Assembly (NCBI GenBank): GCA_036172245.1
Contig: JAYWIR010000006.1
Coordinates: 5,642,001 to 5,706,000, forward strand
Source: Raillietiella orientalis
Taxonomy: Eukaryota
DNA length: 64,000 nt
Direction: 5' to 3'
Shown here: piece by piece, positions 1 to 64,000 of the stretch
How the letters are laid out: every line of letters begins with the position of its first letter
How positions within the stretch are numbered: the first letter of the stretch is position 1
Program-made: the position numbers and the translations under genes
The notes under the pieces: model-generated
What the model saw: only the letters and a program-made list of their open reading frames with translations
What the model was told of the DNA's origin: nothing
Databases searched by the model: none

Positions 1-642
1 GCCCGTTGCGCCCCCCTCCCATCTCCCCTCCTCTGCCCGCCTTCCCGGAGGAAAGAAAGGGCCGTCTCCCGTGGGAAACCCGCCTCAGTCCGACCCCCGC
101 GGACCTCCTGAGGGAGGGGACGGGGGAGCGAAAGGCTCGCGGCAGGAAAGGAGGAAGTTTCCTCCCGCGTTCCCTGGAGGCTCCCGTGGTTGTCCTCTCT
201 AGGGGAGCAGACGGTCTTCGACCCCTAAGTGGTAGCGGGGGGAGGGGGTCGTCGAGCCGCGCGCGTGGATGCCGCCCAGGAGGCGGCAGTTTCTCGCAGG
301 CACCACACTCGCTCGTGAGGTGTCGGTCAGGGGAGCGCTTCCTCCCCCTCCTCCATCCCCTCTCCCCTCTCTTGCTGGAAAGAAGGAAGGAAGGAATAGG
401 AGGAGGAGGAGGAGGAGGAGAGAGAGAGAGAGGTGGGGGAGAGCCCAGCGAGAGAGAGGCTGCCGCAGCATCGGCGGCTGCGGAGCGCGTTCGGGCCTGC
501 GCAGTGGCGACTCTCGGCGGCTGCGGCTGCTGGCTGAGCGGTAGCGGCGGCGGCGGCGACGCTCGGCGGCGGCGGCCGGGGCGCCGCGCGCGCGGCTCAC
601 CACGTGGCTCCAGTCGCGCGGCCGAGCTCGGCGGACGCCAAC

Positions 643-660
643 ATGCTCGCGCCATGGTGA
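643..660 (+). promoter_or_regulatory. Short upstream ORF (MLAPW*) overlapping the FoxO start codon out of frame
   Basis: caacATGctcgcgccATGgTGA: ATG at 643 with A at -3, stop at 658-660, spanning the main ATG at 654. Confidence 0.4.
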
Positions 661-3507
661 CGGAGGGAGCGAAGATGCCGCTGCGGTCCGCGTCTCCGGT
701 GCTGCTCGCGTACCCGTCCCTGCCCCCTGCCTTCCTGAACGGCGGCGGCGACCTGGCGGCAGCCCACGCGTCCAAGAAGGAGGACGACGGCCCTCCCGCC
801 CACCACCACCACCACCACCACCACCATCACCACCACCACCATCCGGTTCCCTCGTGGGAAAGGGACAACGCTGCGTCGGCGGACAGCGACGCCGGCAAGC
901 CCCAGCCCGCCCCCGCGCCCGCGGGCACGCTGGCCGCCGGCGCCACCGCCAGGGGCCAGGACGAACCCCCACCCCCCGGATCGAAGGTCCCTAAGCGTCC
1001 CTGCCGCAAGAACGCCTGGGGCAACCTGTCCTACGCCGACCTCATCACACAGGCCATCCAGAGCTCCGCCGAGAAGCGCCTCACCCTCTCCCAGATCTAC
1101 GACTGGATGGTCCACAACATCCCCTACTTCAAGGACAAGGGAGACAGCAACAGCTCCGCCGGGTGGAAGGTAAGAGGGCGTGGCGCGAGCAAACGACCCC
1201 CCTGACCCCTTCAGCCTCACTGTCCCCTTTCCCTTCCCTCCCCCTTCCGTCGCATGAGAGTGGACCGAGACTGGGCCGCCCCTGCGGGACCCGGTATCGT
1301 CTTGCCTCCTCCCCCTCTCTGGGATCCAGTTCCCGGGAATGCGTTCTCGGGCCGGGGGCGAGTGCGCGGCAGGCCGCCGCCGCCGCCGCCGCCGCCGCCT
1401 CCGCCGCCTCTTGGCCTTCCCCCCCGCAGCGGGGCGGGCGCGTCCGCCTTCCCTCTGTTGCCTTCGTAACGGGAGCGCCGCCGCCGCCGCCGCCGCCACC
1501 GCCGCTCCGATACATTGTATCATCCGCGGGGGAGGATTTATGCGCCCGGCGGGCCCGCGCGCGCCCCCGGCCGCGCCGCCGTATATCACTCACGGGGCGG
1601 GGAGGGCTAACTGAGGGTTGCCGCGGCGCGGGCGGGCCCTCCGGCGCGCGCGCGCGCGGCTCCCCCACGGTCGGTCGGATCGACGTTCCTCTCCCCTCTT
1701 CCTTCCTTCCTTCCTTCCTTCCCGACAAGCTGACCGACTGCCAGAGGACCGGCCGCCGCTGCTGCTGCTGCAGGTGGTGGCGGGGTCGGGCGCAACCCGG
1801 AGGGCCGGCGAAGGGAAAAAGATCCTCCCTCCGCCATCGCCGCTCGATCACGTGCTGCGCCGCTTCCCCCGTCCTCCCGGAGGCTGCGACCCGGACGTCG
1901 CTTTCGCCCGGAGCCACCGCCGTTGCCCCAGCAGCCGGCTCGTGAGGAAGGCGGTGGCTGCCGGGCGCTCCTGTCCCTTCCCTTTCCCCGAAAGGGCCCG
2001 CGAGGTCGTGTTGCAACCCCTCCCCTTCCCTCTCCGTTTCAGGGAGACTCCTGACCAGCACGCAGAGGCGCGCGACTGACCCCAGGTGGAGGGGCGCGGT
2101 GGGGTCTCGCAAGGGCGGAGTCCCTCTGGAGCAGTCCCATTGCCTCTCTCAGGACTCCGCATGCCACCCCTTCGCGAGGGAGGGACGAGCCTCCTCGTGG
2201 TGCTCGGTATGCGGAGGGAGGCAGGGAGTGGGGGTCGGTCCTGTCCTTCTCCTTCTCTTTTCTTCCTGCCGTCTTCCTTCGGGCAGGGATGCGCGGGGCC
2301 ACCTGCACCGGCAGCGCATCCTCTCCGACTTACTCTCCGACTTAGCTCTGGAGCCCAGGGAGAGTCCCCTCGTCAGCGTCCCCCCCCCCTTTTCCTTTGT
2401 TTGGAGCGCCGTTACTCAGGGGATCCAAAGCGCTGCAGACCTCGGAGCGACCTGCAGTGGCACGGCGATGGAGCAGCAGGCACCGCTGGCTGCCGGCTTC
2501 TTCCGAGGCGCCATTTCCACCCCCGAGGAGTGCCGAGGGCATCCGGTGGCGGGGCAGCGGAGCGGCGAGGAGGGGAGAAAGGGGGGGAGAAAGGGAGGGG
2601 GGGGAGCAACGCGCGCACGCGTTCCGACCAGCCTGCGCGCACGGGGATGGCGCCGCACGCGAACTTTCTCGCGCCCAGCTGCTCTCTTTGCTGGCCGGAG
2701 CGCCGCCAGGAGTGTTGTCCCGGGAAACGGCGGAGCTCGCCTGTGCTGCTACTGCTGCTGCGGCGGGAGAGGGTGGGGGAGGAGGTAGGGTGGCTTTCCT
2801 GGACGAGGTGACGGCGGTGGCGGCGGCCCGCTGGGCTCCTCGCGTTGCGGTGATGGCGAGCGGCCGCCCGTCCTCGCCACGGCCGTGCGCGCGCGCACCC
2901 CTCGACCGCACCTCCTGCACGAGCGAGGAGGGAGCGCGCGCGCGGTTCCCCAGCGCGAGCACTGCGCGCGCACGCAGTAGGCAGGCAAGGGGGGTGTACG
3001 CTGCCGAGTCGTCGTCGTCGTACACCTCTGTCCCGTCCGGCGTACTACGGGGAGACGCGTCGTTGTCGCCGCTCCCTCCACGCTCGCCCTCCCTCGCCCC
3101 TTCCCTCCCCCCTTCTTCCCTCCGCCTTCCACGAACCTCGGAGAAAATCGTATCCCCTTTCCCTCCCCCTCGGCGCCCAAGTCGCCGGCGGCGTCGGTGT
3201 ACGTTCACCCGCGGCCGGCGGGATGCGAAGCTTCGCGAATTTAAAAATGGCTGCCGGCTCAGCCCGTGTACGAGTTCCCGATTACTTCTCGCATTTCATC
3301 TTTTTTCTCTCCTTCTTTCTTTCTTTCTCTTCTTTTCCTTTTTTTTTTTCTTTTTTTCTTGTTCCCCTACTTTCCTGCTAAGCAAACAGCATAAAAAAAG
3401 CGCATAAAGCATGTGCTGGAGGACAGCCACAAGTGTTAGGGAGACGAGAAGCCATTTTCATCTCTAACTAAGATGATTGTAACCTTTCTCTCTCTCTCTC
3501 TCTCTCC

Positions 3508-3538
<31 letters not shown>

Positions 3539-6500
3539 TGTATTTTTTTTTTTTGTTGTTGTTTCTTCTTTTTTCTTTTCCTTTTAGTTAGGCCAGTTGC
3601 TTTTCTCTATAGAAATTTGAGCAAAGCATGCCAATGACTTCTGGGAGCATCGCATTGTTGCGACGGCCGCCATTACAGATATCTGTTTACCGTGCCGACG
3701 GTGATCGTAGGCCCGGGTAACCAAGCGACGCTCCGTGCTGCTCTCGAATGCGAAGCGTTTCGAGGTGCAGCAATTTATACGAATCGAGCAGTGTGCGGTA
3801 GTGTGTGCGCGCGCGCGTGTTTTAAGTGTTTTAACGACGATTGCCCTCCAAAGTTCCGGTCCTTCGAGAGGTGTCTTTTAGCCCGACGAGTATATAAACT
3901 TCCTGTGATTCGCTGCAGGCTGCCAAGGTGTTGTGATCCTTGTCGTTCAGCACCTTTGACGTGTCGGAATGCACTCGCCGGTGTTGTGTGCACCGTGGCC
4001 GTGATTGCCGGAGAAGCAGCGCACGCCGGATGCTGCGGCGCGCCGAATCTCCGCGTTCCCATCACTCGGCTTCCCTCCTCCTTGCTGCTGCCGGCGCTGC
4101 CCGACGGGAGGCTGAAATCAGCTGACACATTGAGCAGTGTACAGTGTTTTCGTGTCGATTCTCTGTTCTCCTGCTCGGTTTCGCACTCGCAAAACACCTG
4201 ACTGATTACAACAGCAGCAGCCACGATGAGATAACCGACGTTGAAGCCAGAGGGCGAGTGGTAGACGGTGAGGCTCGCACATTCGTCGCCGCGCGACACA
4301 CTCCACTTCAGCAGCGCTGGAACGAATGATGGGTTAATCAGACATCCGTTCCGTTGCCAAAGCCCCACGAGGTACATTAAATACGGAGCCGGGGGATGCG
4401 CGAACGGATTTGTGCTGTTGAGAGAGAGAGAGAACCTGGCATCCGTGGATGCCCACGATTGACTGCCATGGTTTCGATCAAACGACCCGACTCGAGGAGC
4501 AGAGGGAAAGTCCATCTGCGCACTCTTCCGGGTGACCACAGGAAGAGTCTCGAGTGGCGTAGCACATGTTGTGCTCCCTCCCCGATCCAGGCTGCCCGAC
4601 AGCAGCCGTCAGGCTTGCCACGTTCTGTCGACACGGCTGCGCGTGCAAACTTTTTTGCACATTCCACGAGGAAGATTCGAAGCAAATTATTACCGTTATG
4701 TATTCACTGGACTTCCTTTTCCTACTTCTTCCGCGTCATTTTATCGCCATGTTTGTCACCTGAGAAAGTCCCTTCTCCTGACGTGAGGTTTCCACGGAAG
4801 GAGCCCTGCTAATCATTTTGTCGACTTGTCCGCGACCGTCGGTAAACAACAAGAAAAAAAAAAAAAAAAAGTCTACGTGCGCGCACCGGCTCGCAACCGT
4901 GCGTGCGTGCGTGCGTGCGTGTGGACTTGGCGAACCGGGGCTGCTGCCGCCTCCGCCCGCCCCACAGGCGACGTCTCTCTCTCTCTCTCTCTCTGTTTGC
5001 CAAGAGCGAGCGCGCTCTTGGATCCCGGAGTCCTCCGGTTCGAAATGGAGGGAACAGACCCGAAATCCGCGAGTGATTGGGACGCGAGTTTCGGGGATTT
5101 ACTTGCGTTTTCGTTACCGCTCTCAACAAATCTGAGATTTTTGAAAAAAAAAAAAAAAATGTCCGGTTTTGAATTGCAAATAACGTCGTCGGATGTTTTT
5201 CTTCTTCTTCTTTTCGTCCTCTCCTCTCGCAGTTGCATCGGAAGAGCTTTCGAAATCGAAGATTTGCCGTGTGTCGAGCGAAAATACACGCCGATGCATG
5301 CATAATGATAATTCATTTTCCTCGTGTTTTTCCAGCTTCGAATCCGATGGGATCCAAGCAATCTCGGCTGGCTGTTGTCAAAATACGAGCGAGAGTTTTC
5401 TGTTTTTCTTCTCACTCTGCGCCTCTCCTGCTCCGGGGAGGAGGAGGAGGAGGAAGGAAGGAAGGAAGGAAGGAAGGAAGGAAGGAAGCAGGGAAAGGGG
5501 AGGGTGCGCTCCGGGCATTCCAACGGCGAACCGAGTTGTTCCAGTAACCCCTCTGCCCGACGAAGACGTGGTCCAGTCGAAAACAAGCGCGAAGGAACGC
5601 GAAACGCGTGCCGGTCCAGAAAAGCTCGGAATCCAGGAATCCAAACAATCCCGGCTCTCCCTCTGTTCGCATTGGTTTTCCTTCCTTACTTTCTTTTTTT
5701 TTTTTACTTTCTGGAGGCAATGGACTTTCTGTGCACACACACGCGCGCAAACACGTACACACGTAGAAAAAGAGAGCCAGCGAGATGGACGCGTGCACGG
5801 AGTGACCGCCACAAAAGACAGTCACGAATCACACGCGACCCCCGGTTTCCCATCGCCACGTTTACGTTTGCTATGCAAATTTCCTTTTCGAGGCATCTGT
5901 GTGTTCCTTCCAAGAGAAGGCAGGCCGCCGCCTCCTCGAACTGACCCCTTCGACGGCTCCATTTCAGATGCTCTTTCTGTTATTTCGGTTGAAATCGGCT
6001 TTGTGCAGTATTTTCCTCCAGCTTCGTCCCAACCCTTCCCTCCCCTGTGCCTCTGAGCACAATGTTTTCTTTTCTGATTCTTTTCCTCCTTCTCCTCCTC
6101 CTCCTTCATTTTTTCGGAAAAGAGGCACCAACTAATTGCCGAATTCAATGGGATCACTGGACGTGTCTAATCCATTGTAGATCGTGACAAGAGTTTCCTT
6201 GGAGTTGTACCGGTGCGGAGGCTGCTGATATATGATAGCGGGCCCGGTCCAGTGGAAACTCCGACGCGCCCAGAATTCGCCCGTGTGTCCCGTGTTTTTT
6301 CTTTTTTTCTTCGGACAGCACTCGGTCCGCCGCCTCCCCCTTCGGCGCTTCGTTTGCATTTTTCATGCTTTCGTCACCCTGGTTGCGAGCTCCGACCCAT
6401 CGCTCTTTCCTTCCTCCTCCATGCGCCGCATCCTCCACGCTTCTGTGCTTATTTTTGCGCGACCGGTGCGCACGGGGTCGGGAGCGGAACCTCCTCTCCC

Positions 6501-9500
6501 CCCCTCCCCTTCCTCTTTCTCGCTTCCCGGGAAATCTTCCTTCCGACACGAATCGCAGGTGCACGCGCCTTTCGGTTCGCCTCGGTGTTGCCGGGGGGGA
6601 AGGGGAGGGGGGGAGAGGGAGAGGAACAGCTCTCCCGAGTGGTTTGTTGCTGCTGCGGGGTGGTGCAAGCGAAAGCGTCTTGCGACAGTGTTTGTTGCTG
6701 CAGATACCTTTTCAAGTGTATGCAGTGTCAATCAGCGTGTCTGATATCGTGCCCAGGTGAACACCTGGGAAGAGGCAAGCAGTTTAAAACAGAAGCCGCG
6801 TCAAAACATGGGAAGACGAAATCCAAGAGAAAGCAGTTGGTTCCTTTCTTTCTTCCTCGCCCGCTCCTCCCTCCTGCTCGAAGGGAACACAGGAAAGGGA
6901 GACGGCAGATCGGGGAAAGACCTGCTGCTGCTACTGCTAGGCAGAGCCCCCGCCGAGGTGCTGCCGTTCGTTGCCCCCCACCCTACGTGCCGGGGCGGAA
7001 CTTCGAATTTTCGAACGTGAGCGCAGGTAAGCGCGGCACGAGAGAGAACCGTCGGCGGTGCTGCAGCCTGCTCCCCCTCCCCCTCTTCCAGCGACCTGTC
7101 CGCATCCCCGCGCAGTTGCTCCAGCCAAGCAAGGGCGGCAGCAATCGTAGGCGGCCACGCCGCCGCCGCTGCGCGTTCCATCCTCCGCGTCTGGCAGTCG
7201 TCCCCTCCCCTCCGCCCGGTCGAATTCCTCCCAGCTCTTTGCTTCTCTTCATTTCCATCTCCCCCCCCCCCCTATCCTTCTCCTCCCTCCATCCCCGAAC
7301 TACTGAAAGAAATGAAACCCACACAATCGTTATGAAGAGGGGTCGGAGTTCGGCGAAGAAGTTTACCCGTCTTCTCTCGTCTTCCTCGCCGAGGCATCCG
7401 GATCGAAAACTCGCGCTAAAACGTTCGGCCCTTCGAAAGCACTACGTCACCTCCAAGCAGCGCCGTGAATGACTGAGGGATGCTTTACGTTTATGCACCT
7501 TCGAGGAAGAATGCGAGGCTGAAGAAGCCATTGTTCCTCCTCCCCCCTTCCGACAAAAAGGAGAAAAAAAGAGAAAAAGAAAAAGTCGGTGGTGTCGTCA
7601 TCACTCTTTTCGTTTTAACAGGAATGGTGCAGAGGTCAGCTGAGCTTCTGGCGTCTTGGCGGAGGAGCGTGGTGGTGTTCGCGCGCGCGATCCACGCTGC
7701 AGGAGTGCGACAGGGGTGCACGCTGTTCGTGCACGCTGTCCGGCGTGAACACAGACACCCATCGGACACCGATTTTCGTTCTACACGGCGCTGTCGCGCG
7801 TAACGACGCTACGGACCGTTGCTTATTGAAGATCCACGGCGTTACCCGGTTGCTGAGCTACCTCCGCTTCGAGGCGATGTTGGTCACGATGAACATCCCT
7901 CCAGAGTGAGGCTCTATCATTGCACGGCGATTGGGCTGACCTCTGCGATAACGCCAAACGTGGGTTCCTCGGAAGCATCCTTTTTAGGCTGGGCGACTGC
8001 ATTCGCGCGTTCCGGATCGTTGAAGATCGTTGCGTGCGATGCGTTGAAGAGTGCAGTCGTCGTTTCGACAATACCTCCCTCCTCCCCCATCACATATTTG
8101 TATCTACCTATCATGTGAGAGAAATATATATCAGTAGGTGTGCACTGGATAAATTGGATGATGAGTGATGATGAAGGATATGCCCTTCATAGAGACGCTG
8201 GAGTCGCCCGTAGCCACAGCCCAGCGGGGGCTCCCTTAACCGGGGAGGAGGATTCAGCTGCAATCAAGGCACGGCTGCGTAGAGAATTCTTCGCGTTCCC
8301 TTGTGATTGGATCACAGCGTTTTCCTCCTCCCTTCCCTCGGGTTCAAGCGAGCAAGCGAGGACAGCGTGCCTCCGGTTTTGGAACAGAGAAAGCGTAATT
8401 GGGAAGGGGAAGGCCGAAGTTTTGTCCGGGGTCACCTCGGCTTCCTGAAGACATTCACCTTTTCCTTGAGTCTTCGGTAACTTTGTTTCAAGGGGTTCTT
8501 GTCTCCAGTGCTCTCCGTAGGCCGTTCCTTCGAGCCCTTTGACGATGACAAGAGCGGGATGATGCATCCAGGCAGCTCTGTACCGGTGAGTGCAGTGCAT
8601 CAATCAAGCAGTGCGCAGAATCGAAGGACGGCGCGACCGGTAGGGGCAAATCAACGGTTCAACGGGGTTCTCGAATGATTTGGGGGGACTTGGGGGTCGA
8701 GACCTGTCCTTTTTTTGCCTCGGGAGCGCTTGGAAGCACGAGGGAATGGCTGAAATGTACCCTGAAGAAGACGCGTTGTGTCCATCAAGGCTGGTCTCGG
8801 GCACATGACCTCAAGCAGAAAAAGACAAAGTGGAGGAAGAAGGGGAAGACCAAGGAGAAGGAGAGAAGGACGAAGAGGAAGCTCAATGCATATTGGGAAA
8901 AAATCTCACAAACAAAAATTTCACCTGGGCGAGCCGGAGTGTCGCTTTTGAGAAAAATAAATGGACAGTAGTCGGTGGGACAAGGTCCCATCAAGTCCGG
9001 CAACTCTTAGGGAAGCGCCGACGAGGTCCACAGCATCCATGGAGGGGGATAAAAGAAACGAAAAGAAAAAGATGAATGCATAAAATAAGAAGAAAAAAGC
9101 AGTCTCTGGAAAAAACCGTCTTCGCGAGTAGGAGGAAGAGGGAAAGACTCTCCAGCAAGTCCTGGGCTGAGATCCTCGTCTTCTCCTTCCCTCCCTTTTC
9201 CGCTGCCACGGGAGTGCACTGATGTATGCTCGGAGGGAAGCCTGGGTACCTGCCCCCAACATCTTCCCGTGCGAGTCCCCGACCAACGTCGGAAGAATGG
9301 TCCAGAGTGTCAGCGGTTCCGGAGGTACTTAGGGTTCGCGAATTCCGGCAGACCGGGATCTCCCTCTCGAGCAGGAGAACGGGGAAGGAGGGAGAGGAGA
9401 GGGCAGGTTTTCACGAAGAGAGCTCCGGACGAGCAAGACGCGGAGGATCAAGCCCGCCCGCTTTGCGCGTGGGAGCGACAGGCCGAGAGGCGCTGCTCTC

Positions 9501-12073
9501 TGGACACAAAAACACGGGAGGCTCGGAGCAAGGCAAGGCCGCATCCCTCGCGTCCAGGAAGATACTTCCCGGCAGGTATCCCCTCCAAAGGGAGCGCGCT
9601 CCTTTCCCTCTCTCCCTCCACTGCCTCACCAACGAGGGACTCACTCTGGCGATTCGCAGCCGTGGAAACGGGCAGCGCCGGATAGCCGGCACGGGATTCG
9701 TCCACGGATCCGGCTGGCGCGCCCCGTCTCGCATCCTGCTCGCAAGGAAGACGCCCATAACAGTCGGATCCCGTGACCTCCTCCCTCTCCTCCTCTTTCG
9801 TTCGCTCACCGCCAAGGCAGGCCGGGCCTCCGACGACCCATCCGTCTCCTTCTCCTCCCCCCCTCATCCTTCTCCCCCGATTGGCCGAAGACGGTGGCCT
9901 CTCCGTTGCCATGGCAGTCTCGGGGCCGCGAGCAATGGATGTCGTCGCCTTCGCGCTCAGGCAGCTTTCACTTTCCTCCGTGAGATGAGAGGAGGAAAAC
10001 AAAACGAAAACAACACAAAGAGGTCGTAAATTTCTCATGCAGCCGATTGTGTGCACACGGGCTAATTGAACGGGCAAACACGACCCCCGGGGCAAACACG
10101 AACGTCAGTCCGTTATTTGCAAGCAGTCGGCAGAAGACCAAGGGTGACGGTGGACCATAACGACGACGACGACGACTACCCGCGAGTGGAACTCAGCGTC
10201 GAGTCCCGCCGCCTTTCGTGATGCGGCAGATCCCCGCCCTCGCCGGGGAGCCGATCGGTGCTGAGGAGAGGTGTCCAAGCAACCGCTCCATCCTCTTCGC
10301 ACCAAACAGCGTATCGGCTTAGGCGGCGAGGCGGAAGCCAGGAGGCCCCAGGGGCGAGGAGCGAAATGCACCGTGCAGGCGGCGCTCCAGGGAGGATCCC
10401 CTCCCTTCTTCCTCTCCGTCGTCTGCTCGGGGAGGAAGCAGTCGGGGAGTCCCTCCCACAGTTTTGGTTGCTGCGGGCGGGACACTTCGGACCGGTGGCG
10501 AGGAGGCTCGAAGAGCCACTTCCCCTCGTCGGAGCTCCCGCACTGCACCGCCCCTCCCGCGTGGAAGTCCCGCGATCGACATCTCGGGAAGGGTGGAAGG
10601 GGGGGGGGAGAGAAAACGCTCATGGTGGTGAAGCTCGCGTATCGGTCGCCCCCCTCCGGCACCGCCGGATTAGCACTCGCGTTGCGAAGGAGAATTCAGC
10701 TGCTGGCACGCGCTTGCCCGTCCCACGGACCTGTGGGGAGTGGGGAGTGCCTGGGGGAGGGCGGCCGACACGCAGAGCAGCCCATAAGGCGGAAAGAGGA
10801 GAAGGAAGAGCGGACCCAGCCCGGGCGACCCGGGCTGCACTCCACGAAGAGACGCAGGGGGCGCTTGCCCACGGGGAGCTTCCGGTTCCGGACGCTGCGC
10901 TCGTCCTCGAGTTGGAGGTGCCCTCAGGCAGGCACGCCTTCTCGGTCGCCGCTTTCTCCTGGGGAACGGGGCGCACCACCTCGCCCCAGCGGAACCCGTG
11001 TCTCTGGGCAACGCTCGAGTCCGCCAGAGGGTGGGAGGGATTCGCGGGGCAGCAGCCGTCGCCGCTGCTGTGGGCTCAGCAGCAACGGGGAATGGGGTGT
11101 GTCGGCCAGAGGCTCGAAGGGAGCGCCCCTGGCGGAATGCGGGGCAACCTGCGGGGGCGCCAACCTTTTCACCCTCTCGCCCTCGCGGACGGGAAGGCAG
11201 AGGATCTATGGGCAGTGGGAACCCCAATTTCCCTTCTCGCCCGCGCGTCGGGATTGTGCCGGGGTGGTGGCATCCTCGCGCGTAAGCGGGGCTTGAGGGA
11301 GCGGGCGTGACCTCTCCGGAGTCAACCGTGTGCTTCTCCTTGTAGAACTCCATCCGGCACAACCTCTCCCTGCACACCCGGTTCATGCGCATCCCGAACG
11401 AGGGGACCGGGAAGTCGTCCTGGTGGGTACTGAACCCGGACGCGATCCCGGGGAAATCCACCCGCAGGCGGAGCTGCGCGGACGGCTCCAAGCTCGACAA
11501 GCGCCGCGGGCGCTTCCGCAAGAAAGAGGACCTCTTCCGCAACCCACTGCTCGCCGGCCCCTTCTTCGAGGACAAGTTCCGTGCGCGGCCCGGCCCACTG
11601 GGCGACGCGGCGGCGGCCCTAGCCTTCGCCGGTGGGGCGGCCCCGCACGACTTCAAGTACCGAGGACCCGCGGACGGCGGGACCCTGCCGTGTCCCCTGC
11701 AGAAACCGCCCGGCGGCGGTGGCGGGGGAGACTCCCCGTGGTCGGCGCATGCCCATCCCCTGCTGCCCCACTCGGACGGCGGGCCCAAGTGCCCCGTGTG
11801 GAGCCCCGTGGTCGTCGCGGGAGGTGGCGCCTCTCCGGCCGACAGGATGCAGCGGCCCTTCCCGGAGCTGCCCTACGACGACCCCGGAGGTGGTGGTGGC
11901 GGTGGTGGTAGCGAATTCCCCGACAGCAAGTTCGGCAGCGGCCAGCAGCAGCAGCAGCAGCCTCTGCAGCCCCCCACGGACCGGCACGCGGCAGCCGCGG
12001 CTGCGGCCGCTGCGGCGGCCGCTGCCGCCGCCGCCTACGCCGCCGAGTTCGCCTCCTTCCCCGGCTACTCGCC

Positions 12074-12105
<32 letters not shown>

Positions 12106-12487
12106 GCGCAGGCGTCCTCCAGGAGGATGCGGGTCTTCAGCCTCTGTACCAGCCGGGAGACATTTCCGGCCTGCAGCAGTGCTACTTCATCCCGGGATGC
12201 TGTATCCAGGTGAGTGTGTTCTCCTTCTCCTCCTCCTCCTCCCCCCACCCCACCCCCTCGCGTACCTCCCGGCAGCCCGCTCTGACGTGCGCGCCCCCCC
12301 AGCAGAACTCCAGGAAGGCCGCCGCCAGGGGCCTCGACGACCCGACGGCCCCTCCCCTGACGGGACACTACCCCACGGACCACTGCGGGATGCTCCTGGG
12401 GGCTCAGCACCCCTTCTACTACGGTGGCGGCGGAGACGCCTGCAGGCCCGGCGACAAGGGGAAGCTCCCGCCCCAGTGCCCCCCGGC

Positions 12488-12522
<35 letters not shown>

Positions 12523-12737
12523 GGGCCGTCGCTCCCTCCTCCGTCCTGCCCAAATGCCTGCAGCGTTTCGACGGCGGGGATAAGGGAGGCTCGGCCCCCT
12601 CCGCGCAGGAGGCGGCGGGGGGAGATCTGGCCTACCACCACCTCCCGGCCAGGGGCTCCTGCGTCTTCATGCAGCCCGAGGCAACCTCCTTCGGCTGCGC
12701 CCTACCCCAGTGGATTACCAGCAAGTCCCCCTACTGA
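654..12737 (+). CDS. foxo: Forkhead box O (FoxO-family) transcription factor, divergent; 2-3 coding exons
   Basis: Exon 1 is 654-1169 (gccATGg ... [55 protein letters not shown]|gtaaga). The intron is 1170-11345. Exon 2 starts at 11346 (tgtag|[32 protein letters not shown]). The GDSNS insertion and the WK/NS intron position are FoxO hallmarks. A probable 93/96-nt in-frame intron lies at 12210-12302/12305; stop TGA at 12735-12737. About 603 aa spliced, 635 aa if that intron is retained. The start codon is inferred, since the frame is open upstream. Confidence 0.95.
801..842 (+). repeat. (CAC)n coding repeat, 14 consecutive His in the FoxO N-terminus
   Basis: Direct reading of 801-842. FoxO exons 2/3 also carry CAG poly-Gln and GCN poly-Ala tracts. 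Confidence 0.95.
3487..3541. repeat. Compound (CT)n(GT)n microsatellite in FoxO intron 1
   Basis: tctctc...tgtgtg directly visible. Confidence 0.9.
5437..5488. repeat. (GAG)n(GAAG)n microsatellite
   Basis: gaggaggaggaggaaggaaggaagg... directly visible. Confidence 0.9.
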
Positions 12738-14326
12738 CCTCCCGGTGATAGCCAGGCGCCGGCGGACGCGAGCGGAGGACCGCCGGCCCGCTCCCTCCCC
12801 TGCCCCCCAGGCGTCCGCCCACGTGCCGAGGAGACTCAGGGGAGGAGGAGAGAAGAGGAGAGAGAGGAAAAAAAAAACAACAAAAACAAGAAAAAAAAAA
12901 AAAAACAGCAACGGCAGCAGAAGGGAAGAGACGGGAGGGAAGGGTAGGGTGGGGTGGATAAGAGTGGGTGGGATCTGGGAACGGGGGTCTCCTGAGATTC
13001 CCGACCGGCGAAGGGCCCTTCGCCGACTCCACCTCCCTCCTTCCTCCTGCCCGGCGACCGGAAGACGTCCGGGACGGCGTCTTCGCCGGAACGCTCTGGT
13101 TGGCTCCCGGCACGATCGATGCCGCTCGAGGCCGTTGCGCGCGGCCAATCTGCTGCTTCCCTGAAGCGCCCTTCCCGAACGCGAATCCCGGACGGGCGGC
13201 CTTCCTCCGCCGTCTGGCATTGGTTCCCGCGAGAGTCTCATCTCCTCCTCGGCCGGGCCAGACACCCTCGCCGCCGGTGGCGCTGTCTCCAGGGAGGACG
13301 TCCCGACAGAAGTGGCGGGCGGAAGATCTTCCGGAGGGAAACAGGGAGGAAGGCAAAATCTCCGCCTGCAAACGTCTTCCGTCAGAGGATGCTGGATGTG
13401 GAGCCCGCGGTGATTACTTCAGGAGGCATAGCGCAGAACGGGCCGCATCCGCTGTGTCGTGGCAAAGAAAAGGAGCGGGAGGGGGAATTCCGCGCGTCTA
13501 CCACGGAGATCCCCGAGAGGCAGGGCGGATGAAGAGAAATCTAATTTCCTGGGCCACGGGCTATAAGGGGAGACGCCGAACGCGCGCGACAGCATCGGAG
13601 AACGTCCCGCCCTCCCAGAGCGCTGGCTGCGGCGGGCTAGTCCTGCTGACCGTCCGCCGCCGGTTCGCGGCGTTCTGCCTCCCTCCCTCCGCACGCTGTT
13701 CGGCGTGACGCGCGCCACAGCGAGGCACCGCCTCCGTAGCACCGCGAGACGCGCAGAGCGAGGAAAGAATGACCGCCCGAGAGGAACCGCGGTAGCGAAG
13801 GAGCATGGGAGAGCCGGGAGCCAAAGGTGGCTTCCCGCAATCATCCCTTCCTTCAACTCTTCCCGTCGTTTCAGCCCCCCTTCCCTCTTCCCCGCTCTCC
13901 TCTTCCTTTCCCATCCCTGGGAAAGAGACGCGGAATCCGGCGCACGGAGAGCGCACGCGCAGGCCTTGCCGCGTCTTCGAGAGGGGGGTCGCGAGGAGCA
14001 CCTGGCAACCGCATCTTCGGGTTCATACGCGGGCAGGAGGACTCATCTCGCGCTCTCGGCACGTTCACAGGAAACGAGCGCGCACCCAGAGGATGACAGC
14101 GAATTTCGCTGGCACCTCCTGTCGCCGGCGGCTGAGAGCCGGCGCATCACTCAAGGAGCTGTCTCCCGGAGCTCCTCACGGGAACAAGGGATTCTCCGAT
14201 GACGTTTCGCACGCGGCGGCGCGCGCCTCCCCGGAGTTCGAGGATGGTGGTGGAGAGGGGGCGCTTCGCTGCTGGCCAGGCAGCAGTGCTCCGCGCACAA
14301 CAGAATAGCCTGTCCTTGAGTGCTCC

Positions 14327-14424
14327 TTTCCCCAAATAGCGTCAACAATGGAGAGACCGTTTCCCCAAATAGCGTCAACAATGGAGAGACCGTTTCCCCA
14401 AATAGCGTCAACAATGGAGAGACC
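14327..14424 (+). repeat. Three near-perfect tandem copies of a 33-bp unit
   Basis: TTTCCCCAAATAGCGTCAACAATGGAGAGACC(G) at 14327, 14360 and 14393, with no spacers. Confidence 0.95.
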
Positions 14425-17400
14425 ACGTTTCCTCTGGGATCACGTGGGTTTCTGAGCGCTGGGAGTCTCGAAGTGCTGCCGTCTCGTTTGCTTCCTAGAG
14501 ACGTGGAGCCGCATGCCGCGCTCACTACGGCGTTTCTATGGATGAAAGCGTGGCGCTGCGCTCTCGTCGATCGGACCGTTTCCGGGCGTTTCCTCGGCTG
14601 AAGATCCTGTGGGATTGATGTGTCACAGTCTCGAGGATACCATCACGCGCGATGGGTATAAATGTGCACATACCACGCATCCACCACCCACTCGCACACA
14701 TAAGGTCCTGAAAAATCATAATGCTCTCGTATAATGCGTTTAGTGGTGGGAAGAGAGGGGAAGGGGGGGGGGAGAGGGAGGGAGGAGAAGGGCGAACGTG
14801 GCTCACTAAAGCTGCATGTCTCCAGGTGAACTCGCGAGCTCTCTGAGCCCACAGCCCTCGCGAGTGCACTCTCGCGCTAGCGCGTGTATTCGTCAGCCCC
14901 TGTCCACTGTTCTATCACACTGCTCGCTTTCCCCCTCCCCTTTCCCCCTCTCCTCAGCTGCGTGTTGGTTCGCCTTTTTCCAGGCGCCGCCGTCTTCCAT
15001 TTTACCTCCGACATCTCGACACATTGCAATCCGCGCCGCGTCGCTCCTCCCGCGGAAAATGAGTGACGACATTTTCTTTGTGAGTCACCATTGAATCGAG
15101 AACGGTTCTTCCCTATTTGCTCCTCGCTGCTTTCATCTCGAGAACAAAAAAAAAAAAAGAAAGAAAAGAGAGAGAGAAACTGCGCTGAGCGTTCCGAGTT
15201 GATGAAATTCAGACTCAGTAATAACCAGAATTGACTGATGGTGTTTGCTAGTTAGAACACGCGCTACGGATGTCAGGGATGCTGGGCAGGAGGGAAGAGC
15301 GAGAAGAAGAAAAAAATGAAAGAAAATGCGCTGTCCTGAGGTGCTGAGCTCTCTCGGTCTAAGCCGTCGCGTTTATCTTTTATGACTTTTCGCGCTGACC
15401 AAAGCTCCTTCTTTATCATTCTTCTTCCTCTTTTTTTTTTGCTTTTTTTTTTTCCTGGCTTCCTTCATTTGGCTGGCTGCGAAGAACTTTCTTTGAAAAG
15501 GAGCTAAGGGAGTTTCATCACGCGAACAAAGGAAGAGGGGACTACACGAATCTCGAGAAGCCTCGATCTTCGCGCTGTCCCGCTGGGAAGGGGAAGGGAG
15601 GACGCGTGCCGTGCCGTGCCTTTTCGGGAGAGCACCGTCGGCTCTCTGAGGCCTCTGACCCCACCTGCCATGCCGGGTATCGCCACCCAGGGGCTGCTGA
15701 AAGCTCTCTCGAAGGCGTTGCGGCCCGGGCGAACAAGTATCTCCTCTCCTTTGCCACGCTTCCCGCAGGCGTTCGGCTGGAGCAGTAGCTGCAGCAGCAT
15801 CGTCCGGCGGAGAGACGGCAGTAAGGGCGGACGGATCTCCCAGGAAAGAGGAGGCTCTTTCCTGGGAGCGAGGGCACCGAAGTGGCCGCCAGCTCTGGAC
15901 AACAAGCGCAACCTGCCACCGCCTCGCTCCTCCCCGCGGGATCCCCGGGAAGCGATTTTGAAAGGAGAAAGGGAGCCCTGGGCAGCTGGAGACTCTCCGG
16001 AAAGAAAGGGCCATCCAGGGCTCACGAGGAGTCGTAGGGTTGCGGCTCTTCCATTTCGGCTCTTCCACTCCTGGTGGCCCGGAAGGCCCTCTTCCCCCCT
16101 TTTTGCTTTCTCTATACCTCTTCTTCAGCTGCGGATTGTGGGGGGGGGGGGGACACTGCCACGGCCACGCGCTCGGAATGGCTGCCCGGAGCAACCCGCC
16201 ACACGGACACGGACGGGGGACCGACCAGAGTCCACGGGGAGGCAACCTGCCATCAGAATCGCGTCTTCGTTCCCGCGCTCGTGGGAGGATCGGAATCCGA
16301 GAGGTCAGAAGCGGTTCCGGTCAAGAGAGGGCGCGTCACCTAGCCCGTGCGGTAGCTCCCTGACTCTCCCTCCTCTGGAGTGCTTTCCGGCAAGGAGGAG
16401 ACACGGAGGAAGTTCTTTGGTGCACCAACGGGAAGGCGGAAGCCATCGCGGTCCTCCTCTCCTGACTGCGTGCGTTCCCACACCCCACCCTTTCGCCTCC
16501 GGCCACTGGCTGCCCTAAGCGTGAGGATGCTGAGCCACCCTTTTTCCCTCAAGCGAGGAGGCCTCCGAAGCGACTGTCGCCCCTGAAGGACCTTCAGCGA
16601 CTCCTCGTCGACCAACTCTCCGGCGCACCCTCTAAGGTGGCGGCGGGAGAGGGACAGAGAGTGCCGCCCTTCTGTGCTACAGCTCTCCTCGCCTTTGCCA
16701 GGGTGAAGCGAAGCCAAGACCACCTCTTTACGAAGGAAAGGTGGCGCCGGCAGGGGTTGGTTGCCTCTCCTCCCGGAAGCCTCCGTACCATGGTCGCTGC
16801 CGTTAGACGCACGCTGAATTCGTTTCAGCCCAGTGACGGGTGCACGCACGTTTACATAGAGCATAATTTATATCACCCATCACCGAGCATTCAAGCGTGC
16901 ATTTTCCTGCGCAAGCTCGCACAGATGTTTACGTAGGAAGATGAAAAACCTGCGAGCTCCAGGCGTCCCCCGTATTCAGTTCCTAACGTCGTTAGCGATT
17001 TTGCTTTTGCAAAAACTGACCGAAAGTTTCTGAACCGCGAGCTGAACTTCGGTCACCTCCGAGATGAGAAGGCACCTCCGAAACGTCGACGTAAGGAACT
17101 TTGCCCCCGCGACAGTCGAGGGCGACTCTCCGCGGAGGACGCGAGGAGCGAATCCGAGATTCGATTACGCTCTCTGCGCGATCACAAAGGTTGTTTTTGT
17201 TGTTGTTTTCTCCTTTTTCTCGTTTGGCTTTCTGCTTCCGTTTCCGCGCGCTTCCCATCCACCCCCGTGCGCTTTCGCGGGCTTGTCAAGAGCTCGCGTG
17301 AGCTTCTGTGCCACTCCGCGTAGTTCGCCGAGCCGTTTCCACCCACGATCCGCCCGAGCACGCTTGCGGGAACACTTGCTCCGGTTCTCGAGCGAGGACC

Positions 17401-18989
17401 GGGACACTCCAACAATGCCTTTCCCGCGTCGATCACGCTTTGTTGCCACGGGAGACGCGGGTGCCCCGGCGACGGACGGACGGATGCCTTGCTTCAGGAC
17501 GTACTACGGCGAAGAGGTGTCAGTGGGTTTGCGCGGCCTCGTCTCCGGAGGAATTCTGAACGGTTTCGAGAGACGCGAACCCACAAAGACTGCTGGGAGG
17601 GAGCAAGGAGCGAGTGGAAGTGCACCCGGGAAGCGCAAAAAGAAAGAAAGAAAGAAAGACAAAAAAAAAAAAAAAGAACGAACGAAAGAAAGAGAGGAGG
17701 AGGGCGAGGGGAGAGGGGGGGGGGAACCTAAAAGACTTGCGCATTCCTGAGAATGTTGTTCTCGGGAAACGAGGAGAGCCTCACGCCGAAATCCACATTA
17801 TCATTCCTCGGAGCATCTTTCTCCATAGGATGAAACAGATCTCGTCCTCAGGAATGCAGTGTAAAAACAAGAGAAGAATGAAAAGGAGTTCCTCCAAAGC
17901 TGCGAAAAAAACGATCCTCCACCGAGCAAATACTGAAAATTGAAAGACTGAAATTTCCGCTTTTCCGTCTTTCTTTTCTTTTTCTTTTCCTTCTTATTTT
18001 TTTAAAAAAAAGGAAAAAGGAGGAAAAAAAAAAAAGAAAAAGACGGTTCCGTTCCTTCACCTTTCTCCCCTCCTCCATCCCCACTATGTTCGCGAACTTT
18101 CTTCACACTGCGGGATCGAATTAGCCAGCCCGGCCCAGGGGGGACTCGCAGGATTCGAACCCGCGCGCGGGGACGGGAAAGCCGATCGCCCCCGCGCCCG
18201 TTCCGGGAGAGAACCGATGAAAACGAACGTCCGTCCGTCTCCCCTTATGCGATCCTCGGGACGGAGATACGGCGGGAGCTGCGTGAACGAGCGAGCCGAA
18301 AACGGGACGCGTGGTGGGGGGGGAGAAGGAGGAAGAATTATGAGAGCGGAAGGAGACCGCAAGGAGGACTGTAAAGAGTACTTTTAGGGTAAGGGAATCG
18401 CGATTTCCATTAGAATCCCGTATCAAAATCCCATCCGGGTTTTGTCCTCCCCCCTCCCGCTTCTCTTCCGGCTGGCGGGAGGACTCCAGGAAGAATCGAC
18501 TCGCGCGAGAGGCATCACGTGCCGGGGGGGGGGGGAGGTGGTCGAAATGCCCGAGAGCACTCGAAAATTAACAAACAAGGAAGGAGTGCTCCCCGGCCTG
18601 ATTTTCCCTCCCGACGGGCGCGGACGATTTCTGGCTCTTCCAATGGCACTCGCGCCGACAATAACGGATGATTCACGAGCCGCTGATACGATTCAGTGCG
18701 CTGGTGCCGGGCAGTTTCTTATCGGAGGCTCCTGGAGCATCGATGTCAGCGTGGCTCGCAAAGCAATCTTCTCTGGAAATGGGATGAAAATGACCACCCG
18801 CCTCCGCTCACTCCTCATTCCCTAGCCCTCCTTTCCGATCGAAATGAATGGGAGGAGGGGGGAACTCGAGGGACTCCGACGTGGGATAAATCCCTTGGAT
18901 ACCATCTGGGACCTCCCTGCATCCAAGGGCTGCTCCTTTTCACGCCTTCATCCCGTTCGAGAATCCTCCTGGCAGAGCGCTGCTCCGTT

Positions 18990-19310
18990 TGCTTAGCCAC
19001 GCGCAGCACCAGCCTGCGTCGCGGGTTCGAATCCCGCCTGGGACTGTTCGTCGACCGCCGCCAAGAATGGCAGTCTTCCAGTCCTCCTCCTCCCCCCCCC
19101 CCCTCCACCTCACAGAATAGCGCCGGTCGGCCTCGGTTGGCTCAGGGCGCGGCACCGGAGGAGGCCGGAAACCCCCATTGACCAGCCAGGATTAGGAGCT
19201 GACTCTCCGGGAGTCCTTTCGGAACTGCTCAAGGAGCCAGTTGGTTCCCCCCTCCGGTGATGACAAATGGGGGGCCGATCCATGGAGTTGCTTGGCATCC
19301 CCTTCGGAGA
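18990..19310 (+). mobile_element. Diverged tRNA-derived SINE-like repeat, copy 1
   Basis: B-box GGTTCGAATCCC at 19024-19035, followed by blocks shared with the other copies (cctcggttgg, ttgacc..ggatt..agctga, ccctccgg, ccatggag). Boundaries approximate. Confidence 0.55.
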
Positions 19311-19624
19311 AAGGGGACAAGACTCCGGAGTGCGTTCACGAATCGCGCTGGGCCTTTCGGAGGGAGCACAGCTGCCCTCCGGACTTCCCTCCCCTCTTGG
19401 CCGACGACCAATCGGTGCGGCTTTCCCGTTTGGTTTTGCCCTCGACTTTCGAGAGGGAGGGAACCTCCTCGTTCGTCTTCGGCGCCAGCCGCCTCCCGAG
19501 CGTCATGAGTTCTCTGAAACAAGCACCATTATGAAGATAGAAGAACGTGGGAGTTAGAAACGAATGTGGAAAATAAGGGCTTCTTCCTCCTTTCCTCCAC
19601 CCTCACTTTTCCGGGAATTTTGGT

Positions 19625-19900
19625 ACCAATCGTCACGGGTTCGAATCCCGCCCGGGGAGGGGAAGGGTTGACGCTGAGAACGGGGGAGTGCGTCATGGTT
19701 TTCGAATCCCCCTCCCCCTCGCAGGACGACAAGCTGGATGGCCCCTCGGTTGGATTCAGGTGCGTCACTGGTGGGAAACGGACGATCCTGTGGACCGGCT
19801 GGGATTGAAAGTTGACCCTCGGGGGTCCTTCTAGGAATCGAGGAGCCCGTTCCCTACGGGATGTCCCTCCGGAAGCGAAAATGGACCCTACCATGGAGCT
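19625..19900 (+). mobile_element. Diverged tRNA-derived SINE-like repeat, copy 2
   Basis: GGGTTCGAATCCCGCCCGGG at 19637, a second B-box-like GGTTTTCGAATCCC, then caggacgac...cctcggttgga...ccttctaggaatcgagga; co-linear with copy 3. Boundaries approximate. Confidence 0.6.
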
Positions 19901-19964
19901 GGCTGCTGCTCTCCCTCAGGGACTGCCTCTCCAGAGTGCCAGAAGAGCTGCGGCATTGCTTTGA

Positions 19965-20300
19965 AGGCCCGCTTCGGTGGTCGCGAGCGGAGGTGCCGCC
20001 AAGCGTCGCGGGTTCGAATCCCGCCCGGGAAGGGAAAGGGCCGACGCCTAGAAATGGGAAGGTGTGTCATGGGTTTCGAGTACCCCCAACAGGACGACAC
20101 TCTGGTTGGCCCCTCTGTTGGAATCGGGTGCGGCAGTACCGGTGGAAGACCCTAGACGGTCCCGTTGACCGGTCGGGATCGGAAGCTGATGCTCCAGGGC
20201 CCCTTCCAGGAATCGAGGAACCTTTCGGGGTTCCTCCCTTCGGTTGTAGATGGGGAGCCATCGATCCTTGGATCTGGTCGAAACCATCTCTCCCCCTTCG
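19965..20300 (+). mobile_element. Diverged tRNA-derived SINE-like repeat, copy 3
   Basis: A-box-like GGTGGTCGCGAGCGG, B-box GGTTCGAATCCC at 20011-20022, second GGGTTTCGAGTACCC, then caggacgac...cccttccaggaatcgagga. Boundaries approximate. Confidence 0.6.
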
Positions 20301-21147
20301 CGAGTGGGCCTCTCCGGCTTGGGATGAAGCATGCTACGCTTCCTTCGGAGAGGCGCGCCCCTCCGAGAGATCGCGAAGCGTCCCTTCGAAAGGAGAGCAA
20401 GGAAGATGATCCCCTCAGGTCCTCTCTCGAAAGTCAGGGGGGAGGAACGGACTCCCTCCTCCAAAGCCTTTCCTGGATTCATAGGGTGGTCCTGACCCTC
20501 GGGGCTGAAAAGTTGGTACGCGCTCATTCTCGGGCAGCGTGTAACCAAGCGTCAAAACGCTTCACGATTCCCCCCACCTCGAAGGGGAGGCGAATGGTTC
20601 TTCAGCATTTAGCAAGCCAGAAAAGAAGAAAGGAACGCTGCTGCAGCCCCACGCTGGAGCAGCAAGAGGTCTGGAAGGTTTCTCTTCTGTCTCTCTCGCC
20701 GGGGAGCAGAATCGCGTCCTCCTTCAGCAGCAGGAGCCACCCCAAGAAGGATTTCAGGATTTGCAGTCTCCTAAAATAATAATGACGACCATAAAAATAA
20801 AAATGATGATGATGTTACTTATAATAATAATAACAATAATAGCGAAAGATATGTGAACTGTTCTTTTCAGAGGGTCGACTTGAGCGTCTGCTGTTCGCTC
20901 TTTTCTTTCTTTCTTTTTGTTTTTCTTCATCTCCTTTCTTTCGCCCTTCAGGTGGTTGCAACGGTTCCCCCCCCCCCTGCCCCCACATGGATACATCCAG
21001 CACGTCAAACTAAAACAATCTCAAGGAGTACCAATTTGTTCCCGCCTCTCAAAATAGCGCGCGCTACCCAGAGTAGGCGCACACAAATCAGCTGCGCACC
21101 CGCCGCCGTTCTTCCGCGGGATGGAACCGGCGAAATATTTCGCGATT

Positions 21148-21180
<33 letters not shown>

Positions 21181-21505
21181 CCCCTCGACGAACAGCGGAT
21201 CCCCGCAAATCGCCGCGTCGTCAAGGAAACGCTTTGTTGCCCTCCCCCCCCGATCGCCGCCTCTTGCTGTTCGTTCGCGCGTACACATGCACGTCACCAC
21301 ACGTTTTCCTGCCCAAGTAGCAGGCAGATGATGGTGATGACGACGACGACAATGATGATCATGATGGTCGTCGTCGCGATCGTTTTTTGCATCCTCATGG
21401 ACGCATGCATGCTCAGAATGTTTACTGTCACCGCGTAAACAAGGATGTTGCTGCATTCTTTGCATCTCTGCTCGAAAGTACAGCTTCCAAACGTGACGAA
21501 ACACG

Positions 21506-21508
21506 TTT

Positions 21509-21541
<33 letters not shown>

Positions 21542-21704
21542 TTATAATATATATAAAATATAAAATATATATATAATATATATTATAATATATATAAAAT
21601 AAAAATATATATATAATATATATATACATATATATATATATTATATATATATATAATATATTATAATATATATAAAATATAATATATATATATAATATAT
21701 ATAT

Positions 21705-21772
<68 letters not shown>

Positions 21773-21780
21773 TATATATT
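21506..21780. repeat. Imperfect (TA)n low-complexity island, ~275 bp
   Basis: Almost pure A/T alternating sequence embedded in a GC-rich domain. Confidence 0.95.
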
Positions 21781-24494
21781 CCTCTGCTTTATGGTCTCTC
21801 GACAATCGTAACGACAAGAAAGCTGATTATCCTTCGCTGTCTGTTTTTTAAATTCAGTTGTCATTTACGACTTTGGGGATGGCTGACAGTCGCTTATGCG
21901 ATTTCTGATGCTAAAAATAGTACAGAAAGCAAAAAAAATAAAAAAAAAGGCAAAAAAGGAAGAAGAAGGAAAAAAAAAAAAAAAAAACCTGGAATCTAAT
22001 TTTACAACACGGAGGGCTCGCGTTCGCGAATGCGTGTTTGCCGGCGTCTCTCGGTGCGCATTCGTGCGCTCAGCGAGTAGTTTCGGATGCAGAATGATCA
22101 CAACTGCTCAGCAAACTGGGTGATTCGAATCATCGCTTCTGCCACCATCACAGTCCCGTTCCGCGTGCATTTGCACGCGCGCGCCTGTGTGGCGAGCGCG
22201 TGCATGCGTGTGATCCGCGCAATGCTCCGAGGTGTGGGAAGCAGAGCCGCGAAAGATGGGTGAACCCCGCGTGGCCACGCGGGAGAGCGGAGGCAGCGTC
22301 GTCCGGCGACCGTCTCCCGCGCGGAACGGGGAGCTCCCACCGGGAGCCGGCCGGCCGTCTCCGCGCCCGCGAGAGAGGGAGAGAGAGAGAGAGTCTGTCT
22401 CGAGCGTGCAACGGCTCTTTTTTCCTCCCCCATCCACATCCCTTCACGCGCTCCCCTGCCTTCTCCGGCTCGCTCGGAGGGAAGCGAGGGGAGGGGGCAG
22501 GGGGGGGGGAGCAAGTGAAGCGATCAACCCAATCCGGAGCTCAGGGGCCTCCTTTCCCCTCCCCATCGGCAAGTCCCCGTTACGTCGGACGCTCCCAGGC
22601 TGAGAGGCGGCAGCTCACGTGAGCCCAGGGAAATGTCCTTGCGTTTTCTTTTCTTTTTTTCGCCGTGCTTTTCTTTCTCTCCCTCCTCAGAGATCACAGA
22701 GAGAGCAGGAGAGACACGCGCTGAAAAACCCACAGGATGCCCATCTCCGCCGGCGTCCAGGTGGGAGCAGCGGCGGCCCGAGGGTGATGCAGATGGACAC
22801 CTCTCGAGCTCCCACAGCACGTGCTCTGTCTGGTGGGTAGGTCCGTTCGACGCGCGCGAGCAGCACTTGACCGCGGAGCTCATCTCGGACGCCTGGAAGC
22901 TCTTCCTCCAATGACGTAGGTGTTCTCTTCGGCGTGTGCCTATCGTCCGCTCGCGCACGCAGCACCCCGGGAATGGAGTGCGGGGAGCAGGTCGGCATTC
23001 CGGAGAAATTCGGGTCCCTCGGGAAGCCGGAGAAGGCGGCGGGGGCTCCCGGAATCCGGTGGGAAGGATGGGGGATCGCTTGACCACGGCGTCTCGAACT
23101 CTCTCTGGCGGTTTCCAAACCTCTTCTTACGACGAACGAGCGCCGGACCGCACACGCTCGTGGTAAAACGAGGCAGAGGGAGGCGTCTCCCCACGGGGAA
23201 AGGAGGGAGAAGGACGAGAGCGGCTCGAGGAAACCGCAGCCTTTTCGTCCGCGCTTCCCCTCCCCCCTCCCCTCCTCCCCCCCCCCTTCCCCTCCGAGCC
23301 AGGCTGTGATCCCCTCCTCGCCTCGGAGATGCGCGGGCCCGTGCTCGCGGGAGACGGACGCGGTTGGTTGGGCGCGACAGCGCGCGTGCGCGTTCGGCCA
23401 CGCAGGACAGGCGAGGTCACGGAAAGAGGAAAATGGTAGCCGAGAGATGGCATCCTTTCACGTCACTTTCCGCCTCCCACCATTTAAATAATGCAGCTGG
23501 GTTCGCGCGCTGCCTTCCTCGACGACGGAGGATGGAATTGCAGTCTCTGTGCTTTTTTTTTGTACCGTTCCTCACTCGCTCAAAGAGCCGTAAACAGCAG
23601 GCACGATCGGTGCTATCCGATGCCATGCAAAAAGCCGATAGTAATTTCTCGGGATGCCTACAGCAATTTATTCCACCAATAAAGCGACAGCGTCTGCCGC
23701 GATAGCGCGCGGAATTTATGTTATTGTTGCGAGGGGGAGGCAAAGGTATATAAAAGCCGTGGCTCCGCGATAAAAAGATTCGGGAAACCTCGGCTAATCG
23801 GCCTCGCAGGCTGAGCATTGTTTTTGCCGGGAAGAGGAACGCGCAGATGCCTCCTCGTCGCCCATCACGGCGCAAGTACGCGGCGGCGGCGAGGAGGAGA
23901 GAGAGGAAAAAAAAAAAAAAAAAAACCCGAAAACAGGAGGATTAACGTTTTTCTTCCGTTCGTGGCAAGGAAAGGAAAAGGAAGGGCGGAGGGGGGAAAC
24001 AGAAGAATAAAGAAAACAAAAAGAAAGAAAGGAGCAGAACCATCCTCCGATTCGATCTCTGGTTTTCGTTTTCGTTTCCTTTCCTTTACCCTCCCCCCCT
24101 TCATTCTCTCGCTGGCGCTTGGCGATACTGTTGGACTGCTGGCTATGGACGGAGAGTTTCCGATTCCTTTACAGGGTAAGGAGAATCCCTGAATTTCTGG
24201 GGTCGAAAGCAACGGAGCGCCTGCTCCGAAGAAGACTCTGTGGTGAGGAGAAGGAAAGGGGAAGAGGGGGGAGGGGGGAGAGCTACCGAGCCCACTCCCT
24301 GAAAATCACCGGACATTCGGAGGAAGGCGCGCAGAGCGGGAGCAAAACCGAAAGTGCGAAGGTCCGGAAGGATAGGAAGGAGGCGCTTCGACCACCGGCT
24401 GTGCTTCCGGTCGGGAGATGACCATTCCCTGTTCTCCCGGCCCTCAAAGCGGGCGCAGACACTCTCGCAATCCGTCTTTAGCGAACAAAAGACC

Positions 24495-24770
24495 TCCATC
24501 GGAGGCCATGTGGTTACGGTCTTCGCGTGTGGCACCTAAAGTTGCAGGTTCGAATACTCTGCAAGAATCGACGCGAGGAGTTTGTGTGCGTCGTGGGTTC
24601 GAGTCCCACTAGCAAGATAACGCTGCTCGGCCTACTTCCGGGGGTGGCGCCCAGTAGTGGTTCAAACTTTATGCCCCGACGAGGTCCCAAAGAATGGTAG
24701 TCGACCTCCAGGTCCCTTCCAGGAATCAATGAGTGGGAGTTCCCCTCCGGTTGTGCATAGTGCAGACCCC
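24495..24770 (+). mobile_element. Diverged tRNA-derived SINE-like repeat, copy 4
   Basis: tRNA-like head ggccatgtggttacgg...gcaGGTTCGAAT (24547-24555), second GGGTTCGAGTCCC (24595-24607), then the shared block cccttccaggaatc...cccctccggttgt. Boundaries approximate. Confidence 0.55.
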
Positions 24771-24869
24771 ACTTTGGGGGGGGGGCTCTATGGAGTAGGT
24801 GTGTCGCCACATCTCTAGAGTTCCAGAGAAAGGTGCCGCTTTCTTCGGGGAGCGCCCTTCTGAATTTCA

Positions 24870-25085
24870 GAAGCGTCCTTTCGGGGTTCTCTTCAGAGGA
24901 GTAAACAGGAGCGTTTCCCTTGAGGGTTCCCTTCGGAGAGGAAAACATGGAGCCGACCCCTTCGGGGGTCCCTCCGGAGAGAGTTAAGAAGGAGGATTCT
25001 CTTCCGCGTTTCCTTCGGAGACAACCAGGGTTGGAAGATGCCCTTCGGGGATCCCTCTTCAGGCTTGATAGGCGGTCCCTTCCCG
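24870..25085 (+). repeat. Degenerate ~40-bp minisatellite (5-6 units) rich in CCTTCGG motifs
   Basis: Units read gaagcgtcctttcggggttctcttcagagga / ggagcgtttcccttgagggttcccttcggaga / ggagccgaccccttcgggggtccctccggaga / ggaggattctcttccgcgtttccttcggaga / ggaagatgcccttcggggatccctcttcagg. Confidence 0.6.
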
Positions 25086-26169
25086 GTATCTTGAAGAATT
25101 AACACGTACCCTCGCGTAGGGTGGGGAACAGTCTCAAAGAGCTGCGTGGGCCGCTAGTTCTACTCAGCGAACCCCCCCCCCCCTTCCCCGAAAAACAAGC
25201 TGAAAGGAATAACAGCGAAGAAGGATTTCCAACAATGTGAAACGATTCCGCTGTTTTTCTTCCCCCTCCTTCCCACCCATCTCGTCTTTTCAGCTGCTAA
25301 AAATAGCCCATCCTTAGTCCCCTTGGATGTGATTGCTACCATTGTTGAGCAACTGCATGTAAGCGCAACGTTCCGATGCATGCGATTCATTCCAAGGGAG
25401 GTGGTCGAGAGCGCTCGTCAACGTGCGTTAACGAGCCTGCGTTAGTGAATCCTTTGCGCCCTCTCTAGGCAGCTCCTGGCTTCTCGGAAAGGCGACAGTC
25501 GCGACTGTTCCGGAGCACGATTCCATGTGAAATGGAAACGTAACTCGCAGGTCCTGCTCCCCCCGTACTCCTCCCTCGGAGCGCGAACAAACAGGGCAAA
25601 CCCGGGTTTCGCAGGGGAGCTGCCTGCTACCGTGTTAGGTCCTCAGAGATTACCCCCCCCGTTCGGAAACGCCTTCACGAAGCCGAGCGCCTACAGCGTT
25701 CCGGGAGTGTTCTCGCAGGCGGATGGAGTCCCGCTGCTCCAGGCAAGTGAAGCACCAGTGGAGAGACTTGGGCACGCCACAGCAAAGTGTCCTTACCCGC
25801 CGATGTTTTGCGGCCGGCAGGCTCGCTGAACGCAGGGGCCGGTGCAGGAGGCTGCAGCGCTGCTGCATCCGGAAATCTCAGGTGGTGAGAAAAGGACTGA
25901 CGTCCCGCGAAGGCAGCAGGGTTGTCGTCCTTTCTCGGAAACTAACCGCGGATAACCGCTCGGTTCCTGAACCTTGAAGTTTTCGAAGGTGTTGACGGGA
26001 GGAACGTGGAGGAAACTTCGTAGGGTCTCCCCGTGAGGAAGGGGAGGGGGAGGTCCGAATGCAAATCAACCCGCCGGTTTGGAGTGAGCTCTTCAAGAAC
26101 CGATGGTAAGCAAAAAAAAAAACGCGCATAATCGGTGTTTTCGGTGTAGCGGTTTCCCGGGTGACCACG

Positions 26170-28940
26170 ATCAGCTGCAGAAACGCATGACGTGGCGCTG
26201 ACCATGCGTATGCGCAACCGTGTGAGTTCCTCCCGAGCCCACGAACGGGGTGGGAGCCCGCGAAAGACACAGGTTCCGGCAGAGTAACCGCTCCTTCGGG
26301 AGGCCGGGGAAGAAGCCGGCGGGAGTTTCCGCTCCTCCCGGAGCGGAGCACAGGGAAGAGGCGGAAGGCGGGGGGCAGTCACGTGACCCCGGCATCTCGA
26401 ACTCTCGCGGTTTCAGGTGTCGTCTTCCGAGAGCACGCGCCCATGAGGGAGGGGGGGAGGAGAGGGGCAAGGAGAAGGGAAGGGATCGAGGCGGTCACGC
26501 AACTCCGTCTTCGCCCTATCCGCATTGGGACGGAACCTCCGCGCGCGCCTCGGAGGTGCCTCCCGCCTGTGTGCCGGAACCCAGAGAGCTCTCTGATTGG
26601 TGGGTCCGGGCGGCACGTTCGCAGGGACGGAATTTCCACCCAGCATCCACGGAGCGCGAGCGAGAGACAAGGAAGAAGAGGCCGGCACGCTCGCTGCCCG
26701 CCTCGGTTGTTTGTTTGTTTGCCTTCCCTCCCTCCCCCTTCCAACGCTGCCCTCCAGGAACGTTGCTGCCGCGCGCGGCTGGACGCTCCTCTGCCTCTCT
26801 CGCTTCGCTGATCGCTGCCGCCGGTTGCCGGGTGACGCTGCCTGTCGTCAACCGGCATCCCCGCATGCGACGATACTGCTCTCCGGCCAGGGATGATAAA
26901 TCCTCCGCATCTTCGACCGGCTCCTCGCGCAGATTCATCCTTTTCGAGGCTGCTTGCCTTTACCCTTAATGATGACGCAATTCTTCTTCTTCTCTTGAGT
27001 TCTACTCTGCCTGGTCCTCCTCCCGACCTGAACAATCCATAAATGGAAAATCTATTTTTGACAAACACGGGTAATGCCGAAAGCGAGCAGAAACGCGGGT
27101 GAGACAAGGGGCATGGGGGAGGAAGGGGGGCAGGGCAGTGTGCGAGGACGCTCCGCAACTCCCATGCAGCTGTGGGCGCTCGCCACCACTACCACCGCCA
27201 ACTTTCTCCCCTACCGACGGCGTTTCCAAATGCATCGGCCGGGGGGGGGCCGGCACGATGGCTTTCGTTTCCTTCCGTCCTTCCTCCTCTCTCTCCCTTC
27301 CTCCTGCAAGAAGCACAACCGGAGGGCCTCCTGGAACGGAACTTTCGAACGGCGTCTTTGGCGCCCCCTCGTTCAGACAGAGTCTCGCTGCCTATTGGCG
27401 CGACTCAGGGGTGCCACTCCACTCGGCAGCGTCCAGGAGGATTCTCGGGCACTTCCGTTCTTCGTCGCCGCCCCTCCCGACTGCCTACTGGTGAGATGCA
27501 GGGGTGCCACTCCACTCTGTTGTGGTTTCTCTCGGCTTCCAAGTAACCCCTCGGGCGCCCGCGGGATGCGGGAGTTTCCAAGTTTCACAGACGAAAGTCG
27601 TCGTCAGAGGTCGTGTTTTCACGGGGAGATGAAGAGGCTGCCATGATGGATGCTTCCTGAATTTTGACAGGGCTGCGACCACCTGACCGATGGTGCATTC
27701 CGATTCCCGCATCCTGACGGGGACGCTGAAGGAATCCCATTGTCTGGCCACCGTCGCGGCCCGAGCGCGGCCCAGTATTTGCATACAATGTCTCATCCGA
27801 GGTCACGGGCATTCCATTGTGAACAGGAAATCACCAATCAGCGCGGCTTCCGTACGGCTCGGACGCGCGCGCGGCACCCATAAATCGCGTCCCGGCCCAC
27901 TTCCTCCTTGCGGTGCCACTCCGTGTGCGTCGCCGCCGCCGCCGCCGCGCAGCGGCGCACGGGTCGCCTGGACCCGCTTGCCGGAGAGGGAGGAGTGGAA
28001 GGGCATCACGCGATGGCCCTGGGCACGTCTCCCAGGAAACGCCCCAGCTTCGCGCGCCCTCCGGGCTGACCTCTGCCGTTCCTCCCGGGGACGAGGCAGA
28101 GGCACTGACGCTTTACCGGCGGGGCTTAAGATGGCGCCGCCATCGTCCCTCGCGGCCCAACTCCTCCGCCTCCCCCCCACCCCTGCCTTCACGAGCAGAG
28201 AGGGAGACCGACTAAGGGTGACGTCCCCTGCGGGAGCCACGGGAGGGTGCTCACGCTCCCTGAGATGCGGCAAGGAGGCTCCATAGCCCCGGATCACCAG
28301 GAATTCTGTTTTCCGCTTTCCTTTCCCCGCGCTTCCTTGCAGTCTCCAGGCAACCGACAGGAACATGCCTTTTCCTCTCCGACTAGGGTCCCCGCCTCCT
28401 TCCCGGAGTCCCTCGGGCTCGCAGCTCCCGGGTCATCCTGGAGGCAACCCGCTGGCCGGGAGGGGGAAACTGGCGGGAAACGGGGCAGGAAGCATTCCCG
28501 GAAGCGCGGGAAACTCCGGAAGGAACCCGGCGGGACGCACATGTGCGCGCGCGCGAAAGAGAGAGAGGGAGGGAGAGGGGCAGGGTCGCGCGCGAGCGGG
28601 CGGGTTGCCTCAGGCCGTCGTCATCGCCACGTTCTCGCGCGCGCGGTCACGTGACCGGCGGCAGTCGTTCCAGCCTCCTCCGCAGTCGCCGTTCCCACGC
28701 GCCCGCCCGGGCCAGGGGGAGACGGGGGTTGGGCGGCGCGGCTGCGGGGGCGGTCACTCGGACCTGTCTCGGGCTCGGACATATGGAAGCCGCGGACATG
28801 CTCCCGGAAGGCAGAGGGGCCTCTTTGCTGTGCAGGCGCTCCCGGCGGCACGCGTGCGGATCCTCCAATCAGAATCGCGCGCTTGCGCAGACGAACAGGC
28901 GGCCAATGGGAGCCCGGCGCGCCCGGTCGGAGCCAACAGG
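26170..28940. promoter_or_regulatory. Promoter/enhancer-like motif cluster with no assigned gene
   Basis: GTCACGTGAC at 26378-26387 and GGTCACGTGACC at 28645-28656; YY1-like AAGATGGCG at 28128-28136; several CCAAT/ATTGG and CCGGAAG (ETS-like) motifs in CpG-rich DNA. Motif matches only. Confidence 0.35.
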
Positions 28941-29829
28941 AGCGGACGGCCGCACCCAAAAAGGGACCAAGGGCTGGCGTAGGGGGTCACGCGCGCTCTG
29001 GAATCTCAGGGGTGACAGCAGAGACTGCGTTCCGCATCCTCTGGGAGGACCACGCCTAGGGGGGAGACTGCGCGATCTCCTCAGGATGGGGTCGAGTCGC
29101 TTAGCGATGTACCCCGGGGGGCACCTTCCTCTATCTGGTGATCCGGTCTCCCAGACCCTCCGCTTCCCCGAGCAGCGGCGTCACGGGGCATGGTGTCGGG
29201 AGTGGCGGTCACGGGAAGGGGAGGCGCACAGGGGAGGTTCGCGGCTAGGACGACCGAGTGAACCTGGGGGGCAAGCAAAGGGCTCCAAGAGGGAACCGAA
29301 GGTTCTCTGGGCAGTGGGAAGGGCAGACTCGACCGTCGGCCGGTATGAAGAGCCTCTCGCTCAGTCGTGCCCGTCCCCCTCCCCGAGAGGGAAAGAATGG
29401 GCTGATCAGTCTCTCGGCCCGGGATTTCGCAAGCTCCAGCTCGAGACCAAGGGCAGGCGAACGGAGGGCAATCGGCCCGTTCTCCGGACCACCAACCGAG
29501 CCGGCAGAAATCTCTGATCCGCTCTCCGCCTCCGAGATCGCAGCGAGGAGGAAGGGGAAAGGAGGTCACGCCCAACGGGGAGTCTCTTAGCTTCCCCAGG
29601 GCCGCACGCCCACCAGGGTCTGACGGGCAAGGTGCGCCGCTACCTGGAGGTACGCAGAGACTCCGCTAGGCGGAGTCGGAGGTGACTGAAGGACGGAGTC
29701 GCTGTTGCGTCGGAAGCCCAGAAGTTCCGTCGTGCCGTTCGTGGTACGTCGCTGATGTGCCGGTGCTCGGCAGGGATGTCTTCGGTGCATCCACTCGCTC
29801 AACCTGTCGCATTCTGGCAGCCCCCGAAT

Positions 29830-30090
29830 GGCTATCCTTCCCTTCCTGCTCCTCCTCTCTTCCTTTCCTCTTCCTCCTTTCTTCTTCCTTTCCTCTTCCT
29901 CCTTTCTTCCTCCTTCCTCTTCCTCTTCCTTTTTCCTCCTCCATTTCCCCTTTCTCTCCACTCCTCCTTCCCCATTCCTCTTCCCTTCCTCCTCCTCCTC
30001 CTCTTCCTCTCCTTCTCTTCCTCCCTTCCTCTTTTTCTTTTCTTGCTCATCTTCCTTCCCTGTCTTGACGCTTCTTCTTCCCTCCCCTGC
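29830..30090. repeat. Polypyrimidine (CT-rich) low-complexity tract
   Basis: ~260 bp almost entirely C/T on the + strand. Confidence 0.9.
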
Positions 30091-33000
30091 AGACGTAGGG
30101 CGGCCAGGTAGCGCTCGGATGGGACTACCCGGCAAGAATGGCGAGTGAGGGAGAACGACGCGCATCCCGCTTTGTTCCCTCTTTGTTCGGCTCCTCCCAC
30201 AGGCTTCCCTCTGGCTGGCTATTCCCCTTAGCTATGTGCCCGTTGTTTCTGCTGCCGCTGCTCTGCTTCTTGCTGCTCCCGCCTTTTCGTTGGAGGTCGT
30301 CGTCAGCTTTTGCGAGGAGGAAAAAGAAAGGAGTGGAGGGGCTGACCGCAACGGGCCGACGTCGCCAGGGTGATGCACGGACGGGTTGAAGATCCTCGTC
30401 CGAGAAGCTGGCCTGGGGGCCTGGGAGCTCTTCTTCCCAGAGGGAGGGAGAGTTCCTTGGGCGAAGAAGTCTTTCCGGTCGCCTACGTGGATGACCGCGC
30501 TCCGACGAGCTCCATCCGTGCCCGCGCACGCGCAGCTCTGCGTGCGTTGACGCATGACGCTACAGCCCGATCGTGTTGGGCACCTCCCGCATGAGGGCGG
30601 AAGGAAGAAAGGGAGCCGGAACTTCCGCGCTCCCTAGCGGAGGGAGGGAAATCTCTCGGAGGTCAACCCCCAAATGCATTCGCGAAGCGCGAGAAGCTGC
30701 TGGAGCCGTCTCGGGTCTCGCGTTCAGTTTGCCTGCCTCCGGGGGGAAAGGAATCGCCATGGGAAGCGGGAAAGTGGCATTCGGTTGTGCTGTACCCACT
30801 GCCCGTGATTGGCGCTCCACCGCGACCGTCCTTCCGTGGCGTCCACTTCTCTCGAAGAAGGCGCTCGGCTGGGAACCCGCGGAAAGGCACTCTCCAGTGG
30901 CTGTGGCGCCTCAGCTGAGGTTGCTGACCATCCCAAAGAACCGACAGCTCCACACAACACGCCTCCTCTCTCCTCCAACTAGTAGCACGCACACGCAGAA
31001 TAATAATAATAATTATTATTATTATTACACCTTCCTGAGAGCACCTCTTGAAGAAGGAAGTGTTTTCCCTGCTGTCTTCCTCCGCAGACCATTTTGCAGC
31101 TCGGCCTATCGGTTGTGGTGAGTGTGAAAATGCGCTGCGGTTCCCGGAATGGCTCTAGGGAAAAGTGGGAATCGCCAGCTCGTTCGAGTGCATCCCTTCT
31201 TGCACCCTACAGGAAGCGCCTTGGCTCTTTGGCATGTGTGGTAGGAATCCGCGGATGCTTTGTTCGTCACGATTTGCAGCGATTCCGTTGTCGAAAACAA
31301 ACCCATACACAAGAAGAAGGATGCACGTCGCACCTGTATTCATCGCCAAGACGTAAATAAATAAAGTTTCGCGTGCACTGACATCCGCTGCCGCAATAAC
31401 GCAGGCAAAGCTGGAAACTCGCCGTTTTGATGTGAACTGCAGAATGACTTTGGTTGCGCGGGAAAAGGAAAAAGGAAGAAAAAAATAACAACAAAATGCA
31501 CGCCGCCCCTGAGCGGCGAACGCGGAGGCCTGCAGGGGGGAGGGGAAGTGGCAACAATGCTTCCGCTCGCTCTTGTTCTGAAGGGGTTTGAGAGCAGTCA
31601 AACAATGAGCTCGAACAAGCGCGCACGGTCGTTGCCTTGGAAACGCCTCGTTCGTGGCTACCTGCGACTTGGCGCTTTTCGATCAGGGGTGCCGATACTC
31701 AGCCAGCGCTGCGGCGGCGCCTCCAACGCAACGTCAGGCTTTGCAACATCCTTTCGGGCAGGAAAAGACGAGTCTCCGGAGTACCTGGCACCAGAGGACG
31801 GCGAGCTCGCCGTCCTTGCTGCGTGCAGCACTCTCTGCCTGCGGATGCTGCCTTCGAGCGTGCCTCACGGCCGAGCGGGCGACGCGACGCTGCGCGCAGA
31901 CCGGAAGGATCGGCGCGCCGTCCTGCTCCATGCCCGTTGGAGGCTACTCCCTGTCCACACGATGCTTGCCTCCGTCCTGTTCGCCTGCAGAGAGGGAACG
32001 CCATTTGCATAGCGCGGTGGAGAGAACTTCGATCTTGGAGACAGGGGAGGCGCACGGAAGCGCAAAGAGCTTCCCGGAGGAGGAGCTCGCCGAAAAGGTA
32101 GGTGACCTTGGCCGCTATCTCATCCTTCCCGGAATCCTATTCCCTCCTTCGCTCCTCGACGCCTTCCGGCCATTCCCGACCGCCGAGAGTCTTTTTCTTT
32201 CGCGGCTGACCCATGCTCCCATAGAGGGGAGCGAAGGAACGGCGAGCAGTTGCCAAGAGCGGGCAACCCCGGAGAGGAGGATCCTTTGCGAGGCATCCCT
32301 GCTTCCCTCCCCCCTCCTTCTGATGAGCGGCGAGACCACTTCCGAAAACATCTGGGCGAGCGTTCCTTCCCTGCAGCGTGCAAAGCCCCCTTTTCGACAG
32401 GACGAAACCAGGACACGATTGCCTCAGAGAGACGATCCCGGAAGCTAGGAAGGGAAGGTTCCTCCTGAGGGGGGAGGGGGGAGCGAAGCGAGGAGAGGTC
32501 CATCCAGGCTTCCCTCCGATCTCCCACCCTCTTGGAGCGGGAAGCAGGAAGGGAGCCGATGCAGCGGTCTCCTACCCTTCTACGGAAGGGTAGGGAAAGA
32601 CCATCCAGGAAGCGAAGGGCTCAGAGCGAGACCGGACGTTGCGGCTCCCGCACCTACCTTGCCTTCCCCCAGGGAAAAGTATCCTCCTTTTCCCTGGTCT
32701 AGAGGACGCTCCGGAGGACTCCAGCCCCCCTGTTCTCCGTGTTTGCTCCTCGCCGGCAGCGGCCTCAGGAGGAACCAGGTGCCTCTTTCAGCTGCCTCTT
32801 CATTCAGTGGGGCAGTTCTCCCCTGGAGGCAAGCGTTCCCTCTCCGCTGCGCCTTCGCCGGCACGCGGAAGGAACGGTCTCTGCAAGCACGCCGCAGGAA
32901 GGTGCGCCTCGCGGTGACTCGGCCAATAGGAGCAGCCGCTTTGCCCGGTGCACTCTGGCGCGCGCTCACTCCAGCATCCACATCCTCGTGAACCACACAC

Positions 33001-34151
33001 TTCGCCGGTGCGTATACGTGCGCAGATGCATTGGACTCATTAGCGTGCGAGGGTAGAGATACATTCGAGCGATATATACAGCACATTCGTACCAAGACAG
33101 CATGAATGAGTACCTTGTAACGGGAGATGTGTGGTGACGACGGGAGACACAGGAAAATTTCAGCAAAGCACACGCTCGGAGGATGGGGGAGGGCCGAGAG
33201 CCGTTTCAGCGCGCCAGCGGATCTCCCAGCATGCACCGCCGGCCATTGTTGCGTGGAGCAGCCTCGCTTCCGGAAGCAGCGACAAAAAAGCGGCCGGCGG
33301 GAAACGGCGATACTCCGTCCAAGAAGCGCCTGAGAGATTCTGCTGGAGGTTTCAGCCCGAGCGGAAGGTTCTTCTGCTCTTCTCCGCTTCCCTTGCCTTC
33401 CGTTAGCGCTCTGCAGCTGCCGGCCGGATGCGTTCGACCCTCCGACTGCCAGCTGCTCCTGATGCACGCGATTTTTGCCACCATGGTTTCGGCTCTCAGG
33501 TGTCTCCTCTGGCCACTCTGGCCGATGGCTGGTCCAGTAGACTCCTGATCACTTCATCACCAGCATCACGGTGGATGCCGGTCGCTGCCAGTGTGCAGGT
33601 CGCTTTTCGACGGCTCTTCAGATGCTCTGGCAAGGAAATGCACCGAGCACCCGTAGTAGCGGGTTCCTGAACGGAGGGTGGGGAAAGGAAACGGTTAGCA
33701 GCAGTTCCAACCTCATGGAGAATGCGTCGACCCTCCTCCCCATGCCTATGCGATCGACCACGGTCACGAGGCAAGAGCTGATTTGGGGGAGGGGAGGGGG
33801 GTTAACATTGTGTAGTTGCAAGGAGCTCTGTTGAGATCTTGGATATCTGAAGCCTCCCGGACTGATCCAGCATATTCAGGACCAAGACACTTCTCCGTGA
33901 GCAGCCCGCCTGGCAGCTCTGCGAGGGAATTCTGCACGAGCGTGGTGACGCATCGTGCCCGATGGCTGTTGCTGGTAACACGTTCATGATGAGCATCCGG
34001 AACGAAAACAAGAACGGATCACGCAGAGGGCCGCAGATAGAATGTTCGGCAAGCCGAGAGGAATTTCTTCCGACAACCGAAAAGATTTGCCATCAAATTG
34101 GGCGGAAACCCATTCCCTTTAATGAGTGGCATGCTGTGTTCCCATGGAAAC

Positions 34152-34247
34152 TACACACTTGGTCCTCCACTTACGAACGCTCGACTTACGAACGGGGAGT
34201 CTGGCGACATAACTCATCTGCAAGTCGAAGGTCCGGCTTGCTGCGTA
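34152..34247. mobile_element. Possible degenerate pogo/Tigger-type MITE remnant
   Basis: The left end GGTCCTCCACTTACGAACGCTCGACTTACGAAC resembles Tigger-type termini with a duplicated CTTACGAAC. An imperfect inverse (GCAAGTCGAAGGTCC) lies ~30 bp further on. Confidence 0.3.
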
Positions 34248-37200
34248 CACGTTTGAGCAAACAAGCAAAGATAGGCCCTCAGTAATGAGAGCCCTCTGTG
34301 AAGCCACTGTTGCACCACCAGGCGGACAGCGGTGCGACAACGAAGAGGCGAGCCGCGCCCCCGAATTCCAGTTTGAAAACTGCTTGCACGCGTGGTACGC
34401 TGTTACCGAAGAGGATCTTGAAGAGATTTCTCTCCACTTTTCGTCCTCTCGTGAAGCCACCCACCGATGCCATGCTCATCAACCAGGACACCATCCGGAG
34501 TGAGTAATAACTGCAGCTGCCCATTTTTAATCAGTTCATTTATGGTTTCGCATCTGTTTGTGGATGCTCAGTGCGCTCTCCAACGTCCACTCATCCGTTT
34601 GTGCACCACATGAATTAAATGGACTTGGAGACTTAGCCAAGCCAATCGCAACGTGGCGAAAACCTTTCCGAACTGGGACTCTGGTCGTTGTCCTGGGTAA
34701 TCATTAGGGCGGAGGATGGTCAGTGGTCTTCACGGTATCACACCCTCCAGGACAAAGGCAGACCTTTCCAGGGTAGACATCCTCAACCCCTACGGTCACG
34801 GACAGCAAGCGGACGCATGGAGAACAGAAAAGAAACGCTCTCTCCTGACGTCGTCTCCGATAGCACCGCAGCTACACGAAGAAAATCTGCAGCTTTCTGC
34901 ACCAAGAAAAAAGATCGGCGGCAAATTTGTTTCTCTGTTCGACGTAGCATTCCATTTGGATCCGCACATCACGCGCCTTATTCGGTAGCTGCCGGAGCAA
35001 CGATTCGTGTGCGTGTCAGGGGAAGGGGAAAGGTGAGGCTTATTGTCTGCCTCCCCTGGTTAGCTTTCTGTCATCTCCCTGTACTCGTAGCCTTTAATTC
35101 TTCCTTCTCCTTCAACAGCGCACCCTTTCCTAAAATTCCGATTCCTGCACCCTACCGGTGATTCCGTAGGGCTGCTTGCTTCGGCCTGGAGTTCCAAAGT
35201 TTCAGCAGCATCAGCAAGGTTGTGTACTTCTCCTCCTTTAGGCTACGCGCAGCCCACCTCGGAATTCTCCCTGGTGCACGCCCAACAGCGACTGATATTA
35301 GGGCAAAGAATGCCTCAAAAGTTCCAGGAGACCATTTCACGAACGCTTCAGAACAGCTCCCGGATCCAAGAAAGAGGGAAAAGAGAAGGAAAACGAGAGA
35401 GGAATGCACATTGCATGAGCAGTGCGCTCCGTTTCTGGTCAGCTGACCGGAGGTGGAAAAAGCTCTCTTGGACTCCTCTCGGTGGGGCGACGAATCGTCC
35501 GGATCCCAGGAAGAGGGGAGCGGGTCCGTCAGAATGGGTTGGCATCGGCGAACCCTGGAAACCAGACGCCGGAAAGGAAGGAGGGAGGGAGCGGAGCAGC
35601 TGTCGGCGTGCCGGCGCACCATTGCTGGTGGGTGCAGTCCTCCGGCGACCGCGCGCTGCTTGGCTACCGTCGACAGGCAACGGGCGCTCTCGAGTTGCTA
35701 ACAGTGCAGCGGGTCGATAAATCAGAGCGCACACTTGGGTCTCTCGTGCAAACGCTACTGAGAGTAGCGCGCTGATAGGTCAGCTTCGCATCTTTGCTCC
35801 TTTCCTTCTTTGGTTAAATCTGTTCAGCTGATGGATGGCGTCGAATAAGTACGTCTGTCTGTGCTATTTATAGAATTTTTGCACTGTCGATTTCAAGTGT
35901 CAAAAAAAAATAGAAAAAAAAGCGTAAATTTTGCAACTCGGAGACTGCAAGTGTCTGGCTCTGACAAACTGAAATCGATCCGAGAACTCCACCAGTGGAC
36001 AGAGCACAAGGGGGGGGGGGGAGAGGGGAAGAGCCTGCAGCCAGCATCGCAGGCCTTCGGAGTCGAGCGCTCCAGTCACGAGCGGCCGGGGAGAATCCTA
36101 TCCTCCCACTGGAGGAGCTCCGAGAAGTAAAAGGTGAAGCAGAGAAATGGTGACGGGCACTGCTCCTGAAGAGGTAGCCAGGAAAGGAGAAGGAAGGCAA
36201 GGATGGTCAGGGGGTCTGCTCAACCTCCCTTCCTCCGAGGTCGAGACGCCCGCCGCATCGGACCCTACAGCCCGCGCGTTCTGGAAAGGGGGCGTCTCGC
36301 GCGCTCAGCAGCAGCGGCGGCGGGTAGAAGAATGTTCCTCCGTGGGAGTCAGAGAAGAAACTGGGAAACAAGGAGTGACTCCAAGAACGATGCAAAGAGG
36401 GATGCGGCAGCAGGGGGAGGGAGAGAAAAGAGAAAGAGAAGGACCGCGACCCCTCTTACTCCCACCTCCCTTCCTCCCGGGGGCGTCCGTCGCGCAGTAC
36501 AGATGCACCAGGGAGGACTGGCGCGAACCGTGAGCGCGGAGGCGGTCTGCCAGCCTATCCCCCGAGAAACCGAGGCGCGGGAAGCAGCGCCATCATTCCT
36601 GCGAAAAAGGAGGAAAGTATAGTGAGAGAACTGCCTGCCAGATGGGGATGCGCTCGTGTCACCCCTGCGACGACGGCAGCCACGCCGCCGCGCACGCGAG
36701 CCTCGCTCTCGCGTGGGGCTTCGCCCTGCCGCGCGCAGTCGGCAGAAGGCAAAGAGGGGAAACAAAATAACACATAATACTGGTCGGCGGTTTGACCACA
36801 AGGTCGGTCACAAGTATGATGTAGATCTAACTGGTCAGAAATCAGAGCCGTTCCCAGGTGTCTTCCCCGTCAATCAGCTTGTAGAGAGTGAAAGGTTGTT
36901 CCGATGCCAAGCTTTATCGGCGTGTCCCCATCCTTGACCCCATCCTGCTGTACCTCCGCCTTCACTCCTGCGGGCCGTGGCTCGTAGGGAAGGAGGGCAA
37001 CAGGAGCGAACGCCACGAGCGCAGGGAGATCCCGTCCGAGGGACCAAACGCTGGGTGCAGCTGGGAGCGCTCGCCACTTCTCTGCGGGGGGAAGACGGAG
37101 AGGCGTCAGCCTTCCACCCGAGGGCACGGAGAGGTGATGTGCGGCCCTCCGCCTCTCCCGGTGGCGTCCCTAAGGCCGGCGGCAGGGAAAGGCTGGGACA

Positions 37201-39907
37201 GCACGGCTCTGTCCGTATTCTGAGTCGCATTTCCACCTTCTGCAGCTCCGCCTCCGGCGTCCGCGGCGACTCCCCGCGGGAGACGCGCCTTCGCGCTTCC
37301 CCCAACGCTTTCCCGCCTCCAGTGGGCATTCGAGGTGCCTCGACTCCTTGGACGCGCCGCTCTTCCGAGGATCGGATCTCCTCCTGGTTCGGAAGTGTGA
37401 GGAACGCGTTCCCGGTTCAGGATGCGATGCGGGAGGGGTCGTGAAAATGGAGCGCGCGAGTCCCCCTACTTCTCGTTCCCTTCAGGCGAGAAACCGGTCA
37501 TCCGCTGCAGGTGCTTCAGCTGACCTGGTTGGAGAAACCAGAGGCGTTCCAGCGAGAAAATGAGAACGCCATGGCGTTCTCACCATTCAAAAGCTCTCGT
37601 TCTTTCTTCCTTCCTTCTATTTTAGATCTCGAGTGTATATGCACCGAAAAATCCGCCTGCACGGGAAATATGGGGGGGAGGGAGGGGTGAGAAACACACA
37701 CACACAGATCATGGTCACACACAGACACAGACACATGCAAACAGCACAGATACGTCGAGACATGATCCAAATCTCATGCTCATGAACCCCAGGCATTCCA
37801 CGGTTCCACCGGCTGCCAATTTTCGGAATGACGGGGATTCTGCGATTCGTCTCACTTCAAGCCGAAGCACCAAGGAAGAGCAGATGATGATGAACGCATC
37901 GCCTCTTCTCAAACGACTGTCGATACTTCTCTCTCTCTCTCTCTCCCGTGTTTCGAGTGCGTTTCTTTTGGGGTTCCGTGTTTGCTCGCGGGCCTGAGGT
38001 CTCTGGTGGGCAGTCACGCTTTGGGGCACCCCGTCAGTCGAGAACTGCGCGCTCGCCATAGAAAGCATGGATTCTCTCTTTTTCTTTTTGTTCACACGGG
38101 GATGTGAACGAAACCGAAATCAGTTCAAAGTGCCAGGTCCGAGGAATCCGATTCCCCGAGGAAGAATCTTGCACGTGTTGCTTGGTAACGCAGCTTCTGA
38201 GAAGAAGACGATGCCCATCACCTCCCGATGTGTTGTTTACAGATCACTTGAAAATATCGCCGGTGGGGATCATTTCGAAAAATTCACGTCGAACCAATAA
38301 ACCTTATCCACAACTTTCTAGGAAACATTTTGAATCATCTACAGAGTGTAATGGAACATAAATACACGCGCACTGAACAATTTTATTGCTGGTTATTGAA
38401 GTAATACGTTAGTAACGTGACGTGTGAGACATTTCCTGAAAATTGAATTGTTAGCCTCTCGAAATCTCATTGAACGAAAGATTATAAATGACTGTGACTA
38501 TGCAACCATTCACAATCATTCTCAGCACATTTTTTTTATTTGCAGATTTTGCTCATATTATCGGGAGTTGTGCCAAAACTTGATAAAGGAAGAGCTCCCA
38601 GTGCCATTTCGGATACGGACGAATTGTGGAAAATAAAAAAAGCATCGATTTTCAGAAGCAGAGTTCAGGAATTCAAAGTTCATTTCTCAAAGGACGGGAA
38701 TCGAAAGCTTTCTAGCAGTTTGTTAAAATCTGCTCCCAAATAATGCTCAAAAAAGCCTTCATTTTCTTTATACTTCCCAACCTTGGAAGAACAACGAAAA
38801 AAATAATCAAGAATAATACTTAAAATTCCATGCTAAATTAGCATCAATTTACAGCTATTGTAAGCTCAAAGGTCAACACTTTTAAAAATGAAAAACAAAA
38901 CAAAACATATGATTGGTACGAAAATCTGAAGCGTTAAACTTAATTATGACTCCAGAGTTTTAGGAATCATCATTTTCATTGACAAAAGAATGTACCGAGG
39001 AAGTGCTCTATTCGACGCCATTGCGGTTGAGAAGGTCTCTTCCAATGTTTCTTGGAATTTGTTCTCATCATCTATTAGTTAGTGAATGACTTTGTCTGGA
39101 GCTTATTCTCTTCAGCGCAGTTTTCATAAGAGGTGAAAACAGTTAGCAAGAACAAACGGGAGGAAAAAAAAGAGTAATCCAATGAATGAAAGAAGATTCT
39201 TGAAGTTCTGTTCTTTTTGGAATGATGCAAATTAAATATTAATTAGGTATTCAATAAAAATTTCTGAAATCAAACAGCAGTATAGCCCTACGTCTGATTC
39301 ATGCGTGGAAACCAACCATGATGATTCTTATCATGCACAGGCTACCAGAGTGAATGATTGAATGAAAGAAACTTGGAGGGTTTTTTCTTTTTTTTTTGTA
39401 TGAAAGATTTTAGAATTTTTTCCTAATGAAAGGAAATCCACCTCTACACGACTTCTGGTTTTGTCCATCGTGGAAGCAATTCCATGGTCAGATATTTAGC
39501 GATCCAAACTTCGAATTCTCTGTAATGCAACATCGGATTCCTCAAGTGCTTTTGTTTCGTCTAAACCAAAACGCTGAAAAGCGTACTTAGTGTACTTATT
39601 CTCGATTTGTTTGTTTGTTTTCCTTTTTTTTGTTTCTTTTCTTTCTCGTTGCAATGTGTCTGTGTTCTTTCTCGATCACTGAAGACATTGAAAATAATTT
39701 CTTAAGGGAATACGAAAAATCCGATCTACCGTTGATTGGTACCCCCATTCATGAGTGACTGTTTGCTCTCTGAGAGCATGGCATGATGTAAATAAGTCAA
39801 GAGTTATTCAGTTTTGGTCAGTTTAAGGAGGTTGGGAAGCCAAGCCAATTGAACCAACTTGGTGTCAAATTGCATAAAACCTTATTTATGTAGTTGAATT
39901 AATTACC

Positions 39908-41665
39908 ATGTCAACTGAAACTGTCTGCCGTTTCGTTTCAAAGAAGATAAAAAAAATCAGATGGAAACCATCCCCAAAAGATTGTTTCTTGAAAAATGAC
40001 GTCTTCATCGTTGGATCATGGGATGATAAAGTGATTGTATTTTAAAGTGCTTCATCGATTTAGTGTGTATTGTGTTGATTTTTCGAGTGATGTGCGCATT
40101 ATTAGTATCGTTATTTGATAAATTGCGGAATTTTATTAGAAATGCCCAGCAACCAGCACGGAGGCTGCATCAAACTTAACGTTAGCGTTCCGGTCTACAT
40201 TTTCTTGGACATAGTAGAGCTCGTATCTCATCAATATGCCACGCAATTCGTATATTCTGTTTTACACCGCTGTTTTGCGAACCCTTGAACCGTGTATGTG
40301 GAGGGGGGGGGGCATGGGATGCAAAACCGTACGATTCCTTGAACACTTCCTTAAGTGATCACATTGACTTCTTATTGATTTCAGAAAAACCTGATTTGCG
40401 TATGGCAACTCGATCGTGGTTCTTCAGAAGAACACTTGCTAGAGCCTTCCCTTGTCTGTTCAGTTCCCATAAGTGAAGATGTTTTGGCCTTGGAGGTACG
40501 GTACTTTTTGATTACATATTTCAGATTAGTGTTTTTATTAGTACTTAACTCCAGATCATGTTGTTCTTGGCGGATCAGATGGATGTGTGTATGTTTATCA
40601 ACATGGATCTCAAAATCTTACTCGGAAAAAAGAATGGAAAAACATCCATTTTTATAAGTTAGTATCATGTAGTTCAGTCATTAATTCCATGTTTTCGTCA
40701 TGGAAATAGGCTAGAGGAGTCTGATAATGATTAACGTTATTAATTTTTAGATCCAGGAAGGCACCCTGCACAGATTTAGCTGCATTGCATGAACAAATTA
40801 TTTCCATTGGAGAAGATGGTAAAATAAATGTACTGAATATACAAGAAAAAGATCCTGTAAATGCAGTCGGTAATTTTTATAATCTTTGTGTATGCCCTGT
40901 GTCTTTTATCTTAAGCATTTCAGTACGTTTTATTTACCACCTTCAAAATATAATGAAATTCAATTTTACTTTGTAGAGAATGGCTCCACATGCTCATTAT
41001 TGTGTGTGACTTACAGCACAGGTAATGAAATCCTAACAGGAGATATGCAAGGGCAATTAAAAGTGTGGGACTTGCGTTCTGGAATGAAAAAACACAAACA
41101 TGTCTTCAAGTTGCGTGGTCAAGAAGATGGCATTACATGTGTCAGTTGCCATCCATCTCAGAACTATCTGGTTGCTACTGGGAGCATGGAAGGCTTGTTG
41201 TTGATGTGGGATCTTCGCCAAGGCAGCCAGCCAGTTACAGTTCTGAATGGTCATCAGAGCACTAGTAAGTCTTCTTGACTATGCTGAAACTCAATAAACA
41301 CCAAACATCCAGTGCATGAAGTGCATTTCCATAGTGTTCAACCTAACAATGTCTTCTCTTGTTCAGAGGATGGCTCTGTATGGCACTGGAATATGTGTGA
41401 TTTATTAACTAAGGTGCCCCTTGACAATGGTAAGCCAATTAATAGATGAATGCTACTTCAAGGGATGATTGTCTCCACAGCAAAAAAGGATGGGGAAAAC
41501 AATTCTCTGTGGTTAAATGAGGAGTATGTTCAGAGTAACCTGAACATCACTTCTTTACTTCCATCCAATCATAAATCCATCAACAGTCTAGATGTTCAGG
41601 GAAATCAGTTGTTGTGTGCTGGAGATAGTGAAGCTTTCTTCCTTTTGTCATCCCTGAAATTATGA
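39908..41665 (+). CDS. Nup43: Nucleoporin Nup43 (WD40 repeat), 7 exons, ~352 aa
   Basis: Exons 39908-40030, 40385-40495, 40542-40657, 40751-40869, 40977-41264, 41313-41429, 41481-41665; all introns GT-AG and frame-consistent. Motifs FVSKKIKKIRWKP, VGSWDD, SIGEDGKI, GQLKVWDLR, CHPSQ..VATG, EVHFH...VFSCSEDGSVWHW and SINSLDV...LLCAGDSEA match Nup43. Confidence 0.93.
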
Positions 41666-44329
41666 ATATTAAACCTTATTTTCATTGTAGATGCTTTTCA
41701 TCCTTGATAAAACCGATCTTCTGCAGAATTCTCCCTTTGCCGAATGTGTCAGTAGACTAAGCACTATCAATAGTAGTGTTTAAATCATGCTGTATTACAC
41801 TGGAGACTATTGCATTCCACAGAAGTGTATTCCCAGCACAAGCATGCAGTTGCAGATATGATAATGAAATTAAGATGAGCTTGAAGTTCCTACATTGAAA
41901 TTCTCATGTGTGAAAAGGAACAGGCTTTTTCTTTAGTAAATTATTCCTAGCTTTAGGTATCAGAAACAGCCACGTTTAGTTACATTTCAAAAGGATTACA
42001 GACCACTATATTAGTGTGCACTGTTTTGTGGCCAGACAACAAAATGAAAGTTCATTTAAACAGTGAACTGGTATGCCATGCCATTGTTGGATCAGTCCAG
42101 TGTGTTTTCAACCTGGACTGATCCGACAGTTCATTTTCAAACAAAAGTTGAAGCCATACATTTGCTCACTCACAGTGAGCAACAAAAAAATGTTTTTACG
42201 AGATGTTCCTTATTATTCTAGAAATGGTGATGACCCCCTTTTTTTTTTCATTCTGACGTATTTGATGTTTCTTAAAAGTGCAAAAAACAATAAGTCCTCA
42301 AGTGTTACCTGTTTGCTGCATTGCTGAACATGAGAAGCCAACTAAACAGAAATACTTGCAATGATCTGATTGTTTTGCTGGTTTCACAATGACCAAGGAA
42401 CTCTTGAGATTCCAAATCCATGCCTGTAATTGGTGCCTGCTTAATTTTTTTGATTGTGGGCAGCAAAGATTTCCAGATTACTAAAAATGATGGATCCCTT
42501 GATGTGTAGGTCATTTATGATTCCAGATTTCCTTTCTTGGCAAGTTGTAATTAACCTAGTGAGTATTTCAACGTCCAGTGGCTATGCATTTGTGCTCATG
42601 GCATAGAAACCTTGAAGCAGCACTATCGAATTTTTTCTTGACAGTGCTGCTTGAAGGTTCTCACAAGTACTCATTGAACTTACATATATCGGGATCCTGC
42701 AAGCCCCATTGTTCAAGGGAATTTTCCCCATTTGATTACAGGGCTTGTTCTGGGAACGAAATAATCATGTGTAATCATGTGTCACAATCATCCATTGTTC
42801 TCCATTTGTCTTGTGCGCCTTGTTGCCATTGTTTATGCCAAAAGTGAGTCTTACAACATTCAAAGCATGTTGAAGGGGTGGAACGGAAAAAATTTTCTAC
42901 AGAAGGGTTTCTCCATAGGAACAAAAGTTGCTGCCGCTCTTTCAGCATCCCTCCCAGTTTGCCACCTCCAATCCCACCAAGCTGTCAAAAATACTCGCCC
43001 ACAACACCTCCCGGACCTTCACTATCTCAGGCCTCGAACTCCTATGCCTTTCGAAGATCTCATCGCCTAGTGCTGCAAGAATACAAGCAATGGAGTCCTT
43101 CGACTGATGTTGGTCGAAGATTTTCTGGTCGAGGGGCACTTTCCAGGTCCGCTGATCTTCCACGGCCCGGGGCAGGTCTAGATCTATTTCCTCATTACCG
43201 AGAGGACCGGCAAAGAGGCTGGTCGTCCGCGTACCAAAAAAGGCCCATTTCCACCACTTTGAACGAAGATAATTTCACAAGGAAAAAGAAATTGGCCCAC
43301 AGAAGCAAGTTGAGACTTGGTCTGGCAGGAGTCTAGAGCTACCATCTTGCATGTGCGGAGTAAAAAAGCAGGAGGAATGTGTAGATCGACGAAGAGCCTG
43401 TGCAAAGCTGGCATTAGATACTGCAGACGCGATGGAGAGTGCATAGGAGTCCTCCGTACTCAGATTCAAACTTTTCTGTCCGGTCAGCTTTAGATGAGAC
43501 TGCTCCATGCCCGTGGTTGTCATCCTTTGCTTTATAATCGTCGTACCTGAAAAATCATGGCCTTTTGATCGTTTCTTGCTACACACAAAAATTCACTGAC
43601 TGCCTAAGGATGAAGACCGATATGGCCAATGCCAATCTAAACCAGTTATATTGGATTTTCGAACACTGCTACTGCAAATCTACTGGTTCCTAACAAGGAG
43701 AGGTCATTATCCTAGACATCTCTTGCATCCCTATTTAACTTCCCATACCAGTTATACACCAGAGTGTATTTTCAGACCACCTAGTGTATTTTCATCCTAG
43801 TTTCAGATCTCCTCCCCACCTAATTAAGCTGTGGGATCACATTCTGGGCAGCCTACCTGGTCGTCTTCCCTCAGGCTTTCTAGTAACCGAAACGTACAGC
43901 CTTAAAGACTCGCCTAGACCACAGAACTCCTCCCAGTTTGTCACCTCAGCATGAAATGCAGCATTGCAAAATAAGGCTGGCCTGCCTGGTTCAGTATTCC
44001 TTTTGTGCCAACCGAACGAGTGTGTCTTTCGTTCCTATGTTGACCGCTCACATCGGAGAGTGATTGTTTTGGGGATGCATGAGAAAAAGGAGCCACCGTT
44101 AACCTTAATTATACAAGGTGGAAAACTTGGCTGAAACCAATCTGTTTACAGCAAAAAGAAAAAAGTGGAGCTAAGAACCAGCAGACAACGAACAGGAGCA
44201 GCTCGTGTGCAGAGATCGTTCGTTAGTGGTGTGTGCTCTGAGAAAAGTGGAATTCGTGCCATGCCAAGCACGTGGACATCGTTCCGGAAGAGCGAGTCTT
44301 ACTCTCCTTAGATGATTTCAGTTAAAGGA

Positions 44330-45452
44330 ATGCCTATGCAAAAAGAGCAGATCATAGATGTAAGAGTGAAACGAGGAAAAGATTTCTTGAAGGGGTTTCC
44401 AAGAACGGATAGGAAGGAAAAGTCATCTGGGCACAGACGTTCCGTTGCATTTTAGGAAAACCGAGAGGAACTGCTCCTGAAAATGCTGTTGAAAAGGTTC
44501 AATCCATGTTGCTGTTCCTTGACCGGAATCACTGTCTGCAACATGGAAGGGAGGGTCAGTTATAACTTCGTACTAAATATAAATGAGGATTTCTATTGGG
44601 AATTCATCCTTTTGTCAATCCTGACAGAGAACCAAGCAAGATTCATATCTTTGCTTTAGGAAAAAAACAAAATGCGCCCACGGCTTTCAGAGAGAAATAC
44701 TTATTTAAAGAACACAGCAAGCACAGCAAAAAGGGAGAACCAGGATGTTCAACATTTTTTAGTGCTGCCTCCATAATTTCTAGAGCGTTGCTCTCGATGC
44801 TCTTTGCGTGAAAATTGAAACCCCTCCAGCAAGATCTAAGTATTCAGAAGTTCTCGATGTGTTCATGGTAACAGAAGAACCCCTCGACACCGATGGTTCG
44901 TCGCCTGTTTTGTTGCGACCGCTACTTGGACACCACATCAAGGCGTTCAGAGAGGAATCGTGCACGCTGCTCGGAATCGACATATAAGAGATTGAAGTGC
45001 GCTTTTGTAAATGTGACGAAAATCGGGATATGATGAGTCTTTCCAAAGCGCTCCATGAGCTTAGCAGAACACGCCTCTTCCTAGACATGAGGTCGCGGAT
45101 TATTTGGTGCTGCTTTAGAAGCCGCCGCACAGTTGGAAACCAAAGCGATCCCACTGCCCATTAGCTCCAAAGAAGCGCGGGTCTGCTCTTTGCAGTGGCC
45201 TCCTCTTTTCATTTGCACCCTGAAAGCGTCCAAATTCTCTCTTCCCTGCTTTCGTAGAATCACTTGAGTCGAGAGGAGCTTGCAGTCTCCTCTGAACCAA
45301 TGTTGTCGAAAAGTATGTGTACGATGATGGAACCTGGTGTTCCTTCTATTCTGCTCGCTTTCTTGGAGGACCGAGAAAGTTTGCATCTCAACAAAAGACG
45401 GAAAAGAACAGAACGGCGTTCTTTCCGGCATCTCCAAGAGAACGTTCGTTAG
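44330..45452 (+). CDS. Hypothetical 4-exon ORF, ~135 aa, no recognisable homology
   Basis: Candidate exons 44330-44359, 44456-44554, 44784-44867 and 45258-45452 join in phase 0 via GT-AG introns with reasonable acceptors (cattttag, atttctag, ctttcgtag). Could be chance. Confidence 0.2.
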
Positions 45453-47169
45453 TCAGCCCTACGACTTTTTCCGCGTAAACAGCGGGTTTCCTTGGTCTGT
45501 TCATTAAGACAAAATACAAGCTTATGACATGTCTTCGGCAAAGCGGATTTCTACTCCGGTAGCGAGGACCTAAGCGGAGACAGAAGGTGTGAAGGAAACT
45601 GGATGATGAGGCAACAAACTGTGAAGTCCGTCACAACGGTGTTCCGGGTTTTCCTCCGCAAATCTTCTCTAGAATGATTAGAACACCCATTTGTGACCCA
45701 GATTGAACGAATTCAAATTTTTCAAATTTTCTTTAGAAATTTGAAACGGTGTGTTCGGTTTCTGTGGCTTTGGATAAAGAAGCAGGACTACTTTGTCTAA
45801 AAACTTCGATGCAAATGTTGTTGTAAAAGGATACAATTCCTTCCATTTATCGTCCCGATTATCATGATCAGGCTTTCTTCTGAGGATTCTGAAAGTAGCT
45901 GCTTGCTTGAGTAAGTCTTCTTTGAACCAAAATGTGAAAAATTAGGATATGAAGGTACGCGCTGTAAAAGGATGCATTTCAAGGTATGAGAAAAATCTAG
46001 AGCTTCAGTAACATATTCTGAGGAATTGACGACACAGAAATCAAAACAGCAAAGTAGAAATACGAAACGAGGATTGCCGCTTCCTCAGAGGACTGATCAA
46101 CACAACTAAATTTCTGTCGGGACTGGCAAAAACCTTGCAAAAAATGGGCGCCAGGGTGCAACGTATTTGCCACGGTAGGTCGCTACCGACTGTTTAAAAT
46201 TGATTAGAAAGGAGCAGTGGGCTTCCAGTTCACTACAAAGTTTCATTTGAGCTCAGGACTAAAGTTCAAATGATCTCTTGTAAACCCACGTAAAGAAATA
46301 ACAACCACAGTGTCGTTACTTCGAGTCTCTGAATTCTCTCCATTTTTATACAAGCTAGGTGGGAGAAAGGCTGGTCCCGAAAGAATTTCATAATTGTATC
46401 TCCTCTGCTGAAAACATCTATTCCGACGCTCATCACGTTGATTAGTATTGGGCTAATGCTCTTCGATAAGAATGGTTCGTGGCTTCTTAGAGATAGTGGT
46501 TTGTAATGCTGCTAAGAATATGAGTTGCGTGAGCTGTGAACTTGCATTTACAATAACCAAAACATAATTACGGGGAAATAGTTCTTGAGACATTGAAAGA
46601 TTCCATGTTTCTGTTATAATTGTTTACAACGAACGTATAATGCATGTGAGCATTCAGGTAGCATTCTATCGAACAGAATGCTGTGGCTTTTTTAGTGTTG
46701 TTCCGATGACGAGAGCTGAAAGTGCTCAGGGAGACTGCCTATTGGAAGGAAAAAGTGAAAGCACGGCATTCAAAAATGCCTTTGTCTCGAACGTGTGAAT
46801 TCCAATTCCTAGCAGCTCTCAGAGATGAAAATTGGTAACCCCATAGGAGGCTGCGTCGACATCGAAAATCTTCGCGTGCCCAGGAAAATAAATAATCACA
46901 CAAAAAAAGATTATTTTTGCTTTCCTAAGCTCGGCTCAGTAAATGTGTATTTTGACATGTACATGATCACGCATCTCAACAACTCGTGAAATCAGATCAG
47001 CATCACAAGTCAGTCAGCATCGTCTCGCTGATTTAAAAATCGTCTCGCCAAATTGATCAGGTGCTATGGATAAAGAGATGGAAAAAAAAAGGTTCATATA
47101 ATGAAAGGAAGCAAAAACAGAGTCAAACTGTCAAAGGGGATTTTTTTTTTCTTCCTTTTTTTAGCCGGA

Positions 47170-47460
47170 TTGGGATGTGGGATGGAAGGGTTGTTTTGAG
47201 TTCCGAGCGCTGAAGCCCTTCGGCGTGGTCCGCGCGCGGAGGCCCTGCAGCGCGCGCCCGCCATGCTGCGAGAGCGCCGCTTCGAAGGACGTGCGCCTGC
47301 CGTGCCGCCACCGAGTGGCTCGCCCGGGGCTGTTGTCAGGTGTGGTAGCGGCGTTCGTGGATGTGTCGCTGACCCCCCGTTCGCCCCCCCACATTCCAAT
47401 TGCTGTTTGTTTTGCAGGTAACTCGCCCGCTCGCCCAGGTGTTTGAGCAACAGGCGCGCT
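47170..47460. promoter_or_regulatory. CpG-rich island upstream of NELF-C/D (probable promoter or 5' UTR exon)
   Basis: Sharp GC/CpG-rich patch inside AT-rich DNA, ~200-500 bp upstream of the ATG. Confidence 0.4.
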
Positions 47461-47663
47461 GCATGCAGTGGTGCGAGTGGATATCCAACCGTCTAATTAA
47501 CTTTCGTGTTCAGTGTGTGTTGTGTTAAGCCGTAGTTTGAAAGATAGAAAACTGTTCAGAGTAGTGCGATGCATTGCACAGTTTGAATTGCATTTGGCTT
47601 CCTGTTTTTTTTTAAAGTTCAAATATGTTTTGATCAGGGAAGACCACGTCATGAAAGCCGAAA

Positions 47664-50600
47664 ATGATAGATGACTGTGAAGAACATGATTGGGAGGAAG
47701 AACATGATCCAGATGTGAGATAATTGGATTTTCACTTTTTGATCGCTTAAAGTGTATTAAGGGGAAGAGAAATAAATCTGCATAATTTAAACAGCCATGT
47801 TGTAACTAAGCTAAGTTAGTATGGATTACCATACTCTATCGTAGAATTTCTTTATTTGCCTAATCAGAAAGGATACCTTATGAGGTAGCTATGCGTATAC
47901 CGGGAATAAGAACCAAAAAAAAAAAATTCCATTTATAATTTTCTCTGTAATGGGCCAAAAGACTGATCAAGTTATTTCAATTTTTAGTCACCAATTTGTG
48001 AACTGAGAAATCATGAAAATCCTCAAGATGTTTTACAAGAATGTCTGGAAAAATTCACCAGCCAGGATTTTATTATGGAACCAGGCATCTTCAATCAGTT
48101 AAAACGGTATGAATGTGCATTTTAAGTGCTCTTCCACCATAGAGTGCATTATGTCATTAGTTTGTTTATTTTTTTTAAAGGAATTCCAATTCATTTATTC
48201 TTGAAAATGCTGGCTGAGCTGTTTTTGTATATGTGTATGACTTTTGCAAAGGCTTTTACGGCTTCTCTGCTTGCAGCAGGCAAGCACAGGAGATCAAATG
48301 AAGAAACAATGAAGTGTGCTTTGAAAGAAAAAGATCATACATGTATTAAATTCCCAAATGTGCAAATGGAGTTCTGATGTTAAGCAAATTCTTTATTTGT
48401 GGTAATTTGATAGATTAATGCATGCATTGGAGTGTTTTAATGAGATGAGTTACCAATTATCACTCCATTTTTCAAATATCCTTGTCCTTCAGAAGCTTGA
48501 TTTTGAACAAAAATATCAAAAATTGGTGTTCAGAAAACTTTTTTCTAGTGAGAAAAGCAATACTGACTGTCAATAGTTAGCAGTAGTAATGCATTATTGT
48601 TGATGCATTAATTCTTCACTTTAGCATTTAACTGAAGAGTCAGTTAATTATTGATGAACACAATTTCTGTTAGATGCTCTTTGGTTGCTATAGAAAAATT
48701 TTCAAACTATTGGATGAGTTAAAAGGGCAGAATGGAAATTACATGTACAGATGGTAGAGGGATGATTAATGATTGAAGCATATAAAAGCAGTCAAAGCTG
48801 TTACTCAAACTGGTACAGAATTTTAATGTGATTTCTGCAGAGAGTTGACCCTGTAAAATTAACAAGAAATAGTCACGTATAAAGTAACTTTATAAGTTTG
48901 ATTCACATACTGATCAATAATTATACCCACTGATGAATATAACTCTTAATTTAATAGAACCTTAAAATCAATCGAGTCATTTCCACTGACCATGATTTGT
49001 AGTTAATGAACTGCAGTTATGCTCTCCATAAGGTTTTCATTTCCTTTAAATTATGTATGAGAAATTGTAGTGTATCTCTGTCTAGTGATACTTCCATGTT
49101 CTGGTATCTTACAGACATGTTGCAAATTCATAATATATGAAAACTCAATTTGTCAGTGGTAGAAACATTTATGTGTTAGTTCTCACTAGTGTTGATGGTG
49201 TTTTTGATCTGAGCCACATCCAAGTGAGTGATAGGTTTGCTTTCCAAATTAATATTTGCTTTGGAACTGAGAATTCATCAAGGAGATAATAATAGAATTT
49301 GACTGTTTCTTGCTGCAGCAGTATGTGTAAGTTTTGCAAGTGGATGTTAGTTTTTCTTCAGAGTTGTGTTGGATGTTGCAACCCGTCATGCAAAAAACTT
49401 GAAGAGATTGCTATAAGTTTTAAATTTTTTTCATGATCATATGATACTTGGGTAACTATCATTGGTGTGATTTCCATTGTTTTCTTTTTGTTTCACTTTG
49501 TTCAAAATAATATCACTTGTTTTAGCAGTTATAAATAACAATGCTATGCTCTCTCCTTGTTGATTTCCGATATAATACTCAATCACATTAAAATGCTTAA
49601 TTCATCATTGAACACTTGCCTGTCTTCTGTTGCTGTTTATTATTTTTTGAAAATTTAGTGATTTAAGTATATCTGCCCTGCAAGATTTATTATTTATGAA
49701 TTAGTTAACAAGTAAGGTGCAGCTTGTGGTGCTTTAACACTACTGTTAAAACATAGCTTAAACTGTTGTAGAATCCATGACTGTGTTTCTTGTGCCCTGA
49801 CTTTTGTAGCTCTTATTTATTAGTTTTTGCCTTTTTCTCAAATTCATTTATTCTTGAAAATCGTTTTTCATACGTTTTTAGATTTTATAACATGGTATTC
49901 TAAAGTATTCTGAAGGTGCATGTTTTTTTACAGTAGTTTGCCCCCACATGTATTTTATTTTTTGTGCTGCTATATTTAGGTTACAGCAGAAATTGAGAGA
50001 TTGTCCTTGGATTTTAAAATACTCTAAGTGTGAAGGAGTTTTAAACATGAAAGACTTTGTTTACTTTATGAATAGTGGTGAAGAAATTACAATGGGATTA
50101 GAAAATTGATTTGGTATCATGTTTTGCTGTTGCCTCACAAAAGCCATCTTTGCATGATTCCATCTGCAGTGTACAGGAAGATGAATGTTTCAATATACAC
50201 CAGGAACATCCGATATATTTGCCTTTCTGGTTGCAGTTCTTGCCCCAAATTTTAGAGGGAAAATATGGAATAATTCCTATTTTTCTCAATTTAAAGCACT
50301 GATACATTGATTGTGTAAAGACTAGGCAATTTTGAAAGAATGTTCAATTGCTTAAGGGAAAAAAATGGCCCATAATAAATCACTGTCCTAATGCATCATA
50401 AGTGTGATGATTACAAATACCAGATTCAAATGTCAGCTTTCTAACCAATGTAATTATGATTTTTTAATTTTGAAATTGTTAATTGGCTGAAATTGTTAAC
50501 TGCTTGAATCTGATTTGAATTCAAGTGCTCAGCATAAATAAAAGTCCAATAAGGGACCATGAGCATTGTCGTCAAAGCACACCCCAAAATCCCCTCAATC

Positions 50601-53600
50601 AAAATAACATGGTTTTTTACTTTTTGTTTCAGGTATTTTCAAGCTGGAGGGAATCCTGAACAAGTAATTGATTTGCTTTCTTCAAACTATACTGCAGTTG
50701 CTCAGATGGCAAACTTACTAGCAGAATGGCTTATTCTAGCAGGTACAGTACATGATGAGCAATTGACAGTAAAAGCATATACACTATGAAGTGGTTTACT
50801 ATGTTTCAAAGACATTGCTTCTACAATACTTCGGTTGTTTTGTATAGAACAAGTCTGCATTGCAGTTAAATACAGGAATGCTTACAGCATGGGGTCCTTG
50901 TGTGTTTGGTATTCATGTCCTTGTTCACTTTTACTTGTATCAAGGTGGAGTTGGTTTCCATGAAATTGGTGTTGAATTCTGTGGTGAGGTAAAGTTTGTT
51001 TCATTTACTTAGAATCTGTTTCACCAAATGTCGAGCATGGTGAGATGTGTGCTTCATTTTTGTGATCGTTTGTGGTAATGCATTGATCTCATGTGGATTG
51101 TCCTTCATTTTTAACATTTTGGGTCATTTTCAATTTTCTCAGATAAAGCTGAAGTAAAATGTCACTCAAAACGTCTTTACTCTCGTACTTGCTTGACACA
51201 CTCCCCATCATCCTATGTTTAATTGGGTAATGTTGAGACAGCATCTCATAATTCTGTCTTGCAAAGGCCCACACAATTTAAGTTAAGCCATGAGTTTCTG
51301 TTTGTTAGTAAATGGCGTTTGTTAAAATCAGATTTGATGTTTCCATATAAGAAAACAGAAACATTGTGCAGTATTTGAAGTAGAGGTATCTTTAAATTTC
51401 TATATAATTTATTGAGCAGAAATTTACAGATGCACAATTTATTGTGAGTGCAGTAAATATAGTTTCTAGTTTAAGAGTAAAAGAAATTTCTCAACGCCTT
51501 TAGCATATTTCATTTTATTTTTTCTAGTGTTTTTGGCAATCATTCTTTAATTATTCACAGATTCTGCAGCATGAAAGTATAGGGTATCAGAATGCAACTG
51601 GCTATGCATCATTGTGTTGTGCATATTAATCTATAGTATACAAATAAAATACAGTGCATTTGAAAATTTTTCATAATAAAACTAAATTAGATGTAATAGA
51701 GAATGTGGATGCTGTGTATAATTGTTTGATAGTAACCCAATTTTTCATAGATTTCATACTTTTTATAATCTCATAGTTGTATGAAAAAACTTGAAAAAGT
51801 AGTAATAGTAGTAATAATAATAGTAATAGTATCTGAGATGAAAGTATATTTTCATTATTTGGATTCATGCGATAACATATTTTAATACTGCTGTGCATAT
51901 GTATTCCTGCATTTTCGCCCTTCAGTATTGTATTTCATCCTTGGAACCTGAATTTTCATTAAGGTGGAAGCCCAAAGCATAAAATATGAAATGTGGAAGT
52001 TGTTTCTTCTGAATTGCAGAATTTACGGAGTCATTTTTTTTTACAATAAGAGTATTTGCTTAGGTACTGGTATCCAAGAAGTACAGACAATGGTGGAAGA
52101 TCATTTGAAGCAAATGATCCTACGCATTTTCGATCCAAAAAAGGCAGACACTATCTTCACGGAAGAAGGAGAGGTGAAACCGGAGTTTGTGAATAGTCAG
52201 TTATTGAATGAATTTTGCAGACACCCTCATGGTTGACCGAGCTTATCGAGCACAACACATGGCGGTCTTTGATTTATAAATTGGCCGAAGACTATCCTGA
52301 CTGCCTTATGTTGAATTTCACTATCAAAGTGAGTTGATATCGGACTGGTTTTCGATGTGAAAATGGCAGCTTATTTCCGACGCAGGTTTCCAAGGGGAAA
52401 TCACTAGTGTATCCACTGCCGCCCAACAGATTGAAGTGTTTTCCAGAGTTCTGAAAACTTCAATAGTCAGTTTCCTCCAACACACAGGGCAAGAACGTAC
52501 CAGGCATCTCAATGAGTTGGTGGTAAGTTAGTATGGTCTCCATAATGGCAGTGACATTCTGGTTTTCATCCCAGAAAATGGTTTGCCATGGACAGCACAC
52601 GTTCATTTACACGCAAGTCCTTCTGTACAATCTCTTTCAGGAGGGTAAGGGCGCACCAATAATGAGGAGGCTGTCTCAAGAAATCTGCAAATATGCAATC
52701 GAGCAGTAGGTGCCTCTTTGGTCTAAAGGATACTAAAATTTTAGCAGAGGTTACGATGTTACAGTCGTTACCATGGCCCTCAACAACACTGCGGCATTTC
52801 CTCGTGCAGCTCAAGCCTTAACATCTATGCTGTCTCGAAATGCCTTGAACCCTGCAGATATCACTGTACTGTACAAATTGTATTCGTCTTCGGAACCTCC
52901 CCCAGTGGAGATGATAAGAAATCCTCAGTTTCTGAGTGCGTATTTCCCGACTTAGTTGCCTCAGACGTATTCTATCGCAGATCTGCTTGTGGATGTGCTA
53001 TTCAAGCCTGGAATGAAGCTGAATCCAGAACACAAGCCCAAGTACATCTTCCTGCTGGCATATGCAGCCAGTGTGAATGAACTGGCTCGCAAAGGGGCCC
53101 ACCGCACCTTGAACAAGGATGAACTTAAGAACACAGTGCAAGCCCTGGAGAAGGTGCATAATGTCTGCTGCAGCAACAAGACATCCACGGAGCTCCTGGC
53201 CGAGCTTGCATCATTGTACCACTGCATTCGTTTTCCGGTTGTTTCCGTGGGAGTGGTGCATTGGGTTGAGGCCACTGTCACAGAACCCAGCTACTTCAAG
53301 TTGTGTGTTGAACACACCCCTCTGCATTTGGCATTGCTGGACGAGGTTGTCACGTGCCATCCATCATTGCATGATGACGTCCTGAAGCTGCTGATGCAAT
53401 TGTTTGAGTCTCAGCAGGATGAGCTGGAAATCTTAGTGCAGGTTGGTTTGCTCAGATTACCATATATCCATGGAGAGATCCCCTGGGTTCTGTTTACAGC
53501 TTGAATTGAGAAAGATGTTTCTGGATCGAATGGTCAACCTGCTCAGCCGTGGCTGTGTTGTCCCTGTTGTCCAGTACATCAAACAGTGCTGGCAGAAACA

Positions 53601-53852
53601 GGACACTGACGTATCCTTGATACGTTACTTTGTGATGGAGGTTTTGGACGTGATCGCCCCGCCATATTCTTCGGAGTTCGTCCAGCTGTTCCTACCCATG
53701 GTAGAGAACGAAGAAATCACAGGCAGCATGCGTGCTGAAGGGGAGAATGACCCTGTCTCTGAATTCATTGGTAGGATAGGTGACTCGTAATTATTCTTGC
53801 CATGTGTGATTTCCTAGTTCACTGCAAGGCCAATTACATAGTGATGGCTTGA
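47664..53852 (+). CDS. NELFCD: Negative elongation factor C/D (TH1-like), 11 exons, ~578 aa
   Basis: Exons 47664-47714, 47988-48106, 50633-50742, 52064-52173, 52221-52328, 52370-52522, 52575-52705, 52748-52935, 52981-53441, 53500-53770, 53818-53852. Motifs [83 protein letters not shown] and [21 protein letters not shown] are TH1/NELF-D. Exon 1 is the least certain. Confidence 0.95.
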
Positions 53853-54980
53853 GCGTATCAGTGGATGCAAGTGTGGGAAAATGAGATGGATGAGCAGATT
53901 ATGGACACAGCTTCTGTGACATGCCGGCAGACATGTCAATTTCATTTCATGACACTTCCACTCCCCCACGCACCCCCAGATTTGGAGGCAGGTGGTGATT
54001 CCGCATCACTAAAAGCTGTAACTGCAAAATTACGTGCAGATGATTGTTTTCCTTTCCCCCCTCCCTTCCGGTTTCAGTACCTGTGCAAGACCCTGATAGA
54101 TTTTATTTTTCCTTTATATAATGATGGCATAATTTACGTCGTTCTTGGGATGCGGTTAACCTGTCTTATACCTCGAAACTCAAGGGGGGGTGCCTTTGGA
54201 GGACGGGAATCATGCTAGCGGCTCTTCGTGTCGTCCGCCGCCCGCCTGCACGAGAGTGCGGCTTCCCCGAGACCGGCGGTGTTTTTTTTTTAGCGCGTTA
54301 GCAGTGCGAAGCGCAAGGTTTGCGGAAACGATTCTGCAAACAGACTTTGAAGCGGGTCCCAGATTGCACTTGGGGAATTCTCCAGGATTGTCGAGATCCT
54401 TCCAGAGATTTAGGAAACATTCGATCTACCGCTGCCTTCCACAGGGCTACTGCACATCTATCAACGGAGTGCGATAATAAATTGCGGAAATTCCTGTTAT
54501 TCTGGACGAGGTTGCTTCTTTCTTGACACTGCATCGGGAGGGTCCAAAGTTTCTTTAAACGGTATCGGCGCCCTCAGAAGCACAGTCAGTCCTTTCGGCA
54601 AGCGGAACTTCCACTTGGAGTGTCGTGAGCTGTTGCCGCAAACCCGTATGTTGACAAAGGGAAAGCTGTACACGAAAGGGACGACAGGATGGAAGGCTAT
54701 GCTTGTACGGTTCCCATCTCCCATCCCCCCTGTTGATGGGCTGTCAATGCGGGGTGTATCATCCAGCATGTTAGGGAAAACGAGCGACTCGGGCCAGAGG
54801 GCATCAGGTAGCAGCACAACTTCCATCCGTTCGACTTTTGTGTTGACTGAGTATTATTTCGGGAGCGCTCGTGTAAAACGTTTCCTCGCGAGCCATTCTT
54901 TCCTGGAGAGAAAAAGGAGGTTCTCCCAACAGGAAGGGCGGCAAGCGCACGTCAGTATGTGTGAGTTCTTGGCAGTGGTC

Positions 54981-55429
54981 TTAAAGGGAAGAACACGGCG
55001 TTTTGTTTGTTCGTGTTTTCCTACAGTGTCAGGAAGAATGATTCAGTAAACACAGGTGGGAACGCTTCACACAGGTGGATCTTCCTCCTTTTGGAATCGA
55101 GCACGTTCACGTACTGCCGCGAGTAGTCCCTGAAATGCAGGAAGGAGTCTTTTGGCCTCGGTTCAAGCCTCGGAGGTGCAAGGACGCGAAGGAGCTCACT
55201 TAAAGGATTTGGCATATCGGAGTGAAACGCGAAGTTCAGGGAAGTTGGCGAATTCTTCAGCGATCCGACAAGGCGGAGGGTCGCAGGCCCCAGCGCGTTC
55301 TCTCCGACCGCAAGCTGAGTCTTTTATGCAACGTCCTTCGTTTCTGGCAGATACGACAGGGCTTCCCACTTCCTCCGAATACCCCCCGGGTCGTTTCCGT
55401 TTTGCTTGCTGGAAATCCATTTTAGCCAT
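54981..55429 (-). CDS. Hypothetical spliced ORF, ~108 aa, convergent with NELF-C/D
   Basis: Minus-strand exons 55429-55200, 55129-55073 and 55020-54981(stop), with GT-AG introns of 70 and 52 nt. A further 48-nt GT-AG intron (54950-54903) lies in the putative 3' UTR. No recognisable homology. Confidence 0.3.
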
Positions 55430-57862
55430 TCGATTTTTGACGTTTTCATGCGACTTTGGGTGCAGAACATGGCTGCTGTGGATAACTGTGTTTTATGGGT
55501 TCATTTGAGAAGGTTCTCTCATTTGAGCTTTGATTTTTGCAAAGACCTCGAGGCAAAACAGTGTTCAAAATGCATTTTTCAGTAATCTGCTGTTCGGGGA
55601 ATACGAACACGGTGATAGAATAGTAAGGACGAAATAGCAGTCCAAAAGAGTGTGCAAAACTGCAGGAATTTTATTACAAGGTGTTTCCCTATGTGGTTTC
55701 ACAAGGGATCGAATTATTTCTGCTGGCAACATCAGACGGCGTACTTTCGCGCGGAGACTTTTTCTACGGTTTTCTGTGAAATGCCTTCAATCCGGTGGTG
55801 CCACGCTGTGAATAAGTAACGCCCCATTACCCGCATTCTCGTGTTTTCGGGGATCTGTGCTTCTGGTGGAATTCACGAATGCTCGTTCCGTCCTATTTGC
55901 TGATTACCGTGGAAGTTCGAGATCTCATTTTGAACCGACTCTCACTGCTGGAACGGCGCCTCTTTCAGCTGCAGAGGCTGCACGATGGAACTGCAGCCTG
56001 CGGGGCCGAGTTAAGAGGATCGGACCGTGTCCGATCACAAGGAGACTGCTTGCCGTTGCAATGCGCCCCCAAATCTAAAGGATCATAATTCACGAGGTTT
56101 TCTCCATTCCACGCTTTGCGATCAGGCTTGAAAAACAAGGATACCGTAGGGAAACGACAGAATTTTAGACAATCTCCCTGGGAGTCTGTCCTTTTTTGAA
56201 CCCTTTTTTGAACAAGCCATCCCAGTCTTGAGAATTTTTTTTTTTCTTCGAAGCCATTGCGCATTTTCTTCTGTTTCTTTCTTAGTGCTTTTGATTCACA
56301 GATCGCTCGTTTTAATGGTGCTCATCCGTAAACAGCGGGAAGGCGTTTCACGGGTTCTTTTCCAAACGACTTGAAGTTTCATGAAAATCACTGTTTGCTG
56401 GAGTTCGATTTCAGTCTCGAGGGTCACGCAAACGCTCACTGCATTAACGTCCTCCCAGGTTTGGTTGCATTACTCTATGTTTGCAGCATTTTCACTTTGA
56501 CACCTCACATCTTTCCAGTGAATCCTAATGCCATCAATAATCGTGGAAGCTTCGTTTTAAAATACGACCTGCTCAGGGAACAGGAATGCCAACTTGCTGT
56601 TTTATCTTACTTTTTTTTTTTTACACCCGGGTGCGCCGGGGCGTTTATCTTACTGGTTACTTCTGCAAGCTCCCGGATCGGTCCTGTCTTCATCAGATAG
56701 CAAACTGAATGGATTTGAAAAGACAGTCATTACTTTATGATTTTAGAATGGCCTTTTAGATGCCCTTTTGCGATCAAAGGTGGAACGCTGCTCTGCCATC
56801 GTATTGTGTGTTTCCCCACATTTATTTCAGAACGAGCAGCTTTTCGATTTGGGACTTTGAAACTGAATGAGCGTCCGGGGTGAAACGGACCATCAACCTT
56901 TCTGGAAATCTGCACACAGCATAACGTCAGCAGCCTCCAGCACGGCTCCGGACTCATTAGCATGCATTGAATTTACAGTTTCCTAGTTTTGAGCGACCAA
57001 CCTCCGTGGGTGGGTCGTGTGCCTCCCCTCCCCCCACTTTTGTTTTGGGCTTCAGAGCGTGCGATTAAGAAAGGTGTACGTTCTTCATTCGGTGGCAAAT
57101 AGCTGTTTCTTGTCCACGAATCGACTCGTTTCGTGCACAACTCGGGCATGCAATAACGAACCGATGTCCATCACATTGGGGGGCTCATCTTGCCCGGTAC
57201 TGTCTAAATTTGTTGAGCACCGTGAAGCCAGACGAAAGCTTTAAAATTTCACCCGATGTTTAACGTACCCTTTTCCTGAGCAAATTAGCCAGAATTAGAC
57301 AAATTAGACAAATTTTTTTTTTTTTCTTCACGAGGTGCGATTCAGTCAGAGCTGCGATTTTTGATGGTGTCGACACCATCGTCATTGCATTTCGAAGTAC
57401 CCCTTTTGCCATTTTCTTCACACGAAAAGTTGGACAGCATCCCGAGCTCGGTTTCTTGCATGATCATTCCTGCATGCTGAACTCTGCCCTCCCGGAGTCG
57501 TCTCCTTCACCCCTTCGGGACGACGTCAACCACATGCAGAATGTGGAATGTTGTCCATCCTGCACACCTTCACCCACAAGTACTTGCAGTCAGCATTCAA
57601 TTAGCCATCAGCTTTGTTCCAGGCGTATGGAACTCGAATCTTGTTGCTGGAATGAAATTGCCAAGTCTTCTGCGTCACATCCTCCCACCCGTTGCATTTC
57701 ATGGTGATCTTTTCCAGGAGAACCCTCAGCAGATTTTTAGCTTCCCCATCGCCTGAATCTGCTGAGAGGTGCAACCTCCAGTCCTGGGGGAAGGGGACCC
57801 ACAAACGGCGATAGGGTGCATGCAAACATAAGCTGTGAAAGGGTCGTCATCGGTTGAAAACG

Positions 57863-60800
57863 ATGCTTTTGAGCTTTTTGTTGTTGCTGTGGTGGCAGTT
57901 TTTTGTCAGTGGCGTAAGAACTGCTGTTGACATTGCCAGTTTAGAGGAGCATGTGAAAGAATCTTTGAAAACTGATCAAGCTATCCATTGTCAGTACCAG
58001 GACTATGTGAGTACAGTGAATCCCTTATTGGTTTTTTTTTGTTTCTAATTAGATTTTCTCTAACTGAGTATAAATTGCAAATATGTTTTGTGGAGAATTA
58101 GAGAACTAGGGAGAAAAAATTGCATCATTCTGGAAGGCATGTATGTATTTGTGCATCTATTTGGATGTGATTGCAGCTGGATTGGAATCCTTCTCCAAGC
58201 ACATCTCATTATGTGAAGCTAGAGTGTCAGGAAGGTACTAGCCATCAAGACACTAAGGAGGAATATGAACTTGATCATGCATCACTTATGATTGTTTGTG
58301 AAGTTCCTGCACCTGGAAGTTCAGGCTTGCAAATCTCCAAATATGCCAAGAACAACATTACTTGTGAAATAAAGGAAATGGTTAATAAAAGAGTCAAAGC
58401 ACAGTCTCCTTGTTTGGGTTGCCCTCATAAGTTAGATCCAAATCTTCCTGAACTTAAGAAACTTGCAGACCATGGAATCAAATTGCTTGTTGAAAAATAT
58501 GGCAAAAAAACTGATGTTGTGCTTATTAGAATACTGAATGCAAGTTTGGAAGTTACCAACAGAGTGGTATATCATATGACAACGCAACTGTTGATGGTAC
58601 ATCACAATAGTGACAATTCGTTTGTTGCATCACAAATCATCTGTACATTCATGTTTCCTAAAAAATCACCTGCAACTTTTGCGAATTGTAGTTTCAAATG
58701 TTACAAAAATTGGGACCATTTTAAAAATTATGAATTTGTAGAAGTTGATCCTCTTGAACACACAGATTTGGTCCAAGAAGCATGGAGAACCTTTCAGCCC
58801 CACGCACTTCGTGTACAAAGTGTTCATAGGAATGTAATGTTTATCACATTTGTCGGTTGTTAATTGAATGTGTTTGATTTCAGAAAAGTTCAGATGGAAC
58901 TACGTACTATCGCGTTTCATTTGCTGATCGTATTGCAAAACAGAGTTGTCATTTAGAATTATATCAAGTTAACAATAGGACTGAGCTACATGAAGCCATT
59001 TGTCAACCAGATTACAATGATTGGGACATATGTTTTATTTCGTTAAATCTTGAATATCAATCAGTTTCCAAGCACATGCAAGGAATCACTCAGTTACTGC
59101 TGGAAAACTTTCCAGAATATCAATTGATTTGCATTCATACGGCAAAGATGCTGTCCAGAAAAGTGAGTAAATATTCTGTTCTGTTCCACATTTCTGTCTT
59201 TTAGTTTCATTCTAAAAATAATCTTTATCATCTGGAGGTTGTGGTTAGGTCTAATTCAAGTTTGGAAGTTGAGGTAAGGGATGCTGACAGCTTTTCCCTT
59301 TATTGATTTCTGTTAAAGTCTTGTAGTGTCTTGTTAGCCTACAACAGTAGTGCTACTTCAATACTCTTGTTGGAATGGATTTGTAGGAATGATTCCGAAC
59401 TCAAGTGTAGGGATAGCTCATTGCTTGGTTTAGTAAAAAATGCACTTGCACATATCAATTCTCTAAGGTCACTTGACCAGGCTTATGGTTTCACTGATAT
59501 TTTGTGGACCAGGACACAGAAGGCAATGCAATTTTTGCAGCTTGATCAATGCATGTGTTGTTTAGTCCAGCAACCAAACTGCCATAGGCGTAAGGCTAAA
59601 GCCAATTTGTCTGAATGACCACAAGTGTGGGGATCAGGAAACCATCTGTGAGATGCAAGTGAATTCTGACAATCACTTGAGCTCTTTGACTTGTGGGCTG
59701 GAAACCGAGCTAGATTTTGGTGATCCAGGAGAGCATCAAAGTTTGTTTGTAATCAGTTCAGGAAGACAGCTGAGCGAAAAGTTTATTCAAAGAGTGGCAA
59801 ATACAGTGGTAGATCAAATGAATAGTCGGCTTGAGCCACGGTTTCGCATAGCTATCCAAAGGATATTGGAATGCGAATATTTGGTGAGCATATTTTTTGA
59901 GGATGTGTTCACTTGTGAGCCCATGGGCATAGATGGAGGAACTTTTATTCCTGCTTATTGAAGTAAAACCCTGGTCCTGTGACGCCCCTTGCATTGGAGG
60001 GATGGTGAGCAAAAGGCTTGCATGGGGTTGTGCACTGTTCTGTTTCAGAGAGAGTGTCAGATCTATGCAAGGCTGCAGGTTCATTGGCAGGGTGTCAGAC
60101 AATATAACTGCAGTTCTGGGGTGAGCACGAGTTGTGAGAGTCTGGTCACTAGTTTTTAGGATGGACCACCTTGGATTCTCGACCAAGCATTTCACGAGTT
60201 TTCCGAAAAACATAACAAAAGATACAAGACTTTGAGGATCTTGGAGGAGAGGCACCGTATTTTCCGTGAAAACCTCGAGTACATCCGAGAGCTGAATGAG
60301 AATGACCGGGGCACGGCAAAGTATGGAGTCAACCAATTTGCTGACATGACTCGTGAGCATGAGCGTCTCTTTCACAAATCCGCCACCGCATGTGTTACGG
60401 TCCTTTAAGGAGGTGAATTTAGGAGGAGTCACACAGGACATATTCCCGCCAAGCACGGGTTCAAACTGCATCGTTTGGAAATCCCCGAAACGATTTCTGT
60501 ACCCTACAGCTTTGACTGGCGCCACCATGATGTACTGAATCCTGTGAAAGATCAGGTTGGCTGACGGGGAAAACCCAAGCACGTAGCTACTCTGGAGTTC
60601 TCCGCAGCGTGGCTGTGCTTCGAGCTGGGCATTCACAGCAGTTGCGAACGTGGAAAGTCACTGGGCCCTGTACAGAGGAGAACTTTTGTCCCTGTCCGAA
60701 CAGCGTAGGACGTGCTCCGAGAAAAGGCTGTCTAGTCTCTTGCAGAACTGATAGATTGCTCTTCACCCGGCGATGGCTGCCTAGGAGGTAGCATAGAAAG

Positions 60801-61392
60801 CGCTTACCAAGCAATCTGGACCGGGGGCTTGCACCTGGACTCGGATTACCCGTACTCGGGCAAAAATGGAAGATGCGACATGCAGATCAATAAGACGCGC
60901 GTCAATGTGATGAAGTTCCTGAAGGTACCAGCACACGAAACTGTAATGGCGTGGTATGTGGCGCAGTTTGGGCCGATGTCTGTTGGGATCAACAGCAATG
61001 CGATGATGGTGAGTTCGAAGTGGTGGCGTTATGCGGCGTCTTCATCGGTTCATAAGTTCTATCTCGGCGGTGTATCTAGTCCACCGCGGAGGCTTTGCCC
61101 TTACCGTGACCGGGACTATGCTGCGCTGGTTGTTGGTTTCGGAACTCAACGTGAGTGGGACGGGGAAGCCGACGCTCGCTCCCAGCAGGCTGTTTTTCAG
61201 GCGAAGGCGAACGGGACGTGCCGTTCTGGGTTGTCAGAGGCAGTTGGGGTGCTTCCTGGGGTGAGCAGGTGAGTACTTCCTGTTCTCCTGAAGGGCTCGG
61301 GAGCTCAGGTCATCCAGGGCTACTTCCGCCTGTACCGAGGCAACGACACATGCGGCATCCGTTGGATGGCGTCGTCGGCGTTCATCGAATGA
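57863..61392 (+). CDS. Secreted multi-cystatin-domain cathepsin F-like (papain C1A) protein, predicted catalytically inactive; 15 exons, ~916 aa
   Basis: Exons 57863-58006, 58177-58833, 58884-59162, 59205-59273, 59319-59522, 59566-59883, 59933-60004, 60049-60120, 60160-60352, 60410-60555, 60608-60704, 60746-61008, 61057-61150, 61201-61268, 61318-61392. Signal peptide MLLSFLLLLWWQFFVSG; cystatin-like CLGCPHKLDPNLPELKKLA; I29 prodomain ERHRIFRENLEYIRELN..GTAKYGVNQFADMT; mature domain FDWR..VKDQRGCASSWAF, LSEQQLIDC, GCLGG, YPY, GPMSVGIN, WGEQGYFRLYRGNDTCGI. Confidence 0.92.
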
Positions 61393-61545
61393 GGCCACGT
61401 GACCGCAGCACGCTTTGCAGCAGCGCACCTCCGCGCAGGGATGGTGCTCGACGGTGTCCACGTCATGCTTTCGCCGCTGGTTAGCAGCTTGTAGGCGTGC
61501 TTGAGATAACGGACATCACTTGAGGCGTTCCCCACGAGCGAGTCC

Positions 61546-61551
61546 AATAAA
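61546..61551 (+). terminator. Candidate polyadenylation signal AATAAA for the cathepsin-like gene
   Basis: AATAAA ~150 nt after the stop codon, in otherwise GC-rich sequence. Confidence 0.55.
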
Positions 61552-64000
61552 CTGGCGTTTTGTAGGCATACCTCGAAGGCGAAGGAGGTCTTTTCTTTCC
61601 CGTTCCTGCAAGCAGCCGTCGGGTCGCGTGGGCAGAGCTTTCCTCGTCCGTCCTGAGGAGGCATGCAGCAGCAGCAGCAACCAGGGCGGCACCGTCGGGG
61701 GTTGCCCCGGATTCGTTCCCGCGGTCGGGAGGATCATGGGCTCCGTGCACTCCGGGGCGCCGGCAGCGCCGCGGAACGTTCGGGAGTCGCCGGCGGAAGA
61801 CGAGCGGACGCGATCCTCCCTCCCGGGTTCCAGTTTTGCGGGCCTTTCCATTCGGCCGAGCGAGGAGCCGGCGACACATGTCACCTGTTCCCTCTCACCC
61901 CTTGGCGCGGCGGCGCTGCCAGGGGCGCGTGTGTTAGAGGGTCGACTTTCGCCCTGATTGGATAGGGGGACCCAGCGTTATGAGCCCGCCCGTCCTTCCG
62001 TTCGGGTGGGCGAGCGCTGCCCCGCCAGCGCCGCCTGCGGCAGCTCACCCCCAGGTCACTCCATGGCGTTTCCTGTGCACCTCTTCTGCCAGGGACCGCC
62101 TCCTGCTCTTCCCGCGAACGACCGTGAGGCGTTATCTTTCGGAAGGTCGGAGGGAGGGGGCGCGGACAAGCGGTCCACCCTCTCCCGGAAGGGAGGGCGT
62201 CCTCCTTCCCTGCGCCGCTAGCGGGCCTCCAGGCAGGGGTGCAGTGCAGGGGCCACACGGGAGAGGGGGGGTTCACATGCGACTGTACACCGCCTTCCCG
62301 GCTGGCTTGCCTCCTGTGTGTGGGGTGTCTCCCGGACGTCACGTTTCCTGGTCCGAAGGCGCCTGCGGCCACGGCGCACCCGTGCTGCCGTACCGTGGGA
62401 TTTCGGTGAACCGCAGCACGGGAAGGGGAGCAGCCGGCCGGCGGAGACGGACACCCCCCGTCCTCCGTGCCGCCCCTGTGCCACCCCGAATGGATCGCAG
62501 CGCTCCTTGCGTTGCCGCGCCGCGCCCGCCCGCTCGCTTTGTCATCTCCGGCGGCGCGGCGGCGCCGTCTCGAGCGACTGCGTCCCGGGAAAGGCGCGAG
62601 CGAAGCACCTGGCAACCGTGACACCCCCGCGCAGAGCGTCTCCCGGTGGAAAGAAGCCGCTGGGGTGATTCATGGCCCCAACTCCCTTCTTCGCGGTTCC
62701 GGGAACGCAACCGCGCGGTCCCATACGTTATCCCGGAACAAACATTAAAATCCCATAAAACCCATTAACCTGCCTCTCCCCTTCCTTCCCCATCCCCCGC
62801 CCCTTCACCAGCGCGCGCGCGTGATGCCGCCGACCTCCTCCGCTGCTGCCTCCGAGGTCCAAAGACGCGCAGTGCGCGCATCCGTCCGCCCGCGGTGTTG
62901 CTGAGGCCGCGACAGACCCCGGAGCTTCGACCATTCCTGGCGTCCTTGGCCGACTTCGGAGAGCGCCCCTTTGTCGGCTGTCTGCCGCGGCCCACGGGCG
63001 AATGCCGGCCGCCAGCCATCCGTCCCCGCGGAGTGTTCGCCCCCACGAGGGGCACTCCTTTGGGGAGCGCCTTTCCTCAAAGGAACGCGACTCGGCCGCA
63101 GCACGGTGGCTGGCGCCGTCGCTCCTCTCCGCCCAGGTGCCAGCGAGCTCCGATTGCAGGAATGACGGAGGCGCACGCGTCCGCAGGAGCAGGGAAGGAA
63201 CACATCTCATCTTCTCCCCCTTCCCTGTTGGGGGCGTCCCGGAAAGGCGTTGGTGTCCTCCAACCCCTGACCTTCCTCTTCCTGCCTGGGACGCCTCCCT
63301 CCAAGAGGACCGGCCGCTCCCGAAGGTCGGCCTGCACGCGCGCGCGGAACTGGAATTCCCGGAAGCAGAGTGCGTCACCCGGGAAATCGTTCCTTCCCGT
63401 CGAGCTCCTGGCCGACTCCCACGCAGCAGCGCATTCCACCTAACTGGAGGTGGGTCCGCGGCTCCCGAGATTGCAGAAAGGGGGGCAGTTGCTGCCTCCG
63501 TGGGAAGGTCCTCCTTCCTCCTCGCTGGGGGGCCTTGCGACATTTTCCTGCAGACGGGAGGGGACGTTGGAGCTGCACTTTGACGAGGAGCCACCCTCTG
63601 CACCCCCCTTTCGCTGGCCCTCAGAACGCGCGCACAGATCCCGGTTTTCCAAGCTGCAGCAGGCGGGCTTCCGCCTTCCACCCCCACTTCCCTTCCCCTT
63701 CCTTCCTCTCTCTCCGCTTCCCGACTGGAGCTCCCTCTTTCGTGGGAGCGGGGAAGTGAAAACCTTCGGCGGAAGAGCGGGAGCTTCCACTTCCCCCTTC
63801 GCCTGCGCGCCGCCGATTCGAGGCGAACGTCCGACCGCCCACGGAGGGCGGGCGCGCGCCCCGGCGTCTGCTCCCGTTGGTTTGCGGCGCCGTCCTCGCC
63901 CGCCGGTTGGCTGGGGACGTTCCTTCCCCAGCGGGAGGTTTTCCCCCGCGGGATGCTGGAGGCGGGCCGGCGGGGAAACCCCCAGCGAGAGGGCGCGGAA

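Follow-up and report, generated by a model that had tools for sequence, protein, structure and literature searches.

A FoxO-class gene of Raillietiella orientalis with a conserved forkhead domain and without the three canonical Akt motifs

Introduction

Insulin/IGF signalling acts on transcription mainly through FoxO factors, in growth, stress resistance and ageing. A GDSNS-type insertion before helix 3 of the forkhead domain is specific to the class. Mutants in which Akt acceptors are substituted by Ala (FOXO1-AAA, FOXO3-TM type) are constitutively nuclear and insensitive to Akt.

In the portion of PMC7140813 drawn on here, possession of the three Akt sites counts as a family hallmark from which only FOXO6 departs, by missing one. 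According to the same portion, vertebrate FOXO6 has lost its export signal as well as the third site, is mostly nuclear and retains the other two Akt sites. Duplicated FoxO genes are described in the portions used of PMC9269926 and bioRxiv 10.1101/2025.01.09.632129: FoxO-1 and FoxO-2 in spiders, two FoxOs in a leech, and three to four in the flatworms Stenostomum and Macrostomum.

Results

The locus is an intact-looking FoxO gene of two exons on the plus strand of the 64-kb window (the whole stretch of DNA analysed) and encodes a 635-aa forkhead protein of the FoxO class (Table 1). The 635-codon frame is unbroken and the start, donor and acceptor sites are good; the last base of exon 1 is 1169 and not 1170, the donor GT being 1170-1171. 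In all coding segments GC3 is 0.83-0.96 against a GC2 of 0.42-0.57, with no such difference in the flanks and introns (0.62-0.75). GC3 minus GC2 rises from about 0 to +0.4 exactly at ATG 654, a sharp onset of codon periodicity. The long intron is flat in GC1, GC2 and GC3 and contains no FoxO-like exon. The 93-nt candidate intron within exon 2 leaves the frame open whether spliced or retained, giving a protein of 604 or 635 aa. Downstream of the basic cluster exon 2 is rich in Ala, Gly, Pro and Gln, with tracts of Q6, Q9, Q11, A16, G6 and G8. Neither AATAAA nor ATTAAA was found in the 7 kb 3' of the stop codon.

Table 1. Positions in the window of the exons, domains and site remnants of the FoxO-class gene
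Feature	Position	Strand	Remarks
Exon 1, coding part	654..1169	+	ATG 654 (context cgccATGg), 172 codons, ends ...SAGWK; donor GTAAGA at 1170
His14 tract	801..842	+	overlies the columns of RxRSxTWP in canonical FoxOs
PVPSWE, probable remnant of the N-terminal Akt/14-3-3 site	843..860	+	Ser-Trp kept; -5 and -3 Arg gone
Forkhead domain, first half	1005..1169	+	includes the FoxO-type GDSNS insertion; Pfam PF00250 E 1e-11; FOXO1 4lg0_A E 8e-29
Intron, phase 0, 10,176 nt	1170..11345	+	splits the forkhead domain between GWK and NSIRHNLS; acceptor ttctccttgtag then AAC
Forkhead domain, second half	11346..11438	+	recognition helix unchanged; Pfam PF00250 E 4.8e-6; PDB FoxO/DAF-16 chains E 5e-17 to 2e-10
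Exon 2, open frame	11346..12737	+	463 codons and TGA at 12735-12737; GC3 0.83-0.95, GC2 about 0.55-0.57, flat flanks
RRRSCA, degenerate middle Akt site	11463..11480	+	Ala217 for the Ser/Thr acceptor, Ser215 for an invariant Ala; fits R-R-x-S only
Basic cluster KRRGRFRKK, nuclear localisation signal region of FoxOs	11499..11525	+	aligns to K[KR]RGR[VA][KR]KK of 34 FoxOs
FRARPGP, site 3 of the original prediction	11577..11597	+	RxR present, no acceptor
Homologous remnant of site 3 (DFRxRxSSNASS)	11646..11681	+	residues 273-284; BLASTP, MAFFT and spacing
Possible in-frame intron, 93 nt	12210..12302	+	GTGAGT...cccccccag; GC1/2/3 0.52/0.74/0.90, unlike the adjoining coding parts
C-terminal end	12705..12734	+	QWI aligns with the canonical terminal [S/Q]WV[H/R] (MAFFT)

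The forkhead domain places the protein in the FoxO class. Exon 1 matches PDB chains of FOXO1, FOXO3 and FOXO4 at E 8e-29 to 1e-22, and chains of FOXP, FOXA, FOXL and others at 1.7e-6 or weaker. The two halves cover positions 4-43 and 49-83 of the 88 in PF00250; because each exon carries half a domain, the second half scores only 27.0 bits, exactly on the 27-bit cut-off. The stretch containing the GDSNS insertion is the same as in most of 34 aligned bilaterian FoxOs, and 58 of the 61 columns that are invariant across these are retained in the DNA-binding domain, the changes being R119K, Q189P (wing 1) and A215S. Judged by this retention the domain appears to be under purifying selection. The basic cluster follows directly after wing 2, and RRR...KRRGRFRKK matches the RRR...K[KR]RGRxxKK of the 34 FoxOs. 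The original prediction of a FoxO whose DNA-binding domain and basic cluster are well conserved is borne out. Over the forkhead and basic region the median identity to canonical FoxOs is 74%, compared with 76-89% among the canonical FoxOs themselves.

All three canonical Akt motifs are absent, as had been predicted: the spliced 635-aa product contains no match to R.R..[ST] and a single match to R[RK].[ST], which is RRRS at residues 212-215. By our estimate, with about 5% Arg and 10% Ser+Thr, only about 0.2 RxRxxS/T matches are expected by chance in 635 aa; their absence is unremarkable alone, and the signal is the loss at homologous positions. No such Akt-type motif is hidden in the other plus-strand frames of the first 14 kb.

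The N-terminal RxRSxTWP is found neither in exon 1 from ATG 654 nor in the open frame 3-1202, and the His14 tract followed by PVPSWE reads as earlier quoted. From Ser67 of PVPSWE to the Trp of WGN further on the distance is 55 residues, against a canonical median of 51 (range 42-155, n=100). This spacing and the retained Ser-Trp suggest that PVPSWE, a very short motif, is homologous to the N-terminal site.

At the middle site the acceptor column 217 holds Ser or Thr in all 34 aligned FoxOs and Ala in the window protein, just as the original prediction read it. The idea that RRRS could be a PKA-type site is compatible with its fit to R-R-x-S and not to RxRxxS. A missing consensus is in itself no proof of missing phosphorylation, and RRRS215, in the same basic stretch, could serve a basophilic kinase.

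The third site had been placed at FRARPGP. That a canonical motif is missing there stands; the position does not, as BLASTP, MAFFT and spacing all locate the homologous site further downstream, at 11646-11681. FRARPGP is probably not the homologous site, being 38 residues after RRR where the canonical minimum is 49; the downstream remnant is 63 residues after RRR, close to the canonical median of 64. In this remnant the -5 Arg is replaced by Lys, the acceptor Ser by Ala, and the serines of the downstream SNASS are gone. The phospho-acceptor is thus absent at both places.

The conservation of these motifs in database FoxOs was counted with strict patterns. The middle motif RRRxx[S/T] is present in 120/120 of the best FoxO matches, the N-terminal motif in 100 of the 102 best matches that include the first forkhead half, and the third motif (FRxRxSS) in 101/120, some of the 19 sequences without it being shorter isoforms or partial models. 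Among 135 further FoxO representatives 11 fail the strict middle pattern, including nematode-type RxRxxT sites, truncated fragments and, in two cases, a one-residue-shorter RRRA[AT]LE; none of the 11 has a middle site like RRRSCA.

A profile built from 60 full-length FoxOs and run on the 2262 six-frame ORFs of the window matches the two forkhead halves only, with no further FoxO exon and no alternative exon 2. In a control with the same search 10/10 held-out fragments carrying the N-terminal site were listed at E <= 0.24, eight of them below 1e-3.

The C-terminal part is highly derived. Neither FOXO-TAD (PF16676) nor the KIX-binding region (PF16675) of Pfam gave a match at E <= 0.1, and over the transactivation region the full-length FoxO profile aligned only a stretch of -3.8 bits. 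An Atlas feature search with residues 86-463 returned clusters of FoxO C-termini, whose scores of 0.80 and 0.79 are too low to count. In the MAFFT alignment the canonical transactivation motif is degenerate, a weak remnant only. The remnants of the N-terminal site, the third site, the transactivation region and the terminal xWV are collinear with the canonical order. Loss of the transactivation motif would also suit a decaying gene. The 80% of the protein outside the forkhead domain consists of low-complexity sequence; no database protein shares these flanking regions and no ortholog was found.

Discussion

On balance, the locus seems to encode a functional, highly derived FoxO-class factor that Akt does not control, in a host that is most likely an arthropod or closely related to arthropods. 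The retained forkhead domain with its FoxO-specific insertion and the basic cluster would allow binding to FoxO elements and entry into the nucleus, whereas the elements through which PI3K-Akt/SGK removes FoxO from the nucleus all appear to have decayed in place: the N-terminal site to His14 and PVPSWE, the middle acceptor to Ala, and the third acceptor to Ala with loss of the serines after it. The canonical transactivation motif would have degenerated as well, with Gln, Ala, Gly and Pro tracts in its place. From sequence we infer an Akt-insensitive protein resident in the nucleus, which would occupy FoxO sites whatever the activity of insulin and Akt, like a natural Ala-substituted mutant. 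Its role could be that of an insulin-independent activator or of a competitor of a canonical FoxO, and any remaining kinase control may act through other sites, RRRS215 for example. The gene is presumably expressed and is a putative paralog.

The gene may instead be the sole FoxO of the species, which we regard as unlikely. The link from Akt to FoxO would then have been cut or rerouted in the whole lineage, with GC-biased substitution helping to erode the Ser/Thr/Asn-rich motifs. The ancestral position of the intron and the collinear remnants are as in an original locus, yet the link that would have been given up is a family hallmark (in the portion used of PMC7140813). The lineage is fast overall, the neighbouring NELF-D gene having a branch of 0.34 against a median of 0.12 (about 3x), but the terminal forkhead branch reaches 0.58, about 20x the median of 0.029; the acceleration is thus gene-specific, and a lineage-specific paralog is therefore the likelier origin. 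The region is extremely GC-rich, as the GC3 values show, and outside the forkhead domain Gly/Ala/Arg/Pro make up 45% of the protein against a canonical median of 29%, and Ser+Thr 10% against 19%. Composition alone does not remove the sites, however, since all three are kept in one of the canonical FoxOs compared, whose Gly/Ala/Arg/Pro share is equal (0.46). At site 3 the changes Ser->Pro, Ser->Ala, Asn->Asp and Ser->Gly lead to GC-richer codons by our reading of the MAFFT alignment, whereas Arg->Lys and Pro->Tyr run counter to GC pressure.

It is improbable that the gene model is incomplete, with an upstream exon outside the window that supplies a canonical N-terminal Akt/14-3-3 site to a protein that would then be only partly uncoupled. 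Alternative first exons are known in FoxO genes, the daf-16 isoforms being an example. The window has just 653 nt before ATG 654, in which neither an in-frame ATG nor an in-frame stop occurs, so that the frame is open back to position 3. The resulting 400-aa frame (ORF 3-1202) nevertheless matches the FoxO profile over its forkhead part only. Codon periodicity is absent from 3-653 and begins at 654, which argues against coding sequence upstream of this ATG in exon 1; the context of the ATG is strong, and no convincing splice acceptor was found just upstream. An RARLTTW at 587-607, out of frame, is no more than chance would give, with four such matches in the six frames of the window. Such an exon could restore the N-terminal site at most, because sites 2 and 3 sit collinear in exon 2 and are gone; both are absent even if the exon exists.

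Least probable is a young unprocessed pseudogene, a duplicate that is decaying or without function and in which disabling changes have yet to reach the forkhead half: the loss of all regulatory motifs and of the transactivation motif, the altered invariant residues R119K and Q189P, the expanded amino-acid repeats, the lack of a classical poly(A) signal nearby and the non-forkhead parts without relatives would fit it, but the changes are strongly non-uniform (58/61 invariant forkhead columns kept, flanks unrecognisable), 635 codons are open where by our estimate a stop is predicted every ~46 codons at this composition, start, donor and acceptor are intact, and codon-position periodicity is strong across the N- and C-terminal parts.

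A natural FoxO that lacks all three sites while its DNA-binding domain is intact would be the Ala-mutant experiment carried out by evolution. It would show how FoxO acts when insulin cannot turn it off, and would offer a way to tell FoxO functions that depend on Akt apart from those that do not. If the gene were the sole FoxO, the lineage would have cut the insulin-PI3K-Akt brake, which is otherwise conserved from cnidarians up to mammals, and its FoxO would stay in the nucleus permanently, under other inputs. This would be a rare case in which a deeply conserved pathway has been rewired at its core. Under the milder alternative a retained paralog, blind to Akt at FoxO sites, would set an insulin-independent floor or ceiling of target expression.

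The canonical invertebrate FoxOs (dFOXO, DAF-16 and the arthropod and mollusc FoxOs P0004-P0123) have in common with the window protein the forkhead insertion, the intron that splits the domain, the NPDAxPGK-RRR wing and the KRRGRxxKK cluster. The order is also the same, with the N-terminal site, forkhead, site 2, basic cluster, site 3, transactivation region and terminal xWV. In contrast to them the window protein is without RxRxxS/T at the three positions, without the SNASS serine cluster and without a Pfam-detectable FOXO-TAD/KIX region, and has the His14, Q, A and G tracts.

The FOXO1-AAA and FOXO3-TM mutants resemble the window protein in having Ala at the acceptors of sites 2 and 3. The window protein differs in being natural and in keeping the Ser acceptor of site 1, where the arginines are gone; the rest of it has diverged too, which would make its activity as an activator uncertain.

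FOXO6, as described in the portion used of PMC7140813, is likewise a case from nature in which the shuttling driven by Akt is partly lost, but it is still regulated by Akt and retains two of three sites where the window protein has none. An origin as a FOXO6 ortholog was rejected, the NPDAxPGK and KRRGR features being of the invertebrate type. The FoxO paralogs of spiders, leech and flatworms, in the portions used of PMC9269926 and 10.1101/2025.01.09.632129, indicate that FoxO genes duplicate in several invertebrate lineages and that the copies come to differ in expression, and the gene in the window is a putative further paralog.

Gene structure and class

The FoxO gene covers positions 654-12737 of the forward strand and consists of two exons, possibly three. 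The product is 635 or 604 amino acids, because the candidate intron within exon 2 keeps the frame and contains no stop. The frame of the ATG at 654 is open upstream to position 3 without any ATG. Upstream of 654 the GC content at the three codon positions is 0.74/0.71/0.67 with no codon periodicity, while from 654 onward GC3 minus GC2 rises to +0.37 to +0.53, a jump in keeping with translation starting at 654. In every coding segment, the novel N- and C-terminal parts among them, GC3 is 0.83-0.96 and GC2 0.42-0.57; the introns and the 5' and 3' flanks have a flat GC content by codon position. Neither AATAAA nor ATTAAA was found in the 7 kb downstream of the stop (12738-20000 scanned). An A-rich run is located at about 12870-12910, shortly 3' of the stop.

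Features of the window, with positions and strand
Feature	Position	Strand	Description
FoxO exon 1	654-1169	+	ATG at 654, 172 codons, donor GTAAGA at 1170
FoxO main intron	between exons 1 and 2	+	phase 0, 10,176 nt, acceptor ttctccttgtag|AAC
U1 spliceosomal snRNA gene	7858-8016	+	full length, inside the 10-kb FoxO intron, same strand
FoxO exon 2	11346-12737	+	463 codons open, TGA at 12735-12737
Candidate FoxO intron	12210-12302	+	93 nt, GTGAGT...cag, in frame, stop-free
WD40-repeat ORF	40883-41275	+	isolated, exon-sized, E 4.5e-12
NELF-D/TH1 gene	~50600-53790	+	multi-exon, Pfam TH1 pieces covering profile positions 60-572, introns ~60 nt
Cathepsin F/L-like cysteine protease gene	58171-61269	+	I29 propeptide 60160-60405, Peptidase_C1 60736-61269

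Judged by its DNA-binding domain, the gene belongs to the FoxO class. The forkhead domain (Pfam PF00250) is divided between the exons, one half on each, with E 1e-11 for exon 1 and 4.8e-6 for exon 2. The best solved-structure match was FOXO1 (4lg0_A, E 8e-29) for exon 1 and a DAF-16-type structure (2mbf_A, E 5e-17) followed by FOXO1 (E 4.7e-16) for exon 2; the best forkhead structure outside FoxO reached only E 1.7e-6. In the alignment the FoxO-type insertion, the recognition helix and GKSSWW are all unaltered, and the NPDAxPGK...KRRGR pattern is of the invertebrate type. The original prediction described the DNA-binding domain and basic region as well conserved, in agreement with the retention of 58 of the 61 columns in which 34 aligned FoxOs do not vary. 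The altered invariant positions in the forkhead are R119K and Q189P, the latter in wing 1. At 11 of the 64 variable forkhead and basic columns the residue is not seen in any of the 34 FoxOs, and the substitutions are thus strongly concentrated away from constrained positions.

The three Akt sites

The canonical Akt motifs of FoxO are RxRSxTWP (site 1, N-terminal), RRRxx[ST] (site 2, at the end of the DNA-binding domain) and FRxRxSS (site 3), and the gene was originally predicted to lack all three. The spliced product of 635 amino acids contains no match to R.R..[ST], and the sole match to R[RK].[ST] is RRRS at residues 212-215.

Site 2 reads RRRSCA (11463-11480), as first reported, with Ala217 where all 34 aligned bilaterian FoxOs have Ser or Thr. 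Ser215 in turn replaces an Ala found in 34/34 of the same sequences. The 120 best database FoxOs all keep RRRxx[ST]. The strict pattern was failed by 11 of 135 further FoxO representatives, among them nematode-type RxRxxT sites, truncated fragments and two sequences with a one-residue-shorter RRRA[AT]LE, but none resembles RRRSCA. The shorter middle site belongs to two unnamed database fragments, P0185 and P0186; no RxRxxS/T can be fitted there, and the third site of P0186 is normal. Site 2 may therefore vary across taxa beyond what the 120 named FoxOs suggest.

For site 3 the reported absence of an acceptor holds, but not its placement at FRARPGP (11577-11597). The homologous stretch is 11646-11681, to which DFRxRxSSNASS was aligned both by BLASTP against an isopod FoxO and independently by MAFFT. 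In this remnant the Arg at -5 is changed to Lys, the acceptor to Ala, and the downstream serines are lost. The distance from RRR to site 3 is 63 residues compared with a canonical median of 64, whereas FRARPGP lies 38 residues from RRR, where the canonical minimum is 49. FRARPGP probably corresponds to the FPESP stretch upstream of canonical site 3.

Exon 1 lacks RxRSxTWP, as predicted, and the corresponding columns hold a His14 tract (801-842) and then PVPSWE. Ser67-Trp68 of this motif is located 55 residues upstream of the Trp of WGN (canonical median 51). Because of the alignment columns and the spacing, PVPSWE, which had been named as the nearest match, is plausibly a decayed site 1, although it comprises six residues only.

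Outside the three sites, neither the Pfam FOXO-TAD nor the KIX-binding domain was detected in the protein. MAFFT aligned only a weak remnant of the LECxVDxxIxHELxxxGxLDFNF motif, and the C-terminal QWI with the canonical xWV. A feature search with exon 2 residues 86-463 returned two clusters of FoxO C-termini with scores of 0.80 and 0.79, which by calibration serve as a lead only. On this sequence comparison, the gene departs from the Akt-regulated functional type of FoxO in every feature tested.

Search for motifs elsewhere in the window

A profile built from 60 full-length FoxOs was compared with the full set of 2262 six-frame ORFs (12 amino acids or longer) in the 64-kb window. It matched the two forkhead halves only (E 5e-42 and 3e-36) and no additional FoxO exon in the window; the next-best ORF had E 2.9. 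As positive controls, N-site fragments of about 31 residues from 10 held-out FoxOs were added to the ORF database. All 10 were recovered at E <= 0.24, eight of them below 1e-3. Third-site fragments were recovered in 7/7 cases at E <= 2e-6, and 9/10 C-terminal 70-mers were listed. The search would thus have picked up a canonical FoxO exon within the window, and sequence 5' of the window could restore site 1 at most.

A frameshift artefact was rejected, as neither RRRxx[ST] nor [FY][RK]xRx[ST][ST] occurs in the other forward frames over exon 2. RARLTTW at 587-607 was considered as a hidden site 1 and rejected as a chance match: it is out of frame with the gene, no ATG follows the stop at 542-544, and there are four such matches across the six frames of the window.

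Divergence and composition

The FoxO of the window has a terminal branch of 0.58 substitutions per site compared with a median of 0.029 (forkhead and basic region, 126 columns). Over these columns it is at most 77% identical to other FoxOs (median 74%), and canonical FoxOs of taxa ranging from insects to sea urchins are 76-89% identical to each other. The branch of the neighbouring NELF-D gene is 0.34 compared with a median of 0.12. By these branch lengths the lineage is somewhat fast overall, and the excess in FoxO set against that in NELF-D shows an acceleration that is specific to the gene.

Matches to exon 2 among 5.8 billion proteins covered 9-50% of the query, none of them extending past the forkhead and basic part. 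Against 1.84 billion representatives no match was obtained at E <= 1e-30, the best having 95 bits. The best-scoring stretches are essentially within exon 2 residues 1-142, with one reaching 213. N-terminal residues 1-117 gave no match at E <= 0.001, which counts as weak evidence.

The non-forkhead part consists of 45% Gly, Ala, Arg and Pro and 10% Ser and Thr (canonical medians 29% and 19%). GC pressure may have contributed to the erosion of the motifs and is not sufficient alone as an explanation; one canonical FoxO with 46% Gly, Ala, Arg and Pro retains all three sites.

Other features of the window

The window is a sharp mosaic in GC content, with 53-72% at 1-38 kb, 32-50% at 38-60 kb and 57-69% at 60-64 kb. 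The GC-rich part has a CpG observed/expected ratio of about 1.0 and the AT-rich part one of 0.68, and GC3 is 0.83-0.96 in FoxO compared with about 0.6 in a NELF-D exon 40 kb away. The U1 snRNA gene matched model positions 1-166 with 76.4 bits (gathering score 69.5).

NELF-D is closest to arthropod proteins (up to 80% identity over 245 columns, about 58% to human), and a quick tree placed it outside every sampled arthropod order. A vertebrate source, considered in view of the GC- and CpG-rich 5' end, was rejected on the invertebrate-type NPDAxPGK/KRRGR features of the FoxO and on the low NELF-D identity to human; the host is taken to be an arthropod or a near relative of arthropods. The top match, labelled as a contaminant in a sturgeon record, was rejected as a close relative, being an internally duplicated vertebrate-like protein. 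The cysteine protease has cathepsin F as its best solved-structure match; a cystatin-like match at 58171-58860 is weak (E 0.0017) and below the cut-off. The remainder of the WD40 gene was not found among the scanned ORFs.

Proposed origin and regulation

The original prediction suggested an insulin-uncoupled paralog. From the sequence we infer that the protein is insensitive to Akt, resides in the nucleus and is the product of a paralog. As the acceleration is specific to the gene, a lineage-specific paralog is the favoured origin, although the gene may instead be the sole FoxO, rewired. The protein would be a nuclear binder of FoxO sites that Akt or SGK could not phosphorylate at the canonical positions. 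Without those phosphorylations there would be no capture by 14-3-3 and no export triggered by insulin. Depending on its tail, rich in Gln, Ala, Gly and Pro, the protein could be an insulin-independent activator or a competitor of canonical FoxO. A different basophilic kinase could partly control DNA binding or nuclear import through RRRS215 in the basic stretch.

Duplicates of FoxO are reported from spiders, a leech and flatworms (PMC9269926; bioRxiv 10.1101/2025.01.09.632129). A word search of open-access text found no description of a FoxO in which all three Akt sites are missing. The three sites are described as highly conserved, and control by Akt as a distinguishing trait of the FoxO family (PMC7140813). 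FOXO6 is the one member presented there as lacking an Akt site, together with the export signal; it lacks one of the sites, whereas the FoxO of the window lacks all three.

Follow-up and report, generated by a model that had tools for sequence, protein, structure and literature searches.

The window, i.e., the whole 64-kb stretch of DNA that was analysed, carries a cathepsin F-like gene of 15 exons with a coding sequence of 2724 nt (Table 1). Its 907 codons are free of in-frame stops, as compared with 48 and 69 stops in the two other frames of the same coding sequence, and the introns, between 39 and 170 nt long, have GT-AG borders in 14 of 14 cases; this bears out the unbroken 15-exon frame described in an earlier note on this DNA. 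The exon junctions are predicted from sequence and homology. At the exon 10/11 junction, exon 10 ends at 60555 and is followed by gttggc, while ccgcag precedes exon 11 at 60608, and joining the two gives VKDQ/RGCASSWAF. This junction and the two others that the same note had singled out for checking (61008/61057 and 61150/61201) held up, being GT-AG and in frame, with a product that aligns with its relatives across them; the sole irregularity in the alignment over the junctions was at 860/861, where a variable loop shows a gap of two residues. A DNA run yielded five records. Three were short pieces identical to the window on exons 1, 3 and 4/5 (57788-58021, 58927-59077 and 59256-59406), with no cover of 59476-61600 and so none of the protease part, and two were unlike it.

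Table 1. Features of the cathepsin F-like gene; positions refer to the window.
Feature	Position	Strand	Evidence or remark
Whole gene model	57863..61392	+	stop TGA 61390-61392; in-frame TGA 27 nt upstream of ATG
Exon 1, signal-peptide-like start (MLLSFLLLLWWQFFVSG...)	57863..58006	+	hydrophobic N-terminus, judged by eye
Exon 2, aa 49-267, with detectable cystatin-like domain aa 129-202 (~58417-58638)	58177..58833	+	
Exon 3, aa 268-360	58884..59162	+	matches no Pfam family
Exon 4, aa 361-383	59205..59273	+	spliced model
Exon 5, aa 384-473; weak cystatin-helix-like stretch aa 411-451	59319..59589	+	i-E 0.015, not significant
Exon 6, aa 474-558; weak cystatin-helix-like stretch aa 513-546	59660..59914	+	i-E 0.13, not significant
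Exon 7, aa 559-572	59964..60004	+	spliced model
Exon 8, aa 573-596	60049..60120	+	spliced model
Exon 9, I29 propeptide inhibitor domain	60160..60352	+	PF08246, E 3.8e-15, 56.4 bits
Exon 10, propeptide end and mature start (VPYSFDWR ~60499), last residue oxyanion Gln (Q709)	60410..60555	+	
Exon 11, nucleophile motif RGCASSWAF	60608..60704	+	PF00112, E 5.2e-06, 27.1 bits
Exon 12, central C1 part: 3/6 structural cysteines, Gly-Gly pair	60746..61008	+	PF00112, 1.8e-13, 51.5 bits
Exon 13, His motif RDYAALVVGFG (...RDRDYAALVVGFG)	61057..61150	+	alignment to relatives
Exon 14, Asn motif FWVVRGSWG	61201..61268	+	PF00112, 5.7e-04, 20.5 bits, just below 20.7 cut-off
Exon 15, C-terminal strand, last structural Cys, stop codon	61318..61392	+	alignment to relatives
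AATAAA, possible polyadenylation signal, 154 nt past stop	61546..61551	+	pattern only

An antisense ORF of 299 aa at 59758-60657 was considered as a gene and rejected; its triplets run in phase with those of sense exons 6, 8, 9 and 10, which explains its open frame as a side effect of codon usage. A NELF-D protein of vertebrate-like type, itself carrying an internal duplication, also matched the window, at only 45-66% identity.

Pfam was run on the separate exon pieces rather than on the spliced protein, with a cut-off of 20.7 bits for Peptidase_C1 (PF00112). This family was matched on exons 11, 12 and 14, covering profile positions 23-53, 55-145 and 178-197; among seven short exon pieces three were without a match, and exons 10, 13 and 15 were too short to score. 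The alignment to Peptidase_C1 and to cathepsin F relatives, which the earlier note had called for, was carried out with 91 relatives and places the product in the papain fold. All six structural cysteines (712, 746, 753, 785, 843 and 895) are kept, in columns that are Cys in 92-100% of the relatives. The best of 105 PDB sequences was human cathepsin F (1m6d, 8e-11 with exon 12). A search of 1.84 billion library representatives returned 150 matches, the closest being long multi-cystatin + I29 + C1 proteins with 42-45% identity over ~306 aa; a close ortholog was not found among these representatives, no relative exceeding 47% identity. By its sequence, this arthropod gene is thus assigned to cathepsin F within the papain (C1A) family. 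In the tree it falls in a 77-row set with an SH-aLRT value of 88 and without a supported sister, the identity of this clade being given by architecture alone, and its end branch measures 1.35 against a median of 0.36. Within the 64-kb window a second C1 gene was absent, as tblastn with the domains of the 91 relatives and with the model matched 60160-61389 only. A word-index homolog search of exons 12 and 2 against longer proteins gave no match, which is weak evidence.

Inspection of the catalytic positions revealed all three triad residues to be replaced. Cys25 is Ser715 (AGC, 60623-60625, + strand), His159 is Tyr850 (TAT, 61117-61119, +) and Asn175 is Gly874 (GGC, 61239-61241, +). Among the 91 aligned relatives, the corresponding columns contain C in 86, S in two, G in two and a gap in one; H in 90 and R in one; and N in 90 and C in one. 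The full Cys-His-Asn set is present in 84 of the 91, and none has lost more than one triad residue. Oxyanion Gln19, which is Q in 88 of the 91 relatives, is the only one of the four residues of an active C1A peptidase (Cys25, His159, Asn175, Gln19) that the gene retains. The codons read directly and the alignment thus agree with the Cys to Ser, His to Tyr and Asn to Gly exchanges claimed before, and the accompanying claim that the oxyanion Gln, the structural cysteines and the prodomain remain is confirmed by the alignment and the I29 match. Since the nucleophile, the general base and the orienting Asn are all replaced, the predicted product cannot act as a cysteine protease and is classed, by sequence, as a non-peptidase homolog. 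The surroundings have changed as well: in the cleft, Gly20 is Arg, Gly23 is Ala, the position aligned to residue 133 has gone from Ala to Ser and the one two residues before the His from Leu to Arg, while further changes near the triad are V to A two residues past the His and K to R before the Asn.

Conservation was evaluated by the match of the protease part to the consensus of its relatives. The gene agrees at 40 of 45 columns with a conservation of 95% or more, at 37 of 53 columns conserved at 80-95%, at 41 of 94 at 50-80% and at 19 of 117 below 50%, a graded profile like that of divergent relatives with an intact triad (e.g., P0050: 0.91/0.83/0.42/0.21). The five near-invariant columns that are lost comprise Cys25, His159, Asn175, the adjoining Gly23 and one Val, now Leu; the Gly-Gly pair and the SWG Trp are kept. 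Loss of at least five such columns was also seen in 9 of the 91 relatives, so that the number of losses by itself is not unusual; the chance that five losses among 45 columns include the whole triad is 861/1,221,759 = 7e-4. With the triad left out, changes in conserved columns near the active site (3 of 11) did not differ significantly from those elsewhere (4 of 57; p = 0.078). Of single-base changes, 4.9% yield a stop, and the joint probability that neutral drift alters each of the three triad codons and leaves the frame free of stops is 1.4e-5 or less, an upper bound in whose calculation indels and splice sites were ignored. The kept columns, the presence of the triad among the losses and this bound together point to a papain fold that was maintained by purifying selection after catalysis had been lost, as judged from one sequence against distant relatives.

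We conclude that the gene most likely encodes a non-cutting pseudoprotease, i.e., a cathepsin F-type protein that has lost its triad and is kept by selection. The same reading had been proposed in the earlier note, and it is supported here by the alignment, the conservation test and the neutral-drift bound.

If the gene were instead a recently inactivated pseudogene, free of selection, in which a stop, frameshift or splice defect is yet to come, its long end branch, the want of a close ortholog in the library and an N-terminal part of 596 aa for which the word-index search, as weak evidence, detected no relative would be accommodated. The long branch could also reflect relaxed constraint or a compositional drive; along the gene GC3 climbs from 0.26 to 0.80, and the protease part has a G, A, R and P fraction of 0.29 as compared with a median of 0.23 in the relatives. 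We regard a pseudogene as unlikely, because four base changes among the nine triad bases coincide with an intact 2724-nt frame and 14 pairs of splice sites, for which the neutral bound given above applies, and because 38 of the 40 remaining near-invariant columns (triad and Gly23 set aside) are kept, as is each of the six structural cysteines. It also speaks against neutral decay that the N-terminal frame is open throughout AT-rich exons in which stops occur off-frame at a density of 5-8% per codon.

The N-terminal part was described before as a multi-cystatin scaffold preceded by a signal peptide. One cystatin-like domain was detectable, with a Pfam Cystatin match at aa 129-202 that lies below the cut-off (E 0.0015, 19.2 bits; cut-off 22.2) and a score of 20.8 bits at aa 129-185 with an HMM built from the family; three further cystatin-like stretches were not significant by the family-built HMM. 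In the detectable domain the inhibitory QxVxG loop is degenerate, EVTNR being aligned to QvvaG, so that the signature of an inhibitory cystatin is missing. The proposed scaffold is thus visible only in part. ESM Atlas placed exon 2 near cystatin, monellin and kininogen clusters at 0.76-0.78, which are weak leads below 0.9, and a single-sequence fold of this exon was unusable (mean pLDDT 36.9). As to the signal peptide, the N-terminus is signal-like and hydrophobic, as read by eye, and a script counted 11 N-x-S/T sequons in the protein; from these two features we infer entry into the secretory or lysosomal route.

A further explanation sees the working part of the product in this cystatin-like region, from which inhibitor-like or carrier domains would be released, the dead protease serving as a handle for folding, sorting or processing. 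It draws on cathepsin F relatives in which the protease is preceded by as many as seven cystatin domains or more, on a hemipteran cathepsin F with four serial cystatin-like domains (in the cited part of PMC12653315), and on the open N-terminal frame in AT-rich DNA. We consider it quite improbable, given that one cystatin-like domain is detectable and carries EVTNR in place of QxVxG, and that the protease domain is conserved like that of working enzymes, beyond what a mere handle would need.

That the product is still a hydrolase, either silicatein-like with Ser at position 25 and another base or with other, migrated residues in the site, is very improbable. Ser is a possible nucleophile, and two further residues, the oxyanion Gln and the SWG Trp, are in place; however, with His159 changed to Tyr and Asn175 to Gly there is no general base at the canonical place, inspection of the alignment showed no alternative His at a conserved cleft position, and the exchanges of Gly23, beside the nucleophile, and Gly20 argue in the same direction. 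An assembly artefact, or a change confined to one allele or copy next to a functional Cys-His-Asn locus, is hardly credible, for although the independent DNA pieces cover other parts of the gene and not the three codons, they are identical to the window, and four changed bases in three codons on three exons, accompanied by coherent neighbouring changes (G20R, G23A, V to A, K to R), do not form a pattern that sequencing error produces.

For the preferred pseudoprotease, a mode of action may be sketched by analogy. Without catalysis, the product would not activate itself and would either stay in its pro-form or be trimmed by another protease. It would then act by binding rather than cutting, the likeliest mode being that of a ligand- or inhibitor-binding protein, or of a decoy, by way of the remodelled cleft; it is equally possible that the changes lining S2 have abolished peptide binding by the cleft. 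With both the triad and the canonical inhibitory loop gone, the protease and cystatin activities that are classical for a precursor of cathepsin F both look lost, in a frame that is still open. It is a doubtful but conceivable extension that the gene is the organism's cathepsin F ortholog itself and not a spare paralog, in which case it would long ago have turned into a doubly dead precursor, maintained for a new non-proteolytic role, e.g., that of a secreted binding or carrier protein. If so, an arthropod lineage would do without cathepsin F activity altogether.

Dead homologs of the papain family are already known for cathepsins L and B and as SMIPP-Cs, according to the cited portions of PMC4336737, PMC7054455 and PMC5956821. 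They occur repeatedly among arthropods and parasites, and some of them have come to function by binding, for example by sequestering inhibitors or interfering with host cascades. In the portions of the literature searched, inactive homologs of the cathepsin L, cathepsin B and allergen types were found, and a described dead cathepsin F was not. The present gene would carry the pattern into the cathepsin F branch with the fullest loss possible, that of the whole triad, and would be a clean single-sequence case of an active site dismantled selectively while the fold is preserved. The library already contains nameless cathepsin F-like proteins without the Cys (P0019, P0075, P0015 and P0120), so the phenomenon is probably broader than one gene and the finding incremental rather than surprising.

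Compared with cathepsin F itself (1m6d and the insect multi-cystatin precursors), the gene has its parts in the same order, with a signal-like start, a putative cystatin-like region, the I29 domain and a C-terminal papain-fold domain in which none of the six structural cysteines is missing and the Gly-Gly pair is kept. It differs in its missing triad, an identity of at most 45%, the long end branch and the single detectable cystatin-like domain. Its propeptide motif, R-x3-F-x2-N-x3-I-x3-N without the leading Glu, is not of the ERFNAQ form, which is the propeptide motif of cathepsin F; several arthropod relatives deviate too. Silicatein, mammalian testin and TINAG-type homologs are papain-fold proteins with Ser at the nucleophile position. 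Silicatein, of which a chimera with cathepsin (2vhs) was among the PDB matches, is a catalytic protein that retains His and Asn, whereas the present gene shares the Ser and has lost both.

In the SMIPP-Cs of the scabies mite, Cys to Ser is combined with replacement of the His by Gln or Leu; they are expressed, and the cited part of PMC5956821 does not regard them as pseudogenes. Like the present gene, they are arthropod C1A homologs in which the Cys has become Ser and the His is also replaced; unlike it, they are multicopy paralogs of the group-1-allergen (Der p 1-like) type without a cystatin-like N-terminus, while the present gene, of the cathepsin F type, has no second C1 gene beside it in the 64 kb and lacks the Asn as well. 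Among insects, inactive homologs of cathepsins L and B from Tribolium, Tenebrio and Sycanus show QSHN, Cys to Ser with His to Thr, or Cys to Ser with His to Arg, in expressed gut or venom-gland transcripts, and one such pattern is common to separate insect species and is thus older than their split (in the cited parts of PMC4336737 and PMC12653315). In the same parts of these surveys, by contrast, each species has one cathepsin F, and in it Gln-Cys-His-Asn is intact.

TrCB1.5 and TrCB1.6, inactive cathepsin B1 paralogs of Trichobilharzia regenti, serve as the model for the proposed mechanism. As far as the cited part of PMC7054455 extends, both are highly transcribed, have lost the nucleophile, do not process themselves and are trimmed by other proteases, and processed TrCB1.6 complexes with chicken cystatin. 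They differ from the present gene in being of the cathepsin B type with a single exchange of Cys to Gly, His and Asn being kept, and one back-change restores their activity (PMC7054455). Such a return by one back-change is not expected in the present gene, where three residues are gone.

Three-frame translation with the exons joined by coordinates gave a cathepsin F-like gene of 15 exons at 57863-61392 (+), the coding sequence of which spans 2724 nt and 907 codons to its first stop, a TGA at 61390. GT...AG borders were found at 14/14 introns, with lengths of 39-70 nt in 13 of them and 170 nt in one. An in-frame TGA lies 27 nt upstream of the ATG, and AATAAA is present 154 nt past the stop codon. 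The unbroken 15-exon frame described in an earlier note on this sequence thus holds, as the 907 codons contain no internal stop and all introns are of the GT-AG type. The spliced 907-aa product (hereafter, the model) was alignable to its relatives across all exon junctions; the sole irregularity is where exons 13 and 14 meet, a variable loop there showing a 2-residue gap that no other GT or AG would fill. Contigs of one DNA run were identical to the window at 57788-58021, 58927-59077 and 59256-59406, all outside the protease part. A 299-aa stop-free ORF at 59758-60657 (-), antisense to exons 6-11, was rejected as a gene; it spans five introns and shares its triplet phase with sense exons 6, 8, 9 and 10, so that its open frame is probably explained by codon usage.

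Exons of the cathepsin F-like gene and neighbouring features in the window
Feature	Position	Strand	Evidence
U1 spliceosomal RNA gene, full-length	7858-8016	+	Rfam RF00003, 76.4 bits, E 3.9e-17
Forkhead ORF	11346-12734	+	Pfam Forkhead, 27.0 bits (at cut-off)
NELF-D/TH1 gene	48015-53846	+	Pfam TH1, 1.9e-70 on one exon
Exon 1	57863-58006	+	
Exon 2	58177-58833	+	
Exon 3	58884-59162	+	
Exon 4	59205-59273	+	
Exon 5	59319-59589	+	
Exon 6	59660-59914	+	
Exon 7	59964-60004	+	
Exon 8	60049-60120	+	
Exon 9	60160-60352	+	
Exon 10	60410-60555	+	
Exon 11	60608-60704	+	
Exon 12	60746-61008	+	
Exon 13	61057-61150	+	
Exon 14	61201-61268	+	
Exon 15	61318-61392	+	

The NELF-D/TH1 gene lies immediately upstream of the cathepsin gene and has introns of 1.3-2.5 kb, compared with 39-70 nt in the latter. 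Its best named relatives are from insects (71-73% identity), while chelicerates, a centipede, springtails and a barnacle reach 62-68%. The forkhead ORF, which we take to be FOXO-like, begins with the C-terminal half of the forkhead domain and is long, in DNA of 68% GC. The source was placed among the arthropods, probably in a poorly sampled insect group.

Exon 11 reads RGCASSWAF from 60608, directly after the terminal Gln of exon 10, and the position of the nucleophile Cys is occupied by AGC (Ser) at 60623-60625. In exon 13, the motif RDRDYAALVVGFG carries TAT at the His position (61117-61119); in exon 14, FWVVRGSWG carries GGC at the Asn position (61239-61241). This direct reading of the DNA matches the three codons and the junctions reported previously and confirms them at the sequence level; the loss of the triad is, as a sequence fact, well supported.

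For family assignment, the seven exon pieces of the protease part were scanned singly against Pfam. Exon 9 matched Inhibitor_I29 (3.8e-15), and exons 11, 12 and 14 matched consecutive parts of Peptidase_C1 (5.2e-06, 1.8e-13 and 5.7e-04, the last slightly below the curated threshold); the remaining three pieces, of 48, 31 and 24 aa, had no Pfam match. Human cathepsin F (1m6d, 8e-11) ranked first among the 105 distinct PDB sequences matched by exon 12. A HMMER search with exon 12 over 1.84 billion representatives returned 851 proteins at E <= 0.001 and 72 at <= 1e-10, with none at <= 1e-30 and none above 47% identity, and a word-index search with the same exon gave no match. When the model was compared by blastp with the best 150 of the 851 proteins (P-numbers below), the best alignments were to P0033 (45.2% over 312 aa), P0006 (45.1% over 306) and P0010 (45.0% over 309), each spanning the propeptide and mature domain, which lie C-terminally in proteins of 800-2900 aa. 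None aligned with the N-terminal 596 aa of the model. In Pfam, the best relatives show two to seven significant cystatin stretches together with I29 and C1 domains, which is the multi-cystatin cathepsin F architecture known from an insect in the available text of PMC12653315; on this basis, the predicted gene is of cathepsin F type, without a close ortholog in the libraries searched. Two full I29 + C1 units in tandem were seen in P0001, P0002, P0005, P0015 and P0046 (~680-730 aa), which are top library matches. The 64-kb window contains no second C1 gene.

The 'multi-cystatin scaffold' of the earlier note could be traced only in part. One Pfam cystatin match was obtained in exon 2 (E 0.0015, below cut-off), with no credible match for the six other N-terminal pieces. 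A local cystatin HMM built from the relatives' cystatin domains (337 domain hits in its final iteration) scored 20.8 bits at aa 129-185 of the model, the loop aligned with QxVxG reading EVTNR; three more stretches were not significant (i-E 0.015 to 0.53). With exon 2, every ESM Atlas lead was a cystatin-fold cluster, at 0.76-0.78 too low to count, the single-sequence fold was unusable (pLDDT 36.9), and a word-index search gave no match.

Blastp aligned 149/150 matches with the model, of which 91 were kept (best alignment at least 270 aa) and 58 dropped as fragments or partial matches. Cys25 is retained in 86 of these 91 cathepsin F-like and papain-like relatives when aligned with the model, the other five having S (two), G (two) or a gap (one) in that column. 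His159 is retained in 90, with R in the remaining one, and Asn175 in 90, with C in the remaining one; Gln19 is present in 88/91. The Cys-His-Asn triad is intact in 84/91, and the seven exceptions lack one residue each: P0019 and P0015 (Ser), P0075 and P0120 (Gly) and P0126 (gap) at Cys, P0127 at His (Arg) and P0059 at Asn (Cys). Compared with this set, only the window gene has lost all three. P0019 and P0075 are sisters on short branches in a clade of very long multi-cystatin proteins, other than that of the model; their position points to a separate, apparently conserved loss of the nucleophile.

A quick maximum-likelihood tree built from 92 rows placed the model on an end branch of 1.35 changes per column (median, 0.36), without a supported sister. 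Along the gene, exon GC rises from 0.32-0.41 (exons 2-6) to 0.52-0.65 (exons 11-15), with introns rising alike (0.30 to 0.64) and GC3 going from 0.26 to 0.80, and the gene adjoins a low-complexity flank of 68-72% GC (61.4-64 kb). This climb resembles a sharp regional bias of mutation or conversion, unusual in an arthropod. Across the window, GC swings from 32% to 72%. Since the protease part is also rich in Gly/Ala/Arg/Pro (0.29 versus a median of 0.23 in the relatives), part of the divergence may be compositional.

Selection on frame and fold was assessed by three indirect tests on a single sequence, in the first two of which it is set against 91 distant relatives. The model carries the consensus residue at 40/45 columns at least 95% conserved, 37/53 at 80-95%, 41/94 at 50-80% and 19/117 below 50%. 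Neutral drift over such a branch would remove conserved and variable columns equally, unlike this graded profile, which is shared by divergent relatives with an intact triad (P0050 0.91/0.83/0.42/0.21; P0138 0.91/0.79/0.35/0.21; P0137 0.98/0.69/0.32/0.15).

The five near-invariant columns lost are Cys25, His159, Asn175, Gly23 close to Cys25 (now Ala) and one Val (now Leu), and the probability of all three triad columns falling within five losses from 45 is 861/1,221,759 = 7e-4. As at least five such columns are also lost in 9/91 relatives, what stands out is which columns were lost rather than how many. The model retains all six disulfide cysteines, as well as the Gly-Gly pair and the Ser-Trp-Gly motif. 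Ten columns at least 90% conserved deviate, six of them no more than three residues away from a triad position (6/14 versus 4/57 elsewhere, Fisher p = 0.0028), an excess that is not significant with the triad itself removed (3/11 versus 4/57, p = 0.078).

Stop-creating changes make up 4.9% of single-base changes in the coding sequence, corresponding to 134 expected stops per unit of per-site divergence. Under neutral decay, the joint probability of three changed triad codons and no stop reaches its maximum, 1.4e-5, when divergence is 2%; this is an upper bound, because indels, splice sites and the two changes in the Asn codon are ignored. The other two frames contain 48 and 69 stops per 907 codons. 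Together, the three tests suggest that selection maintained the frame and the fold but let go of the active site. A pseudoenzyme signature, and not a decaying pseudogene, is reasonably supported, and the site-class profile, the identity of the losses and the neutral-decay bound lend weight to the selected non-catalytic protein proposed earlier.

The predicted product is unable to use the papain Cys-His pair. Serine-based catalysis, already judged unlikely in the earlier note, remains so because His and Asn are both gone, their columns reading Tyr and Gly. As judged from the family, a C1A zymogen without its nucleophile would not self-process and would stay in its pro-form or be cut by another protease. 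The available text of PMC7054455 describes this for TrCB1.6, which, once processed, complexes with a cystatin, and that of PMC5956821 reports SMIPP-Cs to be expressed in the mite gut despite Cys -> Ser and His -> Gln or Leu. By analogy with both, the product might act by binding. Within the cleft, Gly20 is changed to Arg, Gly23 to Ala and the Ala aligned with residue 133 to Ser, and the mostly-Leu position two residues before His is Arg. These changes argue against a simple 'substrate trap'; instead of a canonical peptide, the cleft may accept some other ligand or none at all.

Inactive C1A homologs are common. In the portions available, PMC4336737 lists Tribolium and Tenebrio cathepsin L/B homologs with QSHN, ESHN, QAHN and Cys -> Ser plus His -> Thr, one substitution pattern being common to both beetles, and PMC12653315 a reduviid bug cathepsin L with Cys -> Ser and His -> Arg; both surveys give a single cathepsin F with its active site intact (PMC4336737, PMC12653315). 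No description of a dead cathepsin F was found in the available text of open-access papers and preprints; in the library, some cathepsin F-like proteins lack the Cys (P0019, P0075). The window gene would thus be a further case of inactive C1A homologs, a kind known from cathepsins L and B and from allergen-type proteins. Its product shares the lack of the nucleophile with TrCB1.6, and Cys -> Ser with the SMIPP-Cs, in which His is replaced by Gln or Leu, whereas it is Tyr here.
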